Part shown: positions 1 through 64,000 of the stretch, piece after piece
How positions within the stretch are numbered: position 1 is the stretch's first letter
How the letters are laid out: every line of letters starts with the position of its first letter
NCBI GenBank assembly: GCA_965279375.1
Contig: OZ257156.1
Coordinates: 1,120,001-1,184,000 of the forward strand
From: Gemmatimonas sp.
Lineage (GTDB): Bacteria > Gemmatimonadota > Gemmatimonadetes > Gemmatimonadales > Gemmatimonadaceae
DNA length: 64,000 bases
Direction of reading: 5' to 3'
Position numbers and translations under genes: made by a program
Notes under the pieces: model-generated
What the model was told of the DNA's origin: nothing
What the model saw: only the letters and a program-made list of their open reading frames with translations
Database searches by the model: none

Positions 1-564
1 GACCTGCTGCTCTCGACGGTGATCGTGGTGGCGGCCGTCGCGCTCTTTCAAAGCACGCTCGCGCTGTTTGCCGCTGAGCGCTTGAAGGTGGGGCCGCGCA
101 CGCTGGGGTGGATCTACGGATTCGTCGGCGTGATTTCGGTGGCGGTGCAAGCCGGCATCATTGGAATGCTGACCAAGCGCTTTGGTGCGGCATCGCTCAC
201 GCGTGCCGGTGCGCTGTTGATCGCCATCGGCCTCGCGCTCATGCCACCGGTGCACTCGATGACGTTGCTGCTCATCGCCCTGGCGCTGTTCGGCATTGGC
301 TCTGCGCTGTTCAATCCCAGCATGAGCGGACTGGTCGCTGCCACGGCTGCGCCGCACGAGCGCGGGACCGTGCTGGGGGCGTATCAGAGCGCGGCGTCGC
401 TGGGGCGTGTGATCGGTCCGTTTCTCGCGAGCGCGGTGGCCACTGCGACATCGCTGCAGTGGCCATTCGCACTCGGTGCCGTCGTATCGTTAGGCGGTGT
501 GTTGCTGATTCATACGCGACCCAACACCACGGAGCAGGCGCCCGTCAGCGACCCAACGGCGTGA
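1..564 (+). CDS. MFS transporter (TetA/DHA1-like), 5'-truncated by window edge
   Basis: The frame is open from base 1. It has multiple hydrophobic helices and the MFS motifs 'LTKRFG' and 'ERGTVLGAYQSAASLGRVIGP'. Confidence 0.85.
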   Translation, partial: DLLLSTVIVVAAVALFQSTLALFAAERLKVGPRTLGWIYGFVGVISVAVQAGIIGMLTKRFGAASLTRAGALLIAIGLALMPPVHSMTLLLIALALFGIGSALFNPSMSGLVAATAAPHERGTVLGAYQSAASLGRVIGPFLASAVATATSLQWPFALGAVVSLGGVLLIHTRPNTTEQAPVSDPTA

Positions 565-3058
565 CGATGCGCCAGAGTGAATCGAAGGCGTTGCGGTTCC
601 AGAGGTCGTCGTACGCGGCCTCGTCGTACGCGCCGTCGTAGGAGCCATCGTACGCGCCGTCGTCGCCGCCAAAGCCACCTGCACCACCAGCCGGCGTCAT
701 CTTGTAGTTGTCAGGCGGCATCGCGCCCAACAGATGCTGCACGAAGTAGTCCCAGCGGCGGCGGATGAAGTACGGTTCGTTGAGCGAGTGTGGACGGTTG
801 GGCGCCATGATGAGATCGAAGCTCTTGTTGGCCTTGATCAGCTCATCGACCAACTGAATGGTCATCGCGGGGTGCACGTTGTCGTCCATGTCGCCGTGCA
901 TGAGCATCAGGTGGCCACGCAGGTTGGCCGCGTAGCTCTTGTTGGCCGACGCCGTGAAGTTGTCTTCGCCGCGCCGCGTGCTGTCCTTGCGCAGCAGTCC
1001 CTGATACTTCTCCGCCCAGTAGATGTTGTACGAGCGGTTGTCGTGATTGCCCGCGCCCGATACGGCCACCTTGAAGAACTCCGGGAAGCGCAGCATGGCG
1101 TCGGTGCTGGCAAAGCCGCCGCCCGAGTGGCCGAAGATGCCGACGCGCTCGAGATCGATGAAGCGATGGCGAGCGCCGAGCTGCTTGATCGCCGCGATGT
1201 GATCGGGGAGCCCGTTGTCGGTGAAGTTGCCGTAGTAGGCATCGTGGAAGACCTTCGACCGGCCGGGCGTACCGAGGTGATCGATCTGCACGACGATGAA
1301 GCCCAGTTCCGCCAGCGCGAACGGTTCACCGTTCCCCTTGAACGTCCACGCACCAACCGAGCCCACCTGCGGGCCGGGATAGATGTGCGAGATGATCGGA
1401 TACGACTTGGTGCTGTCGAGCTTCTGCGGCAGATACATCACGCCGTGAATGTCGGTGGCACCGTCACGCGCCTTGACCGTGAAGGGCACAGCGGCCTTCC
1501 ACCCCTGCGCCACGAGCTGTGAGATATCCGCCTTCTCGAGCGTGCGGATCACGCGCCCGGTCAGTGTCTCACGCAGCACCGTGACCGGCGGCGACGTGAT
1601 CGTGCTGACCTTGTCAACCACATACTTGCCGCTCGGGCTGATCGTCAGCTCGTGATTGCCGTCGTCGTTGGTGAGCTTGGTGAGCGCGCTGCCATCGAGT
1701 CCGACGCGATAGAGGTGCGTGTTGTAGACGAGTTGTCCTTCTTCGCGGCCGCGGCCGGAGAACCATACGGTGCGCGTCACTTCGTCGACATGCAGCGCCA
1801 TGCCCACCTGCCACGCGCCACTGGTGATCTGGTTCTTCACCGAGCCGTCGTGATTGAGCAACCACAGATGTCCGTAGCCATCGCGTTCCGACCACCACAC
1901 CACTTCGCCGGTCTTGAGTACGTACCAGCTTTCCTGATCGCGCGGACTGGCGATTTCGACATACGTCTTGCCCGTGTCCTTGGCGATGACGACTGCCTTG
2001 CCGGTGGCTGCATCCGCTTCGATGAGATAGGCCGCCTTGGACGCGCGCGCGAGCCCGCTGATGTAGGCCTTGTCCGAGCCGCTGGACCACGTCGAGTCGC
2101 GCAGTGAGCCGCCGATGCTGGCGATGTTCATCTTCACCGGCAACGCGATGGGCTTGCTCGTCTTGGCGGCCACGTCGACCACATAGAAATTGGGCACGGG
2201 CACAATGCTGTCGCCCGGCAGCGCGTACGGCTGCGTGAACATGCGCGGACGCTGCGACGTGTAGGACACGTACGGCATGAGTCCGACCTTGCGTTCATCC
2301 TGTCGCGTGACGAGCAGCTTCTTGGAGTCGGGCGACCAGCGCACGTTGGGGCGACGCCCCAGCGGACTGGGGCGGAGTGCCTGCTGCGGGCGGATCGCGG
2401 TCACGCCGTAGCTGAAATACTCCTCGCCATCCGTGGTTAAACGGACCGTGTCCTTGCCACCGCGCGCACGCACGTACAGGTCATGCTTGATGACGAACGC
2501 CTCGAGCTTCTTGTCCGGCGAGAGTACGAACGGCGACTCGTTGTACGTGGTGTCCTTGGCGACGCACTTGTACTGCACGATGTCGCAGGCGAACTGGCGC
2601 TTGCCGGCGCGAAACTCGATGCTCTTCTCGTCATCGCCATCGTTGCCGAAGCGGAAGGCACGGAACGGCAGATGATCGGCGTCGTACGCGGTGTCGGCCG
2701 CCACACTCATCACCGCGGCCAGCTTGCTGTTGTCGAACAACAGGCTGCGCGTGTTGGTGACGGGGTTGATGACCACGAAATCCGCACCGGTGCGCGTCTT
2801 GTTGCGATACCAGAAGCGGTTGCCGTCCTTGAAGAACTGCGGCGCCACTTCGTCGCCGGTGACGAGCTTGCCGGCATTCCACGGCAGGAGCTGTTCGGCG
2901 CGGGAGTAATCCACCGCCGTGACGGTGGGGCGTGTCTGCGCGCCGAGTGAAGGCGAGACGGCGAGTGTCAGGGCGATCGCGAGCGCACCGGTCAGTGCGC
3001 GAGGTAGCACGGAGGGGCGGGTGGGAGCATCCACCTGACGCGATGTGAACCAAGGCAT
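545..3058 (-). CDS. S9B dipeptidyl-peptidase IV family protein, secreted
   Basis: Signal peptide, DPPIV_N propeller region, GHSGGG nucleophile elbow, HGDMDDNVH and a C-terminal catalytic His. Confidence 0.92.
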   Translation of the reverse strand: MPWFTSRQVDAPTRPSVLPRALTGALAIALTLAVSPSLGAQTRPTVTAVDYSRAEQLLPWNAGKLVTGDEVAPQFFKDGNRFWYRNKTRTGADFVVINPVTNTRSLLFDNSKLAAVMSVAADTAYDADHLPFRAFRFGNDGDDEKSIEFRAGKRQFACDIVQYKCVAKDTTYNESPFVLSPDKKLEAFVIKHDLYVRARGGKDTVRLTTDGEEYFSYGVTAIRPQQALRPSPLGRRPNVRWSPDSKKLLVTRQDERKVGLMPYVSYTSQRPRMFTQPYALPGDSIVPVPNFYVVDVAAKTSKPIALPVKMNIASIGGSLRDSTWSSGSDKAYISGLARASKAAYLIEADAATGKAVVIAKDTGKTYVEIASPRDQESWYVLKTGEVVWWSERDGYGHLWLLNHDGSVKNQITSGAWQVGMALHVDEVTRTVWFSGRGREEGQLVYNTHLYRVGLDGSALTKLTNDDGNHELTISPSGKYVVDKVSTITSPPVTVLRETLTGRVIRTLEKADISQLVAQGWKAAVPFTVKARDGATDIHGVMYLPQKLDSTKSYPIISHIYPGPQVGSVGAWTFKGNGEPFALAELGFIVVQIDHLGTPGRSKVFHDAYYGNFTDNGLPDHIAAIKQLGARHRFIDLERVGIFGHSGGGFASTDAMLRFPEFFKVAVSGAGNHDNRSYNIYWAEKYQGLLRKDSTRRGEDNFTASANKSYAANLRGHLMLMHGDMDDNVHPAMTIQLVDELIKANKSFDLIMAPNRPHSLNEPYFIRRRWDYFVQHLLGAMPPDNYKMTPAGGAGGFGGDDGAYDGSYDGAYDEAAYDDLWNRNAFDSLWRIVTPLGR

Positions 3059-3069
3059 TGGCGTTGGGC

Positions 3070-3116
3070 AAAAGAGAAGGGCGAACCGCGAACCTCAACA
3101 GTTTCGCGTCCGCCCT
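3070..3116 (-). terminator. Probable intrinsic terminator after the M48 gene
   Basis: Imperfect stem AGGGCG..CGCGAA / TTCGCG..CGCCCT followed by TCTCTTTT on the minus strand. Confidence 0.45.
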
Positions 3117-3152
3117 CGTCTTGCGCCATATCGGGTTTTCAGCCCCCGGTGG

Positions 3153-4586
3153 CTACGGCTGTACGCCCCCAACCACGCGCTTCATCACGGTGCCGCGCGG
3201 CAGGTTGGTGCTCGCGTCGATTTCGTTGATGATGTAAATGGTGTTGGCGCTGGCGGTGCTCGGGAAGCGCTGCACGAACGCCTGACCGCTCATCGCCTCG
3301 GTCAGCGTGACCAGCTGCACGGTCGCCGGCTGCACGTTCAGGCTCGCCGCGTCGGTGAGCACCTTGAAGGAGCGAACGGCCGCATCGATCTCGCCATCGC
3401 GCTGCGCCGGTGCCTTGCTCGTCATCAGCCCCACGAGCAGGTACGTCGTGCTCCCCGACTGAATCGCCGCCGCCTGACCGCGCAGCGCACCGCTGCTGGT
3501 TGTCGCGTCGAACGTCGCTACCGCCGCGGCGAGTCCATTGATGGTGGTGTTGCCGCTCTGCTTGAGCGTGATCCCCTGCTGCGACGTGAACGTCTGCAGC
3601 GCCTGCGCGGGCGACCCCTGCCCCGGCGTCAGCTCGAGCTGCGCATCCGCGGCCTGGCTCTGCCCCGCCACCGATGCGGCCATGTTCATCGTCTTCCAAC
3701 CGCTCGGGAAGGTGAACTCGAAGCGCAGATCCGGGTGCAGGAACCGCGTACCCTTGAAGTAGCCGTTGCGCGGATTCTCGCCGAACACCATGCCGTCGAT
3801 GACCTTGAGATAGCCGTCGCGATTGACCTTGCTGTTCGTCAGCGAGTTCGGCGGCAGCGCGGCAACCTTCTGCTCTGCGACCTTCACACGATTGCCCGGG
3901 TCCGGGTGCGTGCTCTGCCACTCGGGGATGCGCACACCTCCCTCGCCAGAGAGTCGCGCAAGCGTGTTGAACACCTTGGGCGTTTCGCGCACGTCGTAAC
4001 CCTGCGCGAGCGAGTACTTGAAGCCCAGCGCATCGGCCTGCGTTTCGTCGTCACGCCCGAACTTGAGAAACAGCAGACCCGCGCCGCCGTTGAGCAGCTC
4101 GCCGTACTGCGCGACGCGCTGCGACAGCACGCTCGCGCCCACCAACCCGATCTGCGCCACCTGCTGCTTGCTCATCGCGGCGACGGTGTGCTTGGCCGTC
4201 ACGTGTCCGATTTCGTGCCCGATCACTTCCGCCAGTTCGGCTTCGTTGGTCAGGTGCGTCATGAGACCGCGCGTCACGAAGATGAAGCCGCCGGGATAGG
4301 CGAACGCGTTCACCGCTGCATCGTCGAGGAGATGGAACTCCCACGGCAGCCCGGGGCGCTCGGACTTGGCAGCGATCGCCATGCCGATGCGGCGCACCAT
4401 CGCCTGCGCTTCAGGCTTGTTGGTCTCGCCGACACTCTTGAGATCGCCCGCAGACGCTTCGCGTCCCATCGCGATCTCTTGCGATTGCGAGATGAGCGAC
4501 AGCTCGCTCCGGCCGGTGACGGGATTGGTGGCGCAGGCGGCGAGGGTGGCCGCGGAGAGCAGCGCGAGGGCGGATAGTGGTTTCAT
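3153..4586 (-). CDS. M48 family zinc metalloprotease lipoprotein (BepA/YfgC-like)
   Basis: Lipobox LAAC, NAFAYPGG, HEIGH, ETQAD and STHP motifs. Start set at ATG 4586 (MKPLSALALL). Confidence 0.9.
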   Translation of the reverse strand: MKPLSALALLSAATLAACATNPVTGRSELSLISQSQEIAMGREASAGDLKSVGETNKPEAQAMVRRIGMAIAAKSERPGLPWEFHLLDDAAVNAFAYPGGFIFVTRGLMTHLTNEAELAEVIGHEIGHVTAKHTVAAMSKQQVAQIGLVGASVLSQRVAQYGELLNGGAGLLFLKFGRDDETQADALGFKYSLAQGYDVRETPKVFNTLARLSGEGGVRIPEWQSTHPDPGNRVKVAEQKVAALPPNSLTNSKVNRDGYLKVIDGMVFGENPRNGYFKGTRFLHPDLRFEFTFPSGWKTMNMAASVAGQSQAADAQLELTPGQGSPAQALQTFTSQQGITLKQSGNTTINGLAAAVATFDATTSSGALRGQAAAIQSGSTTYLLVGLMTSKAPAQRDGEIDAAVRSFKVLTDAASLNVQPATVQLVTLTEAMSGQAFVQRFPSTASANTIYIINEIDASTNLPRGTVMKRVVGGVQP

Positions 4587-4638
4587 CACAGGACGAAGTT
4601 GCAAATGGTATGCCGAAGGGTGTCTGCTGCGGCCGACA

Positions 4639-5937
4639 TCACGAAAGCGCGAACGGACGCTCGAGACTCGGTGACTGTGGGGTGAAGAGCTCGGCCCCAT
4701 TCTCCGTGATGACCATATCGTCTTCGAGGCGGATGCCGAACTCGCCCGGGATGTAGATGCCCGGCTCGTCGGAGAATACCATGCCCGGCTTGAGCGGGAG
4801 TGTGTTCCCGCGCACGAGATACGGCCACTCGTGCCCGTCCATTCCCATGCCGTGCCCGACGCGGTGGCTGAAGTACTTGTAGTCGGGACCGAAGCCGGCA
4901 TCGACGATCACCTTGCGCGCCGCCGCATCGACGGCCTCGCACGGCAGTCCCGGGCGAGCGGTCTTGAGTGCCGCGGTCTGTGCGCGATGCTCGATCTCGA
5001 ACACATCCTTCATGCGCTGCGTGGCCTTGCCCAGCACGAACGTGCGCGAGATGTCCGAGCTGTAGCCCTCCACCTTGCAGCCGCCGTCAATCAGCAGGAT
5101 GCTCCCCTCGCGTACGACCTGCGGTGTGGCCGAACCGTGCGGCAGCGCCGAGAACTTGCCAACCTGTACGCCTGCCGAACCTTCGTAGCCCAACTGACGA
5201 TGCGCGAGCTGCACGAGCCGCGCGAAGTCGTCCTGCGTCATCCCTTCCTTGAGCGACTTGTACGCTGCCTCGTACGCCTTGAGCGTCACCTGGCTGGCAA
5301 ATCGCATGAGGGCAATTTCGTGCGCGTCTTTCACCGTGCGGCAGCCCGCCGTGACTGGCGTGCCGCTGACGACCTTCACGTTGGGAATGTGCGCGGCACC
5401 GTCACTGAACTGGAACCGCACGGTTTCTTCGGCGCCGATGGTGGCCGTGGAGAGACCGCGCGACTTGAGCCCCTGCGCGATGAGGGCGTACGGGTTCTCG
5501 TGCTCTTCCCACGCGTAGACCGTTGCGTCCTTGCCGAGCGGTCCGAGGTGCGCCTGCTCCATGGCGCGTTCCTCCTCGAACTTGGGGGTGACGAGGAAGG
5601 CGCTGCCGGTTGTTGGGATGATGGCGGCGAGGAGCCGTTCGCTGAGACCCCACCGGATGCCGGTGAAGTACTCCATCGACGTGCCGCCGGTGAGCATCAG
5701 TGCGTCGATGCCGTTCGCCTTCATCAAAGCGCGCGCGCGCTCGATGCGTGCACGCCGTTCATCCACCGAGATCGGGGTGACTTTCCCCTTCATCGACGTG
5801 AGCGCCTTGATCGCTGGCGGCAGCTCCTGTCCCGTCTGCGCGCCGCCGTGGGGTGCCGCATCGGCGGGCGTCGAGCCGAGCGAAAGGCCGGCGAGGGTGG
5901 CCGCGGAAGTGCCGAGGAAGGTGCGACGGGTCGTCAT
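4639..5937 (-). CDS. Xaa-Pro peptidase, M24 family, Tat-exported
   Basis: TRRTFL twin-arginine signal, plus DGGC..YSSDISRT, HRVGHGMG, DEPGIY and IRLED motifs. Confidence 0.92.
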   Translation of the reverse strand: MTTRRTFLGTSAATLAGLSLGSTPADAAPHGGAQTGQELPPAIKALTSMKGKVTPISVDERRARIERARALMKANGIDALMLTGGTSMEYFTGIRWGLSERLLAAIIPTTGSAFLVTPKFEEERAMEQAHLGPLGKDATVYAWEEHENPYALIAQGLKSRGLSTATIGAEETVRFQFSDGAAHIPNVKVVSGTPVTAGCRTVKDAHEIALMRFASQVTLKAYEAAYKSLKEGMTQDDFARLVQLAHRQLGYEGSAGVQVGKFSALPHGSATPQVVREGSILLIDGGCKVEGYSSDISRTFVLGKATQRMKDVFEIEHRAQTAALKTARPGLPCEAVDAAARKVIVDAGFGPDYKYFSHRVGHGMGMDGHEWPYLVRGNTLPLKPGMVFSDEPGIYIPGEFGIRLEDDMVITENGAELFTPQSPSLERPFALS

Positions 5938-6139
5938 GGTGGTCTGCCCTGAGCGCGTGGGAAAAGCGTTGCCGTGAATGAACGCCCAATCGCTGCTGCA
6001 GGAACAGCGACTGAACGGACACGAAACGGCACGAATGTTTGCACCGCGACGTTACGTCGAAATTGCCCAGTTGCGACAGTGGGCCGAGCCGCATTGCTTC
6101 CCCCACGCTCGACGCTGTCTCCCACCTTTCGAGGATCCT

Positions 6140-9115
6140 GTGCCCCCACGTCTTCTCCGACGTGCCAGATTCCGGCTCGCCTTCCGACTACTGGCACTTC
6201 CGGCCCTGATGGCCGCTACCGTCGTTCCCGCCGCTAGCATTGCGGCGCAGTCCACCGGCACGATCGCTGGACGCATTCTCGACGCCGACAACGGTCAGCC
6301 GATCGTCGCCGCGCAGGTCACCATCGCCGGCACGCAACTCGGCCGCGCCACGGGCGACGACGGACGCTTCAGCATCAGCGGAGTCTCGTCCGGCAGCGTC
6401 ACGGTGACCGTGCGCCGCATCGGCTACATGCAGCAGACGCGCACGGTCTCGGTCACCGCCGGCGGTACGGTGACGGTGGACTTGTCGCTCGCCAAGAGCA
6501 GCGTGTCGCTCACCGGTGTCGTTGTCACGGCCACGGGCGAAGAGCGCAAGAAGGAAGTCGGCAACGCGGTCACCTCGGTCGACGCATCGCAGTTCGCGAA
6601 GGGCGGCGTCGCCAACACGCAGCAGATCCTCCAGGGTCGCTCGACGGGCGTGACGGTGCTTGGCAACTCGGGCCAGCCCGGCGCGGGCGGCTCGATTCGT
6701 TTGCGCGGCGTGAACAGCATCACGCAGGGCAATCGTCCGCTCATCTACGTGGACGGCGTGCGAATCTTCAACGGCAACTCGCCGACGGGCGTGTCGTCGC
6801 GTCAGTCCGTGTCGCCGCTCAATGACATCGCCGCGTCGGATATCGACCGCATCGAAGTGGTGAAGGGCCCGGCGGCCACCACGCTCTATGGCACCGAAGC
6901 GTCGGGCGGCGTGATCCAGATCTTCACCAAGCGTGGTCGTGATGGCGCTGCGCGCTGGACGGCGGAAGCGTCGGGCGGCTTCAACAGCATCGGCCAGTTC
7001 GGCCCCAAGTCGGATCCGACGGGCTTGTTCCTCAAGCAGTGCCGTGGCCCAGGGCTCGTGAACATCGATGGAGTAGCGTTTGAAGACGCCACCTGCCCGG
7101 AGAGCGGCTCGTGGTTCCAGAAGGGATCGGTGAGCCGCTATTCGTTGGGTGTGCGCGGCGCCGGCAGCGGCATCAACTACTCCATCTCGGGCAACCTCGA
7201 GAACGAGTACGGTGTGGTGCGCGTGGGCAACAACAAGACGGGTGGCCTGCGTGCGAACATCGGCTTCACGCCGCGCAAGGATCTCGTCATCGCGCTCAAC
7301 TCGTCGTATCAGAAGCGCGCGACGGCGATGATCTCCGACGGCAATAGCGCGGACGCATTCCTGCTCAACGTGTCGCGCGGCCCCGGCTCGAACTTCAAGG
7401 GCACCGGCTGCAGCAACGCGACGATCACCTGCGTGCTCAACGACACGATCTTCTCGAAGGCGAACACGATCGGCAACGACCACTTCATCACTGGCGGTAC
7501 GGTGACGTGGACGCCGATCACGCAGCTCTCCAATCGTCTCTCGGTCGGCTTCGACTACAACAACTCCGACATCAAGACGGTCAATCCGTTCGGCTACCTG
7601 CGCACGCCGACGGGCCAGTACTTCCAGACGCTGTGGAATCGCTCGCTCATCTCGGTGGACTACGCGAGCACGTGGAAGCAGTCGATCGGCAAGTCATTCT
7701 CGAGCGCCACGTCCGTTGGTGGCCAGCTGTTCGACAGCCGTCTCAACTCCACTGATCTTCAGGCCGACAACTTCGCGGGTCCGGGCACGCCGACGCTGAT
7801 CTCCGGTTCGTTGCGTCAGATCACCGACGTGAACGCGCAGCGCGTCATCAACGCCGGCTTCTTCGGGCAGCAGCAGCTCGGCTGGCGTGATCTGCTGTTC
7901 GTGACGGCCGGCGTGCGCGTCGACGGCAACAGCGCGTTCGGCAAGAGCTTTGGTCTCCAGACGTACCCCAAGCTGAGCGCGTCGTACGTGCTCTCTGACG
8001 AAAGCTTCTGGCCGGCCAAGTTCGTGGAAACGCTCAAGCTGCGCGCCGCCGTCGGTGAGTCGGGCAAGGCGCCCGGTGCGTTCGACGCCACGCGCACCTG
8101 GAACCCGATCGCCGCTGAAGGTGGTCTCTCCGGCTTCACGCCGGGTCAGCTTGGCAATCCGAACCTGGGTCCCGAGCGCACGCGCGAGACCGAAGGCGGC
8201 TTTGATGCCAGCATGTTCAACGGACGCCTCGGCGTCGTGATGACGTACTTCAAGGCGCGCACGAGCGATGCCCTGATCAACGTGTCGTATCCGCCGTCGC
8301 AGGGCTTTTCGGCCAACCAGCCCGAGAATGTGGGCGTACTGGAAAGCACCGGCCTCGAACTGCAGCTGACGTCGACCGTGCATCCGACGCGCTGGGCTGA
8401 GTTGAGCGGCCGCATCCAGTACACGAGCGTGAAGTCGAAGGCGGTGGACCTCGGCGGTCGCGTGCTGACGCTGGATGCCTTGGCGCGCAGCTACGTGAAG
8501 GAAGGGCTGCCGGTGCCCGCGTACATGGGCTTCAAGGTGCGTAACGCCGGTGAGGTCGCGACGCCAATCGTCGACACGCTGCAGTACCTCGGCGCGACGT
8601 TCCCGACGCAGATCATCAACCCGTCGCTGACGCTGACGCTGTTCAAGAATCTGTCGCTCGATGCCGTCGGCGAGTGGCAGCTGGGCGGCCACCTGCTCAA
8701 CGGCACGGCGTTCCAGAACTCCGGTTTGCAGATCTGGCAGCCGTGCTTCACGGCGCAGCGCGCGCTCAAGGCGGCGGCGGCAGGCAATGCGGCGGCGCTG
8801 GCCACGGTCAACGCGGGCGATCGCATCAAGTGCTCCATCACGGCAGCGGAGCGTGACTACAGCTACTTCGTGGAGAGCTCGGACTTCTTCAAGCTGCGCA
8901 GCGTCTCGATGTCGTACGAGCTGCCGACGAGCATCTCGCATCTGTCGCGCCCGATGACGTTGCAGTTGACCGGTCGCAATCTGTTGACGCGCACGAACTA
9001 CACCGGATCCGATCCGGAGAACGCCGACCAGCGCACGAGCACGTTCTATCGTCGCGACTACTACAACTTCCCGCCCTATCGCACGTTCCTGTTGTCCGTG
9101 CGGACGAGCTTCTGA
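6140..9115 (+). CDS. SusC/RagA-type TonB-dependent outer-membrane transporter
   Basis: CarboxypepD-reg-like N-domain, plug motifs (IRLRG, PLIYVDG, IDRIEVVKGPAATTLYG) and a C-terminal Phe. GTG 6140 follows GAGGA; the ORF is open from 5978. Confidence 0.92.
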   Translation: MPPRLLRRARFRLAFRLLALPALMAATVVPAASIAAQSTGTIAGRILDADNGQPIVAAQVTIAGTQLGRATGDDGRFSISGVSSGSVTVTVRRIGYMQQTRTVSVTAGGTVTVDLSLAKSSVSLTGVVVTATGEERKKEVGNAVTSVDASQFAKGGVANTQQILQGRSTGVTVLGNSGQPGAGGSIRLRGVNSITQGNRPLIYVDGVRIFNGNSPTGVSSRQSVSPLNDIAASDIDRIEVVKGPAATTLYGTEASGGVIQIFTKRGRDGAARWTAEASGGFNSIGQFGPKSDPTGLFLKQCRGPGLVNIDGVAFEDATCPESGSWFQKGSVSRYSLGVRGAGSGINYSISGNLENEYGVVRVGNNKTGGLRANIGFTPRKDLVIALNSSYQKRATAMISDGNSADAFLLNVSRGPGSNFKGTGCSNATITCVLNDTIFSKANTIGNDHFITGGTVTWTPITQLSNRLSVGFDYNNSDIKTVNPFGYLRTPTGQYFQTLWNRSLISVDYASTWKQSIGKSFSSATSVGGQLFDSRLNSTDLQADNFAGPGTPTLISGSLRQITDVNAQRVINAGFFGQQQLGWRDLLFVTAGVRVDGNSAFGKSFGLQTYPKLSASYVLSDESFWPAKFVETLKLRAAVGESGKAPGAFDATRTWNPIAAEGGLSGFTPGQLGNPNLGPERTRETEGGFDASMFNGRLGVVMTYFKARTSDALINVSYPPSQGFSANQPENVGVLESTGLELQLTSTVHPTRWAELSGRIQYTSVKSKAVDLGGRVLTLDALARSYVKEGLPVPAYMGFKVRNAGEVATPIVDTLQYLGATFPTQIINPSLTLTLFKNLSLDAVGEWQLGGHLLNGTAFQNSGLQIWQPCFTAQRALKAAAAGNAAALATVNAGDRIKCSITAAERDYSYFVESSDFFKLRSVSMSYELPTSISHLSRPMTLQLTGRNLLTRTNYTGSDPENADQRTSTFYRRDYYNFPPYRTFLLSVRTSF

Positions 9116-9117
9116 CC

Positions 9118-10335
9118 ATGACCACCGCACATATCTCCCGCACCGCTCGTCGCGCCGCGACGAGCCTCGCGCTGGTCGGCATCGTCGGCGCGCTTTCGGG
9201 CTGCAAGCTCGAAGTCACCAATCCTGGTCCACTGCAGGACACCGATCTCAACACGGCGAGCGCCGTCCCCGCCTTGGTCAACGGCATGGGTGGTGACCTC
9301 TCGAACGCGATGGGCAACTACATCACGCGTGGATCACTTGCTGCGTTCGAGTTGGTGCACTCGGGCAACTTTGCCGCCGAACGCAAGTTCGCGTCCGGGC
9401 AGATCGCGCCTGAAGACGTGAACGGCGATTGGGCGCGCATGCACACCGCGCGCTACGTGGCCGAAGCAGGGCTCGTGCGCATGAAGACGGTGCTTGGCTC
9501 GGCGTTCGAAACGAACACGAATACGCCGCGTGCGTATCTGTACGCGGGCTTCGCCAATCGCTTTCTCGGCGAGAACGTCTGCAACGCGGTCATCGACGGT
9601 GGCTCGTCGTTGCCGAGCAGTGAGCACTTCGTGCGCGCGGAGAGTTTGTTCACGCGAGCGCTGACCATCGCGCGGGCGCAGAACAACACCGCGCTTACCA
9701 ATGCGGCACTGGCTGGACGTGCCACCGTGTTGGCGTGGCAGGGCAAGTGGGCCGCGGCCGATGCGGATGCGGCGCTCGTGCCGGTGGCGTTCCGTCACAA
9801 CGCGATCTTCTCCACGAACACCACGCGTGAGAATCTCGACTTGGCCAACCAGACGATCACGCGTCGTGAAGTGACCGTGTGGAACACCGTGTGGGTGGCC
9901 GATCGCGATGTGCGCACGCCGTACGACACCGTGAAGACGGGAACGGCGATCACGCGCGGTCAGGATGGCGTGACGAACTTCTTCCGTCAGCGGAAGTACC
10001 TCACGCTGGGCGATCCCGTTGCATTGGCCAAGGGAACGGAGATGCTGCTCATCCGCGCGGAAGCAGCGTTGCGCAGCAACAACGTGGCCTCGGCGATGAC
10101 GTTCATCAATCAGGAGCGTGCGACGTTCACGTTACCAGCGTTGACGGCAACGACGGTCGATGCGGCATTCACGATTCTGATGCGTGAGCGTGGCGCGCTG
10201 TTGTGGCTGGAAGGCCGTCGCTTGTGGGACCTGCGCCGCTGGCTGGCCGAGGGTCGCAACACGACGCTGCAAGGCCGGAGCGTGTGCATTCCGATTTCGC
10301 TCGAAGAGCAGGGCGCGAATCCGAATTTGCAGTAG
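9118..10335 (+). CDS. SusD/RagB-family lipoprotein
   Basis: Lipobox LSGC, EMLLIRAEA, ERGALLWLEGRRLWDLRR and C-terminal E..ANPNL. Lies 2 bp after susC. Confidence 0.9.
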   Translation: MTTAHISRTARRAATSLALVGIVGALSGCKLEVTNPGPLQDTDLNTASAVPALVNGMGGDLSNAMGNYITRGSLAAFELVHSGNFAAERKFASGQIAPEDVNGDWARMHTARYVAEAGLVRMKTVLGSAFETNTNTPRAYLYAGFANRFLGENVCNAVIDGGSSLPSSEHFVRAESLFTRALTIARAQNNTALTNAALAGRATVLAWQGKWAAADADAALVPVAFRHNAIFSTNTTRENLDLANQTITRREVTVWNTVWVADRDVRTPYDTVKTGTAITRGQDGVTNFFRQRKYLTLGDPVALAKGTEMLLIRAEAALRSNNVASAMTFINQERATFTLPALTATTVDAAFTILMRERGALLWLEGRRLWDLRRWLAEGRNTTLQGRSVCIPISLEEQGANPNLQ

Positions 10336-10381
10336 CGCATGTGACGTAGCGGTGATGTAGCGCTACGCAGGTAGTGCGCAG

Positions 10382-10434
10382 ACGGCCGGCGATGGATTCG
10401 GGAGCTCACCCGATTCACCATCGCCGGCCGTTTG
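10382..10434 (+). terminator. Hairpin/terminator after susCD
   Basis: 14-bp inverted repeat ACGGCCGGCGATGG / CCATCGCCGGCCGT followed by TTG. Confidence 0.55.
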
Positions 10435-10486
10435 TGCGTGAGGGGTGTCTGCGTGCAGCCTCCTGTCGCCTGGATGGGCGCCGTTG

Positions 10487-10512
10487 GGAACTTCTGTCGG
10501 ACGCGCCGTCTA
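10487..10512 (+). promoter_or_regulatory. ECF-sigma-type promoter upstream of msrB
   Basis: GGAAC-N16-GTCTA, ending about 45 nt before the ATG. Confidence 0.45.
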
Positions 10513-10556
10513 TGACGTGTGCAGGGTACGAGAACCCCAATCTGAGATAGGATCTT

Positions 10557-11153
10557 ATGCGCAGACTGCTATCGAGCCGCACCGTTCTTCCCATGCTGCT
10601 GGCGAGCGCGCTCGCGTCTGCGCCGCACGTGGTGCACGCGCAGTCCGCCAAGCCGCCAATGGCGATGACAACGGCTCCTGCGGCCAAGCCAACCATCTTC
10701 CGCAAGCCGTCCGACGGTGAGCTGAAGCGACTGCTGACACCGATGCAGTATCAGGTCACGCAGCACGAGTCCACGGAGCCGCCGTTCCGCAACGAGTTCT
10801 GGAATCACCACGAAGCGGGCATCTACGTCGATGTCGTTTCCGACGAGCCGTTGTTCAGCAGCACCGACAAGTACGAATCGGGAACCGGCTGGCCCAGCTT
10901 CACCAAGCCGATTGCGTCAACAAACGTTCGCACCGTCACCGATCGTCAGCTGTCTGAAGAGCGCACCGAGGTGCGATCGCGGCTGGGTGATTCGCATCTC
11001 GGGCACGTGTTCGACGATGGCCCGCGCCCTACCGGCTTGCGCTACTGCATTAACTCTGCGTCGCTGCGATTCATTCCGGCCAGCGATCTCGAGAAGGAAG
11101 GCTACGGCCAGTACGCCAAGCTCTTCGTTGGACTGAAGCCAAAGAACAAGTAA
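10557..11153 (+). CDS. msrB: Peptide-methionine (R)-S-oxide reductase MsrB with signal peptide
   Basis: [15 protein letters not shown] and RYCINSASL motifs. N-terminal signal ends in VHA. Confidence 0.95.
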
Positions 11154-11165
11154 AGACCGGCGCGA

Positions 11166-11777
11166 TCATTCGCCCCTGACGTCGAGCCCCATCGCCATCG
11201 CGATCGTGATGGCCTGCTGATAATCCACGATCGCGCCGGTGAGCGTCACGCGTGCGGGCTCGACGGCGCTGAGATCGCTGCCTCGCAGATCCGCATCGGT
11301 GAAGTCGGCACCATTGAGCGACGCGCAGGCCAAGTCCACGCTGCGCATACTCATGCCTCCGCAGCGTGCGTCGCTCAGATCGACTTCGCGCAATCGCGCA
11401 TCTGCAAAGCGCGCCTTTCGCAGGTCGGCTCCGGCCAACTGCACGAACGACCAGTTGCCGCCGCTCACCTTCATGAGATCGAAGCTGCAGCGATCGAACT
11501 TGCTCCCGACGAACTTGCACTCGGTGAAGCGGGCGTCGAAGAAGTTGCAGTTGGAGAAGCGGCAGTTCACAAACGCGGCATCGGTGTGCGCGGAGATATT
11601 GAACTGCACGCCGCGGAAGGTGCAATCGGTGAAGACCGCGCCGTTGTTCACCGCCTCGGTCATGTCGATGTCCACGAACGCCACCCGTGTGTGCGTCTCG
11701 CCGCTGATGTCGCGCCCTTCCCAGTTTGCGCCGCTGACAGTGGAATCGGTTGTTGGCGAATTCCCGGCGTTGCTCAT
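11166..11777 (-). CDS. Pentapeptide-repeat protein, MfpA-like
   Basis: Tandem [A/C/S]xFxx / ADLRG pentapeptides and a C-terminal 'GAIVDYQQAITIAMAMGL' helix. The ATG overlaps the nhaA stop (ATGA). Confidence 0.85.
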   Translation of the reverse strand: MSNAGNSPTTDSTVSGANWEGRDISGETHTRVAFVDIDMTEAVNNGAVFTDCTFRGVQFNISAHTDAAFVNCRFSNCNFFDARFTECKFVGSKFDRCSFDLMKVSGGNWSFVQLAGADLRKARFADARLREVDLSDARCGGMSMRSVDLACASLNGADFTDADLRGSDLSAVEPARVTLTGAIVDYQQAITIAMAMGLDVRGE

Positions 11778-13138
11778 CTGGATGGACTCGAGGGTGTGCC
11801 GGAGGATGCGTTGAGCGAGCGTAGCAGCAGATAGCCGACGAGGCCCGCGCAGCCGCTGGCAGTGAGTACGGCAAGCTTGGCGATGTCGAGCTGCTCCGCC
11901 GACGTGAACGCCAGTCCGGCCACGAACAGCGACATCGTGAAGCCGATCCCGCCTAACCATGCAACGCCATGCAGCTGCTTCCACGACGCGCCCGTGGGCA
12001 GGTCGGCGGCACCGATGCGCACCGCGATCACGCTCGCCAGGGTGATGCCGATCGGCTTGCCCAACAGCAGCCCCATCGCGGCGCCAATGGCAATCGGATT
12101 GGTGGCAGCCGCTGCCAGATCCGATCCCAGCGAAACACCCGCGTTGGCCAAGGCGAAGATCGGCATGATGCCAAAGGCGACGACGCTTTGCAGCGCGTGC
12201 TCCACCTGCTGCAACGGCGACTGGGCCGCGTCGGCCGCGCTCTCGAGCGCCTGCAGTGCGCTCTGATGCCCCTGATTGGACAGGACCGTCGTACCGGGTT
12301 CATCGGCCGCGCGAAAATCGGCGAGGCTCGCTTCGGCCGACGCGAGAAACTGGTCTTCGGAGATTCGCGTGCGGGCGGGCAGCATGAGCGCGAGCAGCAC
12401 GCCGGCAATCGTGGCGTGAATGCCCGACTTGAGCATGAACAGCCACAGCACCACGCCAAGCAAGGCGTAGGTGGCCGGACGACGTGCTCCTGCGCGATTG
12501 AGCGCGAACAGCGCCAACAGCACCAGCGCGGCTCCGCCCAGCGCCGCCCAGTCGATCGCGCTGGTATAGAACAGCGCGATCACCAGCACCGCCCCCAGAT
12601 CGTCGGCGATGGCGAGCGCAGCGAGAAACACGCGCAGGCTGGTCGGCACACGGTTGCCGAGTAGCGCCAGAATTCCCAGCGCAAAGGCGATGTCCGTGGC
12701 CATTGGGACGCCCCATCCCGCCGCACCGGGTCCACGCGCATTCACGCTCGCGTACAGCAGCGCCGGCACGATCATGCCACCGAGCGCCGCTGCGACGGGC
12801 AGCGTGGCCGACCGACGCGACGACAGCTCGCCCACGAGGATCTCGCGCTTGATCTCGAGCCCAACGAGCAGAAAGAACACGGCCATGAGGCCGTCGTTGA
12901 CCCAGGCGTGCAGCGGGAGTGTCAGGCCGAACGACGGCGCGCCGATGCTGACCGGCGTCTCCCAGAGGTGATGATACGACGCGGCCCATGGCGAGTTGGC
13001 CCAGCCGAGCGCGACCGCCGTGCATGCCAGCAGCACCAGACCGCCGGCGGCGCTGGTGGCAAAGAAGCGTTGAAACGGTCCGAGTACTCGCTCGACGAGC
13101 GGGCGTGAACCGGGCATGCGTGCGGGAGCCGTGGACAT
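11774..13138 (-). CDS. nhaA: Na+/H+ antiporter NhaA
   Basis: WVNDGLMAVFF, GLEIKRE, PMATDIAF, LAIADD and GIGFTMSLF motifs. Confidence 0.96.
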   Translation of the reverse strand: MSTAPARMPGSRPLVERVLGPFQRFFATSAAGGLVLLACTAVALGWANSPWAASYHHLWETPVSIGAPSFGLTLPLHAWVNDGLMAVFFLLVGLEIKREILVGELSSRRSATLPVAAALGGMIVPALLYASVNARGPGAAGWGVPMATDIAFALGILALLGNRVPTSLRVFLAALAIADDLGAVLVIALFYTSAIDWAALGGAALVLLALFALNRAGARRPATYALLGVVLWLFMLKSGIHATIAGVLLALMLPARTRISEDQFLASAEASLADFRAADEPGTTVLSNQGHQSALQALESAADAAQSPLQQVEHALQSVVAFGIMPIFALANAGVSLGSDLAAAATNPIAIGAAMGLLLGKPIGITLASVIAVRIGAADLPTGASWKQLHGVAWLGGIGFTMSLFVAGLAFTSAEQLDIAKLAVLTASGCAGLVGYLLLRSLNASSGTPSSPSR

Positions 13139-13219
13139 GGGAGGTGAAATCTATTGCTGGGCACTCGCCGGTGATGAAGCGCACGACCGCGTGGCGACGC
13201 ATTGCGCATCTTTCTGTCT

Positions 13220-14389
13220 ATGCGAGTATCCGCATCGGTTGGGCTACTACTTACTCTCGTCGCGGCGCGCGTCCTGCCGGCACAGCGCCCGGACATGCGC
13301 GACTCGGCCATGGCGGCCGCTGCGAGCACAGTGCTCACATTCGATCACTTCGCCGAGCGTTGCGCGCGCGGCAAGCCGATTGCGGGCAAGGACTCGACGA
13401 TTGTTGCGACGTGGGTCAGCACGCAAGGCGTGGAGTTGGTGCGGACACGGCTGCAGGAGCTGGCTGGCGATGCGTCGCAGCAACCGCTCATCGCACAAGC
13501 GCGCGCCGCGATCGTTCAGCGCTACGGCACGATGAATTTCCTGAGCTGCCGTGCGATGGTGCAGGTGACCAGGCAGCCCGACGCCCAGTTCGCCAGCACG
13601 TCGCCGCAACTGCTGCGGGCGCTGCGGGCGCCAGCGATGGTCGCAGCTTCCAGCACACCGGTCGGCGCTCCCGATACCGCCGTGAGTGCGACCAACACGT
13701 CATCGACATCGAACGCGTCATCGAGCGCGTCATTGCAGGCGTCAGCGGACGCGTCATCGTCAACACACGCGGCGCTCCTTGCGCGCATCGAAGGCTTTGC
13801 GTTCGACACGCGCCCCAAGATGGGCATGGGCGGTTTCATCGCGCTCGACATCTATCCCATCGTGCTCTTTCACAACGGCGAGGTGCTGACCGATGTGGAA
13901 GGACTCTCGTTTCGCGCGGGGCTCGATGCGCACAAGCGCGCTGAACCCACGCTGTGGACCCGATGGCGCCGTACGGGTCGATCACTCGAGATCGTGAAGG
14001 ACGGACGATGGGACACGCTCGAGTTTCCGACCATCTACTCGAGCGTACCCGCTGGATTTCGACTGCAAGGACTCTTTCGTAGCACGTCCGGCGTGGGCAA
14101 CGTGGCGGTGGGCGGCACGCAAAGCGTGACCGCGTGGAATGAGTTCCGCTTCTCCAACGATGGTCGCGTGCAACGCGGCGGTGGCGCGGGATCGCGTGCG
14201 GAAGCGGGCGGCACATCCGTGGTGACCAGCGCGGTCGCTGCGAATCGTCGCGGCACCTATCGCATCGATGGGCTCGAGCTCGTGATCAGCTACGACGATG
14301 GCTCGAGCGACCGGCGCATCTTCATCACCGACCCCGCCAAGCCGACGGTGATTTGGCTCGACGGGGTGAGTTATGTGCTGCGAAAGTAG
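13220..14389 (+). CDS. Secreted hypothetical protein
   Basis: Signal peptide, Ser/Ala-rich linker and a beta-rich C-terminal region. No family recognised. Confidence 0.7.
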   Translation: MRVSASVGLLLTLVAARVLPAQRPDMRDSAMAAAASTVLTFDHFAERCARGKPIAGKDSTIVATWVSTQGVELVRTRLQELAGDASQQPLIAQARAAIVQRYGTMNFLSCRAMVQVTRQPDAQFASTSPQLLRALRAPAMVAASSTPVGAPDTAVSATNTSSTSNASSSASLQASADASSSTHAALLARIEGFAFDTRPKMGMGGFIALDIYPIVLFHNGEVLTDVEGLSFRAGLDAHKRAEPTLWTRWRRTGRSLEIVKDGRWDTLEFPTIYSSVPAGFRLQGLFRSTSGVGNVAVGGTQSVTAWNEFRFSNDGRVQRGGGAGSRAEAGGTSVVTSAVAANRRGTYRIDGLELVISYDDGSSDRRIFITDPAKPTVIWLDGVSYVLRK

Positions 14390-14422
14390 GCGCTTGCTTC
14401 AGCGCTTGATTCAGCGCGTGGT

Positions 14423-15454
14423 TTAACGCTCGCTGTCCAGCATGCGCATCTGGTGCGCGTCGTAGCGTGTGCCGCTCACGGTCGCCGCGATCGCCTCCAT
14501 ACGCGCGAAGTCGTCGGCAGTCAGTGTGACCGTGAGTGCCGCCAGTGATTCCGCCAGCTGCGCGCGCGTGCGTGCACCAATCACCGGCACGATGTCGTCG
14601 CCACGGCTCAGCACCCACGCAATCGCCGCCTGCGTCATCGACACGCCCTTGGCCGTCGCGATCTCGCGCAGGGCGTTCACCAACTCGCGATTGCGTTCAC
14701 CACTCTCGCCGGCAAAGCGCGGCAGGTGCGTACGAAAGTCTTTCGCGTCGCTCGGGATCGATCCTGACAACAGTCCCCGCGACAGCACGCCGTACGCAGT
14801 CACGCCGATCCCGAGCTCGCGCAGTACGGGCAGGATCTCCGTTTCGACCGAGCGACTGATCAGCGAATACTCGATCTGCAAATCCGCGATCGGATGCACC
14901 GCGTGCGCACGTCGGATCGTATCAGCCCCCACTTCGGACAACCCGATGGCGCGCACGTATCCCGCCTTCACGAGATCAGCGATGGCACCGATCGTGTCTT
15001 CAATGGGCACCGCCGGGTCGAGACGGGCCGGGCGATAAATGTCGATGTACTCCACGCCCAGTCGGGTGAGCGTGTGTGCGAGCGCGTTCCTGATGGCCAC
15101 CGGGCGTGTGTCGATGCCGATCCAGCTGCCGTCTGGTCCGCGCAGCGCGCCGAACTTGACCGACAGCAATGCGTCGTCGCGCCGCCCCTGCAGTGCCCGG
15201 CCAATCAGCAGCTCGTTCCTGCCAATGCCATAGAAGTCGCCGGTATCGAGCAGCGTCACGCCCCGTTCCAGGGCCTCGTGAATCGTGCGGATGCTCTCGG
15301 CGTCGTCGCTGACGCCGTACATCCCGGACATACCCATGCAGCCGAGGGAGATGGGGAAGACGGTCGGGCCGGTGGCACCGAGTTGGCGCGGGACGTGGGC
15401 GGCGGCGATCGAAGAATCGGGGGAGCGCTGGGTCGCTGCGTGTGAAGAAGTCAT
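14423..15454 (-). CDS. Aldo/keto reductase
   Basis: LGCMGMS, DTGDFYG, IGLSE, LQIEYSL and PVIGART motifs. Confidence 0.92.
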   Translation of the reverse strand: MTSSHAATQRSPDSSIAAAHVPRQLGATGPTVFPISLGCMGMSGMYGVSDDAESIRTIHEALERGVTLLDTGDFYGIGRNELLIGRALQGRRDDALLSVKFGALRGPDGSWIGIDTRPVAIRNALAHTLTRLGVEYIDIYRPARLDPAVPIEDTIGAIADLVKAGYVRAIGLSEVGADTIRRAHAVHPIADLQIEYSLISRSVETEILPVLRELGIGVTAYGVLSRGLLSGSIPSDAKDFRTHLPRFAGESGERNRELVNALREIATAKGVSMTQAAIAWVLSRGDDIVPVIGARTRAQLAESLAALTVTLTADDFARMEAIAATVSGTRYDAHQMRMLDSER

Positions 15455-15520
15455 GGAGCAACCATATGGACTCACAGTATCCTGTGGCAACAAGGCGCCC
15501 GAAAGTGCTATACTCACCTT

Positions 15521-15949
15521 ATGGATACTGTGAACTTGGCCTCGAAAGACGAGGCGCTCTCCGGACCGGGCTCCATGGCCGAGCGGCAGTTGGACATGGC
15601 GCGGGAGCTGTTGTCGCGCGTGGCGGACAAGTGGACGCTGCTCGTCATCGAGGCGCTCGAGGACGGCAAGCCACGGCGCTTCAGTCGGTTACAGGAGACG
15701 GTGCACGGCATCAGCCAGAAGATGCTGACCAAGACGCTGCGCCAGCTCGAGCGCGACGGGCTGGTCGTGCGGCGGGTGCATCCCGTGATCCCGCCGCACG
15801 TGGACTACCAGCTCACCACACTTGGCCATTCGCTGGGCGAGGCGGTGTGCGGGGTCTGGCTGTGGGTGGCCGCGAACGCGGAGGCGGTGGAGCGCGCGCG
15901 GCTCGAGTTTGGCCGTCGTGAGATCGGCGCGTCGCCGGCAGCCGACTAG
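15521..15949 (+). CDS. HxlR-family winged-helix regulator
   Basis: DKWTLLVI, ISQKMLTKTLRQLERDGLV and PPHVDYQLT motifs. Divergent from the AKR gene. Confidence 0.92.
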   Translation: MDTVNLASKDEALSGPGSMAERQLDMARELLSRVADKWTLLVIEALEDGKPRRFSRLQETVHGISQKMLTKTLRQLERDGLVVRRVHPVIPPHVDYQLTTLGHSLGEAVCGVWLWVAANAEAVERARLEFGRREIGASPAAD

Positions 15950-15965
15950 ATCCGCCGCAGCAGAG

Positions 15966-16002
15966 AAAACAAAGCGGCGCCCGCGATTGACGCGGGCGCC
16001 GC
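15966..16002 (-). terminator. Intrinsic terminator for the BLUF gene (left islet hairpin)
   Basis: 12-bp perfect stem GCGGCGCCCGCG-ATTGA-CGCGGGCGCCGC followed by TTTGTTTT on the minus strand. Confidence 0.75.
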
Positions 16003-16019
16003 AATTGTCTCAGTCGATC

Positions 16020-16541
16020 TTATCGGACGGCCTTTCTCGTCGCCTTCCGACCTTTCGTCACCGTGGCCGGAACAACCACGTCCGGCGTCACCCGGACCTC
16101 GAGCGATGCCGCGTGCGCCCGCTCGATGGCCGCGAGGTCAGTCAACAGTCCGATCGCCTGCTTGGTCGACATCGCCAGCGGTTCGAAGGCGCGTCCTGAC
16201 ATCCGCACCGCCACCGCCTCGCGGCGCTTCGGCGCGAACGGTTCATCGAGACTGATCATCTTCATCGACCATTCCTCGAAGCTGCGCGTGCGGATTACCG
16301 CATAGCTCAGGATTTCCGCGCCATTGTGCCGCTGATCGCGAAGGATCTTGGCGTAGATCGCATTGACGGCATCGCGCGGGCCTTCGAGCAGCTGCAGAAA
16401 CGAACCGTTTCCGTGCGCGAGGATCCCGCTCACGCCGCACTCGGCGTTCGCGATCTTCGCCTGCCTTCGAATACTCATTAGATCCGAAATGTGAAGGCCG
16501 GGCCGTGCGGCACTTGCATAGACCAGACGAATTAGTGGCAT
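16020..16541 (-). CDS. Stand-alone BLUF-domain blue-light photoreceptor
   Basis: RLVYAS, N32, SGIL, FLQLLEG, DQRH and FEEWSM motifs. Photoactive residues Y8, Q50, W91 and M93 are all present. No effector domain. Confidence 0.92.
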   Translation of the reverse strand: MPLIRLVYASAARPGLHISDLMSIRRQAKIANAECGVSGILAHGNGSFLQLLEGPRDAVNAIYAKILRDQRHNGAEILSYAVIRTRSFEEWSMKMISLDEPFAPKRREAVAVRMSGRAFEPLAMSTKQAIGLLTDLAAIERAHAASLEVRVTPDVVVPATVTKGRKATRKAVR

Positions 16542-16549
16542 GCTGTGTG

Positions 16550-16576
16550 GTATCGGCCGCTTCCGGCGAAACTGGA
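16550..16576 (-). promoter_or_regulatory. sigma28 (FliA)-like promoter of the BLUF gene
   Basis: TCCAGTTT-N11-GCCGATAC versus the consensus TAAAGTTT-N11-GCCGATAA. The ATG lies 8 nt downstream. Confidence 0.55.
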
Positions 16577-16613
16577 GTGAATACTCCTTAACGCGTTCGC
16601 CCGGAATACTGGC

Positions 16614-16641
16614 TAAAGATCTGGGACGAAGTGGTCGAGAA
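16614..16641 (+). promoter_or_regulatory. sigma28-like promoter of the che operon
   Basis: TAAA-N16-GTCGAGAA just upstream of cheA. Confidence 0.45.
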
Positions 16642-16647
16642 TAGGCG

Positions 16648-18978
16648 TTGAGTCGAATTCTTCGCTTTATCGGGACCAAGGGCAAGGACGATCTCCTTCG
16701 GGATTTCTTGACAGAGAGCGCGGACAATCTGGGACGGCTCGACAACGATATTGTCGAGCTGGAGCGACACCCGGGTGACATTGCGCTCCTCAATAGCGTC
16801 TTCCGAACGATTCATACCATAAAGGGCACATGCGGCTTTCTCGGCCTGGTTCGGCTGGAAGGCGTCGCGCACGTCGCCGAGAATGTGCTGGACCGCCTGC
16901 GGGCAGGTCAGCTGACGAGCAACCCCGAGCTGATCGGCGACGTCCTCGCCGCAATCGACTGCATCAAGTACGTGTTGCATCAGCTCGAGCAGACGGAGTC
17001 CGAGCCTGAAGGAGACGATCGCGCGCTGATGGCGCGTCTCGATCGCTGGCTGACCGCTGCGCAGGACACGCCCCCTGGATCAGTCGCGCCGCCGAGCGTC
17101 ACGCCCGCCGCCGTCGCCGGGCCGAGCGCCAATGGCGGAGACCCAGTCGCGCCGACGCCATCCGTGCCTGCGCACGCCAATGCCGCAGCTCATCAGAAGA
17201 CAACTCGCACCGAGTCCAACGCCGCCGTGACCGCCGAACACAACGACCATCCCGAGCACACCGAGACGCGTTCTGCGGTGGCGGACAGCTCGCTGCGCGT
17301 GGGCGTCGGCCTGCTCGACACGCTGATGAATCTCGTTGGCGAGTTGGCCCTCGGTCGCAACCAGTTGCTGCAACTGGCGAGTGCGAATGAGGAGTCGCCC
17401 TTCGCCAAGCCGGTGCAGCATCTCGATCGCGTGACGACCGATCTGCTCGATGCGGTCATGCGCACCCGGATGCAACCGATCGGCAATGCGTGGACCAAGT
17501 TGCCGCGTCTGGTGCGCGACCTCTCGCAGTCGAGTGGCAAGCAGATCACGCTCGTCATGCATGGTTCGGAGACGGAACTCGATCGCCAGATCCTTCAGGC
17601 GATTCAGGATCCACTTACGCACATGGTTCGCAACTCTGCTGATCACGGCATCGAGTCGATCGCTGCGCGCGTCGCCGCTGGCAAGCCCGAGGGCGGTACG
17701 GTTCGCCTGAGTGCCCGGCATGAAGGCGGCCACGTGGTGATCGAGATCGTCGATGATGGTGCTGGAATCGACGCAGGAAAGGTGCGTCGCAAGGCAGTCG
17801 AGCGCGGACTCATTCGCGCGGACCTCGCGGATTCGATCCCCGATGCACAGATGCTGCGCTTCATCTTCGAGCCCGGCTTCTCGACCGCCGAGACCATCAC
17901 GAACGTCTCCGGCCGCGGTGTCGGCATGGATGTCGTGCGCAGCAACATTGAAGCGATCGGCGGCACGGTCGAACTGCAGTCGCAGTTCGGACGCGGCACG
18001 ACCGTTCGCGTGAAGATCCCGCTCACCCTCTCGATCATCTCGGCGCTGCTGGTGGGCACGGCCGGTGAAACCTTCGCGGTGCCGCAGATCGGCATCGTGG
18101 AACTGGTCTGTGTCACCGACGAACAGCGCGTACTCGTGGAGACCGTGCACGGCGCGAAGTTCTTCCGCCTGCGCGACACGCTGTTGCCGATGGTCTCGCT
18201 TCGCGAGTTGATCGGTCTCGGTGTCTCGGACGAGACACTGACGAGCAACATCGTGGTCTGTCAGGTCGGCGATGTGCGATTCGGCCTCGTGGTCGAAGAC
18301 GTGTTCGACACGCAGGAGATCGTGGTCAAGCCAGTCGGCCGTCTCATCAAGCACCTGCAGGCATACGCTGGCTGCACCATCACGGGCGACGGCCGCGTCA
18401 TCATGATCCTCGACACGACCGGCATCGCCACGGTCGCGGGCGTCGCGACCAGCGAATCGCGCGACGAAGCGGCCATCGCCGCAGAAGCAGCGGAGCGACT
18501 GCGCGTCACCAACGCGGAGAGCGACGTGGAAAGCATTCTGCTCTTCGACGCCGGCTTTCCGGCGCTGCAGGCCGTCCCGCTCGCGCTGGTGGCGCGCCTC
18601 GAGGAGTTCGCCCAATCGGCGATCGAGGAGATCGACGGACAGTTCCTCGTGCAGTACCGCGGCGCGCTCATGCCGATCGTGCCCGCGAATCCGTCGCTCG
18701 ACATGCGCGCCAAGGATCCGCGCCCGGTCATCGTCTTCAGCGACCGCAATCGCATCATGGGACTCGCAGTCGATGAAATCCGCGACATCGTCGAAGATCG
18801 CGTGTTGCTGCAGCGGCGTGGCACCCGGCCGGGCATTCTCGGCGTCTGCGTGATCGCCGAACGGGCAACAGAGATACTCGACACCGACCACTTCCTTCGA
18901 TTCGCGCATGGCATGGACCGCGAGCGCGACGCGTCTGACTTTCCCGAAATCGCGGCGGAAGAGGTAACGAGCCTATGA
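16648..18978 (+). CDS. cheA: Chemotaxis histidine kinase CheA (Hpt-dimer-HATPase-CheW-CheW)
   Basis: FRTIHTIKG Hpt, HMVRNSADHG, DDGAG, GFST and SGRGVGMDVV motifs, and two CheW-like domains. Start codon is uncertain. Confidence 0.95.
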   Translation: MSRILRFIGTKGKDDLLRDFLTESADNLGRLDNDIVELERHPGDIALLNSVFRTIHTIKGTCGFLGLVRLEGVAHVAENVLDRLRAGQLTSNPELIGDVLAAIDCIKYVLHQLEQTESEPEGDDRALMARLDRWLTAAQDTPPGSVAPPSVTPAAVAGPSANGGDPVAPTPSVPAHANAAAHQKTTRTESNAAVTAEHNDHPEHTETRSAVADSSLRVGVGLLDTLMNLVGELALGRNQLLQLASANEESPFAKPVQHLDRVTTDLLDAVMRTRMQPIGNAWTKLPRLVRDLSQSSGKQITLVMHGSETELDRQILQAIQDPLTHMVRNSADHGIESIAARVAAGKPEGGTVRLSARHEGGHVVIEIVDDGAGIDAGKVRRKAVERGLIRADLADSIPDAQMLRFIFEPGFSTAETITNVSGRGVGMDVVRSNIEAIGGTVELQSQFGRGTTVRVKIPLTLSIISALLVGTAGETFAVPQIGIVELVCVTDEQRVLVETVHGAKFFRLRDTLLPMVSLRELIGLGVSDETLTSNIVVCQVGDVRFGLVVEDVFDTQEIVVKPVGRLIKHLQAYAGCTITGDGRVIMILDTTGIATVAGVATSESRDEAAIAAEAAERLRVTNAESDVESILLFDAGFPALQAVPLALVARLEEFAQSAIEEIDGQFLVQYRGALMPIVPANPSLDMRAKDPRPVIVFSDRNRIMGLAVDEIRDIVEDRVLLQRRGTRPGILGVCVIAERATEILDTDHFLRFAHGMDRERDASDFPEIAAEEVTSL

Positions 18979-19472
18979 GCGCCGGAAAGACGAAGGACTC
19001 CGTCGCATCGACAACGACCGATGCGCATGCAGTCGAGCACGCGGAGTACGTGACGTTCCGCCTGGCAGACCAGTGGCTTGGCATACCGGTCATGGGCGTG
19101 CAGGAGGTGCTGACTTCGCAACGCGTGGCACGCGTGCCGATGGCGCCAACGGCGATCGCCGGCTTCCTCAACTTGCGCGGACAGATCGTCACCGCGCTCG
19201 ATCTGCGGAGCACGCTCGGACTCGCTGCGCGCGGGCCGGATGATGAGGTAATGAATGTCGTCGTGCGCCACGAAGGCGAGCTCTTCGCGTTCATGGTCGA
19301 CGAGGTCGGTGATGTCGTGTCGGTCACCAACCAGTCCGTGCAGCCGACACCGGCCAGCCTCGACGCGCGTTGGCGGGCCGCCAGCGTGGGCATCGTACGA
19401 CGCGAGCATGACCTGCTGCTCGTGCTCAGCGTCAATGAAGTGATCCGGCTCGAACACGTGGCTGTCACGTGA
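18975..19472 (+). CDS. cheW: Chemotaxis coupling protein CheW
   Basis: VQEVL and GFLNLRGQIVTALDLR motifs. ATGA overlap with cheA. Confidence 0.95.
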   Translation: MSAGKTKDSVASTTTDAHAVEHAEYVTFRLADQWLGIPVMGVQEVLTSQRVARVPMAPTAIAGFLNLRGQIVTALDLRSTLGLAARGPDDEVMNVVVRHEGELFAFMVDEVGDVVSVTNQSVQPTPASLDARWRAASVGIVRREHDLLLVLSVNEVIRLEHVAVT

Positions 19473-19570
19473 CGACCTGAAAAGCACCTCACAACGGCCG
19501 GTGCGATGCTGCCCGGTTGCACACACTTTCCGCCACTCAACGTACACGCCTCAATTTCATAACTACCGCC

Positions 19571-21322
19571 ATGCCGACCGCGAAAACCACTCCGAAGTCG
19601 TCCCGCCCCACTCCTGCTTCAAGCGACAAGCCTCGTATCGAGAAGGCAACGCCGTCCGCGCCGACGCCATCGCGCCGTCGGGACTCCGCAGGACGTGACG
19701 CCGCCGATGAACTCGGACGGAACGTCGCGGAGCTTGAAGCGGTTGTTGCTGCCATCGGGCAATCGATGGCCGTCATCGAGTTCGATCTTGATGGCACCGT
19801 GCTCACTGCGAATGACAACTTCCTCGGCGCTCTGGGCTACACGCTGCCGGAGATTCAGGGCCAGCACCATTCGATGTTCGTGGACGAAGCGGCGCGCAAC
19901 AGCGACGCCTACCGCGCCTTCTGGGCCAAGCTCAATCGCGGCGAGTTCGATGCCGGCGAGTACAAGCGCATCGGCAAGGGCGGACGTGAGGTGTGGATCC
20001 AGGCCTCGTACAATCCGGTCCGCGATCGCGAAGGCCGTCCGACGAAGGTCGTGAAGTTCGCCACCGACATCACCAAGCAGTCGCAGCTCATGGCCGACTA
20101 CAGCGGACAGATCGCCGCCATCGGTGCGTCGAACGCGGTGATCTCGTTCAATCTCGACGGCACCATCGTCGAGGCCAACGACAACTTCCTCGGGCTGCTG
20201 GGATACCGGCTGGACGAAGTGCAGGGCCGCAAGCACAGCATGTTCGTCGATGACGCTGAGCGCAACGGCACGGAGTACCAGGAGTTCTGGGCCAAGTTGA
20301 ATCGCGGCGAGTTCCACGCCGGCGAGTACCGGCGCATCGGCAAGGGCGGCAAGGTTTGCTACATCCAGGCGACGTACAACCCGATCCGCGATCGTGATGG
20401 GAGGCTGGTCAAGGTCGTGAAGTACGCGACCGATGCAACGGCGATGGTTGCGCTGCGCGCCAGCATGCAGAAATTCCAGGCCGACGCCGTGCTCTTGGCC
20501 GATGGCTTTGAGTCCACGGTTGCCGCGATCGCCGGTGTGGTGAGCGCGTCGTCGACCGAACTCGAAGCGAGCGCGCAGGGCATGGCCGCCTCCACCGAAG
20601 AGACGACGCGACAGGCGCAGGCCGTCGCGGCCGCCTCCGAGCAGGCGACGCGCAACGTGCAGACTGTCGCCAGTTCTGCGGAGCAGCTGACCGCGAGCAT
20701 TCGCGAGATTGCGAGCCGCGTACAGGAAGCGTCGTCGATCTCGCAGATCGCGGTCCGCCAGGCCAATGAGACGTCGGAAACGATGGCCAAGCTCGGGATC
20801 TCGAGCCAGGAGATCGGTCAGGTCGTCAAGGTGATCACGTCGATCGCGCAGCAGACCAACCTGTTGGCACTGAACGCGACGATCGAAGCCGCGCGCGCTG
20901 GCGAAGCGGGCAAGGGCTTTGCAGTCGTGGCGAACGAAGTGAAGGAACTGGCCCGTCAGACGGCCCGCGCGACCGAGGAGATCGGCAGCAAGATCGCCGG
21001 TGTGCAGTCAGAGACTTCGCTGGCCGTGCAAGCCATTCGCGACATCACCGGCGTCATCAACAAGATCAACGAGATCTCGACGACCATCGCCGGTGCGGTC
21101 GAAGAGCAGAACGCCGCGACGAGCGAGATTTCACGCAACGTTGGCGAAGCGGCACGTGGCACCGCCGAGGTCAGCTCGAGCATCGCGATGGTCACGCAGG
21201 TCGCGTCGGAAGGCGGACGCACAGCGGAGAGCATCAAGTCGGCCGCGGGCGGTCTCTCGGTGGAATCCGAGCGCCTCAACAACGCGGTGCGTGAGTTCCT
21301 CGGTCAGCTGCGCAAGGTCTGA
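19571..21322 (+). CDS. Soluble methyl-accepting chemotaxis protein with two PAS/PAC domains
   Basis: Two repeats of ANDNFL..LGY...E.QG..HSMFV...[10 protein letters not shown]...IQA.YNP and the signalling tip [30 protein letters not shown]. No TM helix. Confidence 0.93.
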
Positions 21323-21330
21323 CCGCCACT

Positions 21331-21696
21331 ATGAAGCGCATACTGGTAATCGATGACTCGGGCGCGATTCGCAAGGCGATCCGCCGCATTCTCGAAGGGT
21401 TGTCGTACGAGGTGATGGAAGCGGAAGACGGGCAGAAGGCGCTCGATGTGCTGTTGTCCGGTGCGCAGTTTCAGGCGGTGCTGTGCGACATCGACATGCC
21501 GAACATGGACGGTCTCGAGTTTCTCGGGGCCGTCTCCAAGCGAGGCGTCCTCGCGCCGCCGATCATCATGTGCACCACGCATACGTCGTTCGACAAGATC
21601 CAGACCGCCATCACGCTCGGCGCGACGGAATACATCATGAAGCCGTTTGACGCGACCATCATTTCTTCCAAGCTCGAAGCCTGCGGGGTTGCATGA
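21331..21696 (+). CDS. cheY: Chemotaxis response regulator CheY
   Basis: Single receiver domain (VIDD, CDIDMPNMDG, CTT, MKPF) inside the che operon. Confidence 0.9.
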   Translation: MKRILVIDDSGAIRKAIRRILEGLSYEVMEAEDGQKALDVLLSGAQFQAVLCDIDMPNMDGLEFLGAVSKRGVLAPPIIMCTTHTSFDKIQTAITLGATEYIMKPFDATIISSKLEACGVA

Positions 21697-22793
21697 CTAA
21701 GACCCCGGACGCAATCCGGGTGATGATTGTCGATGACAGCGCGGTGATCCGCGGCGCGTTGGGCCGCATTGTCGATGAGCAGCCGGATATGCTCGTCGTC
21801 ACCACCGCGCCGAACGGCAAGGTTGCACTCGATGCGCTCAAGCACAGCAAGATCGACGTCGTGTTACTCGACATCGAAATGCCGGAGATGGATGGGCTGA
21901 CGGCGCTGCCAAGAATTTTGGCGGAGTATCCGGCCACGCGTGTGATCATGGCGAGCAGTCTCACACAGCGTGGTGCGGAAGTGACCATGCAGGCGTTGTC
22001 GATCGGGGCGGCAGACTTCATTGCCAAGCCGGCGGCGAAGGCCGGGTCAGCGACGTTGGTAGCCATCAGTACGGAGATCGCCAGCAAGGTGCGTGCGGTC
22101 GGCCGCGCGGCGCGCGGGCGCACGGAAACGCGCCCGGCGGCCAGCAAGTCCGCCGCGCCGGTGCGCACCGAACTGCTCGCATCGCGTGGTCCCGTTGCCG
22201 TTCCCCGCCTCGTTGCCATCGCATCGAGTACCGGTGGACCGAACGCGCTTTCGACGGTGCTCAGCGCCCTGCCCAAGACGTTCCCACTGCCGATCCTGAT
22301 TACCCAGCACATGCCCGCGGTGTTTACGACACTGCTGGCGCAACGACTCGAACGCGACACCGGGCGGACATGCATCGAAGCCAACGACGGCGACGACATT
22401 CGCGCCAACGTGACTTATATCGCTCCAGGCGGATTTCACATGGTCGTGCAGACCAACGAAGGCGTGCCGTACATCCGGCTCAGCGAAACGGAACCCGAGA
22501 ATTACTGCCGCCCGTCCGCCGATCCGATGTTCCGGTCGATCGCCGCGATCTACGGTGCGTCCGCCATCGGCGTGGTACTGACAGGAATGGGTGTGGACGG
22601 TATGCGCGGCTGTCAGCAGGTGAAGGAACGCGGCGGACGTCTCGTGGTGCAGGATGAGGCCACGAGCGTGGTGTGGGGCATGCCAGGCGCAGTGGTGCAG
22701 GCCGGCCTCGATCCAGTCGTCGCGCCCGTCACCGAAATCGGCAAGACCATCCTGAACTGGTGCTCGAACAGTGCCGGAGCGATCGCGGCATGA
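21693..22793 (+). CDS. cheB: Chemotaxis methylesterase CheB
   Basis: REC domain plus ASSTGGP, QHMP, RPSAD, LTGMG.DG and SVVWGMP motifs. Confidence 0.96.
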   Translation: MTKTPDAIRVMIVDDSAVIRGALGRIVDEQPDMLVVTTAPNGKVALDALKHSKIDVVLLDIEMPEMDGLTALPRILAEYPATRVIMASSLTQRGAEVTMQALSIGAADFIAKPAAKAGSATLVAISTEIASKVRAVGRAARGRTETRPAASKSAAPVRTELLASRGPVAVPRLVAIASSTGGPNALSTVLSALPKTFPLPILITQHMPAVFTTLLAQRLERDTGRTCIEANDGDDIRANVTYIAPGGFHMVVQTNEGVPYIRLSETEPENYCRPSADPMFRSIAAIYGASAIGVVLTGMGVDGMRGCQQVKERGGRLVVQDEATSVVWGMPGAVVQAGLDPVVAPVTEIGKTILNWCSNSAGAIAA

Positions 22794-23647
22794 TCACCCC
22801 GGACGAATACGCTTTCATCGAAGCGTTGCTCAAGAAGCACAGTGGCTTGTCGCTCGGTCCGGGCAAGGAGTACCTGCTCGAGAGCCGGTTGCCGCCGGTG
22901 GCCGTCACCTATGGGCACGCCGACGTCAATGCGTTGATCGCGGCGATGCGCCGCACAACGCCGCCGGCGCCGTTGGTGAAGCACGTGTGCGACGCGATGA
23001 CGACCAACGAGACACTCTTCTTTCGCGACAACAAGCCGTTCGTTGCGTTGGAGAAGGAGATTCTGCCGGCCGCGGCGCAGCGTGCGCGTGCACTCGGGCG
23101 ACCGCTCCGCATTTGGTGCGCCGCAAGCTCCACCGGGCAAGAACCGTATTCCATCGCGATGATCGTCGCGCAGACAGAGCATCTGCTCGGCGGAACGAAG
23201 GTCGAAATCACCGCGACGGATTATTCGGCAGCAGCGTTGGCTCGCGCCAAGGCCGGTGTCTACAATCAATTTGAAGTGCAGCGCGGCTTGCCGATCCAGT
23301 TGATGATGAAGTACTTCACGCAGGTGCCGGAAGGCTACGCCATCAAGCCCGAGATTCGGCAGCGTGTGACGTACCAGGAGATCAACCTGCTGGATCCGTT
23401 TCCATCGTACTGGCAGTTCGACATCATCTTCTGCCGCAACGTGCTCATCTACTTCGACGTGCCCACGAAGAAGGATGTGATCGACCGGATGGCGCGTTTG
23501 CTCACCCCCGGCGGCAGCATGTTCCTCGGCGGCACCGAGAGCACGCTCGGCATCACGGACTCCGTGGTACGTGTGCCGAACAATCAATCGGGGATGTTGT
23601 GTCGTCCCAGTGAAGTGGCCATGCACGCGACGGCCGTCGCGGCTTGA
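22790..23647 (+). CDS. cheR: Chemotaxis methyltransferase CheR
   Basis: TTNETLFFRD, WCAASSTGQEPYSIAM and FCRNVLIYF motifs. ATGA overlap with cheB. Confidence 0.96.
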   Translation: MITPDEYAFIEALLKKHSGLSLGPGKEYLLESRLPPVAVTYGHADVNALIAAMRRTTPPAPLVKHVCDAMTTNETLFFRDNKPFVALEKEILPAAAQRARALGRPLRIWCAASSTGQEPYSIAMIVAQTEHLLGGTKVEITATDYSAAALARAKAGVYNQFEVQRGLPIQLMMKYFTQVPEGYAIKPEIRQRVTYQEINLLDPFPSYWQFDIIFCRNVLIYFDVPTKKDVIDRMARLLTPGGSMFLGGTESTLGITDSVVRVPNNQSGMLCRPSEVAMHATAVAA

Positions 23648-23665
23648 GTCGGGGCGCGGTGCAGG

Positions 23666-23708
23666 AACAACAAAAAACGGCGCCCGCGATGTTCGCGGGC
23701 GCCGTTTC
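23666..23708. terminator. Bidirectional terminator between cheR and tRNA-Phe (right islet hairpin)
   Basis: 15-bp stem AAACGGCGCCCGCGA-TGT-TCGCGGGCGCCGTTT with A/T runs on both sides. Confidence 0.8.
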
Positions 23709-23729
23709 TGCTTGTTGAACCAATTGCAG

Positions 23730-23802
<73 letters not shown>

Positions 23803-23924
23803 GTTCCGACCCGAGCAGCGTCCCGCCCGAGCCGAGCTGTCAAACATAACCCGGGAATCCGCGTCGCCAACCCCTCACGCCACAGAAAGGGCCCCGCAAC
23901 GGCGCGAGCTCCCGCGGTACCTGT

Positions 23925-24458
23925 TCAGTTCGCGCGCTTGAGCGATGTCACGTGCGCGTTCACCGCGTGATTGAGCCTGAGCCCGAACACCCCGTCCGGT
24001 GACACCACGGACCGCGGCAGTGACACCGCTTCCTTGCCGTTCACCGAAAACACCACGGTCTGCGGCCCCGCCACGATAGTGAAGTCGTTTTGCATCGCAT
24101 CCTTGGCCGTCGCCAGCTTGATCGACGTCAGATACGTCCAGTCCTTGAGCGTGATCGACTTGGCGCCCACCCGCTGCTTCACCAAAAGCGAGCGTCGTTG
24201 CGCAGCAGAAAGTACGTGTAGCGCTGCGCGTCGCTGCGGAGTCCCTGTCCGCCGATGAACACGCCGTATCCCTCGCGATCACGACCGGGCGTCGGAAACA
24301 GGAAGATGCTGCTCGTGGCCGAGCGTTCGCTTTCCTTCGTTAGCGCCGGTGAGATGCTGCGGCTGCTTGGGCTTCGCCTGCGCCTGTGCGGAAATCGGAG
24401 CGACGAGCATTGTGAGCGCGGCCATCACGGCGGCACTGCGAAATGCGAAGCGAGACTA
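23925..24458 (-). pseudogene. Disrupted secreted beta-sandwich-type protein
   Basis: AGGAG RBS is followed by a signal-peptide-like frame with no ATG (xSRFAFRSAAVMAALTMLVAPISAQA). The reading then shifts to SSIFLFPTPGRDREGYGVFIGG..YTYFLLRND and shifts again to VKQRVG..FGLRLNHAVNAHVTSL. Confidence 0.6.
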
Positions 24459-24534
24459 CTGGCTCCTGTCCTCAAAGAGGACGCACGCGGATCCCCATCG
24501 CTCGCCCTGATAGAGGTGACGGCTCCGGTTACGG

Positions 24535-26514
24535 CTATGGGGTGAAACGGATCGGATAGCTGCCCAGCACACGCGCGTCGCCCAGCGGTCCGACACGCAC
24601 CTGCATGCGCAGGTCACCGGGCTGCCGGGACGTCACCTCGACATCCATCGTCTCGCCGATCGACACCAGCAGATTGTCGGGCGCGCTGCGCGACAGTGAA
24701 CTCGGCACGGGCGTCCCGTCCTTGGCAATCACGCGCCACGCCACGGCGCTGTCTCCGCGCATCAGCCGCACCCGAAGCCCCGAACGTCTCAACGTCATGT
24801 TCACGATGCGTAAGCGCAGGGTGTCGCCCACCCGCACACTGACCGGAGTCGGCTCGCGCCGGGCGTTGAGCAGCACGAAGCCCGCAGCTTCCCTCTGGTC
24901 TGCGGGCGACGACAGCAACACCGCCTGATCACGGACCGGATCGAACTGCTGTCCCGGCTCCAGCACGATGATCGGCCCCGCCAGTCCTGCCGCCTGTTGC
25001 CGGTTCTCGTCGTGATGGGTGTGATAGATGAACGTGCCCGCTCTCGGCGGGGTGAAGCGAACCACGAACGAATCGCCCGGTGCCACCAACGGCGCGAGCT
25101 TCCGCCCACTGCCACTGAATCCAGGGACGCCATCGTAGTAGCTCTCAAGCTCAATCCCGTGCCAATGAACGGCAGTGGGTTCCGCCAGCCGGTTGACGAC
25201 GGTGATCTCCACCGGCTCGCCCCGTGTCAGCACGAGCGGCGGCGCGGCCACCAGCCCGCTGTCCGCCGGAGGCTCGACGCCACGCTCGTTCAAGGCATAA
25301 GCGAATGTCGGGTTCGCAGCGCTGCTTCCCACCGTCGGCCGCACGAGTAGTCGGAGAACCCGCGGCGATTTGGTGTCGGTACTGGCCGAAACGACAGCCC
25401 TCGCGCCCTTTCGCGCCCCGACCACCACACCGAGCACCATCCCGCTCATCCCGTCGTTCGCGTGTGAGCCGTGCCCGGACGTCGCCCTGCCCGCCGTGTC
25501 CCGCGGCAAGCCGAGCGGTCCCCGCGCCTCGAAATGCTCCGGAATGTGGCAGTGAAAGAGCCAGTTGCCCGCCCGTTCGGGTACCCACGTCATCGCGAAC
25601 GTGGCGCCCATCGCCGCGGCTTCAGTGACCTCGAGCGGCGAACGTTCGGCGGTAAACAGCGTGTCCGTTGTGCCGTCGCCGCGCGAGGTCAGGCGGAAGT
25701 AGAACCCATGCAGCTGCATAGGATGCAAGTCGCCCGACGCGTTGATCACCCGCCAGCGCACGCTGTCGCCGACTGTTGCGGCGAGCGGCTCGGTGTTGGG
25801 CCACGAGCGGCCGTTCACGACGCCGAGCACCCGACGCCGTGGCAAGAAGGATCTGGCCACCGTGTCGGTCCACATGCCGATAACGAAGATCCGGTCCGCG
25901 ATCGCCTTTCCCGGAGGGTCGACCACCACGGCCCCGGTGAGCTGCGCATCCAACCCGGTTCTGAAGGCCAACGCCCGTCGGGTGGTGGTGCCCCAGTAGT
26001 AGTAGGTGCCGGCGGCGTCGAGTCGAAACGTGACGGTGCGCTGATCGCCGCGCGCCAGCACCAGCGGCACGGAGTCAGCGGCGCTGGCGAGTGGTCGGTC
26101 GTACAGTCCGTACACGCGAAGCGTGTCGGTCGGGAGCGTGTTGCGGACGGAGACCGTGACAGTGCTGCCCTGCGTGACGCGCAGCAGCGGCCCCGGAATC
26201 CGTGGCGCACCCCCGACCACCGCGAACGCCGGCACGGTCACCCCAGCCCCACCGTCGCCGTGGGGACGCCAATCGGACAGCCGAGCCTCGAGCGCGAGCT
26301 TCCACGCATTGCCGGTGCGCACGCCGGCAGCGATGCGATTGTCGTTCGGCCGTACTCGCATCGGAGCGCCCTGCGAGGGCCCACGTTGCGCCGCGAGCGG
26401 CACGTGTACGAGGGCACCGAGCAAGCAGGCGGTCACACAGGCGTTCAGCACGCGGGCGTTGCGTACGCTGGCGTTGCGTACGCTGGCGTACAGCGCGCGG
26501 TGCAGCGCGATCAT
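24535..26514 (-). CDS. Multicopper oxidase-domain protein (four cupredoxin domains, permuted Cu motifs)
   Basis: IPGPLLRV, HPMQLHG, WLFHCHIPEH, VHWHG and GTFIYHTH motifs. Signal peptide present; start is uncertain. Confidence 0.85.
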   Translation of the reverse strand: MIALHRALYASVRNASVRNARVLNACVTACLLGALVHVPLAAQRGPSQGAPMRVRPNDNRIAAGVRTGNAWKLALEARLSDWRPHGDGGAGVTVPAFAVVGGAPRIPGPLLRVTQGSTVTVSVRNTLPTDTLRVYGLYDRPLASAADSVPLVLARGDQRTVTFRLDAAGTYYYWGTTTRRALAFRTGLDAQLTGAVVVDPPGKAIADRIFVIGMWTDTVARSFLPRRRVLGVVNGRSWPNTEPLAATVGDSVRWRVINASGDLHPMQLHGFYFRLTSRGDGTTDTLFTAERSPLEVTEAAAMGATFAMTWVPERAGNWLFHCHIPEHFEARGPLGLPRDTAGRATSGHGSHANDGMSGMVLGVVVGARKGARAVVSASTDTKSPRVLRLLVRPTVGSSAANPTFAYALNERGVEPPADSGLVAAPPLVLTRGEPVEITVVNRLAEPTAVHWHGIELESYYDGVPGFSGSGRKLAPLVAPGDSFVVRFTPPRAGTFIYHTHHDENRQQAAGLAGPIIVLEPGQQFDPVRDQAVLLSSPADQREAAGFVLLNARREPTPVSVRVGDTLRLRIVNMTLRRSGLRVRLMRGDSAVAWRVIAKDGTPVPSSLSRSAPDNLLVSIGETMDVEVTSRQPGDLRMQVRVGPLGDARVLGSYPIRFTP

Positions 26515-26648
26515 TGCGTGCCTGCGCCGCTCAAGGCAGTCGCGCGACATTCCCGTCCCTCCCGCACTCGGCCACCATCGCATAGCCTCGGTCTCCGAAT
26601 GCGTCGCTCGCGAAGATACGCGGCGCGACGCGAGTGCAACTGTGCCGA

Positions 26649-27044
26649 CTACTTCGTCTGCGGCCAGCTCGCCGTGATGATGCTCTTGAGCCCACCACGC
26701 ACGTTGAAATCGCCCACGACCGTCATGTGCTTGGGCGCACACGACGCCACCAGATCATCGAGAATGCGATTGACGGCGCGCTCGTAGAAAATGCCGTCGT
26801 TGCGAAAGCTCCAGAAATAGAGCTTGAGGCTCTTGGCCTCGAGGCACTTCTCGGCCGGCTTGTAGGTGATACGAATGGTCGCGAAGTCCGGCGCGCCCCC
26901 TTCAAGCAACGTCAGTTCGGCAGCATCGCTTTCAATGCCACCCAACGGACAGAGCGACGTGAACTCCGTCGTCTCCATGTAGATCTCATAGTCCCGATCC
27001 GCATACGGATTCGGAAACGTTTCCAGCAGCTGTGGTTTCGGCAT
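26649..27044 (-). CDS. queF: NADPH-dependent preQ0 reductase QueF (type I) with an active-site loop insertion
   Basis: FPNP, EFTSLCP...PDFA, E.KSLKLY and FNVRGG motifs. Confidence 0.92.
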   Translation of the reverse strand: MPKPQLLETFPNPYADRDYEIYMETTEFTSLCPLGGIESDAAELTLLEGGAPDFATIRITYKPAEKCLEAKSLKLYFWSFRNDGIFYERAVNRILDDLVASCAPKHMTVVGDFNVRGGLKSIITASWPQTK

Positions 27045-27065
27045 GCCGGAAAACTAGCCGCTGGA

Positions 27066-27989
27066 TCAGTCGCCGCGCAGCTTCTTGGACCACGCCTCGA
27101 GGAGCGCCTTTTCTGCCGTCGTCAACGCCGTCAGCCCTTCGGCGGCGATCTTGTCGAGCACCGCATCGAGCGCGGTGGCAGGCACCGGAGTCACGGTCGC
27201 CGTGGTGGTGGCGACCGGTGGGTTGTTGGCAGGACGCACGCGCGCCACAGCGGCCTTGCTCTGCGCGACGATCTCATCGATGTCGCGATCGCGCGGACGC
27301 GCGGTGCCACTCTTCGGGATAGCGCGCGGCGTTTCGTCGCCGTAGTCAGGCGCCGGCGCAATGCGACGACGCAACCGGTCGAGGCTGCCGGCGTTGGGCG
27401 TCTTGAGGAAGATCCACCCGGCGACCATGCCGCCGATGTGCGCGGCATATGCCGTCCCGCCCACGCTGCCATGATCGATGACGGCCATCGCGACGTTCAT
27501 CACCGCCATGAAGAGCACGAGCCACCGCACCTTCATGGGCACCACGCCGAAGAACAGCACTTCGTCGTCCGGCCAGCGCGACGCATACGCCACCGCCACG
27601 CCAAGGATCGCCGCCGACGCGCCGATGAGCACCGCACCGCTGCGCTCGAACATGTAGTGGAACGCCCAGCCACCGAGCCCGCACCACAGATAGAACCAGG
27701 TGAACGTGCTGCTTCCCCACGCCCGCTCGACGCGCGGCCCAAACAGCCACAGCGTCCACATGTTGAGCACGAGGTGCATCAACCCACCGTGCACGAACAT
27801 GTACGTCACCACGGTCCACAACGACCGCGAGGCCAGATCGCCGGGCGCGTAGCCCAGCGCATTCGCCATGACCGGCTCGCCCGTCAGCGTCGCCTGCACG
27901 AAATACACGCCCACGCACAGGCCGATGAGCCAGTACACGGCGGTCACACTGCGAGGCTGTTCGAACTCGTCGTAGGTTGCGTAAGCCAT
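27066..27989 (-). CDS. Rhomboid-family intramembrane serine protease
   Basis: TYMFVHGG.MHLVLNM, GASAA and AHIGG motifs. C-terminal 'LDAVLDKI..EGL..LT..EK' tail. Confidence 0.92.
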   Translation of the reverse strand: MAYATYDEFEQPRSVTAVYWLIGLCVGVYFVQATLTGEPVMANALGYAPGDLASRSLWTVVTYMFVHGGLMHLVLNMWTLWLFGPRVERAWGSSTFTWFYLWCGLGGWAFHYMFERSGAVLIGASAAILGVAVAYASRWPDDEVLFFGVVPMKVRWLVLFMAVMNVAMAVIDHGSVGGTAYAAHIGGMVAGWIFLKTPNAGSLDRLRRRIAPAPDYGDETPRAIPKSGTARPRDRDIDEIVAQSKAAVARVRPANNPPVATTTATVTPVPATALDAVLDKIAAEGLTALTTAEKALLEAWSKKLRGD

Positions 27990-28064
27990 GGAATTCGGCG
28001 AGGGCCAATCGGCGTATGCCGATCAGATCTGGAATCGCTGCGGCATCACTGCACGTTTACTGCA

Positions 28065-29105
28065 CTACTCCACAACGGAGCGTCGCAGCGCAACGTTGCG
28101 CGCATCAATGGCCAGCTGCACGATGCGCTCACACAGGTCGGGAAACAAGACACCGGCCGCCTTGGCGGCCAGTGGGATAAGACTGGTGGGAGTCATCCCC
28201 GGCAACGTGTTCGCTTCCAGACACCACGGCTGCCCATGAGGGTCCAGCCGGAAGTCGATGCGGGCGTAGCCGCCGAGCTTGAGCGCGGCGAACGCTCGCT
28301 TGGCCTGATCGGCCAGCTTGGACTGAATCTCCGGGGACAGCTCCGCCACGAACTCCTCAGCCATCCCCGGCGTGTACTTGCACTCGTAGTCGTAGAGCTC
28401 CTTGACCGGCTTGATCTCGATCGTCGGCAGTACCTGGTCGCCCAGGATGCCCACGGTCAGCTCCTGTCCCGGCACGAAGCGCTCCACCATCACCTCGTCG
28501 TCGAACCGGAACGCCTCGCGGATGGCAGCCGCCAGCTCGCTCGGCTCGCGCACAATGCTGAGCCCGACGGTGCTTCCCTGCTTGGACGGCTTGACCACCA
28601 CCGGCCAATCGAGATGTCGGCCGACCTCATCCGGATCGAGCCCCTCAGGCGGCGACATCATCCAGTTCGCGGTGGCCACCCCAGCCGCCCGCAGCACGAC
28701 CTTGGTGAGGTGCTTGTCCATCGCCAGGGCGCTGGCCAGATGACCGCTGCCGGTATACGTCACGCCAGCCATGTCCAGCACGGCCTGCACGGTGCCGTCT
28801 TCGCCCTGCCCGCCGTGCAGCGCGAGGAAGACGCAGTCGGCGCCGGTGATCTCCGGCATGGTGCCCAATACCGGCGAGAGCGACCGCGAGGCGAGCCCGG
28901 CCAGCGCCTCGAGACTGGGCGGAGCCGACCCGACGCCGCTCGCCAGCAACGCCTCCTCCTTCTCCCGCGAGAGCACCCCCTCTGCCGGATCGAGACAGAC
29001 GACCTCATGACCCTTGGCGCGCAGGCCGACCGCAATGCGGAGCCCGGAGGAGAGCGAGACTTCGCGTTCGGCGGACACGCCACCCAGCAGGACGGTGATC
29101 TTCAT
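28065..29105 (-). CDS. ddl: D-alanine--D-alanine ligase
   Basis: GG.SAEREVSL.SG, LHGGQGEDG, MDK, YDYECKY and EANTLPGMT.TS motifs. Confidence 0.96.
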   Translation of the reverse strand: MKITVLLGGVSAEREVSLSSGLRIAVGLRAKGHEVVCLDPAEGVLSREKEEALLASGVGSAPPSLEALAGLASRSLSPVLGTMPEITGADCVFLALHGGQGEDGTVQAVLDMAGVTYTGSGHLASALAMDKHLTKVVLRAAGVATANWMMSPPEGLDPDEVGRHLDWPVVVKPSKQGSTVGLSIVREPSELAAAIREAFRFDDEVMVERFVPGQELTVGILGDQVLPTIEIKPVKELYDYECKYTPGMAEEFVAELSPEIQSKLADQAKRAFAALKLGGYARIDFRLDPHGQPWCLEANTLPGMTPTSLIPLAAKAAGVLFPDLCERIVQLAIDARNVALRRSVVE

Positions 29106-29305
29106 GGGGTCAATTCTAACGGGAATCGGACGTTTCGATGGTGACATTCCCGTCGCGTTCGGTCTCCGCTGTGACACACCCCCCACAGCCGGGGTATGGC
29201 CCTATGAAGCGCACAGCAGAAGCTCCAGCAGCAGTTTCAGCGAAGACCAGCCCGACGGTGTCAGCTGCTGCTTCGGACTGTGCTCCACCATCTGCCCGAC
29301 GACCC

Positions 29306-29734
29306 ATGCGATACACGTTCCGTAAAACCGCTCCCACCGTCCTGCTTTCCGCCAGCCTGCTCGCGTTGATCGCCTGCGGCAAGGACGAAGCCATCGCCGA
29401 CCCTGACCCGTCGTCGCCGAACCAGGGCATCGTCGCCGGCACGCTCAACGTGTCAGCGGCACGCCCGAATCTGACGCTGCGCAACACCACCGAGTCGGTG
29501 GTGGGCTACATCGTCGTGGACAAGGACATGGCGGTGGTCGCGGTCTTCCCGCCCTGCGTGTCCCAGTGCGCCACGCTGGTGCAGGGCGCCTCGATCACCG
29601 TGCCTTACACGAACATCAGCGGCTACAAGTCCACGTCCACTGAAGCGATCGTGATGTGGTGGACGTACACCCGCGCCGCGGATGGCACGCTGCAAGCGAC
29701 CGGTGGTGTGCAAAGCACCAAGGTCACGCTGTAA
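29306..29734 (+). CDS. Hypothetical lipoprotein
   Basis: Lipobox LIAC and a CxxxC motif. Lies 36 bp upstream of the ECF sigma gene. Confidence 0.75.
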   Translation: MRYTFRKTAPTVLLSASLLALIACGKDEAIADPDPSSPNQGIVAGTLNVSAARPNLTLRNTTESVVGYIVVDKDMAVVAVFPPCVSQCATLVQGASITVPYTNISGYKSTSTEAIVMWWTYTRAADGTLQATGGVQSTKVTL

Positions 29735-29770
29735 GCTGGTCACGCCCTAACGTCGCGCTTCTTCGCACCC

Positions 29771-30331
29771 ATGCTTCAGCGACCGCCCTCGCTCGACCCT
29801 CGCACGCTGCGCCGCGCGCAGCAGGGCGACAGCACGGCGTTCGCTGAGCTGGTGGAGCAGTACTTTTCGCGCGCGCTGCGCTTCGCGATGCAGATGTTGT
29901 CGCGACGAGAAGATGCGGAAGAAGCGGTCCAGGACGCGTTCCTGCGCGTGCACGACAACCTCGCGCAGTTCCGCCTCGATGCGCCCTTCGATCCGTGGTT
30001 CTTTCGCATCCTCGGCAATCGCTGCCGCACACTGGCCACCAAGCGCAGTCGGCACCACGCCGTGATCGACTACGGCGATCTGCCGGCCGACGCCGCCAGC
30101 GTCGACTCCCCCGACACACCCGACCCGGCGTTCACGCGCCATCTCTACCGCGTGCTCGCCGAACTCCCCGCCGAGCAGCGCGAGGCATTTCTGCTGCATC
30201 ATGTGAACGAGATGGACTACGAAGAGATGACCATCGTGACCGGCGCCAAGGGCTCCACACTGCGCATGCGCGTGAAGCGCGCGATCGACACCCTGCGCAC
30301 GCGACTGCGCGATGGAGCTTTCCATGAGTGA
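29771..30331 (+). CDS. ECF RNA polymerase sigma factor
   Basis: Region 2 (DAEEAVQDAFL, FDPWFFRI) and region 4 (LPAEQREAFLL..YEEM) with no region 3. Confidence 0.92.
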   Translation: MLQRPPSLDPRTLRRAQQGDSTAFAELVEQYFSRALRFAMQMLSRREDAEEAVQDAFLRVHDNLAQFRLDAPFDPWFFRILGNRCRTLATKRSRHHAVIDYGDLPADAASVDSPDTPDPAFTRHLYRVLAELPAEQREAFLLHHVNEMDYEEMTIVTGAKGSTLRMRVKRAIDTLRTRLRDGAFHE

Positions 30332-31019
30332 TGCCATGAACAACTCAACGCGATCGATGGACGACCAGCGCGACGATGATGTCTTCCTGCGCCAGGTCCG
30401 CGCCGCGCTCGCACCGATGCCAACGGTCGGTCGGCGCGCCATCGCGGACATCCTCACCGCAGTCGCCCAGCGCAAACCCACGCGCACACAGCGACTCCGC
30501 ATGCATCTCGATGCATTGCTCGATCAGCTGCGCATGTCCACCTCGCCGCTCACGCGCGGTGTCGCACTGGCCAGCGCAGCGCTCGCGATCGGCTTTGTCG
30601 CACGCGGCGCCTTGCAGTCCAACAACGCCGTGTCCGCGCCCGCGACATCGCTGGCGCAATCGACGAACAGCACGACTCCCGCACCGCGAGGCACAAATGC
30701 CGCACCGCTGCAGGCAGTCGGTGGCGCAGTCGATCCCGCCGAACTTCGCGTGCCGGTGCAGTTCGTGCTGGATGCGCAGACGGTGCGCGACGCAGTTCGC
30801 GTGAGCGTGGTGGGCGATTTCAATGACTGGGATGTGGACGCCACACCGCTGGCGCGTGATGCGAACGTCTGGAGCGTCACGCTCCCCATGACACAGGGGC
30901 GCCATGTGTATGCGTTCGTCGTCGATGGCACACGCTGGATCGCCGATCCGCGCGCACCCGAAGCGAAGGACGCCGACTTCGGTCGGCCTGCCTCCGTGGT
31001 GCTGGTGCAAGCGCCATGA
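30324..31019 (+). CDS. Putative anti-sigma factor with C-terminal CBM48/AMPK-beta-like glycogen-binding domain
   Basis: Overlaps the sigma stop. One TM segment, a Ser/Thr/Pro linker, then VSVVGDFNDW..WSVTL...GRHVYAFVVDG..W.ADP..DFG. Confidence 0.8.
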   Translation: MSDAMNNSTRSMDDQRDDDVFLRQVRAALAPMPTVGRRAIADILTAVAQRKPTRTQRLRMHLDALLDQLRMSTSPLTRGVALASAALAIGFVARGALQSNNAVSAPATSLAQSTNSTTPAPRGTNAAPLQAVGGAVDPAELRVPVQFVLDAQTVRDAVRVSVVGDFNDWDVDATPLARDANVWSVTLPMTQGRHVYAFVVDGTRWIADPRAPEAKDADFGRPASVVLVQAP

Positions 31020-31738
31020 CGCTCGACATGACATTCGACATGACGCGCACGATCAAAGTCGCCGCAACGTTGCTCGCCGCAGCGATCGGCGCGCCGGAGC
31101 GCCTTGCTGCGCAGAACGTGCCGCAAGCGTACGGTGCGCAGACGAACGCTACGCTCGAACTGGTCGACGATGCGGCGGCACGCAACGCACTCCGCGCAAT
31201 CATCACTGACGCGGCGGCGAATGGGCTGCCTACCGCGCCGCTGGTCACCAAGGTGCGGGAAGGTGTGGCCAAGCGGGCGCCCGGGGAACGGATTCGCGCG
31301 GCGACCAGTCAACTCGCACAGCGACTGGCCACCGCCGCGACCGCGCTCGCGCCGATTCGCGCAGCCGATGAACCTTCCGCCGGTGCCGACGCGCTGCAGG
31401 TGGGCGTGCCCGCCTCCACGCTCACCGACATGCGCCGCCTGTGGCCGCAGAAATCGCTCACGGTACCGCTCGGCGTGTTGGCTGAAATGGTTTCGAGCGG
31501 GGTGTCGCATGCGAGCGCGTCACGCCGCGTGCGGGAGCTGCTGGTGAAGGGCGCCACTTCGTCCCAGTTGGCAGCTCTTGGAACGAATGTGCGAGCCGAT
31601 ATCGCGGCAGGACTCGCGCCGGACGCGGCGATGGAAGTACGATCGAGGGGTGTGCTTTCTCTTCTTTATCAGAGCGCGTCACCGTCGGCCCCAACCATCA
31701 CCGCGCCCGCAGGGACACCAATCCGGCCGCGACCGTAG
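31016..31738 (+). CDS. Exported helical hypothetical protein
   Basis: Signal-like N-terminus, 'GLPTAPLVTKVREGVAK' and an ATGA overlap with the upstream gene. Confidence 0.75.
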   Translation: MTLDMTFDMTRTIKVAATLLAAAIGAPERLAAQNVPQAYGAQTNATLELVDDAAARNALRAIITDAAANGLPTAPLVTKVREGVAKRAPGERIRAATSQLAQRLATAATALAPIRAADEPSAGADALQVGVPASTLTDMRRLWPQKSLTVPLGVLAEMVSSGVSHASASRRVRELLVKGATSSQLAALGTNVRADIAAGLAPDAAMEVRSRGVLSLLYQSASPSAPTITAPAGTPIRPRP

Positions 31739-31808
31739 CGGCCGCGCGACGGTCTCTCCATTCGGAGTCGCCGCCACGACGTTCGCGTTCCGTTTCGCGG
31801 CGTACGGC

Positions 31809-32984
31809 GTGATCGTGTTCGCGGCATTGGTCGGCGTATCCTCCCGCGCGTCGGCCCAGTCCAGTGCGCGCGATCGCATGACGTTCTGGATTGATGCGGG
31901 CGGTGCCGCGGTACAGCAGCCGGCAAGCCGTTCGCGCGCCGCCGGCACACTCGGTGGTGGCATGTGGTTGAGTGGACGTCGCATCTCGCTGGGTGCGGAT
32001 GCGGGCGGTACGACGGCCGATGACAGCGTGGCGGCCACGCAAGGCGTGCTGCGTGCGCAGTTCGCCGCGACACGTTGGTCGTTGAGCACGGCGGAAGTCA
32101 GTGCGACGAGCATTGGCCTCACACTCCCCGGATCGAACGGCAATCGCAGCGCGTTGCTGCGACAATCGATCTCGCGTGACGCAGTGAGCGTGTTTGCGGG
32201 CGCGGGCATCAGCCGCACATCACGCTATGCACTCGAAAGCCACGGGGCGGTGCAGCAGGTGGGCGCGACGGCCGCGCATCGCGGCGCAGTGGCAGCGTTC
32301 ACGTGGCAGCGCTCCACCAGCAACGATTGGCAGTTGATGGAGGCCGCAGGCATCGTGCTGCGACGCGCGGCGCGTTCGTACGAGCTGCACGACGCCACCG
32401 TCGATGTGTCGTGGCGGTCCGAGCGCGCGACCCTGAGCGCGAGCCAGAGCTGGCGTGCCGGCGCGGGTGCAACGAGCGGCCGAGGCCACGGATTCGCGCT
32501 GCTCGCCGCGTGGCAACTCTCGGCCAACACACAGCTGATCGCCCAGAGCGGCCGACAGCTGGCCGACGCGCTGCGCGGCGTGCCGCAAGCTCGATACACG
32601 GGATTGGCGGTGCGCTGGACGTTGGGCACTGGTCGTGCGCTGCGCGCGCGCGCACTCGGCGATGTGGCATCGCCTGCGGACATCGTCAGGCGCACGGTGA
32701 CGGGCGCCGAGTTGCAGCTGACGCCGCGGGAAGGCGGTGCGGATGCAACGGTGAGTATCGTGGCGCCGGAAGGCGCCGTGGTGGAGATCGCGACCAGCGC
32801 CAATGACTGGGCGCCGCAGCTGCTCACGCGGAGTGGCACCGCATTCGTCGTGCGCCTTTCGCTGACCAGCGGGTCGCATCGGGTGGCCGTCCGGGTGAAC
32901 GGCGGTGCATGGCGGGCACCACGCGGGCTGTCGGTGGTGAGCGATGACTTCGGCGGTAGCGCGGGGCTCGTCGTCGTCCCTTGA
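31809..32984 (+). CDS. Exported protein (possible beta-barrel) with C-terminal glycogen-binding-like domain
   Basis: Signal ending ASA-Q and amphipathic beta-strand pattern. C-terminus VEIATSANDW..GSHRVAVRVNGGAW..DDFGG. Start is uncertain; the ORF is open from 31578. Confidence 0.7.
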   Translation: MIVFAALVGVSSRASAQSSARDRMTFWIDAGGAAVQQPASRSRAAGTLGGGMWLSGRRISLGADAGGTTADDSVAATQGVLRAQFAATRWSLSTAEVSATSIGLTLPGSNGNRSALLRQSISRDAVSVFAGAGISRTSRYALESHGAVQQVGATAAHRGAVAAFTWQRSTSNDWQLMEAAGIVLRRAARSYELHDATVDVSWRSERATLSASQSWRAGAGATSGRGHGFALLAAWQLSANTQLIAQSGRQLADALRGVPQARYTGLAVRWTLGTGRALRARALGDVASPADIVRRTVTGAELQLTPREGGADATVSIVAPEGAVVEIATSANDWAPQLLTRSGTAFVVRLSLTSGSHRVAVRVNGGAWRAPRGLSVVSDDFGGSAGLVVVP

Positions 32985-33211
32985 TCGCTGCTCGCACACC
33001 GTTTACGGCGTGGCCCATCGACTCATCACGGATCGTGCACCGCTCTCACCAGAGACGGGCAGCCGCGCTCCGGCGCCGATCTGTGACCCTCGTGCCAGCC
33101 GCGTGACAGTGCGGACGACCACGATGTCCGATTTCGGGTTAGCGGCGTGACGGTGCGGCGAACCAAGCGTCCCACTATGGCGCGTGAATGCTCGCCCACC
33201 TTTTCGCCCGA

Positions 33212-34594
33212 ATGCCCTCCTCCATGTCATCCACCAACGCGAAGCCACGCTCAATTGGAGAGTTGGTTGCGCACACGCTCGAGACGACCGTGCTGCGCGA
33301 TGAGCCGTTGTCTCCTGAACAGGTGGACGGCGCCGTTGCGGCACTGCGTACCGCGCTCGCAACGCGCGACTTGGTGCTGCTGGTGGAGAAGCACGGGTTG
33401 ATGGTCAACGGCGACGAGGTCAGTTCGTCGAGCGCCGTGCGACTGCTGCATCGCCTTGCCGCCGTTCGTATTCGCCGCGTGCGGATCGAAGCGGCGGTGC
33501 GCGATCAGGACCTCGCCGCGATGCTCGGCGCGTTGCAGGGCAAGGACGCCGATGCGATTTCCGACGAGCTGCGCTCGCGCCGACTGGCCGGTGTGTCCAT
33601 CGAGTTGCGCGATAGCCCGATGGTGCCGGCGATGGCGATTCCCGAGCCGGATCCCGAGCCGGAGCCCGAGTCGGAAGCGGAGAGCACGGACGTCTTTCCG
33701 GACGCCACCGTCGCTCTCGAGGCACCGGCGCCCAAGGCTGCGGTCGCGCTCGATGACGCGCTGTGGGACGTGCCGGTCGATCCCGAGCTGCAGGCGCGCC
33801 AGCAACGGCAGGACAATGCCTACGCTGCGGAACTCTTCGCCAAGTTGCTGTCGGCGCAGGCACCAGCGGATCGCCAGTATCTCTTCGGCGCACTCGTACG
33901 CCTGGACGGCAGCGTGGCGTTCCTCGAAGCGTGTCTCTCGCACGAGCGCCCGCACGTCGTGGTGACGGCACTGGCGCTGCTGCGCGCGAAGAACTCGCAG
34001 GAGTCGAGCCTGGCCATCGCGGAACTCATGCGCCACGCCGACAGCAGTGTACGGTTAAACGCCGTGAAGGCCATGAGTACGCTGGCGACGCCCGTGTGCT
34101 GGAACGCGCTGCAGGTTGGCCTGTTCGACAAGGTGCTCGAGATCCGGATGGCTTGCCTGCTGGCGTTCGATGCCAAGGCGGATGCGCTCCCTGCCGCCGT
34201 GATGCGCACGCTGCTGGCGCGCGAGACCGGCGAGGAGATGCTCGTGCAGATCATCGAGCGCATGGGGCGCTACAAGTCGCACGAAGTCAGCCGTGCGCTG
34301 GCCAAGGCCACGGTCCTGCAGATCAAGGAACGCGGCTCGATCAGCATCCTGCGTGCGTTGCTCGAACAGTTGGCCGTGCACCAGCCACCGATCGCGCGTC
34401 GGCTGGCGCACTACCTGCGCGATTCGCCCAACCCGATGCGCGGTGCGCTTGGTGACGAGATCTATCGTCGCACGTTGAGTGGCGGTACGCGCCGAGACAG
34501 CGGCGCCAACGAGGCGCAGGATGCCGACGCGCTGCTGGGCGACGCGTCCGGCGATGACATGTTCAGCGAGATGGGACTCGGCAACGTCGCGTAG
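33212..34594 (+). CDS. HEAT-repeat-containing protein
   Basis: Helical repeats (LSHERPHVVVTAL, MRHADSSVRLNAVKAM, LFDKVLEIRMACL) and an acidic PE linker. Confidence 0.7.
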   Translation: MPSSMSSTNAKPRSIGELVAHTLETTVLRDEPLSPEQVDGAVAALRTALATRDLVLLVEKHGLMVNGDEVSSSSAVRLLHRLAAVRIRRVRIEAAVRDQDLAAMLGALQGKDADAISDELRSRRLAGVSIELRDSPMVPAMAIPEPDPEPEPESEAESTDVFPDATVALEAPAPKAAVALDDALWDVPVDPELQARQQRQDNAYAAELFAKLLSAQAPADRQYLFGALVRLDGSVAFLEACLSHERPHVVVTALALLRAKNSQESSLAIAELMRHADSSVRLNAVKAMSTLATPVCWNALQVGLFDKVLEIRMACLLAFDAKADALPAAVMRTLLARETGEEMLVQIIERMGRYKSHEVSRALAKATVLQIKERGSISILRALLEQLAVHQPPIARRLAHYLRDSPNPMRGALGDEIYRRTLSGGTRRDSGANEAQDADALLGDASGDDMFSEMGLGNVA

Positions 34595-34727
34595 ACCGTG
34601 CTGGCCCTGCATGCATCAGCGGCGTGCCGTCAACTCGACGACACGCCGCTGTCTGCTTTTTGTCTGCTGGCGACCACCACGCTCCGTCAAACGCGATCGC
34701 GTCGGACGGAGCGCAGTCGATTGAACG

Positions 34728-37700
34728 TCAGTTGGTCGGCACCGTGAAAGTCAGCTTCGCCTTGGCCATGTTCGCCGAGAGCAGCTTGGCCTTGGCCAGA
34801 ACGGCGCGCGCTTCGATCGTCGCCTTGGCCAGCGCGGCCTTGGCATCGACACCCTGCTTCACGACGGAGGCGCTGGGGACTTCCCAGATGCCTTGCATCG
34901 CGGCCTTGGCCGTGCCCACGCGCCCGAGCGCGTTGGCCTGCGCCGCCGCCTGAGCCGCTGCGGCTCCAGCACCACCGCCTCCACCGCCGCCGCCAAAGCC
35001 ACCACCGATTGCCGGCGGCACGCCGAACTTCACACGGACCGAGTCGAACGCCTTCCGGAAATCGGCGAACTCCGTCTTCACCGCCGCTGGAGTGCTCGCC
35101 GAGTCGACCTGCGGCGCGATGCGATTCACTTCGGTGAAGAGCGCGCTCAGCTGCGACGCGATGACCGTACCCGCGCGCTGCGCCTCATGCAGGTCGGTGA
35201 TGGCCGCGTTGTAGGCCACGCGGGCCGCGCCGGTCAGCGGAATCTCCGGGTCCATCGTGATCGTGAGCGGCTTGCTGGCCACCACCTTGCCGTCGGTCAC
35301 GAGCGAGACCGTGTAGGTGCCGGGAAGCACCTGCGGACCGGTGTTCGTCTGCCCGCCGCCACCAAAGCCACCGCCACCGCCAAAGGCCGCGCCGCCCGCA
35401 GGGGCGCACGGATTCTCCGCCAGATAGCCAATCGGCGGCAGCGGAACCGGCATCCCCGGAATTGCGCGGCCACCCGCACCACCGGGACCGCCAGGACCCG
35501 CGCCGCGTCCGCCGCCAGCACCCGCTGCTGCGGCACCCGGACCACCGCGACCCGCTGCCGCGACCGCCGGCACCGGCTCAACCCGATGATCCCAGCACAC
35601 CGTCTGGATGCCCGCCACGTTGCGCGCGTCGGGAATCGGCAGCTCACGCACCAGCTTTCCGGCCGTCGTGCTGATGCGGAGCAACGGCTTCACCGCCGGC
35701 TTGGCGAGGTGCAGCTGCAGCACCGCTTCGGTCGGCGGGTTTTCGCCGGTGAAGAAGCTGTGTCCCCAGAACTCGTCGTTGCGATCGTCCTTGCTCTTCC
35801 ACTGCAGCGCGAGGCCGGGCGTGAACAACGCGGCGTCGGCCTTGGAGGCCGCCGCGTATTCCTGAATCGGCTCGAGATGATCGAGCACCCAGATCGCGCG
35901 GCCGTGCGTGGCCACCAGCAGCGCGTTGTCGCGCGGGTGAATCGTCAGCTCGTCCACACGCACGTCCGGGAAGTTGGCCTTGAGCCGCTTCCACGTCGCA
36001 CCGCGATCGAGCGACAACATGATGCCCGTTTCGGTGCCGACGTACAGCACATCGGGATTGCGCGTGTCTTCGGTGATCGTGCGGACGACCTCGCCCTTGA
36101 GCCCCGACGCAAGCGAACGGAACGTCGCGCCACCATCCGTCGTCACCCACAGATACGGGTCGTAGTCGTTCTGGCGGTAGTTGGTGACGGCGACGTACGC
36201 GACCTTCGCATCAAAGCGCGACGGCGCCACACGCGATACGAACGCGTGTCCCGACGGGAAGCCCGGCAGGCGGCCGGTGATGTTCGTCCACGTCTTGCCG
36301 TTGTCGGTCGACATGCTGACGGTGCCGTCGTCGGTGCCGGCGTAGTAGATGCCCGGCTGCTTGGGCGATTCGCCCAGCGCGACGATCGTCGGCCACGCGG
36401 AGATGCCGTCGTTGCGCGAGATCGTGATGCTCGCACCCATCACGCCCATGGTGACAATGCTATCGCGCTTCTCGTTCTTGGTGAGATCGGGGCTGATGGC
36501 CACCCACGAATCACCACGATCGGTCGAGCGAAACACACGATTCGCGGCTGCCAACAACACACCCGGATTGCTCGGCGACAACATCAGCGGCGTATCCCAA
36601 TGGAAGCGATACGTCTCGCCAGCTGTGAAGTTGGTGACGTTCTGCGCCGTGGGACGGATGCTCTTGGATTCGCCGGTGACGATGTTGCGGCGAATCATGT
36701 TGCCGTCCTGCGACTCGGTGTACACGATGCGCGCATCGCGCAGATCCGGAATGGCGACGAAGCCGTCGCCGCCGAGAATCTGGAACCAGTCGTAGTTGAA
36801 AATGCCGCGACTCATGCGCGACGCACTCGGTCCGCACCAATCGTAGTTGTCCTGCATGCCGCCGCAGATCTTGTACGGCAGCGACATGTCATAGCTCACA
36901 TGGTAGAACAGGCCGACCGGAATGTTCTCGATGAAGCGCCACGTGCGCGCCATGTCGTACGACGCGGCCACACCACCGTCGTTGCCGATCACGATATGGT
37001 CGGCGTTCTTCGGGTCGATCCAGATCGCGTGCACGTCATCATGCGTGACGAGCGCCGCGTCCGCTTCGAAGGTCTTGCCGCCGTCCACCGACATGTGCAG
37101 GCCAACGCCGCCCATGTAGATGCGATCGGCGTTGGTGGGATCGATGCGCAGCTGACTGAAATACATCGGACGGGCGTTGGTGCCGCTCTGCTTGGTCCAC
37201 GTCGCGCCGCCATCGTTGGAGCGATAGACGCCCGTGATGAACGCGCCACCCGCCGGTGCTGCTGGTGCAGCGCCTTCCGCGCCTTCCGCTGCAGCCGGGC
37301 GACCCGCGCCCGCCGGTCCTTCCACGCTCGCGTACACGATGTTCGCGTCGCCGCGATACACGTCCACAGCGATGCGACCGAGCGGACCGGTGGGGAAGCC
37401 GGTGCCAGTCACCTTGGTCCACGTCGCGCCACCGTCAGTGCTCTTGTGGAGCGCGCTGCCGGGACCGCCACCGTTCATGCAGCAGGTCGTGCGACGCCGC
37501 TGATACATCGACGCGAACATGATGTTCGGATCGGTCGCCGACATCGCGAGATCGTTGGCGCCGGTGTCGTCGTCGCCCGCGAGTACACGCGACCACGTCA
37601 TGCCGCCGTCGGTCGTGCGATAGATGCCGCGCTCACCGCCCGGACCAAACAGCGGGCCCGTCGCTGCGACGAGTACGATGTTGTTGTCGTTCGGATTGAT

Positions 37701-38168
37701 GAGAATGCGATTGATGTGCTTCGACGTGGGAAGCCCCATCAGCGCGAACGTCTTGCCACCATCAGTCGACTTGTAGACGCCGCTGCCCCACGAGGTACTC
37801 TGGCGATTGTTGGACTCGCCGGTGCCCACCCACACGAGATCAGGATTCTTCTGCGACACGGCCACGTCGCCGATGGCCATGAGGCCATTGTCCTGAAAGA
37901 GCGGGGTGAACATCGTGCCGCCGCTCGTCGTCTTCCAGACACCGCCGTGCGCGGTGCCTACGTAGTAAATCGCCGGATTGGCTTCATACACGGCGAGGTC
38001 CGCCACGCGTCCCGACATCGTGGCCGGTCCGACGGAACGGAAGTGCAGCTTGGAGAATTCCTGCGCGACAGGAATAGCGGTCGACTGCGCGCGGACGGCG
38101 GTCGCCACCAGCAAGAGTGCGCTGGCGGTAGCCGCCGTAACGGCAACGGAGACACGGCGGAGAGGCAT
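34728..38168 (-). CDS. BNR/Asp-box (VPS10/sortilin-like) beta-propeller glycosyl-hydrolase-like protein
   Basis: Many S.DGG.TW Asp-boxes, FRSVGP..MSGRV, GGMQDN and ATHGR motifs. Signal peptide present. Confidence 0.88.
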   Translation of the reverse strand: MPLRRVSVAVTAATASALLLVATAVRAQSTAIPVAQEFSKLHFRSVGPATMSGRVADLAVYEANPAIYYVGTAHGGVWKTTSGGTMFTPLFQDNGLMAIGDVAVSQKNPDLVWVGTGESNNRQSTSWGSGVYKSTDGGKTFALMGLPTSKHINRILINPNDNNIVLVAATGPLFGPGGERGIYRTTDGGMTWSRVLAGDDDTGANDLAMSATDPNIMFASMYQRRRTTCCMNGGGPGSALHKSTDGGATWTKVTGTGFPTGPLGRIAVDVYRGDANIVYASVEGPAGAGRPAAAEGAEGAAPAAPAGGAFITGVYRSNDGGATWTKQSGTNARPMYFSQLRIDPTNADRIYMGGVGLHMSVDGGKTFEADAALVTHDDVHAIWIDPKNADHIVIGNDGGVAASYDMARTWRFIENIPVGLFYHVSYDMSLPYKICGGMQDNYDWCGPSASRMSRGIFNYDWFQILGGDGFVAIPDLRDARIVYTESQDGNMIRRNIVTGESKSIRPTAQNVTNFTAGETYRFHWDTPLMLSPSNPGVLLAAANRVFRSTDRGDSWVAISPDLTKNEKRDSIVTMGVMGASITISRNDGISAWPTIVALGESPKQPGIYYAGTDDGTVSMSTDNGKTWTNITGRLPGFPSGHAFVSRVAPSRFDAKVAYVAVTNYRQNDYDPYLWVTTDGGATFRSLASGLKGEVVRTITEDTRNPDVLYVGTETGIMLSLDRGATWKRLKANFPDVRVDELTIHPRDNALLVATHGRAIWVLDHLEPIQEYAAASKADAALFTPGLALQWKSKDDRNDEFWGHSFFTGENPPTEAVLQLHLAKPAVKPLLRISTTAGKLVRELPIPDARNVAGIQTVCWDHRVEPVPAVAAAGRGGPGAAAAGAGGGRGAGPGGPGGAGGRAIPGMPVPLPPIGYLAENPCAPAGGAAFGGGGGFGGGGQTNTGPQVLPGTYTVSLVTDGKVVASKPLTITMDPEIPLTGAARVAYNAAITDLHEAQRAGTVIASQLSALFTEVNRIAPQVDSASTPAAVKTEFADFRKAFDSVRVKFGVPPAIGGGFGGGGGGGGAGAAAAQAAAQANALGRVGTAKAAMQGIWEVPSASVVKQGVDAKAALAKATIEARAVLAKAKLLSANMAKAKLTFTVPTN

Positions 38169-38291
38169 GGATGTCGAACGGTGCGGGGGACAGGACCTGC
38201 GCAGATCCCGACGTTAACGCCCGCCCGGCACCGTTCGCTACCAAGACGCGCTCGCGAGCTCCGCGAGTGCGTCTTTGGCGAGCGCGGGGTC

Positions 38292-39737
38292 TTACCGGTG
38301 CATCAGGTACTCGAGCACGTCAAAGCGCGTCACGATCCCCTGCACGACCCCGTCCTTCTTCATCAGCACGGCACGGTTGCTCTTGCTGAGCAGCTTGGCC
38401 ACGCCTTCCACCGGCGAATCGGCGTCCACGGTCGGGAACGGCTGGTCCATCACGTCACTGACGGTCTGATCGAGCACCCGCGCATCGGCCAGGCTTTTGC
38501 TCGTCAGCTGGGACTCGGCGACGCTCCCCACGCAAACGCTGCCATCCATGACCGGCACCTGCGACACATCGTGCAGCGCCATCAGGCGAATGGCCTGACG
38601 CACCGTTGCACCGGGCGACACGCTGATCATGGCCGGCGCCGAGGTGTCCTTGCGGCCGAGTACCGACTCGATCGACGTGGTGGTGGCGTCGAGCATCTGG
38701 TTCTCGCGCATCCACTCGTCGTTGAAGACCTTGCTGAGGTAGCGCTCGCCGGTGTCGCAGAGGAAGGTGACCACGCACGCGTTCGGATCATCGACGCGGC
38801 GCGCGACCGTCAGCGCGGCGTGTGCGATCATGCCGGCCGAGCCGCCAACGAAGATGCCTTCCTCGCGCGTGAGCTTGCGCGCCATCGCGAAGGCGTCCTT
38901 GTCGTTGACCGTGATGAACTCGTCGATCACGCTCATGTCGAGCGTGTGCGGCACGCAGTCCTGGCCCACGCCTTCCACCTTGTACGGCGCGCCGGTGTGG
39001 TGCCCTTCGCCGTTCGAACGCCAGAGCGCGGCCAGCACGGAGCCCTGCGGATCAGCGGCGATGATCTTGATGTTCGGGTTCATCGACTTGAGGTAGCGCC
39101 CGACACCCGAGATCGTGCCACCGGTGCCAGCGCCCGCGATGAAATGCGTGATGCGCCCTTCCGTCTGCTCCCACAACTCAGGCCCCGTTGTTGCAACGTG
39201 TGCATCGGGGTTGGCCTCGTTGTCGAACTGTCCGGCCAGTACCGCGCCCGGCGTTTCAGCAGCGATGCGCTTGGCCATCATCACGTAGTTCTGCGGATGA
39301 TCGTGCGCGACTGCGGTGGGCGTGATGATCACTTCGGCGCCGAACGCCTTGAGCAGGCGCACCTTCTCCTGCGACATCTTGTCGGGCATCGTGAAGATGC
39401 ACTTGTAGCCCTTGAGCGCGGCTGCGATCGCCAGACCGACGCCGGTGTTTCCGCTCGTCGCCTCGACGATGGTACCACCCGGCTTGAGACGTCCCGACTT
39501 TTCGTGCGACTCGATCAGCGGCATGCCGATCCGGTCCTTCACGCTGCCGCCCGGATTGAAATAGTCGGCCTTGCCATAGACCGGTGTTCTCAATCCCTTG
39601 GCGACGCGGCTCAGGCGGATCAACGGCGTCCAGCCGATGGTATCCAGCACACTGTCGTAGGGGCGGCGGTGCCGAAGGTGTTCTACGGGAAGACGGTCGG
39701 CATCGGTGTTCCGTTCGGTCGGGAGTGTCGTCGCCAT
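38292..39737 (-). CDS. Cystathionine beta-synthase (PLP enzyme plus CBS pair)
   Basis: NPGGSVKDR, EATSGNTG, GAGTGGT and CDTGERYLSK motifs, followed by tandem CBS domains. Confidence 0.9.
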   Translation of the reverse strand: MATTLPTERNTDADRLPVEHLRHRRPYDSVLDTIGWTPLIRLSRVAKGLRTPVYGKADYFNPGGSVKDRIGMPLIESHEKSGRLKPGGTIVEATSGNTGVGLAIAAALKGYKCIFTMPDKMSQEKVRLLKAFGAEVIITPTAVAHDHPQNYVMMAKRIAAETPGAVLAGQFDNEANPDAHVATTGPELWEQTEGRITHFIAGAGTGGTISGVGRYLKSMNPNIKIIAADPQGSVLAALWRSNGEGHHTGAPYKVEGVGQDCVPHTLDMSVIDEFITVNDKDAFAMARKLTREEGIFVGGSAGMIAHAALTVARRVDDPNACVVTFLCDTGERYLSKVFNDEWMRENQMLDATTTSIESVLGRKDTSAPAMISVSPGATVRQAIRLMALHDVSQVPVMDGSVCVGSVAESQLTSKSLADARVLDQTVSDVMDQPFPTVDADSPVEGVAKLLSKSNRAVLMKKDGVVQGIVTRFDVLEYLMHR

Positions 39738-39870
39738 GATACTGGTCTCACCACAGGAAGTGGTCGGCGAGCGCCGACCGGCAGGAGAACGACGCCTGAT
39801 CAGCTGTCCCGTTACGTCGTTCACGCGCCAAATCTACACCCCAGCCGGCACTTCGGCGTTATCATCTGCC

Positions 39871-42213
39871 ATGAACTCAAGACGCTCCGCTCCCATTTGC
39901 GCGCTGGTCGCGCTCGTCGCTTCGGCGCTGCTTGGCGCATGCTCCAAGGGCACCACGGACGCCACGCAGACTCCCGCGGCGATGCGAGCGCAGTCCGGCA
40001 CGCTGCAGTCGGGAACGGTCGGGAGTGTGCTCGCGATTCCGCTCAGCGTCGTCGTCACCGACAACAGCGGCAAGACGATCGCCGGGGCACGCGTGGACTG
40101 GGATGCCGCAGCCGGTTCCGGCACCGTCAATCCGAGCGCGTCCGCCACCGACAGCAAGGGCGTCGCGTCCACCACGTGGACGCTTGGTACCGTGGCCGGT
40201 ACGGCCCGCGTCACCGCACAGATCGGCGGCGTCACGCCTGTCACGTTCAGCGCCACAGCGATCGTAGGTCCGGCGGCGAGTGTCGTTGCCACACCGGAAC
40301 TCGCCTTCCTCGGCGTCGGTGACACGCTGCGCGTTCGCGCCAGCGTGCGCGATCAGTTCGGCAACGATCTCGCGGGACAGGCGGTCTCGTTCAGCACCCC
40401 GGACGCCGCCGTTGCCACGGTCAGCAGCGCCGGACTCGTCACCGCAGTCAGCGTCGGCTCGGCGCGCATCATCGCCGATGCATCGGGCAAGGCGGACACG
40501 GTGCCGGTGACGGTTTCTGCCGCGGGCGCCTCGGCGTGCGGCACGACCGCGATCCGTCAGCTCGCCGTCGGCGAAGTCTTCACCCCCGCCGCTGGCACCT
40601 CGAGCGCGAGCACGTGCCTCGGCGCGCCGTCCAACGTGAATGGCGAGTACGCACTCACGGTGATCTCGGCAGCCACGTCGTTCGGCACGATCACCCCAGT
40701 GGATGTCTACGCCATCGGCAACACGGGGCCCACCACGTCCGCGCTCGTCGCGGGGTTGCTGTCACCGTCGGCGCCAAGCATCGACTTCGAAGCACCAGCG
40801 CAGATGAACGCGCGATCGATGTCACCGGTGCAGGCGGCGGAGTTTGCGCGCCGGGAGATGGAGCGCACGGAACTGTCGCCGTTGGTCTCGAGCGCGCGGA
40901 GCTGGTACGCCGATCGCGCCGCGTCATCCATCCGTTCGGCGCTCGCCGAGGCCAAGGTTGGCGACATCATCAAGCTCAACGCAAACGCCAATCAGGCCTG
41001 CGCGAACGCGGACAATCGCACTGGTCGTGTTGCGGCAGTAGGCACCCGCGCGATCGTCGTGGCGGATACGGCCAATCCGAGCGGCGGCTACACCGACGCG
41101 GAGTACGGCGACATCGTCGCCACATTCGACACGCTGATCTTCCCGATGGACACCACGGCGTTTGGTGCGCCGAGCAACATCAGCACGTACGGCAAGATCA
41201 TCCTGTTCTACACGCGCAACGTGAACGCGCTGACGCCGGCCAACGCCAACTACACCATCGGCGGGTTCTTCTTCGCACGCGATCTGTATCCGAAGGTCGC
41301 CAGGGCCGGGCTACAGGCATGCGCCGAGTCCAACGAGCAGGAGATGTTCTATCTCCTCGCACCCGATCCCAATGGCACCATCAACGGGAACAAGCGCACC
41401 AAGGATGTCGTGAACGTGCTGAACCTGGGCACCATCGCGCATGAGCTGCAGCATCTGATCAACTCATCGCGGCGGTTGTATGTGAACACCGGCGCGACAG
41501 CGAATGAGCAGACGTGGCTGGACGAAGGTCTCGCGCACACCGCCGAGGAGTTGCTGTACTTCCGCATCTCGGGTTTTTCGTCGCGACAGAATCTGACGCT
41601 GTCGGATGTGGCGGGCTCTCCGGCGCGCGCCACCGCATTCAGCAACTATGCGGCGCAGAACTTCTCGCGCTTCTACAGCTTCCTGGTCAATCCGGAAACC
41701 AACTCGCCGTACGCGCCGAACGATTCGCTGTCCACGCGCGGTGCGATCTGGAATTTCCTGCGCTACGCCGCGGGCCGGCAGGGCGCGAATGGTGAGGCGG
41801 CGTTCTACCGCGCCGTCGTGAACTCCAACACGACCGGCGTCGCCAATCTCACCAATGCGATTCCGGGTGGCGCGTTCGCAGAGTATCTGCGCGACTGGAG
41901 CGTGTCGCTCATCGCCGACGACTTCAGCACCGCCACCACGGCTGCACTCGATCCCAGGTACGTACTGTCAGCCTGGAATTTCCGCAGCATCTATCCTGGA
42001 CTGCGAATCGGCAGTGGCACCGCGTTGGGCGTGTATCCGATCAGCAGCCGCTCGCTGCAGAACAACACGCCGCAACGGATTTCGCTGGCGGGAGGTGCGA
42101 GCAGCTACGTGCGCTTCGGGATCGCGAGCGGCCGCAGCGCGTTGCTCACGCTGTCATCGAGCGGCGGAGCGTTGCCGGCGACGTTGCGCTATGCGGTGGT
42201 ACGGCTGCGCTGA
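39871..42213 (+). CDS. Ig-like-domain lipoprotein with zinc metallopeptidase domain
   Basis: Lipobox LGAC, Big-like repeats and HELQH...WLDEGLA gluzincin motif. Confidence 0.8.
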   Translation: MNSRRSAPICALVALVASALLGACSKGTTDATQTPAAMRAQSGTLQSGTVGSVLAIPLSVVVTDNSGKTIAGARVDWDAAAGSGTVNPSASATDSKGVASTTWTLGTVAGTARVTAQIGGVTPVTFSATAIVGPAASVVATPELAFLGVGDTLRVRASVRDQFGNDLAGQAVSFSTPDAAVATVSSAGLVTAVSVGSARIIADASGKADTVPVTVSAAGASACGTTAIRQLAVGEVFTPAAGTSSASTCLGAPSNVNGEYALTVISAATSFGTITPVDVYAIGNTGPTTSALVAGLLSPSAPSIDFEAPAQMNARSMSPVQAAEFARREMERTELSPLVSSARSWYADRAASSIRSALAEAKVGDIIKLNANANQACANADNRTGRVAAVGTRAIVVADTANPSGGYTDAEYGDIVATFDTLIFPMDTTAFGAPSNISTYGKIILFYTRNVNALTPANANYTIGGFFFARDLYPKVARAGLQACAESNEQEMFYLLAPDPNGTINGNKRTKDVVNVLNLGTIAHELQHLINSSRRLYVNTGATANEQTWLDEGLAHTAEELLYFRISGFSSRQNLTLSDVAGSPARATAFSNYAAQNFSRFYSFLVNPETNSPYAPNDSLSTRGAIWNFLRYAAGRQGANGEAAFYRAVVNSNTTGVANLTNAIPGGAFAEYLRDWSVSLIADDFSTATTAALDPRYVLSAWNFRSIYPGLRIGSGTALGVYPISSRSLQNNTPQRISLAGGASSYVRFGIASGRSALLTLSSSGGALPATLRYAVVRLR

Positions 42214-42249
42214 CGCGGCAACTGACGGTTAGACGGTATCTGCTTTCCG

Positions 42250-43104
42250 TCAGCTGCGCTTCTTGAGGCGGATTTCGTACAGCTTGGGCCACCGCTTGCC
42301 GGTGACGAAGTAGCGATCGGCGGCGGGATCGTACGCGATGCCGTTGAGAACGTCCTCGTTACCCGTGCGGTCCAGCTTGGGGAGAAGCCCTGAGAGGTCG
42401 ATCCATCCCGTCACATCGCCGGTGGCGGGATCGATGCGGGCGATCTGGTCCGACTGATACACGTTCGCCCAGATCTCGCCCTTCACCCACTCGAGCTCAT
42501 TGAGCTGCGGGACCGGCGTGCCGTGATCGTTCACCGTGATGGTCCTGGTGACGGCGAATGTCTTCGGGTCGCGGTAGCGAATGGCGGCAGTGCCATCGCT
42601 CATGATGATCGACGTGCCATCGGTGGTGAGCCCCCACCCTTCGCCGTCGTACTTGAACTCGCCCTTCTTGGTGAACGTCGCCGCGTCGTATACGAAGGCC
42701 ACGCCCGACGTCCAGGTGATCTCGTAGAGGTCCTTGCCCATGATGACGATCCCTTCGCCGAAGTACGGCTCGGGGACGTCATGCTTGCGCAGCACGCGAC
42801 CGGTCTTGTAGTCGACTTCGCGCAGGCTCGACTTCCCCACGAGTCCGGTGCTCTCGAAGAGCTGGCCGTGATCCCACAGCAGTCCCTGCGTGTATGCGTC
42901 GGTGTCGTGCGGCCACGACTGCAGCACGTAGGCCACGTAGGTGGGCGTGCGCGCAGGCGCGTCGCCGGCGGCGGCGCTGTCAGCCGCGGGGGCTTCCTTG
43001 GTGCAGGCGCCAAACGCGCCCGCGGTGGCAACGAAGCCGACGGAGCCGAGGAGAATCGCGACCGTGGTGGCGCGAGAACGACGAAGTGACGACAGGAAGG
43101 CCAT
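42250..43104 (-). CDS. Glutaminyl-peptide cyclotransferase (bacterial/plant type)
   Basis: YTQGL, FESTG, FGEG, GEGWGLT, LNELE and VLNGIA motifs. Confidence 0.92.
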   Translation of the reverse strand: MAFLSSLRRSRATTVAILLGSVGFVATAGAFGACTKEAPAADSAAAGDAPARTPTYVAYVLQSWPHDTDAYTQGLLWDHGQLFESTGLVGKSSLREVDYKTGRVLRKHDVPEPYFGEGIVIMGKDLYEITWTSGVAFVYDAATFTKKGEFKYDGEGWGLTTDGTSIIMSDGTAAIRYRDPKTFAVTRTITVNDHGTPVPQLNELEWVKGEIWANVYQSDQIARIDPATGDVTGWIDLSGLLPKLDRTGNEDVLNGIAYDPAADRYFVTGKRWPKLYEIRLKKRS

Positions 43105-43142
43105 GGTGCGCTCGGGCGGAGAATCGGGGCGGATACGGGAAG

Positions 43143-43709
43143 CTACCCCGGAACGGCGCGCGCGGGCAGCGTGGACCGGATCGCAGGCTCGGCCGCCAGC
43201 TCAGCGGCACTGTCCACCAGAAACCGCTCCACCTCTGCGGACGATCGCAGTCGCACCACACGCTGCCCTCGCTCGAGGTTGGACAGCAGCGCCAACACGC
43301 TCGGCCGGCGGTCGATCGGATAGCGCCAGATCCACCAGAGGAACGCGAAACTGAATCGCTCGGGACAGCCCGGTGTCATGTCCGGTCGCGAGCGCCCGCG
43401 GAACCGCGCGTAGCGACGCAGCACGCGCGCGAGACACACCCATCGCGACAGGTCGAGGAACACAACCGTATCGCAGGCCGCCAACCGCTGGGACATCGTG
43501 CCGCCGTAGTTGCCATCCATCACCCAGCGCGGTTCCGCCACGAGCTGCTCGACGGTCGTCGCCCATTCTGCCTTGGGCGTCTCCTCCCAACCGGGCTTCC
43601 AGTAGCACGCGTCGAGGTGCACCAGCGGCAGCCCTGTCAGCTCGGCCAGCTGAGCGGCCGTCGTGGATTTGCCAGCACCGCCGGAGCCGATGACGAGCAC
43701 GCGCTGCAT
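43143..43709 (-). CDS. FlaR-like DNA topology modulation protein / adenylate-kinase-like P-loop protein
   Basis: GSGGAGKST, HLD..YW.PGW, WVMDGNY and R.DMTPGCPE motifs. Confidence 0.85.
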   Translation of the reverse strand: MQRVLVIGSGGAGKSTTAAQLAELTGLPLVHLDACYWKPGWEETPKAEWATTVEQLVAEPRWVMDGNYGGTMSQRLAACDTVVFLDLSRWVCLARVLRRYARFRGRSRPDMTPGCPERFSFAFLWWIWRYPIDRRPSVLALLSNLERGQRVVRLRSSAEVERFLVDSAAELAAEPAIRSTLPARAVPG

Positions 43710-43741
43710 CGGCGCCATGTGGTCAGTCACCCGCGCATCCG

Positions 43742-44329
43742 TTACGCCTTCGCGCCCTGCACCCACGCACGCAGTTCGGCGAACAGCGCGATCAAATCAC
43801 CCAGTTGGTGATTGGCATTGAGCCCACTCGGACTCGGCAGCACCCACAGCGCGCTCGACGCGATGCGCTCGGGCTGCAAGCCCAACGCCGCCTTCGGTCG
43901 AGCGAACGCCGTGCGATACGCCCCGATGCCGAGGAACGCCACCACGCGCGGCGCATGCTGCGTCACCACCCGCGTGAGCCGCTCGCCGCCACGCACGAAC
44001 TCTTCGGCGGAGACCTCTGCCGCCGTCGCCGACGTGCGCTCCACCATGTTGGTAATGCCGATGCCGATCGAGAGCAGCTCGTGCTCTTCCCACGGCGAGA
44101 ACAGTCGAGGCGTGAGGCCCGCTCCGTGCAACGCCGGCCAGAAGCGATTGCCAGGACGGCCGAAATGATGACCGATGGCGGCGGTGTAGAGCCCGGGGTT
44201 GATGCCGCAGAACAACACGTCCAACCCATCGGCGATGAGATCGGGCACGGTCAGGTTGACCGCCGCCGCCAGCTCGGCTTTGGTGGGCTTGAAGGGTCCG
44301 TCGCGACGCGCGGGCACCGTTGGCGTCAT
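43742..44329 (-). CDS. mug: G/U mismatch-specific uracil-DNA glycosylase
   Basis: FCGINPG, GNRFW and LPSPSGLNA motifs. Confidence 0.93.
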   Translation of the reverse strand: MTPTVPARRDGPFKPTKAELAAAVNLTVPDLIADGLDVLFCGINPGLYTAAIGHHFGRPGNRFWPALHGAGLTPRLFSPWEEHELLSIGIGITNMVERTSATAAEVSAEEFVRGGERLTRVVTQHAPRVVAFLGIGAYRTAFARPKAALGLQPERIASSALWVLPSPSGLNANHQLGDLIALFAELRAWVQGAKA

Positions 44330-47049
44330 GAGGAGAGCGTCTTCTTGAGCGCCGCGAGCGCGGTCAACGCCTGCATCGGCGTCATCTCGTCCGGCTCGAG
44401 CGCGGACACCGCGTCGGCCAGCTGCGCATGCGCCGGATCCACCGGTGCGGCTGCGGGCGCCTCGCCAAAGAAGCCCAACTGCGCCACCGGCCCCGTGGGA
44501 GAGAGCTTCATGCGCGGTCCTTTGCGCGTCGCACTCTTGGGCGCCACAAAGCCTTCCGCGGTTAAACGCGCCGCCATCTGCGCGCCCTCGCCTTCCAACA
44601 GCGCCAGCACTTCTTTCGCACGCGCAATCACTGGCGCGGGCAAGCCGGCCAAGCGCCCAACTTCGATGCCGTACGACCGATCCGCACCACCCGGAATCAG
44701 CGTGTGCAGAAACAGCACCTGATCGCCCACTTCACGCACCGCCACGGTGAAGTTCCGCACGCCGGGCAGCTCGTTCGCCAGCTGCGTGAGCTCATGATAG
44801 TGCGTCGCAAACACCGTCTTGCACCCAATCGCATCGTGCAGATGTTCGCTCACGCTCCACGCAATCGATACACCGTCGTATGTGCTCGTGCCGCGCCCGA
44901 TTTCATCGAGTAACACGAGCGAGCGCTTGGTCGCCGTGTGCAGAATCGCACTCGTCTCGCTCATCTCCACCATGAACGTCGACTGGCCGCGCACGAGATT
45001 GTCGCTCGCGCCCACACGCGTGAACAAGCGATCGGCGATGGGCAGCTTGGCGCGACGCGCCGGCACGTACGAACCCACCTGCGCGATCAACTGAATGAGC
45101 CCGATCTGCCGCAGAATGGTGCTCTTGCCGGCCATGTTGGGACCGGTCAGCACGATGAGCTGCGCATCCGACGTCAGCAGCAAGTCGTTGGGGATGAACT
45201 TCTCGCGCGCCATCATCCGCTCCACCACGGGATGCCGCCCGCCCACGATCTCCATATCGAAGCCGTCGTGCAGCTCCGGACGCGCGTACTGCTCGCGCTC
45301 CGCGACTTCCGCAAACGCGCCCAGCACGTCGATGGTGGCCACGCGCCGCGCCACCGCCTGCCACCGCGCAATCGCCACGCCTGCTTCGCGCCGCAGCGCT
45401 TCAAACAGCTCGCGTTCGCGAATCTCGATGCGCTCCCCCGCCGTCAGCACCTTCTCCTCGTACGACTTGAGCGCCGGCGTCACATAACGCTCGGCACCCG
45501 TGAGCGTTTGCCGACGCTGATAGTCGTCGGGCACGAGATGCTTGTTCGCGTTGGAGATTTCGAGATAGTACCCGAACACGCGATTGAAGCCGACCTTGAG
45601 CGACGTGATACCGGTGCGCGCGCGCTCTTCGTTCTGGATGTGCGCAATCGCATCCTTGCCACCATCACGCAGCGCACGCATCTCGTCGAGCTCTGCATCC
45701 ACGCCGGGCGCGATGGTGTCTTCTTCGCCAATCGCCAGCGGCGGACGCTCCACCAGCATGCGCGTGAGGCGTTCGGCGCAATCGGTGCCGTCGTCCCAAT
45801 CGTCCAGCAGCGCGCCAAGCAATCCGCCAATCGCGTTGCCCTGCGCGGCATGCTCCAGCACCGCACGCGCCGTCTGCGCCACACGCGGTAGCCGCGCCAG
45901 TGAATCACCCAGCGCGCGCAACTCACGCGGCGTCGCACGCGAAGCGGCTGCCTTGCTGGCCAAGCGCTCCACATCGCGCACGCCATCCAGCGCTTCGCGC
46001 AGCGCCGAACGCCCCACGGCATCGCGCACCAGCACCGTCACCGCATTCAGTCGACGCTCGATGGCTTCCCGCTCGAGCAACGGCGCCAACAACCACTGAC
46101 GCAGCAGTCGCTGTCCCATCGGCGTGACGGTGCGATCGAACACCGACAACAGTGTTCCCGCGATCTCGCCACCGCGCAGCGATTCCACCAACTCGAGATT
46201 GCGACGCGTCATCTCATCGAGCGGCATCACGCCGCCCGGGCGTTCCACGATTGGACGCGCGAGATGCGGAAGGCCACCGGGCTGCAACTCGCGCAGATAG
46301 CGGAGCAGTGCACCTGCTGCTCCAGTCGCGGCGCCGTCGCTCTGTCCGAGTCCAAATCCATCCAGGCCGCGCACATCGAACTGACGGGCGAGATCGTCGG
46401 CCGCGAGCTGTGCATCGAACTCCCAGCCGTCGCGCTCGGTCACCATCGCGCCGTCTACCGCTTGAGTCACCATCGCCATCGTCGCTTCATCGGCGCCACG
46501 CACGAGCAGCAGCTCGCGCGGCGCCAAACGCGCCAACAGCGCCGGCGCATCCATCGCCGACACGAGCGCGAGACGCAATTCACCCGTGGATAGATCCGCT
46601 GCCGCAATGCCGATCTGCGTGCGATCGCCGTCACGCGCGGTGTCACGTCCAGTCGCGACGGCACACACGTAGTTGGCACGCGCGCCGTCGAGCATGTCGT
46701 CCGCAAACACGGCGCCCGGCGTGATCGTCTCCACCACTTCGCGCCGCACGATCCCCTTGGCCAGCTTGGGATCTTCCACCTGCTCGCACACAGCCACACG
46801 ATGACCGTGTCCCACGAGACGGCGCAGATACTCCGCCGCCGCCTTCACGGGAATGCCTGCCAGCGGCACCTCGCTCGCGCCGCCGTTGTTGCGCGAGGTG
46901 AGCGTCAAGCCGAGCACACGCGATGCGGTTTCCGCATCGTCGTAGAACATCTCGTAGAAGTCACCCATGCGGAAAAACAGGATCGCATCCTGATGACGCG
47001 CCTTGATCTCCCGGTACTGCTGCATCAACGGTGTCGCAGTTCCACTCAC
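44326..47049 (-). CDS. mutS: DNA mismatch repair protein MutS
   Basis: TPLMQQY, FRMGDFYEMF, TGPNMAGKST, STFMVEM and DEIGRGTST motifs. Confidence 0.98.
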   Translation of the reverse strand: MSGTATPLMQQYREIKARHQDAILFFRMGDFYEMFYDDAETASRVLGLTLTSRNNGGASEVPLAGIPVKAAAEYLRRLVGHGHRVAVCEQVEDPKLAKGIVRREVVETITPGAVFADDMLDGARANYVCAVATGRDTARDGDRTQIGIAAADLSTGELRLALVSAMDAPALLARLAPRELLLVRGADEATMAMVTQAVDGAMVTERDGWEFDAQLAADDLARQFDVRGLDGFGLGQSDGAATGAAGALLRYLRELQPGGLPHLARPIVERPGGVMPLDEMTRRNLELVESLRGGEIAGTLLSVFDRTVTPMGQRLLRQWLLAPLLEREAIERRLNAVTVLVRDAVGRSALREALDGVRDVERLASKAAASRATPRELRALGDSLARLPRVAQTARAVLEHAAQGNAIGGLLGALLDDWDDGTDCAERLTRMLVERPPLAIGEEDTIAPGVDAELDEMRALRDGGKDAIAHIQNEERARTGITSLKVGFNRVFGYYLEISNANKHLVPDDYQRRQTLTGAERYVTPALKSYEEKVLTAGERIEIRERELFEALRREAGVAIARWQAVARRVATIDVLGAFAEVAEREQYARPELHDGFDMEIVGGRHPVVERMMAREKFIPNDLLLTSDAQLIVLTGPNMAGKSTILRQIGLIQLIAQVGSYVPARRAKLPIADRLFTRVGASDNLVRGQSTFMVEMSETSAILHTATKRSLVLLDEIGRGTSTYDGVSIAWSVSEHLHDAIGCKTVFATHYHELTQLANELPGVRNFTVAVREVGDQVLFLHTLIPGGADRSYGIEVGRLAGLPAPVIARAKEVLALLEGEGAQMAARLTAEGFVAPKSATRKGPRMKLSPTGPVAQLGFFGEAPAAAPVDPAHAQLADAVSALEPDEMTPMQALTALAALKKTLSS

Positions 47050-48110
47050 GGCGTCAGTACCACCACAAACCCCTTTTGCCCCTGTTTCTGCAATCGCGCC
47101 AACGCTGCCGTCGCTTCCGCGCGCGTTTCGTAGTAGCCCACGCGCACCCGATAGGGCGCCGCGTCACTGTCGTTGTGCGCATCGAGTCCGCGTGCCTGCA
47201 ACCGCTTCACCGTGGACTCGGCCTGTTCCTGCGTATCGAATGCCGCAATCTGCACACTGAAGCGCCCAGTGCCGGATCCCGCGGCAGAGCGTGCCGACGT
47301 CGACTCCGGCGCGGGTGCACGCTCCGAGCCCGTTCGCTCGACTGGCGCGATCGGTGTCGGTGGCTGTGGCTTCGACGGCGCGACTTCGGCTGTCTTGGGT
47401 GCGGCCGCGGCGCGCCCTCCCACGGCAGTCTCGCGTGCGCACCGCGCCTGCAGCTCCTCAGCCTGCAACTGCAGCTCACCGGCGGGCAGTGTGGCCGCCT
47501 GCATGCCCGACAGCGCGCGGCACGCACGCGTGAGGTCGCGCTCGTCGAAGTAGCTGCGCACAATCCACAGCGTAGCCTTGGGACGTTCGCTCACGCCGCT
47601 ATAGTCACGCAGCAGACGCTCCAGGTACGTGCGTGCACCGGCCGGATGCCCGCGCACCATCTCCAACTCACCCAAACGCAGCAGTGCCGTCGGCACACGC
47701 GGTGACAGCGGAACGTCCACAATGATGCGCTTCCAATCGCGCTCTGCATCCGCCGCACGCTCGCCAAGCACCGCGCGCCAATAGAGCCCATCTGCGAGAT
47801 CACCCGGCTCATTGGCCGAGGCAATCACCAACGAGTCGAGGAGCGCACGAGAGGCAGCGCCTTTGCCGGCGTCCACCAGCGCACGCGCGCGCGCAATCAC
47901 CGCTCGTGCCTCCGCATTGGCCGTCGGCCCGTTGATGCGCGCACTGTCGGTGCCTGATGCGGACTGCGCCCGTGCGCCTGTCGGCGACAGGAAAGCCAAC
48001 ACACTCCCGAGTACAGCCGCGACCAGTGCGCGTCCGCGGCGCGTCATGCCAATCTGGTTAACGTGCAGTTGCATTCGTCGCATCACGAGAGGCATCGGTG
48101 GCGTCATCAC
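47046..48110 (-). CDS. TPR plus SPOR-domain protein
   Basis: TPR-like helices and a C-terminal SPOR (FSVQIAAF..YRVRVG). GTGA overlaps with holA and mutS. Start is uncertain. Confidence 0.85.
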   Translation of the reverse strand: MMTPPMPLVMRRMQLHVNQIGMTRRGRALVAAVLGSVLAFLSPTGARAQSASGTDSARINGPTANAEARAVIARARALVDAGKGAASRALLDSLVIASANEPGDLADGLYWRAVLGERAADAERDWKRIIVDVPLSPRVPTALLRLGELEMVRGHPAGARTYLERLLRDYSGVSERPKATLWIVRSYFDERDLTRACRALSGMQAATLPAGELQLQAEELQARCARETAVGGRAAAAPKTAEVAPSKPQPPTPIAPVERTGSERAPAPESTSARSAAGSGTGRFSVQIAAFDTQEQAESTVKRLQARGLDAHNDSDAAPYRVRVGYYETRAEATAALARLQKQGQKGFVVVLTP

Positions 48111-49219
48111 GCGGCCTTGCGCCCGCGTCCGCCGAGCGCGCACAACGCCAGCACCAGCGACATCACCACCTGTTCGGCAGTCGACACGGTCGTTTCCTTG
48201 AGCGCGATATCCGCCTCCAGCAGCAGCTCGAGCGCGCGATCGCACGCCGCCGCGCTCCATCGATCGGTGACCTTGGTCCACGCCGACGCCGCTTCGCCCC
48301 ACGGCCGCCCCGGGTAACCACCCGTTTCCTTCAAGAAGGCAAAGAACTCGCTCGGCAGGCGGCTCGTGGGAATCCCCGCATCTCGACGCGCGCGACCGAA
48401 CGCCAGCGCAAACGCCTGCGTGCTGAGCATCATCACCACCTGCACGCCCGTCACCTTGGGTTGACCGAGCACGTGGCCCACGAGCGCGACCGCGCGCGCC
48501 GCGTCCTGCGCCGCAACGGCGTCGAGGAGGTCAGTCACCGTCTCGCCACGACGCACACCGACCACCGCAGCAACGGCGTCCGCATCGATCACCGCCGCAG
48601 CACCACTCTCGGCGTCGTGCGCACCCAGCACGTAGCTGGCGCACTTGTCCAACTCCGCAGCGAGCAGCAGCAGATCGTTTCCCACCGATTGCTGCAACAG
48701 CGCCGCGGCATCATCGGCCACGCCAATCGACAGCACTGTGCTCGCGTGATGCGCGATCCACTTGCGGACGCGCTCGGGCGACAACGGCTCGAAATCGAGC
48801 ACGATGGATTGCGACGAAAGCGCGGCGTCGATCTTGGTGCCCGCGGGACTCACCAGCAGCAGCAGCGTGTCGCTGGCCGGACGTTTGAGATAGGCGTCGA
48901 GCTGCTGACGCGCTCCCTTCTTGAGCGCTGTCACATCGCGCAGCACCATCGCCCGTCGTTCGGCAAGCATTGGTGGTGTGGCCAGCAGGCTGCCGAGCGT
49001 TTCCGCATCGAGATCGCTCGCACGGCGCACTTCACAGTTGAAGTCGCGCGTGGACGGATCGATCGCCGCTTCGAGCAGATCGTGCAGCGCGCCATCCTTC
49101 AGGAAATCATCGTCGCCGCAGAGGTAGTACACCGGCGCGAACGAGCGCGATTGCACGGCAGCCTGCACCACGCGCAGTGGCGACGCTTCTCGGGGCACGG
49201 CGGCAGGACGGGGAGGCAT
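48107..49219 (-). CDS. holA: DNA polymerase III subunit delta
   Basis: PVYYLCGDDDFL, TPPMLAERR, AELDK and LLEADIALK motifs. Confidence 0.9.
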   Translation of the reverse strand: MPPRPAAVPREASPLRVVQAAVQSRSFAPVYYLCGDDDFLKDGALHDLLEAAIDPSTRDFNCEVRRASDLDAETLGSLLATPPMLAERRAMVLRDVTALKKGARQQLDAYLKRPASDTLLLLVSPAGTKIDAALSSQSIVLDFEPLSPERVRKWIAHHASTVLSIGVADDAAALLQQSVGNDLLLLAAELDKCASYVLGAHDAESGAAAVIDADAVAAVVGVRRGETVTDLLDAVAAQDAARAVALVGHVLGQPKVTGVQVVMMLSTQAFALAFGRARRDAGIPTSRLPSEFFAFLKETGGYPGRPWGEAASAWTKVTDRWSAAACDRALELLLEADIALKETTVSTAEQVVMSLVLALCALGGRGRKAA

Positions 49220-49313
49220 GGCGATAAGATAACCGCTCCCCGCGAACGGCTATGAGTGCACTGCGACGAGCGCACTGCGACGAGCGCGGGACTACTGCTC
49301 GACCGCCAACGGC

Positions 49314-49904
49314 TTAGCGGCTATCCGTGACGAGATGCAGGTCGCTGCTGCCAAACTGCGACGGTACCTCGTCGATGATCATTGCCGCTGGCCACACAGG
49401 ATTGCCGGTGGACATCGCACCGATCAGCGCGGGCGAGTAGTACGGCGCGGGCGAAACGGGCGTCACGACTGACGGCTGCGACGCAATCACGGGCTGGATG
49501 GAGAGTTCAGGTGCAGCCGTGGCGGTGAACCCGCGCCAGAGCATCGTGCCGATCACGGCGCCGGCTGCGACCGCAGCGAGGGCTCGCGGAGACTTGAGCA
49601 GCGGGGCGGCGCTGTGAACGCGATCGGTGCCAGCCGATATGCCCCGTGCTCCTGCCACATGCCGTTCTGCAGCGACCTGTTCGCGACAGGTTGCCAATCG
49701 CTGTCGCAGTCGTGCCTGAAATTCTTCCGAGGGAGCGATGGTCGGCATACTCCGCGCAATCATCAGCGAGCGCCGAACCAGTGTGTCATGCGCCGCGCAT
49801 CCATCACAGGACATGATGTGCTGCTGGGCAGCGCGGGTCAGGTCACCCGACAGCGTATCGTCGAGGTAGGCCAGGTGATGTTTGCGGAACGCTCTGCAGT
49901 CCAT
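49314..49904 (-). CDS. Zinc-finger (zf-HC2) anti-sigma factor
   Basis: MDC..F...AYLD..L......QHIMSCDGC (HxxxCxxC) and one TM helix. Lies downstream of an ECF sigma gene. Confidence 0.88.
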   Translation of the reverse strand: MDCRAFRKHHLAYLDDTLSGDLTRAAQQHIMSCDGCAAHDTLVRRSLMIARSMPTIAPSEEFQARLRQRLATCREQVAAERHVAGARGISAGTDRVHSAAPLLKSPRALAAVAAGAVIGTMLWRGFTATAAPELSIQPVIASQPSVVTPVSPAPYYSPALIGAMSTGNPVWPAAMIIDEVPSQFGSSDLHLVTDSR

Positions 49905-50076
49905 CGGTACAGGGTCGGGGAGGCTCGTCCGTCACAGCGATGTATCCGAAGCTGGACAAACATACCCGCCCGTACGCAACCGGTTCCGGCAGCGTTCGGC
50001 TGGGCCGACGCTGCCGGAAAATGGGCCGCCGACCCGGGGAAACCCGGGCCGGCGCGCCTCGAACTGTGTGGACTCC

Positions 50077-50718
50077 TTAGCGAACCAGCGGCGCGATGAT
50101 GTCCGCGAACGCGGTCCGGGCCCGGTTCAACCGCGACTTCACGGTGCCCAGGTTCACGCCGGTGATTTCGGCGATTTCCTCGTACGACTTCCCCTCGAGC
50201 TCACGCAGCACGAACACCTCACGGTGGTGGCCCGGCAGCTTGCTCACCGACTGCTCCACCATCTCCTTCAGGTGCCGCTTCCGGTACAGGTCGTCCGGGC
50301 GCGTGTGCACGTCCTCGAACTGCAGAGGGCGATCCTCGTCCTCGAACTTGGCCTTGATGGCCTGAAAGAGCACCAGCGGGTTACGCGAGCGGTTGCGCAG
50401 CTCGTTCTTGGCCAGATTCGACGCGATGGTGTAGATCCACGTCGAGAACTTCTTGGAGCGGTCGAAGCGTCCGATGTGGCGGTAAACGCGGATGAAGACT
50501 TCCTGCACCAGGTCTTCTGCGCGGTCACGGTCGCCGATCGTGCGGTAGACGAAGTTGAGCAGGCGCCCCTGATACCGGTCGACCAGCTCTTCGAACGCCC
50601 GCTCCTCGCCATCGAGGAAGGCCGACACGACCTCGCCGTCTTCCAGCGTCCGCAGATGTTCGCGGACCGGGACGGTCTTGGTCTGGTTGGTCAGGTGCGT
50701 ACGAGCCAGTGCGGCCAT
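50077..50718 (-). CDS. ECF RNA polymerase sigma factor (RpoE-like)
   Basis: AEDLVQEVF, FSTWIYTIA.N and SYEEIAEI..GTVKSRLNRAR motifs. Confidence 0.93.
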   Translation of the reverse strand: MAALARTHLTNQTKTVPVREHLRTLEDGEVVSAFLDGEERAFEELVDRYQGRLLNFVYRTIGDRDRAEDLVQEVFIRVYRHIGRFDRSKKFSTWIYTIASNLAKNELRNRSRNPLVLFQAIKAKFEDEDRPLQFEDVHTRPDDLYRKRHLKEMVEQSVSKLPGHHREVFVLRELEGKSYEEIAEITGVNLGTVKSRLNRARTAFADIIAPLVR

Positions 50719-50824
50719 GGGTGAAGCCCTCCTCCTGCGGTGACACGAACCAAGGGGCTCGTGGCGCGTCCAGTCGAGATGCCGGGCGATCCGGCATACC
50801 ATCACGTCGCGCAGGATGTCGTAG

Positions 50825-50841
50825 TGCACACCGCGTGCCGT
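50825..50841 (-). promoter_or_regulatory. sigma54 (-24/-12) promoter candidate upstream of the ECF sigma gene
   Basis: ACGGCACGCGGTGTGCA has GG-N10-GC spacing with a GGCACG core. Confidence 0.45.
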
Positions 50842-51064
50842 TGGGAACCTGACGGAACATTCGCGCGCAAATGAATACGCCACAGCGTGTTAGCTGGATG
50901 CATCCCGCGTCACCCTTCCTCACCGGTCGAGCGCGAGCGACGTCAGCTTCTCGAAAAGAGGACACGCCAAGGGGACACTCCCCCTGTCGTGTTGACGGTC
51001 CTGCTCGTTCTACAACGCCGAGTCCGCTTGGCGGACAGATCCGCTGCGAGACACGGCGCTGCCG

Positions 51065-51613
51065 TCAGCTCATCCGGAAGCCAGCCGCAAAGAGAAGGGC
51101 CAGTGCCGTCTTGGCGTCCTGGATCTCCCCCTGCTCGATCATCGAAAGGGCACGGGAGAGCCGCGTGGGTACGAGCTCCATGAACTCGTCCGCCTCGCGC
51201 GCGCTGGCACCCGCCACCAATCCGGTCGCCAGGAAGAGATGGATCTTCTCGTCCGTGAAGCCCGGGGTGGTGAACATCGTGAACAGCGGTTCGACACGCG
51301 CCGCGCTGTAACCGGTTTCCTCTCGCAATTCACGTCGGGCACAGTCCAGCGGGGATTCCCCCGCATCCAGCCGTCCAGCCGGGATTTCGTACAAATAGCC
51401 GTCCGCCGCGTACCGATACTGCCGGATCAGCAGCACCTCGGGGTCCTCTGCCGTGGTGTCCAGCAGCGGCACAATCGCGCTCGCGCCCGGGTGCCGGATC
51501 ATCTCCAGCGACCCGATCGAGCCATCCGGGAAACGCACCTCATCCACGTCGAGCGAGATCACTCGGCCTTCGTACGCCCGCCGAGTGGAGACTTGCCCCG
51601 GACGCTCGCTCAC
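51065..51613 (-). CDS. NUDIX hydrolase (ADP-ribose pyrophosphatase-like)
   Basis: RQYRY, EIPAG..GESPLDCARRELREETG and DAKT motifs. GTGA overlap with the SET gene. Confidence 0.92.
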   Translation of the reverse strand: MSERPGQVSTRRAYEGRVISLDVDEVRFPDGSIGSLEMIRHPGASAIVPLLDTTAEDPEVLLIRQYRYAADGYLYEIPAGRLDAGESPLDCARRELREETGYSAARVEPLFTMFTTPGFTDEKIHLFLATGLVAGASAREADEFMELVPTRLSRALSMIEQGEIQDAKTALALLFAAGFRMS

Positions 51614-52272
51614 GCGCGCGCCCGCTTGGCGGCCTTCTTGGTCCCGGTCTTCACCGCTTTCTTCGTGCGCTTGGTCGGCGCTTTGCGCGTCAGCTTCTTG
51701 GTGGCCTTCTTTGCCGTCTTCTTCGCCGTCTTCTTGCGCGGCTTCCGCGGCTTGGGGACGTCGTTGCCGGCGAGCCACTGCTTTACCGTCGGCCGCAGAT
51801 AGACCGGCACGCGCAAAATTGTCCCGCGGCACTTGGGCGATCCGCAACGGCAGGCGTAGTAGCGCACATCTTCCGGCTCGTACTCGTCCTGCCACTCGAA
51901 GCGGTAATCGTAGACTAGCTCCGTCTCCGGCTGGATTGCCTTGATCGCCTTGATCCAGATGTGGCCGTCATCGATCACCGTTTCGCAGTTGGGATCGCAT
52001 GCGTGATTGATGAAGCGAGCGTCGCTCCCCTGCTTCCGCGCGTCGAGCACGGTGTCGTCGTCGAGAATGAAGAGGAACGTGTGGTGGCGTCCGTCCGCGT
52101 CATCGTAGCGGCGATCGGCCTCCTCGTGCGTGATCGGCTCGCCCGTGTACTCGTCAATCCGCTGTCCCTTGCGGATGGGGCGGATGCAGAACGCACCGCG
52201 TCCCTGAATTTTCGATCGGCGCACTTCATACAGCGGCGACTTCGACGGCTTGGGCGACTTGGCTGGCGACAC
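51610..52272 (-). CDS. SET-domain protein-lysine methyltransferase with post-SET and Lys/Ala-rich tail
   Basis: GRGAF, EYTGE, RFINHACDPNC, ELVYDY and CRCGSPKCRG motifs. Basic tail of about 50 aa. Confidence 0.93.
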   Translation of the reverse strand: MSPAKSPKPSKSPLYEVRRSKIQGRGAFCIRPIRKGQRIDEYTGEPITHEEADRRYDDADGRHHTFLFILDDDTVLDARKQGSDARFINHACDPNCETVIDDGHIWIKAIKAIQPETELVYDYRFEWQDEYEPEDVRYYACRCGSPKCRGTILRVPVYLRPTVKQWLAGNDVPKPRKPRKKTAKKTAKKATKKLTRKAPTKRTKKAVKTGTKKAAKRARA

Positions 52273-52305
52273 GTGGCGGGTCAGAAGGTGGAATGAATCG
52301 AAAGC

Positions 52306-53745
52306 TCAGGCGACAACGGGCGCAGCGGACGACGCCGTTTCGGCATCGGCCGGATCGTACACCGTCACGGGGCCGAGTCCAAGCGCAGCGAGCGGTTCGC
52401 GGATAACGGATGCGTCACCAACGACGACGACCTGCAGGCGCGCCGGATCGAGATGCGTCTGCGCCACACGCAGGACATCGGCCGCGGTGACCGCTCGCAC
52501 GCGCTCACGATAGTTGTCGAAGTAGTTCGACGGCAGGCGGAAGATTTCCACGTTGGCGAGACCGCCAGCCACTTCGGCCGTCGTTTCGAACCGAATGGGG
52601 AACACGCCCACCAGATAGTCCGTCGCCAACGACAGCTCGGCGTCGGTCACCGGCGCCTCGCGAATGCGCGCGAACTCTATCTGGATTTCACGAAGCGCAT
52701 CGGCGGTGACAGCGGTCTCCACTGCCGTCGAGATCTCGAAGGGACTCGCTGCACGTCGCCAATCGAACGCGGAATGCGCGCCGTACGTGTACGCGTGCAC
52801 TTCGCGCAGGTTGAGATTGAGCCGCGACGAGAAGAGTCCGCCGAGGATCGCGTTCATGACGATGAGCGGGAAGTAGTCATCGTGCAGACGCGGCACGGCC
52901 ACATGTCCGACGCGCAGCTCTGACTGCGGGGCATCGGACTTGTCGATGATATGCACGCGCGGTTCGCGGAAACGCGGCAGGTCGAGTGGCTCGGTGACCT
53001 CTGGCGCCGTGCCCGCCCAGTCGCCGAAGTAGCGCGACGCATGGCGCACCGCGTCATCGACGGTGATGTCACCAACCACCATCAGCGCAGTGGAGTTGGG
53101 GCGATAGAACTGCGAGTGGTACTGCGCCGTGCGGTCATGCGTGATGCGCTCGATGCTTGCTTCGTCGCCGCCGGCAAGTCGCGCGAAGCGCGAATCGCCA
53201 TTGTAGAGCAACCGCGAGAAGAAGACATCGGCGAGTCCGCGCGGTTCGGCGCGCAGCTGCGCGAGATCAGCGAGCCGTTCGGCGCGCAACCGATCGAGTT
53301 CGCTCTCGGGGAATGCGGGGAAGCGCAGCACTTCGGCCAGCACCGCGAACGCGTCTTCCACGCGTGACGCGAGCGACGTGAGTTGCACGATCGCCGAATC
53401 CCAGTCGGCGCCAGTGTCGAGTGTGGTGCCCAGCGTTTCCAGTCGTTCGGCCAACTGCAGCGCATTCATGTCGCGCGTGCCTTCCGCGAGCGCGCGCGTG
53501 GTCATCTGCGCAAGTCCTTCGGCGTCGCGGGGATCGCGGGTCGCGCCGGCTTCCACGACCGCCAGCATCGTCACCACCGGATAGGCCGCCACCGGGGACA
53601 CGATGATGCGCAGGCCATTGGCCAGGATGCGCGTTTCGAACGACGGGAAGTGATACGGACGCGGAGGCGCTGCGTGTGGGCGTGGCGGTGCACCGGCCTT
53701 CATCACCGCGCGCTCGGCGGTCGTGTCACTTGTTGTGTCACTCAT
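52306..53745 (-). CDS. M16B peptidase, non-catalytic subunit
   Basis: M16 fold motifs (LANGL, ILGGLFSSRLNLNLRE) but no HxxEH. Confidence 0.88.
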   Translation of the reverse strand: MSDTTSDTTAERAVMKAGAPPRPHAAPPRPYHFPSFETRILANGLRIIVSPVAAYPVVTMLAVVEAGATRDPRDAEGLAQMTTRALAEGTRDMNALQLAERLETLGTTLDTGADWDSAIVQLTSLASRVEDAFAVLAEVLRFPAFPESELDRLRAERLADLAQLRAEPRGLADVFFSRLLYNGDSRFARLAGGDEASIERITHDRTAQYHSQFYRPNSTALMVVGDITVDDAVRHASRYFGDWAGTAPEVTEPLDLPRFREPRVHIIDKSDAPQSELRVGHVAVPRLHDDYFPLIVMNAILGGLFSSRLNLNLREVHAYTYGAHSAFDWRRAASPFEISTAVETAVTADALREIQIEFARIREAPVTDAELSLATDYLVGVFPIRFETTAEVAGGLANVEIFRLPSNYFDNYRERVRAVTAADVLRVAQTHLDPARLQVVVVGDASVIREPLAALGLGPVTVYDPADAETASSAAPVVA

Positions 53746-55055
53746 GCGCCCACCTCAACGCCTTCGTGCGACGATTCCGCGTCGGCCGTTTCTTCGGCGG
53801 GCACGAACAGCAACAGTGCCCGATTGTCCGGGCCGAGTCGCTCGCGCACGAGCGCGGTCACATCGGCGGCGGTGACTTGCTGATAGCGCGCGACCTGTTC
53901 GTTGGCGAGAGAGGCGTCTCCAAAATAGGTCGCAAAGCGCGAAAGCTGATCGGCGCGTTCCGCGGCGGACTGCAGGCTGGTCACGAAGCTCGTTTCGATG
54001 AGCGCGCGCGCACGGGCGACCTCCGCCTCGGTCACGCCGTTGGTGTGGAGCAGATCGAGTTCGGCGAGCACGGCGCGTTCGAGGGCGTCCGGTGTCACAT
54101 CAGGGTGCGCGGTGACGTCCACCACCAACAGATCGCTGCCCTTGGCGAGATCATAGGTGAATGCCGTGGCTTGCGAGGCAACACGTTGTCCGCGCACGAG
54201 TGATTGCTCGAGTCGGCAGCCGGTGCGCAGTCCCAGGACCGCCGCGGCCAGACTTGCGGCGTAGTAGCCATCGGTCCCAAAGACCGGTGTGCGACAGGCG
54301 ACGAGCAGTCGAGGTAGCGCCACCGCATCGGCTACCACTTCGCGTAGGGTCGTTCCAAAAACGGGGGTTACTGACATATCGCGCAGCGGCGGGCGCGCAC
54401 TGCCGGCGGCGATCGGACCGAAGTACTCCTCGATCAGCCGCATGGCCTCGGTGCGCTCGAAATCACCAGCGATGGTGAGCACTGCGTTGTCTGGCGTGTA
54501 GTACGTGCTGAAAAACTCCGCCACGTCTTCGAGCGACGCGTCCGAGAGATGCTCCATCGAACCGATCAGCGAGTGATGGAACGGATGGCCTTCGGGGAAG
54601 CAGAGTGCGGGGAGGCGCTCCCACCACGTGCCGTAGGGCTGGTTGTCGACCGACCAGCGCCGCTCGTTCTTGACCACGTCGCGTTGCGTGTCGAGCTTCA
54701 CTTGCGTCAGCGCAGGGAGCATGCGTCCCATGCGGTCCGCTTCCAGCCAGAGCGCAATCGCGAGTTGGTTGGAGGGCAGTGTTTCGTAGTAGTTTGTCCG
54801 ATCGAGCCACGTCGAACCATTGAGCGTACCGCCGGCCCGCTGCACCAGTTCGAAATGTTCGTTCGCCTCGACGTTCGCCGAACCCTGAAACAGCATGTGT
54901 TCGAACAGATGGGCAAAGCCGGTTCGCTCTGGACGTTCGTTCGCCGAACCGACGTGATACCACAAGTTGACCGCGACGATCGGCGCTGTGTGATCTTGGG
55001 AAAGCACCACATGCAGGCCGTTCGGGAGGCGGTAGCTCTCGACAGGAATGCGCAT
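53742..55055 (-). CDS. M16B zinc peptidase, catalytic subunit
   Basis: GFAHLFEHMLF, RTNYYE and VVKNERR motifs. Confidence 0.92.
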   Translation of the reverse strand: MRIPVESYRLPNGLHVVLSQDHTAPIVAVNLWYHVGSANERPERTGFAHLFEHMLFQGSANVEANEHFELVQRAGGTLNGSTWLDRTNYYETLPSNQLAIALWLEADRMGRMLPALTQVKLDTQRDVVKNERRWSVDNQPYGTWWERLPALCFPEGHPFHHSLIGSMEHLSDASLEDVAEFFSTYYTPDNAVLTIAGDFERTEAMRLIEEYFGPIAAGSARPPLRDMSVTPVFGTTLREVVADAVALPRLLVACRTPVFGTDGYYAASLAAAVLGLRTGCRLEQSLVRGQRVASQATAFTYDLAKGSDLLVVDVTAHPDVTPDALERAVLAELDLLHTNGVTEAEVARARALIETSFVTSLQSAAERADQLSRFATYFGDASLANEQVARYQQVTAADVTALVRERLGPDNRALLLFVPAEETADAESSHEGVEVGA

Positions 55056-55207
55056 GACCCAATATTGGTAGTGGGGTCACGAACGCCGTAAGCCCGTTGC
55101 AAAATCCTGCGACATCTGGCACCGCTTCATGTCGCCAGGCGACGCGTGACCACCGTGCGCCGTTCCGCTGTCCGCCTTTTCGCGCGACTCCCTTCGAAGC
55201 TCTGCAC

Positions 55208-57055
55208 ATGCCTGCCTCCATCGCACGCCGCCCCGTCCGTCTGCGTCATGCCACTCTGCTCCTCGCGTGTGCCGTCATCGGTACGGCGTGCGGTGACGAC
55301 CGGCAGGTGCCCACCACGGCGGCGCCCACGACGTCGCTGACGTCCACCGCAGTCGTCGCCAGCGGCGTTGCCGCGATCCCAACGGTCAAGATCCTCGATG
55401 CCAAGGGCAAGGCGATCAAGAACGTCATGGTGCGCTGGCGCGTTACCGCGGGCGGCGGGCGCGTGGTCAACGACTCCATCCGCACATCGCCCGCCGGCGA
55501 AGCCAGCTCCGGTGGCTGGACGCTGGGCGTTGTGGCCGGCACGCAGACGCTGCAGGCCACCGCCGACGGCATCAGTGCGCCGGTGACGTTCGTCGCCGAC
55601 GCTGCCGCCGGACCGCCAGCACGCGTGGTCCGCACCAACGGCGACGCGCAGCAAGCCGTCGTCAACACCAACACCAGCGTCGCTCCCGCCGCACGCGTGG
55701 AAGACGAGTTCGGCAATCCGGTCGCGTCGGTCGCCGTCTCCTTCAGCGCGGGTGAGGGCGGCTCCATCACCGGCGCGACGCAGACCACCAACGCACAGGG
55801 TGTGGCCACTGCCGGCGGCTGGAAGCTGGGCACGGCCGCGGGCGCGCAAACGGCGCGCGCCACGGTCACCAACGTGGGACAGGCCACCTTCACGGCGACG
55901 GCGATTCCCGGACCACCGGCGGATCTCGTCAAAGCCGGTGGCGACAATCAGGCGGGACTCAACAACGCCGCGATCTCCACGCCGCCCGGTGTCCGTGTCG
56001 TCGATCAGTTCAACAATCCGATCGGCAACATTCCCATCACCTTCACGCCGGGCGCGAACTCCGGCACCGTGACCGGCGGCGTCGCTGCCACGGATCCCGC
56101 CACGGGCGTTGCCTTTGTGGGGGCGTGGGTGCTGGGCGATTCGCCGACGCAGACGCTCGTCGCCGCGAGCAGCCTGCTCCCGGGCAAGACGGTGACCTTC
56201 ACAGCCGCGGCCACGATCTCGCTCTTCAACATCGATCTGCGCTTCATCGGCGACGGCGGCACTCCACGTCAGCGCGAAGCCTTCACCAAGGCTGCCGCCA
56301 AGTGGCGCAAGATCATCGTCGGCCATGTGCATGACGTGCGCATCAACGCCACCGCCGGCCGCTGTGCGTCGTGGATTCCGGCCATCGATGAAGTCATCAG
56401 CGATGTGATCATCTACGCGCGGATCACCTCCATCGACGGCGCCGGCAAGATTCTCGCGCAGGCCGGACCGTGCAGCGTCAGCACCGCGTCGCGGCTCTCG
56501 CTGTACGGACTGATGGAGTTCGACCTCGACGACATGCCATCGCTGCTGGCCAACGGCACGATCGACGACGTCGTGCTGCACGAGATGGGACACGTGCTCG
56601 GCGTTGGCACGCTGTGGAACGGATTTGGACGTGCGCTGCTCACGGGCGCCGGCACGGCGGATCCGTTCTTCAACGGCGCCGGTGCGCGCGCCGAGTTCGC
56701 GGGCATCGGCGGCATCATCTACTCCGGCACGCCAGTCCCGGTCGAGAACACCGGTGGCGCTGGTACGCGTGACAGCCACTGGCGCAATTCGCTCTTCGGC
56801 CGAGAGCTCATGCAGGGCTTCGCGTCGGCCGGCGGCATGCCGCTCAGCCGGCTCACCGCCGCGTCGCTCGCTGACCTGGGCTACATCGTCGCGCTCAACA
56901 ACGCGGACACGTTCCGCTTTGCCGGATCACTGCGCGATGGCTTCTTCCCGCAGACGATGCTCGACAACGACGTGCTGAACCTGCCCATCTACGAAGTGGA
57001 CGGCACCGGTCGCGAACGCCCGTCGCGCAACGCACCAGCGGTTCGCAAACCGTAG
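55208..57055 (+). CDS. Ig-like-domain lipoprotein with leishmanolysin-like (M8) zinc metallopeptidase
   Basis: Lipobox GTAC, three Ig-like repeats and HEMGHVLG...ENTGG.GT..SHW...ELM...ADLGY. Confidence 0.85.
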   Translation: MPASIARRPVRLRHATLLLACAVIGTACGDDRQVPTTAAPTTSLTSTAVVASGVAAIPTVKILDAKGKAIKNVMVRWRVTAGGGRVVNDSIRTSPAGEASSGGWTLGVVAGTQTLQATADGISAPVTFVADAAAGPPARVVRTNGDAQQAVVNTNTSVAPAARVEDEFGNPVASVAVSFSAGEGGSITGATQTTNAQGVATAGGWKLGTAAGAQTARATVTNVGQATFTATAIPGPPADLVKAGGDNQAGLNNAAISTPPGVRVVDQFNNPIGNIPITFTPGANSGTVTGGVAATDPATGVAFVGAWVLGDSPTQTLVAASSLLPGKTVTFTAAATISLFNIDLRFIGDGGTPRQREAFTKAAAKWRKIIVGHVHDVRINATAGRCASWIPAIDEVISDVIIYARITSIDGAGKILAQAGPCSVSTASRLSLYGLMEFDLDDMPSLLANGTIDDVVLHEMGHVLGVGTLWNGFGRALLTGAGTADPFFNGAGARAEFAGIGGIIYSGTPVPVENTGGAGTRDSHWRNSLFGRELMQGFASAGGMPLSRLTAASLADLGYIVALNNADTFRFAGSLRDGFFPQTMLDNDVLNLPIYEVDGTGRERPSRNAPAVRKP

Positions 57056-57181
57056 CCAGCGGTTGCTGTCGCGGAAGCGTCCAGACGGCGCCTCTCCGCA
57101 CAGCACGACGCAGCCACGCAGGCTGCAGCCACGCGCGACGTGGCGACGCGCCCCCAACCTCGACGCGATCCGGTTTCGTGA

Positions 57182-57892
57182 TCAGCCGTCGGCGTTGGGG
57201 GCGCTGCTGTGTCCGTTGAGGTGCAGCCAGAGCAACAGCGCAAGATCCGCCGGCAATGCGATCGACTCGCGCAGGATGTACTCGATTGCGACGGATCGGT
57301 TGGCCGAGATCGGACTCGTGCGCGTAGGCGACGAGAGCGGATCGAGTCCATGCAATCGCGCCAACAGATCGAGCCGCAGCATGTGGAACGGATCGCTGAC
57401 CAATAACACACGCGGCCGATCGCGCATCGCGCCGATGTCGTTGCCGCCTGCCGCTCCACGTCGCGCGCGCAACGAGTCATGTTCCGCACGCAACAGCACC
57501 GCGGCACCGTGGATGGACGCGAGCGACGTGCGACCGGTCTTCTCGAGGAGAATTGCGCCGTTGGGCACACCACGCCGCATCACATAGCGGCGACCGGCGG
57601 CCGCTTCACTCAGCAGATCGCCCTGCCGCTGACCACCGGTCAGCACGATGCGCGGAGCCCGCGCATGCTGCCACAGATCGAGTGCGTGATCGAGCCGGGC
57701 GCTCAGCACGCGCGACGGACGACCGCTGTACTGCGCCGCTCCCAGCACCACGATCGCGTCGGCCTTGCCATCCGACGAACGCAGCGACCAACCGACGATC
57801 GCCGCGAGACAAACGACCCAACCCGTGATCAGGAGGGCGAGCGCGCGCATGGCGAAGCTGCGTAGTCCACCGCGCGAAGCTCGTCGAGACAT
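57182..57892 (-). CDS. YdcF/DUF218 (ElyC/SanA-like) protein
   Basis: AIVVLGA, RLDHA, TGG, SEA, VSDPFHMLR and LRE motifs. Confidence 0.88.
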   Translation of the reverse strand: MSRRASRGGLRSFAMRALALLITGWVVCLAAIVGWSLRSSDGKADAIVVLGAAQYSGRPSRVLSARLDHALDLWQHARAPRIVLTGGQRQGDLLSEAAAGRRYVMRRGVPNGAILLEKTGRTSLASIHGAAVLLRAEHDSLRARRGAAGGNDIGAMRDRPRVLLVSDPFHMLRLDLLARLHGLDPLSSPTRTSPISANRSVAIEYILRESIALPADLALLLWLHLNGHSSAPNADG

Positions 57893-57915
57893 GATGAGCG
57901 CAAGTTAGTGGACGG

Positions 57916-59313
57916 TCAGATGGTGCGCACATCCCCCGGCGCGGGCGCATCCACCGTGTACCCACCGCCACGCAGCGACTCGGCAAATGCCTCCTGCGAC
58001 GCGCGCTCGCCGTGCACCAGATGCACGCGTGGCTGTCCACGTCCGTCCTTCACTCCACCTGCGCGGACCTCGTCCAGCCAATGGCGCAGCTCGGTACGAT
58101 CACCATGCGCGCTATAGCCGTTCAGTACCTCCACCTGCGCGGCCAACTCCACGTCGTCCCCCAGCACGCGCAACAGCGGGCGTCGTTCGACGATGCGACG
58201 GCCAAGCGTATGCTCCGCCTGGAAGCCCACGATCAGAATCGTGTTGCGCGGATCGCTGGCGCCATTGCGCAGGTGATGCAGAATGCGCCCAGACTCCGCC
58301 ATCCCGGAGGCCGCGATGATGATCATCGGACCGTGCGCCGCGTTGAGCGCTTTCGATTCGCGCACGTCGCGCGTGAATCGCACCAGCGGAAACGCAAACA
58401 GATCCGGCGTCTCGCGCACTAACGCCTCGCTGCGATCGTACACCTCGGGGTGCATCGCGAATACGTCGGTGGCATTGATGGCCAGCGGCGAATCGACGAT
58501 CACCGGAATGCTGGGGATCTTTCCTTCGCGCAACAGCGCGTGCAGATCGTACACGAGTTCCTGCGTGCGTCCCACCGCAAACGCCGGAATGAGAATGCGC
58601 CCACCGCGCGCCGCCGTTTCGCGCACCACGCGGGCGAGATGCTCACGCGCGCCTTCCACCGATTCGTGATCGCGATCGCCGTAGGTGGACTCACACAGAA
58701 TCACGTCGGCCCCACCGCCGGGCGCCTCGGGATCGCGAATGATCGGCAGCCCCGATCGTCCGATGTCGCCGGAGAAAACGATGCGCTTCATCTCGTTCCC
58801 TTCCCGCGCTTCGATTACCACGCAGGCCGAACCGAGGATGTGCCCCGCGTCGGTGTACATCGCGCGCACGCCGTCGGTGACGTTGAACCATTTGTGGTAC
58901 GGCATGCCGACGATGCACTCCTGAGTGCGAGTCGCGTCGGCCATCGTGTAGAGCGGTGCGGCATGCGGCCGGCCGTGTCGCTCGAGAAAATCGGCGTCCT
59001 TTTCCTGGATATGCGCCGAGTCGGCGAGCATGACGGCGCAGAGGTCACGCGTGGCGGCGGTCGACCAGATGGTTTGCTTGAAGCCCTGATTCACCAAAAA
59101 GGGCAGGCGGCCAGCGTGGTCGATGTGCGCATGGGACAGAATCACCGCATCGATTTCATCGATCGGGAGCGGCAGGCGCGCGTTCTTGTCGCGGCTTTCG
59201 GCGCGTCGTCCCTGAAACATCCCGCAATCGAGAAGTACGGTGCGTGTCCCAACACGCAGGATGTGGCACGATCCGGTGACTTCCTGTGCGGCACCGCTGA
59301 ACTCGATCTGCAC
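57916..59313 (-). CDS. Metallo-beta-lactamase / beta-CASP ribonuclease
   Basis: GAAQEVTGS, SHAHIDH, AGHILGS, FSGD, ESTYG, SAHGD and VHGE motifs. Confidence 0.92.
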   Translation of the reverse strand: MQIEFSGAAQEVTGSCHILRVGTRTVLLDCGMFQGRRAESRDKNARLPLPIDEIDAVILSHAHIDHAGRLPFLVNQGFKQTIWSTAATRDLCAVMLADSAHIQEKDADFLERHGRPHAAPLYTMADATRTQECIVGMPYHKWFNVTDGVRAMYTDAGHILGSACVVIEAREGNEMKRIVFSGDIGRSGLPIIRDPEAPGGGADVILCESTYGDRDHESVEGAREHLARVVRETAARGGRILIPAFAVGRTQELVYDLHALLREGKIPSIPVIVDSPLAINATDVFAMHPEVYDRSEALVRETPDLFAFPLVRFTRDVRESKALNAAHGPMIIIAASGMAESGRILHHLRNGASDPRNTILIVGFQAEHTLGRRIVERRPLLRVLGDDVELAAQVEVLNGYSAHGDRTELRHWLDEVRAGGVKDGRGQPRVHLVHGERASQEAFAESLRGGGYTVDAPAPGDVRTI

Positions 59314-59343
59314 TCCGCCTCCATCTGGTGGGAGGCGCGAGAC

Positions 59344-59673
59344 TCAGACGCTCAACAGTTTCTGCTGCGCCTCGAGCTGTGCCTCAATTCGTCCGCACAT
59401 GAGGTCGCACAGCTTGAGGACGGTGCGATCGGCGAGGGCATAATACACAAAGAGCCCTTCCTTGCGTCGCTTTACAAAGCCGAGCGCATGCAAAACCTGC
59501 AAGTGCTTGGAGACGTTCGCCTGCCCTAGGCCCGTCTCTTCGACCAGCTCGTTGACCGACATTTCGCGCGACTGCAGCGCCGTGAGCAGTTGCAGCCGTG
59601 CGGGTTCCGAGAGCGCCTTGAAGCGTTCCGCGATCATTCGAAGCACATCGGCAGAGAGCGGCGTCCGCCCCAT
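59344..59673 (-). CDS. ArsR/SmtB-family transcriptional regulator
   Basis: FKALSEPARL, QANVSKHL and RRKEG..VYY motifs. Confidence 0.92.
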   Translation of the reverse strand: MGRTPLSADVLRMIAERFKALSEPARLQLLTALQSREMSVNELVEETGLGQANVSKHLQVLHALGFVKRRKEGLFVYYALADRTVLKLCDLMCGRIEAQLEAQQKLLSV

Positions 59674-59829
59674 AGTCAGCCATCCCTCACGCAGTCGTCA
59701 TCGCGCAAACGTCCGACTGGGAACCGTCGCGGTCCCGCACGAAAGAGGGACAGGGCAACGTAGCGACTCGACGAACTCGTGTGCAGTAGCCTCCCTCACG
59801 CCAAGTGCTAAGAATTTCAACTGAGAACT

Positions 59830-61404
<1,575 letters not shown>

Positions 61405-61410
61405 ACGTTG

Positions 61411-61521
61411 AAAAACAAAAAAGGCGCGGGTCCACCCCCCGACAGGGAGCGAACACTCGCGCCTTCAACTGCCGGAGACTTTCTCTCCGGTCGTCAAGGT
61501 TGGCCGATCAAGCGGCCTTTT
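61411..61521 (-). promoter_or_regulatory. Structured leader with overlapping antiterminator/intrinsic terminator (attenuator candidate)
   Basis: Hairpins GGCCG-CTTGAT-CGGCC and CCGGAGA-GAAAG-TCTCCGG, then the terminator AAGGCGCG...CGCGCCTT-TTTTGTTTTT ending 6 nt before ATG 61404. Confidence 0.65.
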
Positions 61522-61710
61522 TACTTTGCGTTTCGTTGTACTGCTGTTAGTGAATATGCCGACTCACACGGCAATAGCAAGTGAAGAGCAGACGACCTGA
61601 GGGTCGTGGATCACACCATCTGCGTCACGACTGATCTCGACCTGCTTGCTCGCACGTGCCGATTGCTGCGTCGTTTCGCTGCGCCGTGGGATGCGGGTTC
61701 GAACGCGCGT

Positions 61711-62433
61711 TCAGACGTGCTTGCTGAGCAACTCCAACCGGTGACGCAGGTCGCCAAGCGCCTTCGACTTGAATGTGCTCCGCGTGTCCTCAAGGACGGC
61801 GATGGTATCGTCGATCGCTTGCTGCAGCTGCGCGCCACGCGGACAGTTGATGAGCTGACAGGGGTGCGACTGCGCGTCGCCTTTGCCCGCAAGCGCCTGG
61901 CCCAGATGTTCGAGATCCGACAAGGATCCCATCACGTTGCGCAGCGTCATCGCCAGAAACAGGTCAACGCCGCTCCTGGCCTCGTCCGCCGCCGCCGGCA
62001 GCACGTCGAGTTTGCGTCGATACTCTCGCAGCCGCGCCTCGGTGTCCTGCATCGTTTGATACGATCGAAAGCGCGCCACTGCCGCCGACACGCGCGCGAG
62101 CAACAGCGTGAAGTCCACCGGTTTCACGAGATACGCCGTGACCGGCAGCTCGATGCACGCGACTGCAGAACGCACCGACGGAAATCCGGTGATGATGATG
62201 ATCGGCAGGCCGCCACTCAGGTGCGACACCTGCTGTACGAGATCGAGATCGGCGTTCCCCGGCATCTCGAGATCGGTGATCAGCAGATCGTATGAGGCCT
62301 TCGCGATGGCACTGACGGCCTGCGGCGCGTCCTCCACCGTCTCCACCGTGTACCCCTCGCCGCGCAGCAACTCCGCGGTGGAGTGCAGAAAAGTCGGCTC
62401 ATCATCGGCAATGAGAATGCGGCCGCGACTCAT
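61711..62433 (-). CDS. Response regulator with uncharacterised helical output domain
   Basis: REC (IADDE, ITDLEMP, ITG, VKP) followed by a coiled coil, a CQLINC motif and a helical tail. No HTH recognised. Confidence 0.88.
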   Translation of the reverse strand: MSRGRILIADDEPTFLHSTAELLRGEGYTVETVEDAPQAVSAIAKASYDLLITDLEMPGNADLDLVQQVSHLSGGLPIIIITGFPSVRSAVACIELPVTAYLVKPVDFTLLLARVSAAVARFRSYQTMQDTEARLREYRRKLDVLPAAADEARSGVDLFLAMTLRNVMGSLSDLEHLGQALAGKGDAQSHPCQLINCPRGAQLQQAIDDTIAVLEDTRSTFKSKALGDLRHRLELLSKHV

Positions 62434-64000
62434 CGGAGTACCCCTGTGTCGATAGGAACCATGGGCAAGCGCACCTCGAATTCGGTGCCGCCCGTCGGAC
62501 GATCACGCACCACGACTTCGCCGCCCACTGCGAGCACGGACTGACGTACCAGCGAGAGTCCGATACCCATACCACCCGTCTTCACGGTGCGATCCTTCGT
62601 GCTGAAGAACGGCTCGAAGATGCGCTCACGTATGGCATCGGGAATGCCCGGTCCTTCATCGCAAACGCGAATGACGCATTCGTCGCCCTCGCGCACCGCC
62701 GACACTTCGATGGTGCCATGCTCCGGCGATGCATCGAGCGCGTTCTGCACAAGGTTGTAGAGCGTCTGACGCAACAACGCGTCGGGCACCGGCACGAGAC
62801 TTGGCGCCTTGGCGACGCTGGTCACGATGCGAATGTTGCGCGCGCGATTGACCTGCTCGAGAAAGCTGACTGCATCGCTGATGGCCAGCACGACCGACGA
62901 GTTGCTGTGCATTGACTGGTCGGGACGATACGTCTCGTAGAGTTGACGCGTGACCGCCGCGATGCGCGCGATCTCGCGTTCGATGGCACCGACAAATCGG
63001 AAATGCGGATGATCCGCTGCGATACCGCCGCGTACGAGGAGAAACGCGTTCTGAATACCCGCCAGCGGATTGTTGATCTCGTGCGCCACGCGAGCCGCAA
63101 GCTGCCCCATGGTCGTCAGCGCCCCGATCTGCCGCAAAGACTCCTCGGCGCGTTTGCGTTCGGAGAGATCGTGTCCCTCCACCAGCAGTTGCGTGACGAC
63201 TTCGTTGGCGTCGCGAATCGGGCGCAGTGAGAAGTCGATGGTGCCTGGCCGCTTGTCGGCAGTCGTGATGGTGACCTCGAAGCGCGTCGGGTCTCCGCCG
63301 CGCGCGCGTGCGAGGCGCTCCTGTACACGGGCGGCGGTCACCTCGTCGTCGATCCACCACGGCAGTCGCTCGAAGTCCGCGCCTTGCATCGCATCCACCG
63401 ACAGGCCAGCCACGGCAGCCGCTGCGCGATTCGCTTCGAGAATGGTGCCATCGAGGTCGAGCAGCAACTCGAGCTGAAAGGCGCTCTCGAACATCACGCG
63501 GAACCGACGCTCGCTGCGCTCGCGCTCCGCTTCACTGCGCGCGCGCTCGGTGATGTCGGCGGAAATCCCGAGCACGCGCGCCGGCGCGCCATCCACCGTA
63601 CGCTCGATCAATCGGCCGCGATCCACGATGGTGTGCCAACTGCCATCGCCGGCCTGAATACGGTACTCGCATTCGTATACGTCGCTCTTGCCGGCCAGAT
63701 GCGCACGCATCGCTTCGGTCACGCGCGGCAAGTCCTCGACGTGCATGATTCTCGTCCACCCCGAGGTGGGCCCGTTCAACTGCGCCGGATCGTAGCCGAG
63801 CGAGCGAACCAGTGCATTGCTGCGATGCACCTGGTCCTGCAACAGGTCCAGCTCCCAGACGCCATCGGTCGATCGCTCGATCGCGCGCTGCATGCGCGCC
63901 ATGCCTTCGGTGCTCGCCTGCTCCCATCGCTTGCGGGCGAGCCACAATGTGACCGACGCGAGCGCCGACACGGCCAATCCGAGCACAAGCAGCAGTTCGG
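62430..64000 (-). CDS. PAS-domain sensor histidine kinase, 5'-truncated by window edge
   Basis: TM segment, two PAS/PAC domains, HEINNPL, NLVQNA, D.GPG, FEPFFSTK and GMGIGL motifs. Confidence 0.93.
   Translation of the reverse strand, partial: ELLLVLGLAVSALASVTLWLARKRWEQASTEGMARMQRAIERSTDGVWELDLLQDQVHRSNALVRSLGYDPAQLNGPTSGWTRIMHVEDLPRVTEAMRAHLAGKSDVYECEYRIQAGDGSWHTIVDRGRLIERTVDGAPARVLGISADITERARSEAERERSERRFRVMFESAFQLELLLDLDGTILEANRAAAAVAGLSVDAMQGADFERLPWWIDDEVTAARVQERLARARGGDPTRFEVTITTADKRPGTIDFSLRPIRDANEVVTQLLVEGHDLSERKRAEESLRQIGALTTMGQLAARVAHEINNPLAGIQNAFLLVRGGIAADHPHFRFVGAIEREIARIAAVTRQLYETYRPDQSMHSNSSVVLAISDAVSFLEQVNRARNIRIVTSVAKAPSLVPVPDALLRQTLYNLVQNALDASPEHGTIEVSAVREGDECVIRVCDEGPGIPDAIRERIFEPFFSTKDRTVKTGGMGIGLSLVRQSVLAVGGEVVVRDRPTGGTEFEVRLPMVPIDTGVLR

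Follow-up and report, generated by a model that had tools for sequence, protein, structure and literature searches.

A stand-alone BLUF photoreceptor gene lies divergently next to a complete chemotaxis operon in the window, i.e., the 64,000-nucleotide stretch of a Gemmatimonas sp. contig (OZ257156.1) analysed here, and the comparison of gene neighbourhoods indicates that in phototrophic Gemmatimonadaceae these seven genes are kept together as one block. Judged from these sequence comparisons, the pairing of BLUF and che genes is not a product of chance, and a light input from BLUF into the adjacent Che pathway is likely.

The BLUF gene (16020-16541, minus strand, ATG at 16541) encodes 173 aa matching the whole Pfam profile PF04940 (positions 1-92 of 92; E = 2.3e-27; 95.4 bits for a cut-off of 25). 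It is the only Pfam family found in the protein, which has no effector domain. The photocycle residues Y8, N32, Q50, W91 and M93 are all present and are unchanged in 12 of 12 che-linked orthologues; we take them to be the Tyr and Gln at the flavin, the Met and Trp on strand beta5, and the Asn. The description of a BLUF-only protein with all the canonical residues, given in the sequence-only reading of this DNA, is thus confirmed. The AlphaFold2 model (pLDDT 84.7) has strands at residues 3-12, 38-44, 47-55, 72-83 and 94-97 and helices at 18-35 and 56-68, which gives a beta-alpha-beta-beta-alpha-beta-beta fold for the core (approximately residues 3-97). Two C-terminal helices follow (104-113 and 126-150), then a basic tail (152-173) that is predicted to be disordered. 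The best structure-sequence matches are TePixD (1X0P, E = 9.7e-26, residues 2-137) and SyPixD (2HFN, E = 1.7e-21). The best Foldseek matches of the model are all BLUF proteins, and PixD chains superpose on it with target-normalised TM scores of 0.89-0.94 and an rmsd of 1.4-1.8 Å. By sequence and predicted fold, the protein is therefore of the PixD type. Directly 3' of its stop codon, a hairpin of 12 G-C pairs followed by a run of T (15974..16002, minus strand) resembles an intrinsic terminator, which suggests that BLUF is a single-gene transcription unit.

On the plus strand, the order of the operon is cheA-cheW-MCP-cheY-cheB-cheR. All six genes were identified with Pfam, so the earlier claim of a complete che operon, adaptation genes included, diverging from BLUF holds. 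CheA (16648-18978, 776 aa counted from a TTG) has the P1 Hpt, P3 H-kinase_dim, P4 HATPase_c and P5 domains and a second CheW-like domain; a P2 domain was searched for in it and not found. Its orthologues are 62-79% identical to it. The next genes encode CheW (18975-19472, 165 aa), a soluble MCP (19517-21322), CheY (21331-21696, 121 aa, a lone receiver domain), CheB (21693-22793, receiver and methylesterase, 205 bits) and the CheR methyltransferase (22790-23647, 189 bits). Stop and start codons overlap as ATGA at cheA/cheW, cheY/cheB and cheB/cheR. The cheR reading frame opens at a GTG at 22673, and the alignments with orthologues begin at residues 24-41 of this long frame; translation probably starts at the ATG at 22790, which overlaps the cheB stop. 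CheY conserves the acidic pocket, the phospho-acceptor Asp, the Thr and the Lys (D8, D9, D53, T82 and K104), and keeps an aromatic residue at the switch position (Y101), presumably the equivalent of Y106 in Escherichia coli CheY given its position relative to K104. By Pfam, CheZ, CheC and CheX are absent from the operon, and the seven-gene block of the window has neither an enzyme output gene nor a c-di-GMP enzyme.

The divergent intergenic region (16542..16647) spans 106 bp between the ATG of BLUF and the TTG at 16648, and 141-236 bp in nine relatives. The spacing of about 106 bp noted earlier is thus correct as a distance to this TTG, but the start codon of the window's cheA is, on sequence, uncertain. 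The TTG, which lies 5 nt past a -10-like element, is the only canonical start of this cheA, and the ATG of the orthologues aligns to an AAG at 16684-16686. The sequence of this region is identical in contigs from four runs of one sample. Since cheA lacks the ATG of its orthologues, the kinase may be poorly made in this organism.

Both sides of the intergenic region carry sites resembling sigma-28 promoters, as they do in the relatives. Scored with a position weight matrix derived from 13 promoter sites in relatives, the cheA-side site (16614..16642, plus strand, TAAAGA-N15-TCGAGAAT) reaches 18.5 bits, and the BLUF-side site (16549..16576, minus strand, TCCAGT-N14-CCGATACC) is a weak match of 12.9 bits. 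The -10-like element of the latter ends 7 nt before the ATG, a position beside the BLUF start that is conserved in relatives. In this genome, 36 sites score at least 18 bits, versus 5 in a reversed-sequence control. The matrix also finds sites directly upstream of the flagellin gene (21.9 bits) and of six MCP genes (15.7-24.1 bits) out of the 13 outside the operon. The genome encodes a FliA/WhiG sigma factor that scores above its cut-off. This suggests that the cheA-side site is a candidate sigma-28-type promoter of the kind common to late flagellar genes, the match on the BLUF side being weak. Because the module shares this promoter type with flagellin and MCP genes, its output is predicted to be flagellar.

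The receptor encoded in the operon has a low-complexity N-terminus, two PAS domains resembling those of Aer and MmoS, and an MCPsignal domain in Pfam. Its PAS region matches MmoS (3EWK, E = 3e-14) and the PAS domain of Aer (8DIK, E = 6e-10), and neither a HAMP match nor a transmembrane segment was found in it. Its maximal 19-residue Kyte-Doolittle hydropathy is 1.65, versus 2.0-3.0 in 11 of the 13 other MCPs of the genome; the remaining two are also low (1.23 and 1.03). Relative to the 11 main MCPs, it lacks 7 residues and has 7 extra ones around the hairpin, its helix register is different, and the C-terminal xxLxxF tail is absent. By sequence, it is thus of a different receptor class from these 11, and has the features of cytoplasmic receptors of the Aer, AerC and Aer2 kind: it is soluble, with two PAS domains nearest to those of MmoS and Aer. 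The operon is the second of three CheA systems in the genome and is separate from the flagellar che cluster, which accompanies fliD, fliS and flgM and lies 30-55 kb from fliM in five genomes. These features suggest that the operon has an array of its own, with one dedicated cytoplasmic PAS-PAS receptor. Comparable dedicated clusters with one soluble PAS receptor are Che2/Aer2 of Pseudomonas aeruginosa and the system of AerC in Azospirillum. They too have a complete che set and a single cytoplasmic PAS MCP in the operon, apart from the main flagellar che system; the window differs by the addition of a BLUF gene, by gene order and by the lack of CheD. With Aer/MmoS-like PAS domains and a sigma-28-like promoter, the role in photo/redox-taxis proposed earlier is plausible.

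The arrangement of BLUF divergent from cheA-cheW-MCP-cheY-cheB-cheR was found in 23 other loci, in 11 species-representative genomes and 12 metagenome contigs. These come from 10 of the 80 loci of the genome collection, one further genome (G135) and 12 of the 51 metagenome loci; G224 and G349 are also among the genomes with the block. The sequence-only reading had proposed to check the conservation of the neighbourhood in Gemmatimonadota and in other phyla, and would have counted an adjacency unique to this genome against a link. Within Gemmatimonadota conservation is clear. Outside the phylum, the examined flanks of the 70 other BLUF loci in the genome sample contained no match to cheA, so the linkage is specific to this lineage and not general across phyla. 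The che-linked BLUF proteins are only 37-55% identical to that of the window, showing that the adjacency has outlasted a long divergence; for the Che proteins the identity is 57-80%. The much faster evolution of BLUF, with a mean Kimura distance of 0.69 versus 0.12-0.44 in the Che proteins, counts against the model favoured below. Outside the seven genes, the neighbours are not conserved between lineages.

In a phylogenetic tree of 64 full-length BLUF proteins, all 23 che-linked rows fall within one clade of 39 Gemmatimonadota rows (SH-aLRT 93). The che-linked label requires 5 changes on this tree, versus a mean of 19.1 when labels are shuffled, and no shuffle out of 500 gave so few. No che-linked BLUF occurs in a paralogous clade of 9 rows (SH-aLRT 97), which has a different conserved neighbourhood of its own. 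The motifs of the C-terminal helices are also conserved in these paralogues, so the docking surface of BLUF is not visibly che-specific. Inside the che-linked clade, two metagenome loci with the same BLUF sequence (L141 and L143) are the sister of L148 (SH-aLRT 99) and have no che genes nearby, in 10 kb on either side for L141 and in the 1.5 kb examined upstream for L143. This shows that BLUF can be kept after the che link is lost. A second, independent BLUF-che arrangement occurs in one genome (G256): a distant BLUF (30% identity) lies in a same-strand cluster, after a paralogous che operon, cheX and an HD-GYP gene and before genes for a histidine kinase, a receiver protein and a receiver-GGDEF protein.

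The block is associated with phototrophy. The photosynthetic reaction centre genes pufL/M are present in 9 of 9 tested block-carrying genomes, versus 20 of 401 in the sample of the phylum. Many genomes of the phylum have the same operon order without BLUF, and in non-phototrophic relatives the BLUF-less operon comes with other sensor domains. For example, in G302, which lacks both BLUF and the reaction centre, the orthologous operon encodes a CheA with 65% identity and a globin-PAS MCP. BLUF thus looks like an accessory light input to a Che pathway of the redox or oxygen type, in bacteria with bacteriochlorophyll reaction centres.

Photosensors that act on a chemoreceptor exist elsewhere. In the sensory rhodopsin-Htr pairs, the photoreceptor signals to an MCP, which in turn drives CheA. 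Fusions of BLUF to an MCP in Achromatium (by domain annotation, in a preprint) and of PYP to an MCP (12 tabulated in PMC12826048, also by domain annotation) indicate that wiring from sensor to MCP has arisen in other systems. In the window, the sensor is a soluble protein distinct from the likewise soluble MCP, and the contact between the two is putative; the search of longer relatives gave no fusion of BLUF with a Che domain, weak evidence by the search tool's own grading. A published parallel is in the gammaproteobacterium Spongiibacter nanhainus CSC3.9, as described in passages of PMC8805636: the BLUF gene I6N98_15960 is immediately upstream of a che/motAB cluster, and its deletion abolishes the blue-light induction of che genes and changes migration in soft agar. 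The earlier reading, which knew of no characterised BLUF wired directly into such a pathway, therefore claimed too much. In this precedent, BLUF also adjoins a chemotaxis cluster, but the cluster is large and includes motAB, the evidence is at the transcript level, the published figure omits stretches of 4 kb and 33 kb, and the passages describe no conserved divergent block of seven genes and report no direct contact of BLUF with CheA, an MCP or CheY.

We favour, at slightly less than even probability, a model in which BLUF binds a protein of the Che pathway, most probably in the array of soluble PAS receptor, CheA and CheW, and so hands the blue-light signal on to the pathway. Blue light would alter the C-terminal surface of BLUF, which would dock on, or leave, the cytoplasmic receptor array and change the autophosphorylation of CheA; the level of CheY-P would then shift, CheB and CheR would adapt the response, and the output would be flagellar. 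More tentatively, such a flavin photoreceptor docked on a cytoplasmic array and gating CheA could give bacteriochlorophyll-containing Gemmatimonadota a flagellar avoidance or seeking of blue light. The closest solved homologues of the protein point to another target. PixD (Slr1694) and TePixD (Tll0078) are also short BLUF proteins with two C-terminal helices; they are the best sequence and fold matches, and TePixD and SyPixD are the nearest solved relatives over the full length, these helices included. As described in PMC11181946 and bioRxiv 10.1101/2021.06.11.447907, PixD is bound to PixE, a PATAN-REC regulator, in a complex that falls apart in blue light; the system controls light-directed motility and signals through protein binding, with the partner encoded next door, as is proposed for the window. 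Because PixD binds a receiver-domain protein and not an MCP, this precedent counts against docking on the receptor. By analogy, BLUF could bind CheY or another receiver (that of CheB or one fused to CheA) in the dark and free it in blue light, bypassing the receptor; the single-domain CheY always encoded in the operon, with its phosphorylation site intact, would be a suitable partner. We consider this improbable. The neighbour of the window's BLUF is a whole CheA/W/MCP/Y/B/R pathway and not a PATAN-REC gene: the two genomic proteins with PATAN (equated with DUF4388 in bioRxiv 10.1101/2021.06.11.447907) lie next to the third cheA at 3.51 Mb, about 2.4 Mb from BLUF (1.136 Mb). Evolutionary distances of CheY correlate with those of BLUF at r = 0.48 (partial r = -0.24), and only two of the ten regions correlate more weakly, in an exploratory analysis of low power that is confounded by shared descent. 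Sequestration of CheY would also bypass the CheB/CheR adaptation set that the block has retained. PixD further differs in its output (type IV pili versus a predicted flagellar output), its hosts (Cyanobacteria versus Gemmatimonadota) and the lack of the disordered basic tail of about 22 aa.

The coupling could instead be transcriptional, with BLUF controlling che expression through a DNA-binding partner, or merely being co-expressed from the shared region, and the Che proteins left untouched. The genes are divergent, relatives have comparable sigma-28-like sites on either side of the intergenic region, and other short BLUF proteins act on transcription regulators (AppA on PpsR, BluF on BluR, BlsA on Fur). 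In Spongiibacter, che transcripts are raised by blue light only when BLUF is present (passages of PMC8805636). Yet the block has no conserved regulator gene, an HxlR-type gene next to BLUF (15521-15949) was not found at this place in other lineages, and co-expression alone would not require strict adjacency across such sequence divergence and shifting context; this, too, seems to us a poor bet. Somewhat less doubtful, but still unlikely, is a real light input, with BLUF as one of the inputs, to a Che system of alternative function, e.g., c-di-GMP signalling, biofilm formation or development. In favour of this reading, the operon is the second of three CheA systems, lies apart from the canonical flagellar cluster and lacks the Che proteins mentioned above (CheZ, CheC and CheX). 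Non-flagellar outputs also fit the C-terminal receiver domains fused to three orthologous CheAs (L030, L057 and L062) and the receiver-GGDEF gene at the end of the G256 cluster, where a paralogous che operon and BLUF are joined to HD-GYP and receiver-GGDEF genes. That BLUF is flanked by genes for an HD-GYP protein and a histidine kinase, an arrangement that resembles the logic of PapB-PapA in Rhodopseudomonas palustris, where a stand-alone BLUF acts on the protein encoded beside it; the block of the window differs in having no c-di-GMP enzyme. Against such outputs stand the absence of any enzyme output gene from the window's block, the aromatic switch residue of the stand-alone CheY, and the promoter motif that also precedes flagellin and six MCP genes. 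Finally, BLUF and che could be neighbours without shared function, the target of BLUF being unlinked and the adjacency due to inheritance or a common regulon. The 24 linked loci all belong to one family-level lineage and hence are not independent events, and a related BLUF persists without che neighbours in L141 and L143. However, seven genes have remained together while both flanks were reshuffled, a differently built BLUF-che cluster exists in G256, and the paralogous clade shows that BLUF genes move, yet the che-linked lineage stays by cheA. We regard mere neighbourhood as very improbable.

The conservation of the block through deep divergence narrows the candidate partners of this BLUF to six proteins. 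Short BLUF proteins are common but, to our knowledge, few have a known partner, and we are aware of little on the route from flavin photoreceptors to the flagellar chemotaxis machinery in bacteria other than Cyanobacteria. We also know of no description of flagellar blue-light avoidance or seeking in Gemmatimonadota. If true, the docking model would be the BLUF counterpart of the sensory rhodopsin-transducer pair, and the complete genomes of some phototrophic Gemmatimonadota with the block make a direct biochemical test feasible. It would give a possible role to one of the spare Che systems whose purpose is unexplained in many bacteria, and would connect light perception with behaviour in a group of phototrophs recognised only recently.

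In the window, whose G+C content is high (0.63-0.69), a minus-strand ORF at 16020-16541 encodes a 173-aa protein with a BLUF match that spans the whole Pfam profile (E 2.3e-27), and a Pfam search of this protein returned no other family. The photocycle residues claimed for it in a sequence-only reading (Y8, N32, Q50, W91 and M93) are all at these positions in the translated ORF. Just 3' of the stop codon, on the same strand, lies a strong terminator-like hairpin (16002-15974). Among solved structures, the best match is TePixD (E 9.7e-26 over residues 2-137), followed by Synechocystis PixD (E 1.7e-21); the matches to BlrB, AppA and BlsA are much weaker. An AlphaFold2 model based on a 12-sequence alignment (pLDDT 84.7) has two helices C-terminal to the BLUF core and ends in a disordered tail (residues 152-173), and a Foldseek search with this model placed PixD chains on top (target-normalised TM 0.89-0.94, rmsd 1.4-1.8 A). 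Since PixD comes first in both comparisons, the protein is, by sequence and predicted fold, a member of the BLUF family and, within it, of the PixD-type short BLUFs. Longer, fused relatives were not found at E <= 1e-5 (weak evidence), and the clusters returned by an ESM Atlas look-up are all BLUF-only. The GC3 of the gene (0.75) is close to that of the adjacent genes (0.77-0.81), on which ground we rejected a foreign origin.

Six plus-strand genes start 106 bp from the BLUF ATG. Pfam identifies them as cheA (16648-18978), cheW (18975-19472), an MCP gene with two PAS domains (19517-21322), cheY (21331-21696), cheB (21693-22793) and cheR. ATGA stop/start overlaps join cheA to cheW, cheY to cheB and cheB to cheR, the last of which places the start of cheR at 22790 and not at the GTG at 22673. 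The ORFs and Pfam matches of the window thus confirm that BLUF is divergent from a full cheA-cheW-MCP-cheY-cheB-cheR operon, as had been read from the sequence. On the other flank, BLUF converges with a plus-strand gene for an HxlR-type regulator (15521-15949), and this gene is divergent from one for an aldo/keto reductase on the minus strand (14423-15517); the pair was not found next to BLUF in the other lineages.

The window CheA has P1, P3, P4 and P5 domains and a second CheW-like domain, with no detectable P2, and CheY retains D8, D9, D53, T82 and K104. No transmembrane segment and no HAMP match were found in the MCP, whose PAS region has its nearest matches in PAS domains of MmoS (E 3e-14) and Aer (E 6e-10). 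Compared with the 11 main MCPs among the genome's other 13, it has a deletion and an insertion, of seven residues each, around the hairpin, the hairpin itself differs in sequence, and the C-terminal xxLxxF tail is missing; these differences would fit a separate array. Five orthologous MCPs (L028, L029, L050, L052 and L057) are about 90-115 aa longer (690-715 vs 601 aa) and contain in tblastn an extra PAS-like repeat, so that the window receptor seems to lack one PAS domain by comparison.

The start of cheA is unusual. At least nine orthologous genes start with ATG-GAC-GAC (MDDLL...), and in the window AAG (16684-16686) is aligned to their ATG. In frame, the one canonical start is the TTG at 16648, which immediately follows a TAG codon and sits 5 nt past a -10-like element, and the 5' leader present in the relatives' cheA is absent. 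The region 16400-16900 is identical in contigs of four DNA runs, all from one sample that is possibly the source of the window DNA. CheA may be poorly produced in this genome.

The genome encodes three CheAs. One is clustered with fliD, fliS, flgM, cheY, cheW, cheR, cheD, cheX and cheB. A P2 domain is found in another, whose gene precedes cheC and PATAN-domain genes; at this locus (L129, G000:C1:3495000-3514999), cheC/cheX-like, TPR and PATAN (DUF4388) genes come after cheA, and a further 4 kb on is the second PATAN match of the genome. Each of four other genomes of the phylum sample (G135, G224, G349 and G302) likewise encodes three CheAs, together with a single FliM, and in these four and the window's genome one CheA is 30-55 kb from fliM. 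With these distinct CheA clusters, one of them at such a distance from fliM, the window's operon is, judging by gene arrangement, a second, self-contained Che system. Two further MCP genes of the genome (G000:C1:3132562-3135040 and 3117089-3118746) lie 14-17 kb from pufL/M, and one of their products is soluble by hydropathy.

The neighbourhood, which the sequence-only reading had singled out for checking, proved to be conserved: the divergent block occurs in 23 loci besides the window, a total in which some metagenome contigs may be conspecific with the genomes. Beyond BLUF and cheR, gene content varies by lineage, and only the seven genes remain together. A BLUF protein match was found in 17 of the 401 genomes of the phylum sample, including the window's own. 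The three best matches beyond it (in G135, G349 and G224, from two genera of one family) are each divergent from an orthologous cheA-cheW-MCP-cheY-cheB-cheR operon. A scan of a genome collection with one genome per species of bacteria and archaea returned 80 BLUF loci, ten of which have the same divergent arrangement (two being contigs of G224 and G349); by title, eight are Gemmatimonas, Gemmatimonadaceae or Gemmatimonadota, one is a 'bacterium' and one is a MAG labelled Vulcanimicrobiales (1.8-kb contig). The other 70 have no cheA match in the flanks examined, which range from less than 1 kb to 10 kb. Among metagenome loci, 12 of 51 have the arrangement. The che-linked BLUFs are 37-55% identical to that of the window and the Che proteins 57-80%, BLUF being the fastest-evolving member of the block. 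The closest relative of the window BLUF (54-55% identity) is that of the Vulcanimicrobiales-labelled MAG (L048), a 1776-bp contig that also bears a Gemmatimonas-like cheA start; the two BLUFs alone have the C-terminal tail in common. Wrong binning or a gene transfer may explain the presence of L048 in this MAG.

When 64 full-length BLUF sequences are placed in a tree, all 23 che-linked rows (the window's included) belong to a single 39-row clade (SH-aLRT 93). A paralogous clade of nine rows (SH-aLRT 97), including the second BLUF of the window's genome, is never che-linked. Conservation across loci, changing flanks and this tree together rule out a chance adjacency of BLUF and the che operon. 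Two identical metagenome rows (L141 and L143) nest among the che-linked ones, as sister to the che-linked L148; they have no che genes within 10 kb on each side (L141) or 1.5 kb upstream (L143), and most of the proteins encoded next to them match no Pfam family. The paralogous BLUF lies between a methylmalonyl-CoA mutase gene and B12-binding-subunit and carboxyltransferase genes in L032 (G256), L033 (G264) and L036 (G135); the window genome's own paralogue (L001, G000:C1:2198042-2198473) adjoins other ORFs instead.

The che operon also occurs without the photoreceptor, and a BLUF-less version of the same gene order is widespread in the phylum, with differing sensors on the MCP: PAS-PAS, no PAS match or, in G302, globin-PAS. 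This genome has the orthologous operon and lacks both BLUF and reaction-centre genes. Its operon (L130, G302:C19:225000-244999) is the closest BLUF-less orthologue and has a CheA with a very long frame and a C-terminal receiver domain; the adjoining cbb3-type oxidase genes and the globin-PAS MCP suggest a putative oxygen-sensing version of the same pathway. A differently built case was found in G256, where a distant BLUF (30% identity) is part of a one-strand cluster with paralogous che genes (L046, G256:C1:2536500-2556499, about 6224-19231, minus strand). The order is cheA, cheW, PAS-PAS MCP, cheY, cheB, cheR, cheX, GAF-PAS-HD-GYP, BLUF, GAF-PAS histidine kinase, receiver protein and receiver-GGDEF, which unites a che-like pathway, BLUF and c-di-GMP turnover genes.

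Reaction-centre L/M genes (PF00124) were above the cut-off in 20 of the 401 sampled genomes. All nine block-carrying genomes that were checked have them (the four sampled ones and five reached via their loci). In the window's genus, the eight genomes with reaction centres are exactly the eight with any BLUF and the other eight have neither; since these genomes are kin, the match counts as a pattern rather than a statistical test. In the phylum sample as a whole, 11 genomes have both BLUF and a reaction centre, six have only BLUF and nine only the reaction centre.

The divergent region of the relatives keeps a T(C/A)AAGT-N14/15-(N)CGA(N)A motif on both sides (TAAAGT-N14-GCCGATAC on the cheA side of L048). 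We built a weight matrix for sigma-28-like sites from 13 of these motifs and ran it over the window's genome, which has 36 sites of at least 18 bits vs 5 in a reversed-sequence control; a looser regular expression was dropped in its favour (37 genome hits vs 17 in the control). Flagellin (21.9 bits), six of the other 13 MCP genes (15.7-24.1 bits) and the window cheA (18.5 bits) each have a matrix match immediately upstream, and the BLUF-side site of the window reaches only 12.9 bits. A FliA/WhiG sigma factor gene (214 bits, cut-off 189.6) is present within the flagellar region. A scan of 15800-16900 for consensus sigma-70 promoters found none. The promoter-like sites support, without proving, that the block belongs to the late flagellar regulon.

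The functional reading of the block as a candidate photo/redox-taxis module is plausible and partly supported: the pairing is real and conserved, and we infer that BLUF would provide blue-light input to the Che pathway by binding a protein. The favoured target would be the receptor array (the PAS module of the MCP, or CheA/CheW), because the input would then pass through the CheB/CheR adaptation that is always kept in the block, because in related operons the input varies at the MCP, and because BLUF-MCP (Achromatium preprint) and PYP-MCP (PMC12826048) fusion proteins are reported elsewhere. By analogy with PixD-PixE, the partner might instead be a receiver-domain protein, as this precedent indicates (PMC11181946; bioRxiv 10.1101/2021.06.11.447907), but there is no PATAN-REC gene near the window BLUF. 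A complex prediction of BLUF (residues 1-146) with CheY, run without controls, scored 0.00 and 0.00 and speaks neither for nor against binding. In a mirror-tree comparison of 13 loci (78 non-independent pairs), which is confounded by shared descent and the choice of PAS repeat and to which we give no weight, BLUF distances best tracked the MCP signalling domain (r 0.77) and CheA P1 (r 0.76), and least the two MCP PAS regions (0.35 and 0.45) and then CheY (0.48). An acceleration of the window MCP alongside BLUF was not borne out by the ratio of window-to-others over others-to-others distances (0.81-1.18 for MCP regions vs 1.35 for BLUF).

Two alternatives to light input through the receptor array are live. 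The link could be purely transcriptional, as reported for the gammaproteobacterium Spongiibacter, in which a BLUF lies beside a che cluster and has an effect on motility and che expression (PMC8805636). The output of the pathway could also be other than taxis, as suggested by the three orthologous CheAs that carry an added C-terminal receiver domain and by the c-di-GMP variant of G256. Receptor-array input remains the reading we favour.

The Spongiibacter report, with its adjacency of BLUF and che genes and its effect on motility, also means that the earlier claim of no precedent was overstated. The window's system is not PixD-PixE, since the defining partner is absent, and among the open-access papers searched we found none that ties a BLUF of Gemmatimonas or Gemmatimonadota to chemotaxis. 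The adjacency itself being known, what would be new is the divergent arrangement of seven genes, conserved and with a cytoplasmic receptor of its own. In it, an intact gene for a PixD-type photoreceptor and a complete, separate Che pathway, served by a single soluble PAS receptor dedicated to it, persist together in phototrophic Gemmatimonadaceae.

Follow-up and report, generated by a model that had tools for sequence, protein, structure and literature searches.

The leader RNA at positions 61411..61521 (minus strand) of the window, which is the whole 64,000-nucleotide stretch of Gemmatimonas DNA that we analysed, is a member of a conserved RNA family without a match in Rfam. The gene before one copy of this RNA repeatedly encodes a receiver protein whose C-terminal domain has no annotation, and this gene lies behind that of a membrane PAS-PAS histidine kinase. 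Based on comparative sequence analysis, we propose that this response regulator probably represents a class of RNA-binding antiterminators, controlled in the manner of ANTAR proteins and acting on a RAT-like target, that runs a stress regulon. The parts of the leader are as follows.

61553..61580, minus strand: predicted sigma70-type promoter TTGCTA-N16-CATATT (from sequence and conservation)
61502..61517, minus strand: P1 hairpin, with structure kept, sequence and loop variable, and missing in a few copies
61462..61499, minus strand: core antiterminator hairpin, 38 nt, the predicted protein-binding site (from sequence comparison)
61472..61490, minus strand: P3, the variable apical stem-loop that caps the core, with many two-sided changes
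61421..61465, minus strand: intrinsic terminator stem, whose 5' AAGG is common to the core hairpin
61411..61420, minus strand: U-rich terminator tail, with T columns conserved across copies

A sequence-only reading of this DNA had described an attenuator here, and all of its elements were found on the minus strand; the leader region folds with z = -3.84, and 0 of 200 shuffles fold as well. The core hairpin is made up of a CCUU/AAGG stem, a bulged G, a 3-bp stem and a G·A internal loop, with its 5' arm CCUUGAC starting at 61499 and its 3' arm GUUGAAGG ending at 61462 on the minus strand. The competition between antiterminator and terminator that the same reading had suggested is borne out by computation on the leader and by the support for both structures across 45 homologues. 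At minimum energy the leader folds into the terminator, 5.4 kcal/mol below a fold in which the antiterminator is forced. For transcripts that end before the terminator 3' arm, the prediction gives the outer antiterminator pair a probability of 0.74-0.98, which drops to a computed 0.00 with that arm present. The antiterminator is predicted to fold first and to dominate until the terminator 3' arm is made.

Two other readings of the leader were rejected by eye. A ribosome-mediated attenuator would feature a conserved leader peptide overlapping the antiterminator; there is no ATG between promoter and terminator in the window and the alignments hold no conserved start column. The leader's own promoter was also judged not to be of the sigma54 type, there being no GG at -24 before TTGC. 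The promoter at 61553-61580 was missed by a simple promoter scan.

We find homologues of the leader well beyond this genome. A blastn search with the leader region against 60 relatives gave some match in 19 genomes and the whole element at 11 loci, at all of which (11/11) the first downstream frame resembles the same activator. The core pattern was then run over 401 genomes of the phylum and over metagenome contigs, and a hairpin-plus-terminator filter kept 60 distinct sites. A covariance model, R1, was built from 45 of these aligned with MAFFT, the other 15 being near-duplicates, doubtful or atypical in P1. In the plain MAFFT alignment (n = 45), 82.9% of cells pair and two-sided changes occur in 17 of 25 pairs; the covariation score was reached by 0 of 500 shuffles, and slid partners pair only 33-42%. 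The covarying homologues that a conserved RNA calls for thus exist. Model-fitted alignments of 67 and 47 matches agree with the MAFFT result, both leaning towards the model. In the core hairpin, 90% of cells are paired, and the frequent G-U exchanges (G-C/G-U and A-U/G-U) point to a function at the RNA level on the minus strand. Two-sided changes occur in 7/7 pairs of P1, which has loops of 3-7 nt and is missing in copies from L226, L229 and L232. The terminator has 98.6% of cells paired over 8 pairs (n = 45), with most pairs barely varying, and beats the antiterminator by more than 0.5 kcal/mol in 44/45 homologues (median 5.6).

The family consensus is a bulged hairpin, CCUURRCG…AGUYGAAGG, the AAGG of which doubles as the start of the intrinsic terminator. 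Few bases are conserved: CC/GG, the bulged G (64/67 copies) and a C-G pair beside the G·A, of which the loop G is kept in 63/67 and the loop A in 59/67 copies, while P1 and P3 are free to vary. We considered a k-turn in the core and gave it up: where a k-turn would require an invariant A, the position changes and covaries like any ordinary pair. The sequence-only reading had also pointed out three UUGA motifs. They are present in this leader, but they co-occur in only 4/45 homologues (P1 region 8/45, 5' arm 22/45, 3' arm 18/45), and we rejected the triplet as a recognition code.

A promoter upstream of the element, also proposed from the one sequence, is supported by the homologues. A promoter-like pattern of the TTG(A/C)-N16-19-TANNNT type precedes 79/143 copies (shuffled mean 4.5, maximum 11), mostly within 10 nt of the model start, so the RNA most likely forms the 5' end of a transcript of its own. 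The promoter spacing of the window's leader is identical in four other loci (L010, L011, L037, L198). The suspicion that the element belongs to no known family held up as well: Rfam 15 gave no match at gathering score in the window except a tRNA, cmscan of the 601-nt leader region returned one chance match at E 5.7 outside the motif, and the motif had no Rfam match in 10 homologous loci. Known riboswitch and T-box classes were discarded on the same grounds, since no family model in Rfam 15 matched. In the literature, no title or abstract was found that describes the RNA or the domain; the supplements of PMC5737381 and PMC11109978 might list the motif, and one small supplement of PMC8632094 has no match to it.

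Copies number up to 17 per genome in Gemmatimonadota. In the window's own genome no further copy was found by blastn, pattern or model, and none upstream of the kinase with filters off. Tandem and divergent copies lie within a few hundred bases of each other at five loci (L097:1183-1577, L141:1467-1855, L264:3776-4260, L231:8145-8652, L263:4563-5064), which suggests double attenuators or back-to-back promoters. An RNA subtype with an altered core is followed by a family of 66-83-aa proteins (L214:3138-3335, L219:1060-1272, L238:11094-11330, L220:5367-5615, L218:5020-5223, L237:4046-4282), two members of which were scanned and have no Pfam match. At the level of the pattern, there are five exact matches in viral contigs (L310-L314).

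The genes around the leader in the window are as follows.

61711..62433, minus strand: response regulator, 240 aa, a receiver plus an unannotated C-terminal domain; candidate RNA-binding antiterminator (from sequence and co-occurrence)
61714..61971, minus strand: its C-terminal output domain, about residues 155-240, with helices, C192-x4-C197-P-R and basic positions 199, 218, 222, 224 and 230
62430..64000, minus strand: 3' part of the membrane PAS-PAS histidine kinase, 969 aa, which runs past the window to C1:1185339
59830..61386, minus strand: NtrC-type receiver/sigma54 activator, the gene under the leader's predicted control, with a start common to homologues

The kinase gene overlaps the start of the regulator gene, homologous kinases occur in L213 and L236, and the PAS-PAS histidine kinase is likely the cognate kinase of the regulator. 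The activator start was placed at 61386, not 61404, from the MSHAALY shared by homologues. Sigma54 is present in this genome, and the single RNA copy there precedes the sigma54 activator. The activator had been taken as the downstream context of the attenuator. This is true of the window's genus, but the genes behind the RNA are many and various elsewhere. As a defining context it gives way to another gene, the constant partner being the upstream receiver protein gene instead. Other genes of the window, all on the minus strand, include an ArsR/SmtB regulator gene with an MBL-fold beta-CASP-like nuclease gene behind it (57916-59673, downstream of the activator), two adjacent M16-peptidase-subunit-like proteins (52306-55055) and an ECF-type sigma factor (50077-50883), the last two labelled by eye, and a tRNA gene with anticodon GAA (23730-23802) from the Rfam search.

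The regulator carries the receiver residues D10, D11, D54, T82 and K104, and across the family D54 is kept in 96/109, T82 in 94/109 and K104 in 98/109 rows. No Pfam family covers the C-terminal domain. A profile of it finds 1111 clusters at 50% identity, the best 150 of which are mostly receiver fusions or fragments, with a few PAS fusions, and the regulator is also present in the named species Gemmatimonas phototrophica (P0077). C192 is conserved in 144/147 and C197 in 147/147 rows, and 93-100% of the same 147 rows have a basic residue at positions 199, 218, 222, 224 and 230, with a basic FKSK helix. The AlphaFold model (pLDDT 82) has a long helix, a second helix, a Cys loop and a confident C-terminal helix pair; its pTM of 0.45 leaves the packing of the helices uncertain. 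Foldseek with the domain model gave no match at E <= 0.001, and the VIA rows cover mostly residues 1-68 and generic helical hairpins; on this model, the fold searches speak neither for a new fold nor for a distinction from ANTAR. An output domain that is small, basic and helical and matches no known DNA-binding or enzyme family would fit RNA binding. The conserved Cys pair could mean that the domain senses metal or redox state, or that it has a protein partner. In P0231 and P0232 the domain is fused to PAS-type domains without a receiver, which suggests one-component versions. A protein atlas search gave one match at 0.76, a lead only.

Evidence for a functional link between RNA and domain comes from their co-occurrence. 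The domain is found in 51 of the 401 phylum genomes, and in 48 of them model R1 detects the RNA. It was also run on 109 of the 350 genomes without the domain, where matches are strong in 2 (G167, G325), marginal in 4 and absent in 103. This two-by-two table overstates independence, since the genomes share ancestry, both models were partly trained on them, and the negatives were picked by hand from the same genera, from genomes matching the pattern and from a spread of others. Presence and absence of RNA and domain agree within five genera (g1, g11, g47, g57, g75), with the exception of G167. In both strong cases a broader profile also failed to find the domain: G167 is assembled in 3 contigs, 97% complete, with one true copy of the RNA, and G325 in 210 contigs with 4 copies. 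The csbD loci of 22 domain-negative genomes have no RNA copy.

We also compared the positions of the two, using 149 listed RNA matches (36 further matches lie outside the counts). Among the matches listed, an RNA copy lies within 400 nt downstream of at least 34 of 54 domain matches, and at least 19 of the 54 regulator genes have a same-strand copy up to 5.5 kb upstream, that is, before the kinase-regulator operon. Linkage alone does not explain the co-occurrence, because 68/145 listed copies, in 24 domain-positive genomes, are more than 10 kb from the regulator or on other contigs; fragmented assemblies inflate this number, and G257 has distant copies on one 3.5-Mb contig.

As an out-of-sample test, we searched 301 genomes of the phylum of G437 (Acidobacteriia), in 4 of which the domain occurs. 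At both G580 paralogues and in G653, a distance of 76-88 nt separates the domain match from the best RNA model match downstream of it. By eye, one G741 gene, the G125 gene and the second G257 paralogue each have a diverged core plus terminator behind them; downstream of the domain in G382, G661 and the other G741 paralogue no core was seen, and G062 has a doubtful hairpin. G653 and one G580 locus have a core without an evident U-tract terminator, again by eye. Acidobacterial cores of this kind (L240:1950-1983, L241:1963-1996) have a promoter and possibly use a different expression platform. In a 6-genome sample of the phylum of G438, the domain occurs in 0/6. The searches of these two phyla and of G167 and G325 used a domain alignment of 35 rows in which one row (L223) is out of frame.

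To infer what the RNA controls, we chose first downstream frames by a heuristic (strong copies in loci picked for several copies), which gave 98 distinct frames, and scanned 75 of them, leaving out 23 that were kinase-like, redundant or doubtful. The families (n = 75) are CsbD (10), DUF1328 (6), DUF4397 (5), LuxR-type (4), DUF892 (3), DUF5670, topoisomerase IB and outer-membrane barrel (2 each), and Ku, DUF6496, short-chain dehydrogenase, pyridoxamine-oxidase-like, PQQ dehydrogenase, glycosyltransferase, helix-hairpin-helix and a PAS-receiver protein (1 each); 33/75 frames are without any family. We take DUF1328, DUF892, Ku, topoisomerase IB and other downstream genes to have a role in stress, and csbD is a general stress family (PMC11109978). 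Copies also lie upstream of the kinase-regulator operon itself. The listing of copies and their downstream genes in other genomes that the sequence-only reading had recommended, together with a covariance model, yielded homologues in other genomes of the phylum. A 63-76-aa membrane protein without a Pfam match is encoded directly behind the RNA at five loci (L225:8053-8280, L228:10046-10261, L261:3406-3621, L265:4030-4218, L273:1671-1889) and has a homologue in the window's own genome near C1:1698303. A metagenomic copy precedes a gene for an HU-family DNA-binding protein (L165:1114-1395).

The stress regulon is not universal, since csbD has no RNA copy in 7 domain-positive genomes of the window's genus. 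A sigma54 -24/-12-like pattern lies upstream of csbD in 6/7 domain-positive versus 0/5 domain-negative genomes of the genus (sites L292, L297, L301, L302, L304, L286), a pattern that was shaped after seeing those sequences, an earlier one having matched one negative. In the window's own genome, the sigma54-like pattern occurs at 1/5 other stress-gene homologues, against a background of 6.7%. In Gemmatimonas, the stress genes may possibly stand below the activator at 59830-61386 in a sigma54 cascade.

We propose the following mechanism. Transcription would start just behind the conserved housekeeping-type promoter, at a start site predicted from its position. The core hairpin would form first and, unaided, would lose its AAGG to the terminator 3' arm, a step computed to be about 5 kcal/mol downhill, so that transcription would stop. 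The membrane PAS kinase would phosphorylate D54 of the regulator, as the gene overlap and the intact receiver residues suggest. The activated C-x4-C-P-R/FKSK domain may then clamp the core at its bulged G and G·A, holding the antiterminator, a step to which co-occurrence, synteny and the conserved basic residues point. The held antiterminator would keep AAGG from the terminator and permit read-through of the downstream gene. Judging from the positions of the copies, read-through would turn on stress genes, and often the kinase-regulator operon too, in related families, and the sigma54 activator in the window's genus. Where a copy precedes the kinase-regulator operon, positive feedback would result.

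We weighed three other explanations. In the first, the RNA is a riboswitch or ion sensor, a ligand such as a second messenger, an ion or an osmolyte binds the bulged core, and the kinase-regulator pair is only a member of the regulated module. A multi-copy pattern before signalling and stress genes is known from second-messenger riboswitches, and here up to 17 copies per genome precede such genes, two genomes have the RNA without the domain, and a copy stands before the kinase-regulator operon in many genomes. We nevertheless regard a riboswitch as unlikely, for the conserved unpaired bases are few, the loops variable and P1 dispensable, the RNA co-occurs nearly one-to-one with one small protein domain in two phyla, csbD is without the element in the 22 domain-negative genomes, and the helical domain, of roughly 85 residues, does not look like any known enzyme family.

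Somewhat less likely still is that another RNA-binding protein binds the hairpin and that the receiver protein acts upstream of it by protein contacts, for instance as an anti-anti-factor. Partner switching is usual in general stress systems, and a third protein would explain why G167 and G325 have only the RNA and why in some cases the domain stands alone. However, besides the kinase, no recurring third gene was noticed at the loci that we read one by one, and the C-terminal domain itself has an invariant basic patch. ANTAR does not follow the RNA either: it occurs in 9/40 RNA-positive versus 10/40 RNA-negative genomes and in 0/29 RNA-positive genomes of family f2, and CAT_RBD (PF03123) has 0 matches at E <= 1 in the window's own genome, which is 99.95% complete. 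A separate ANTAR protein is encoded in this genome (G000:C1:2260076-2260234; L307); it is common in the genus and was not found in most of the f2 genomes searched. Finally, a factor-independent attenuator (responding through folding kinetics, temperature or ionic strength) or the mere terminator of the upstream operon would agree with an antiterminator predicted to fold first and with the copy just downstream of at least 34 of the 54 regulator genes among the matches listed, where an operon terminator belongs, but this is very improbable given the promoter of the element's own, the many copies that follow no regulator gene, and a bulged G and G·A conserved beyond the needs of pairing.

The proposed RNA-binding antiterminator can be compared with several known systems. 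ANTAR is the established RNA-binding output of response regulators. As in the ANTAR regulators EutV/EutW, AmiR and NasR/NasT, described in PMC3369931 and PMC12591593, our regulator has a receiver, a coiled coil and a small helical output domain, and the same accounts match it in the cognate kinase, the multi-operon regulons and the PAS fusions. ANTAR regulators dimerise and bind RNA upon phosphorylation, and our family keeps the phospho-acceptor residues. Unlike in ANTAR proteins, PF03861 is found in 0/147 aligned members of the domain at E <= 0.01, the domain has a C-x4-C motif, and ANTAR genes do not co-occur with the RNA. In the dual-hairpin ANTAR targets (PMC3369931), a second hairpin stands before the hairpin that overlaps the terminator, and both the preceding hairpin and the overlap are found here. 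The two hairpins of those targets are short, with hexanucleotide loops whose first base is A and fourth base G (PMC3369931). In contrast, an A1/G4 hexaloop occurs in 0/45 P1 loops, P3 loops vary in length and sequence, and the conserved bases of our family lie in a bulge and an internal loop, not in terminal loops.

The RNA itself is predicted to work like the RAT targets of CAT-domain proteins. RAT targets have two internal irregularities, which the bulge and internal loop of the core hairpin recall. Both systems, going by PMC12591593 and PMC3369931 on BglG, SacY and LicT, use a single stem-loop of about 30-40 nt that lies partly over a terminator, with termination as the default. Unlike RAT, the RNA has no Rfam match, a comparison made at the level of Rfam models, and there is no CAT_RBD in the window's own genome. 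Also unlike CAT/RAT, a receiver domain in place of PRD/PTS is the predicted source of control, and stress and signalling genes are targeted instead of sugar uptake. We predict a system that is EutV/ANTAR-like at the protein level and RAT-like at the RNA level, and that belongs to neither family by its domain.

Two RNA motifs show partial resemblance. The atoC RNA motif (RF01733) likewise has hairpins and a terminator in a cis-regulatory position. It sits upstream of response regulators. It was rejected as an identity for our RNA: cmscan gave no match in the leader region, there was none among 150 of 444 genome candidates scored, and the seeds differ. The seed sequences in the supplement of PMC2864571, so far as seen, share no core with our family, and the motif is reported there from delta-Proteobacteria. 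[quoted passage not shown] Unlike our family, all 40 of its representatives come from Streptococcus (PMC11109978), a distinction made by description only.

At the level of the regulon, the targets csbD, DUF1328, DUF892, Ku, topoisomerase IB and short-chain oxidoreductase overlap those of sigma-factor general stress regulons. SigmaB, RpoS and PhyR-NepR-EcfG govern such regulons. Unlike in these, the genes here have housekeeping-type promoters followed by an attenuator, and control is therefore predicted after initiation. We would give even odds to the broader proposal that a new RNA-binding output domain unrelated to ANTAR, together with a bulged-hairpin antiterminator, runs the general stress response of many Gemmatimonadota, with positive feedback on its own operon, in place of an alternative sigma factor, and that Gemmatimonas has been rewired via the sigma54 activator.

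A handful of families, namely CAT, ANTAR and HutP (PMC12591593), are known to act in protein-dependent antitermination. The regulatory logic proposed here is known; what appear to be new are the two families, of the domain and of the RNA, and the regulon. With a leader of about 110 nt and a protein of 240 aa, the parts are small, and the pair could be usable as an orthogonal transcription switch. If true, our proposal would give a function to over a thousand protein clusters labelled only as response regulator or CheY-like, and would offer a testable answer to how stress genes are controlled in an abundant, little-studied phylum.
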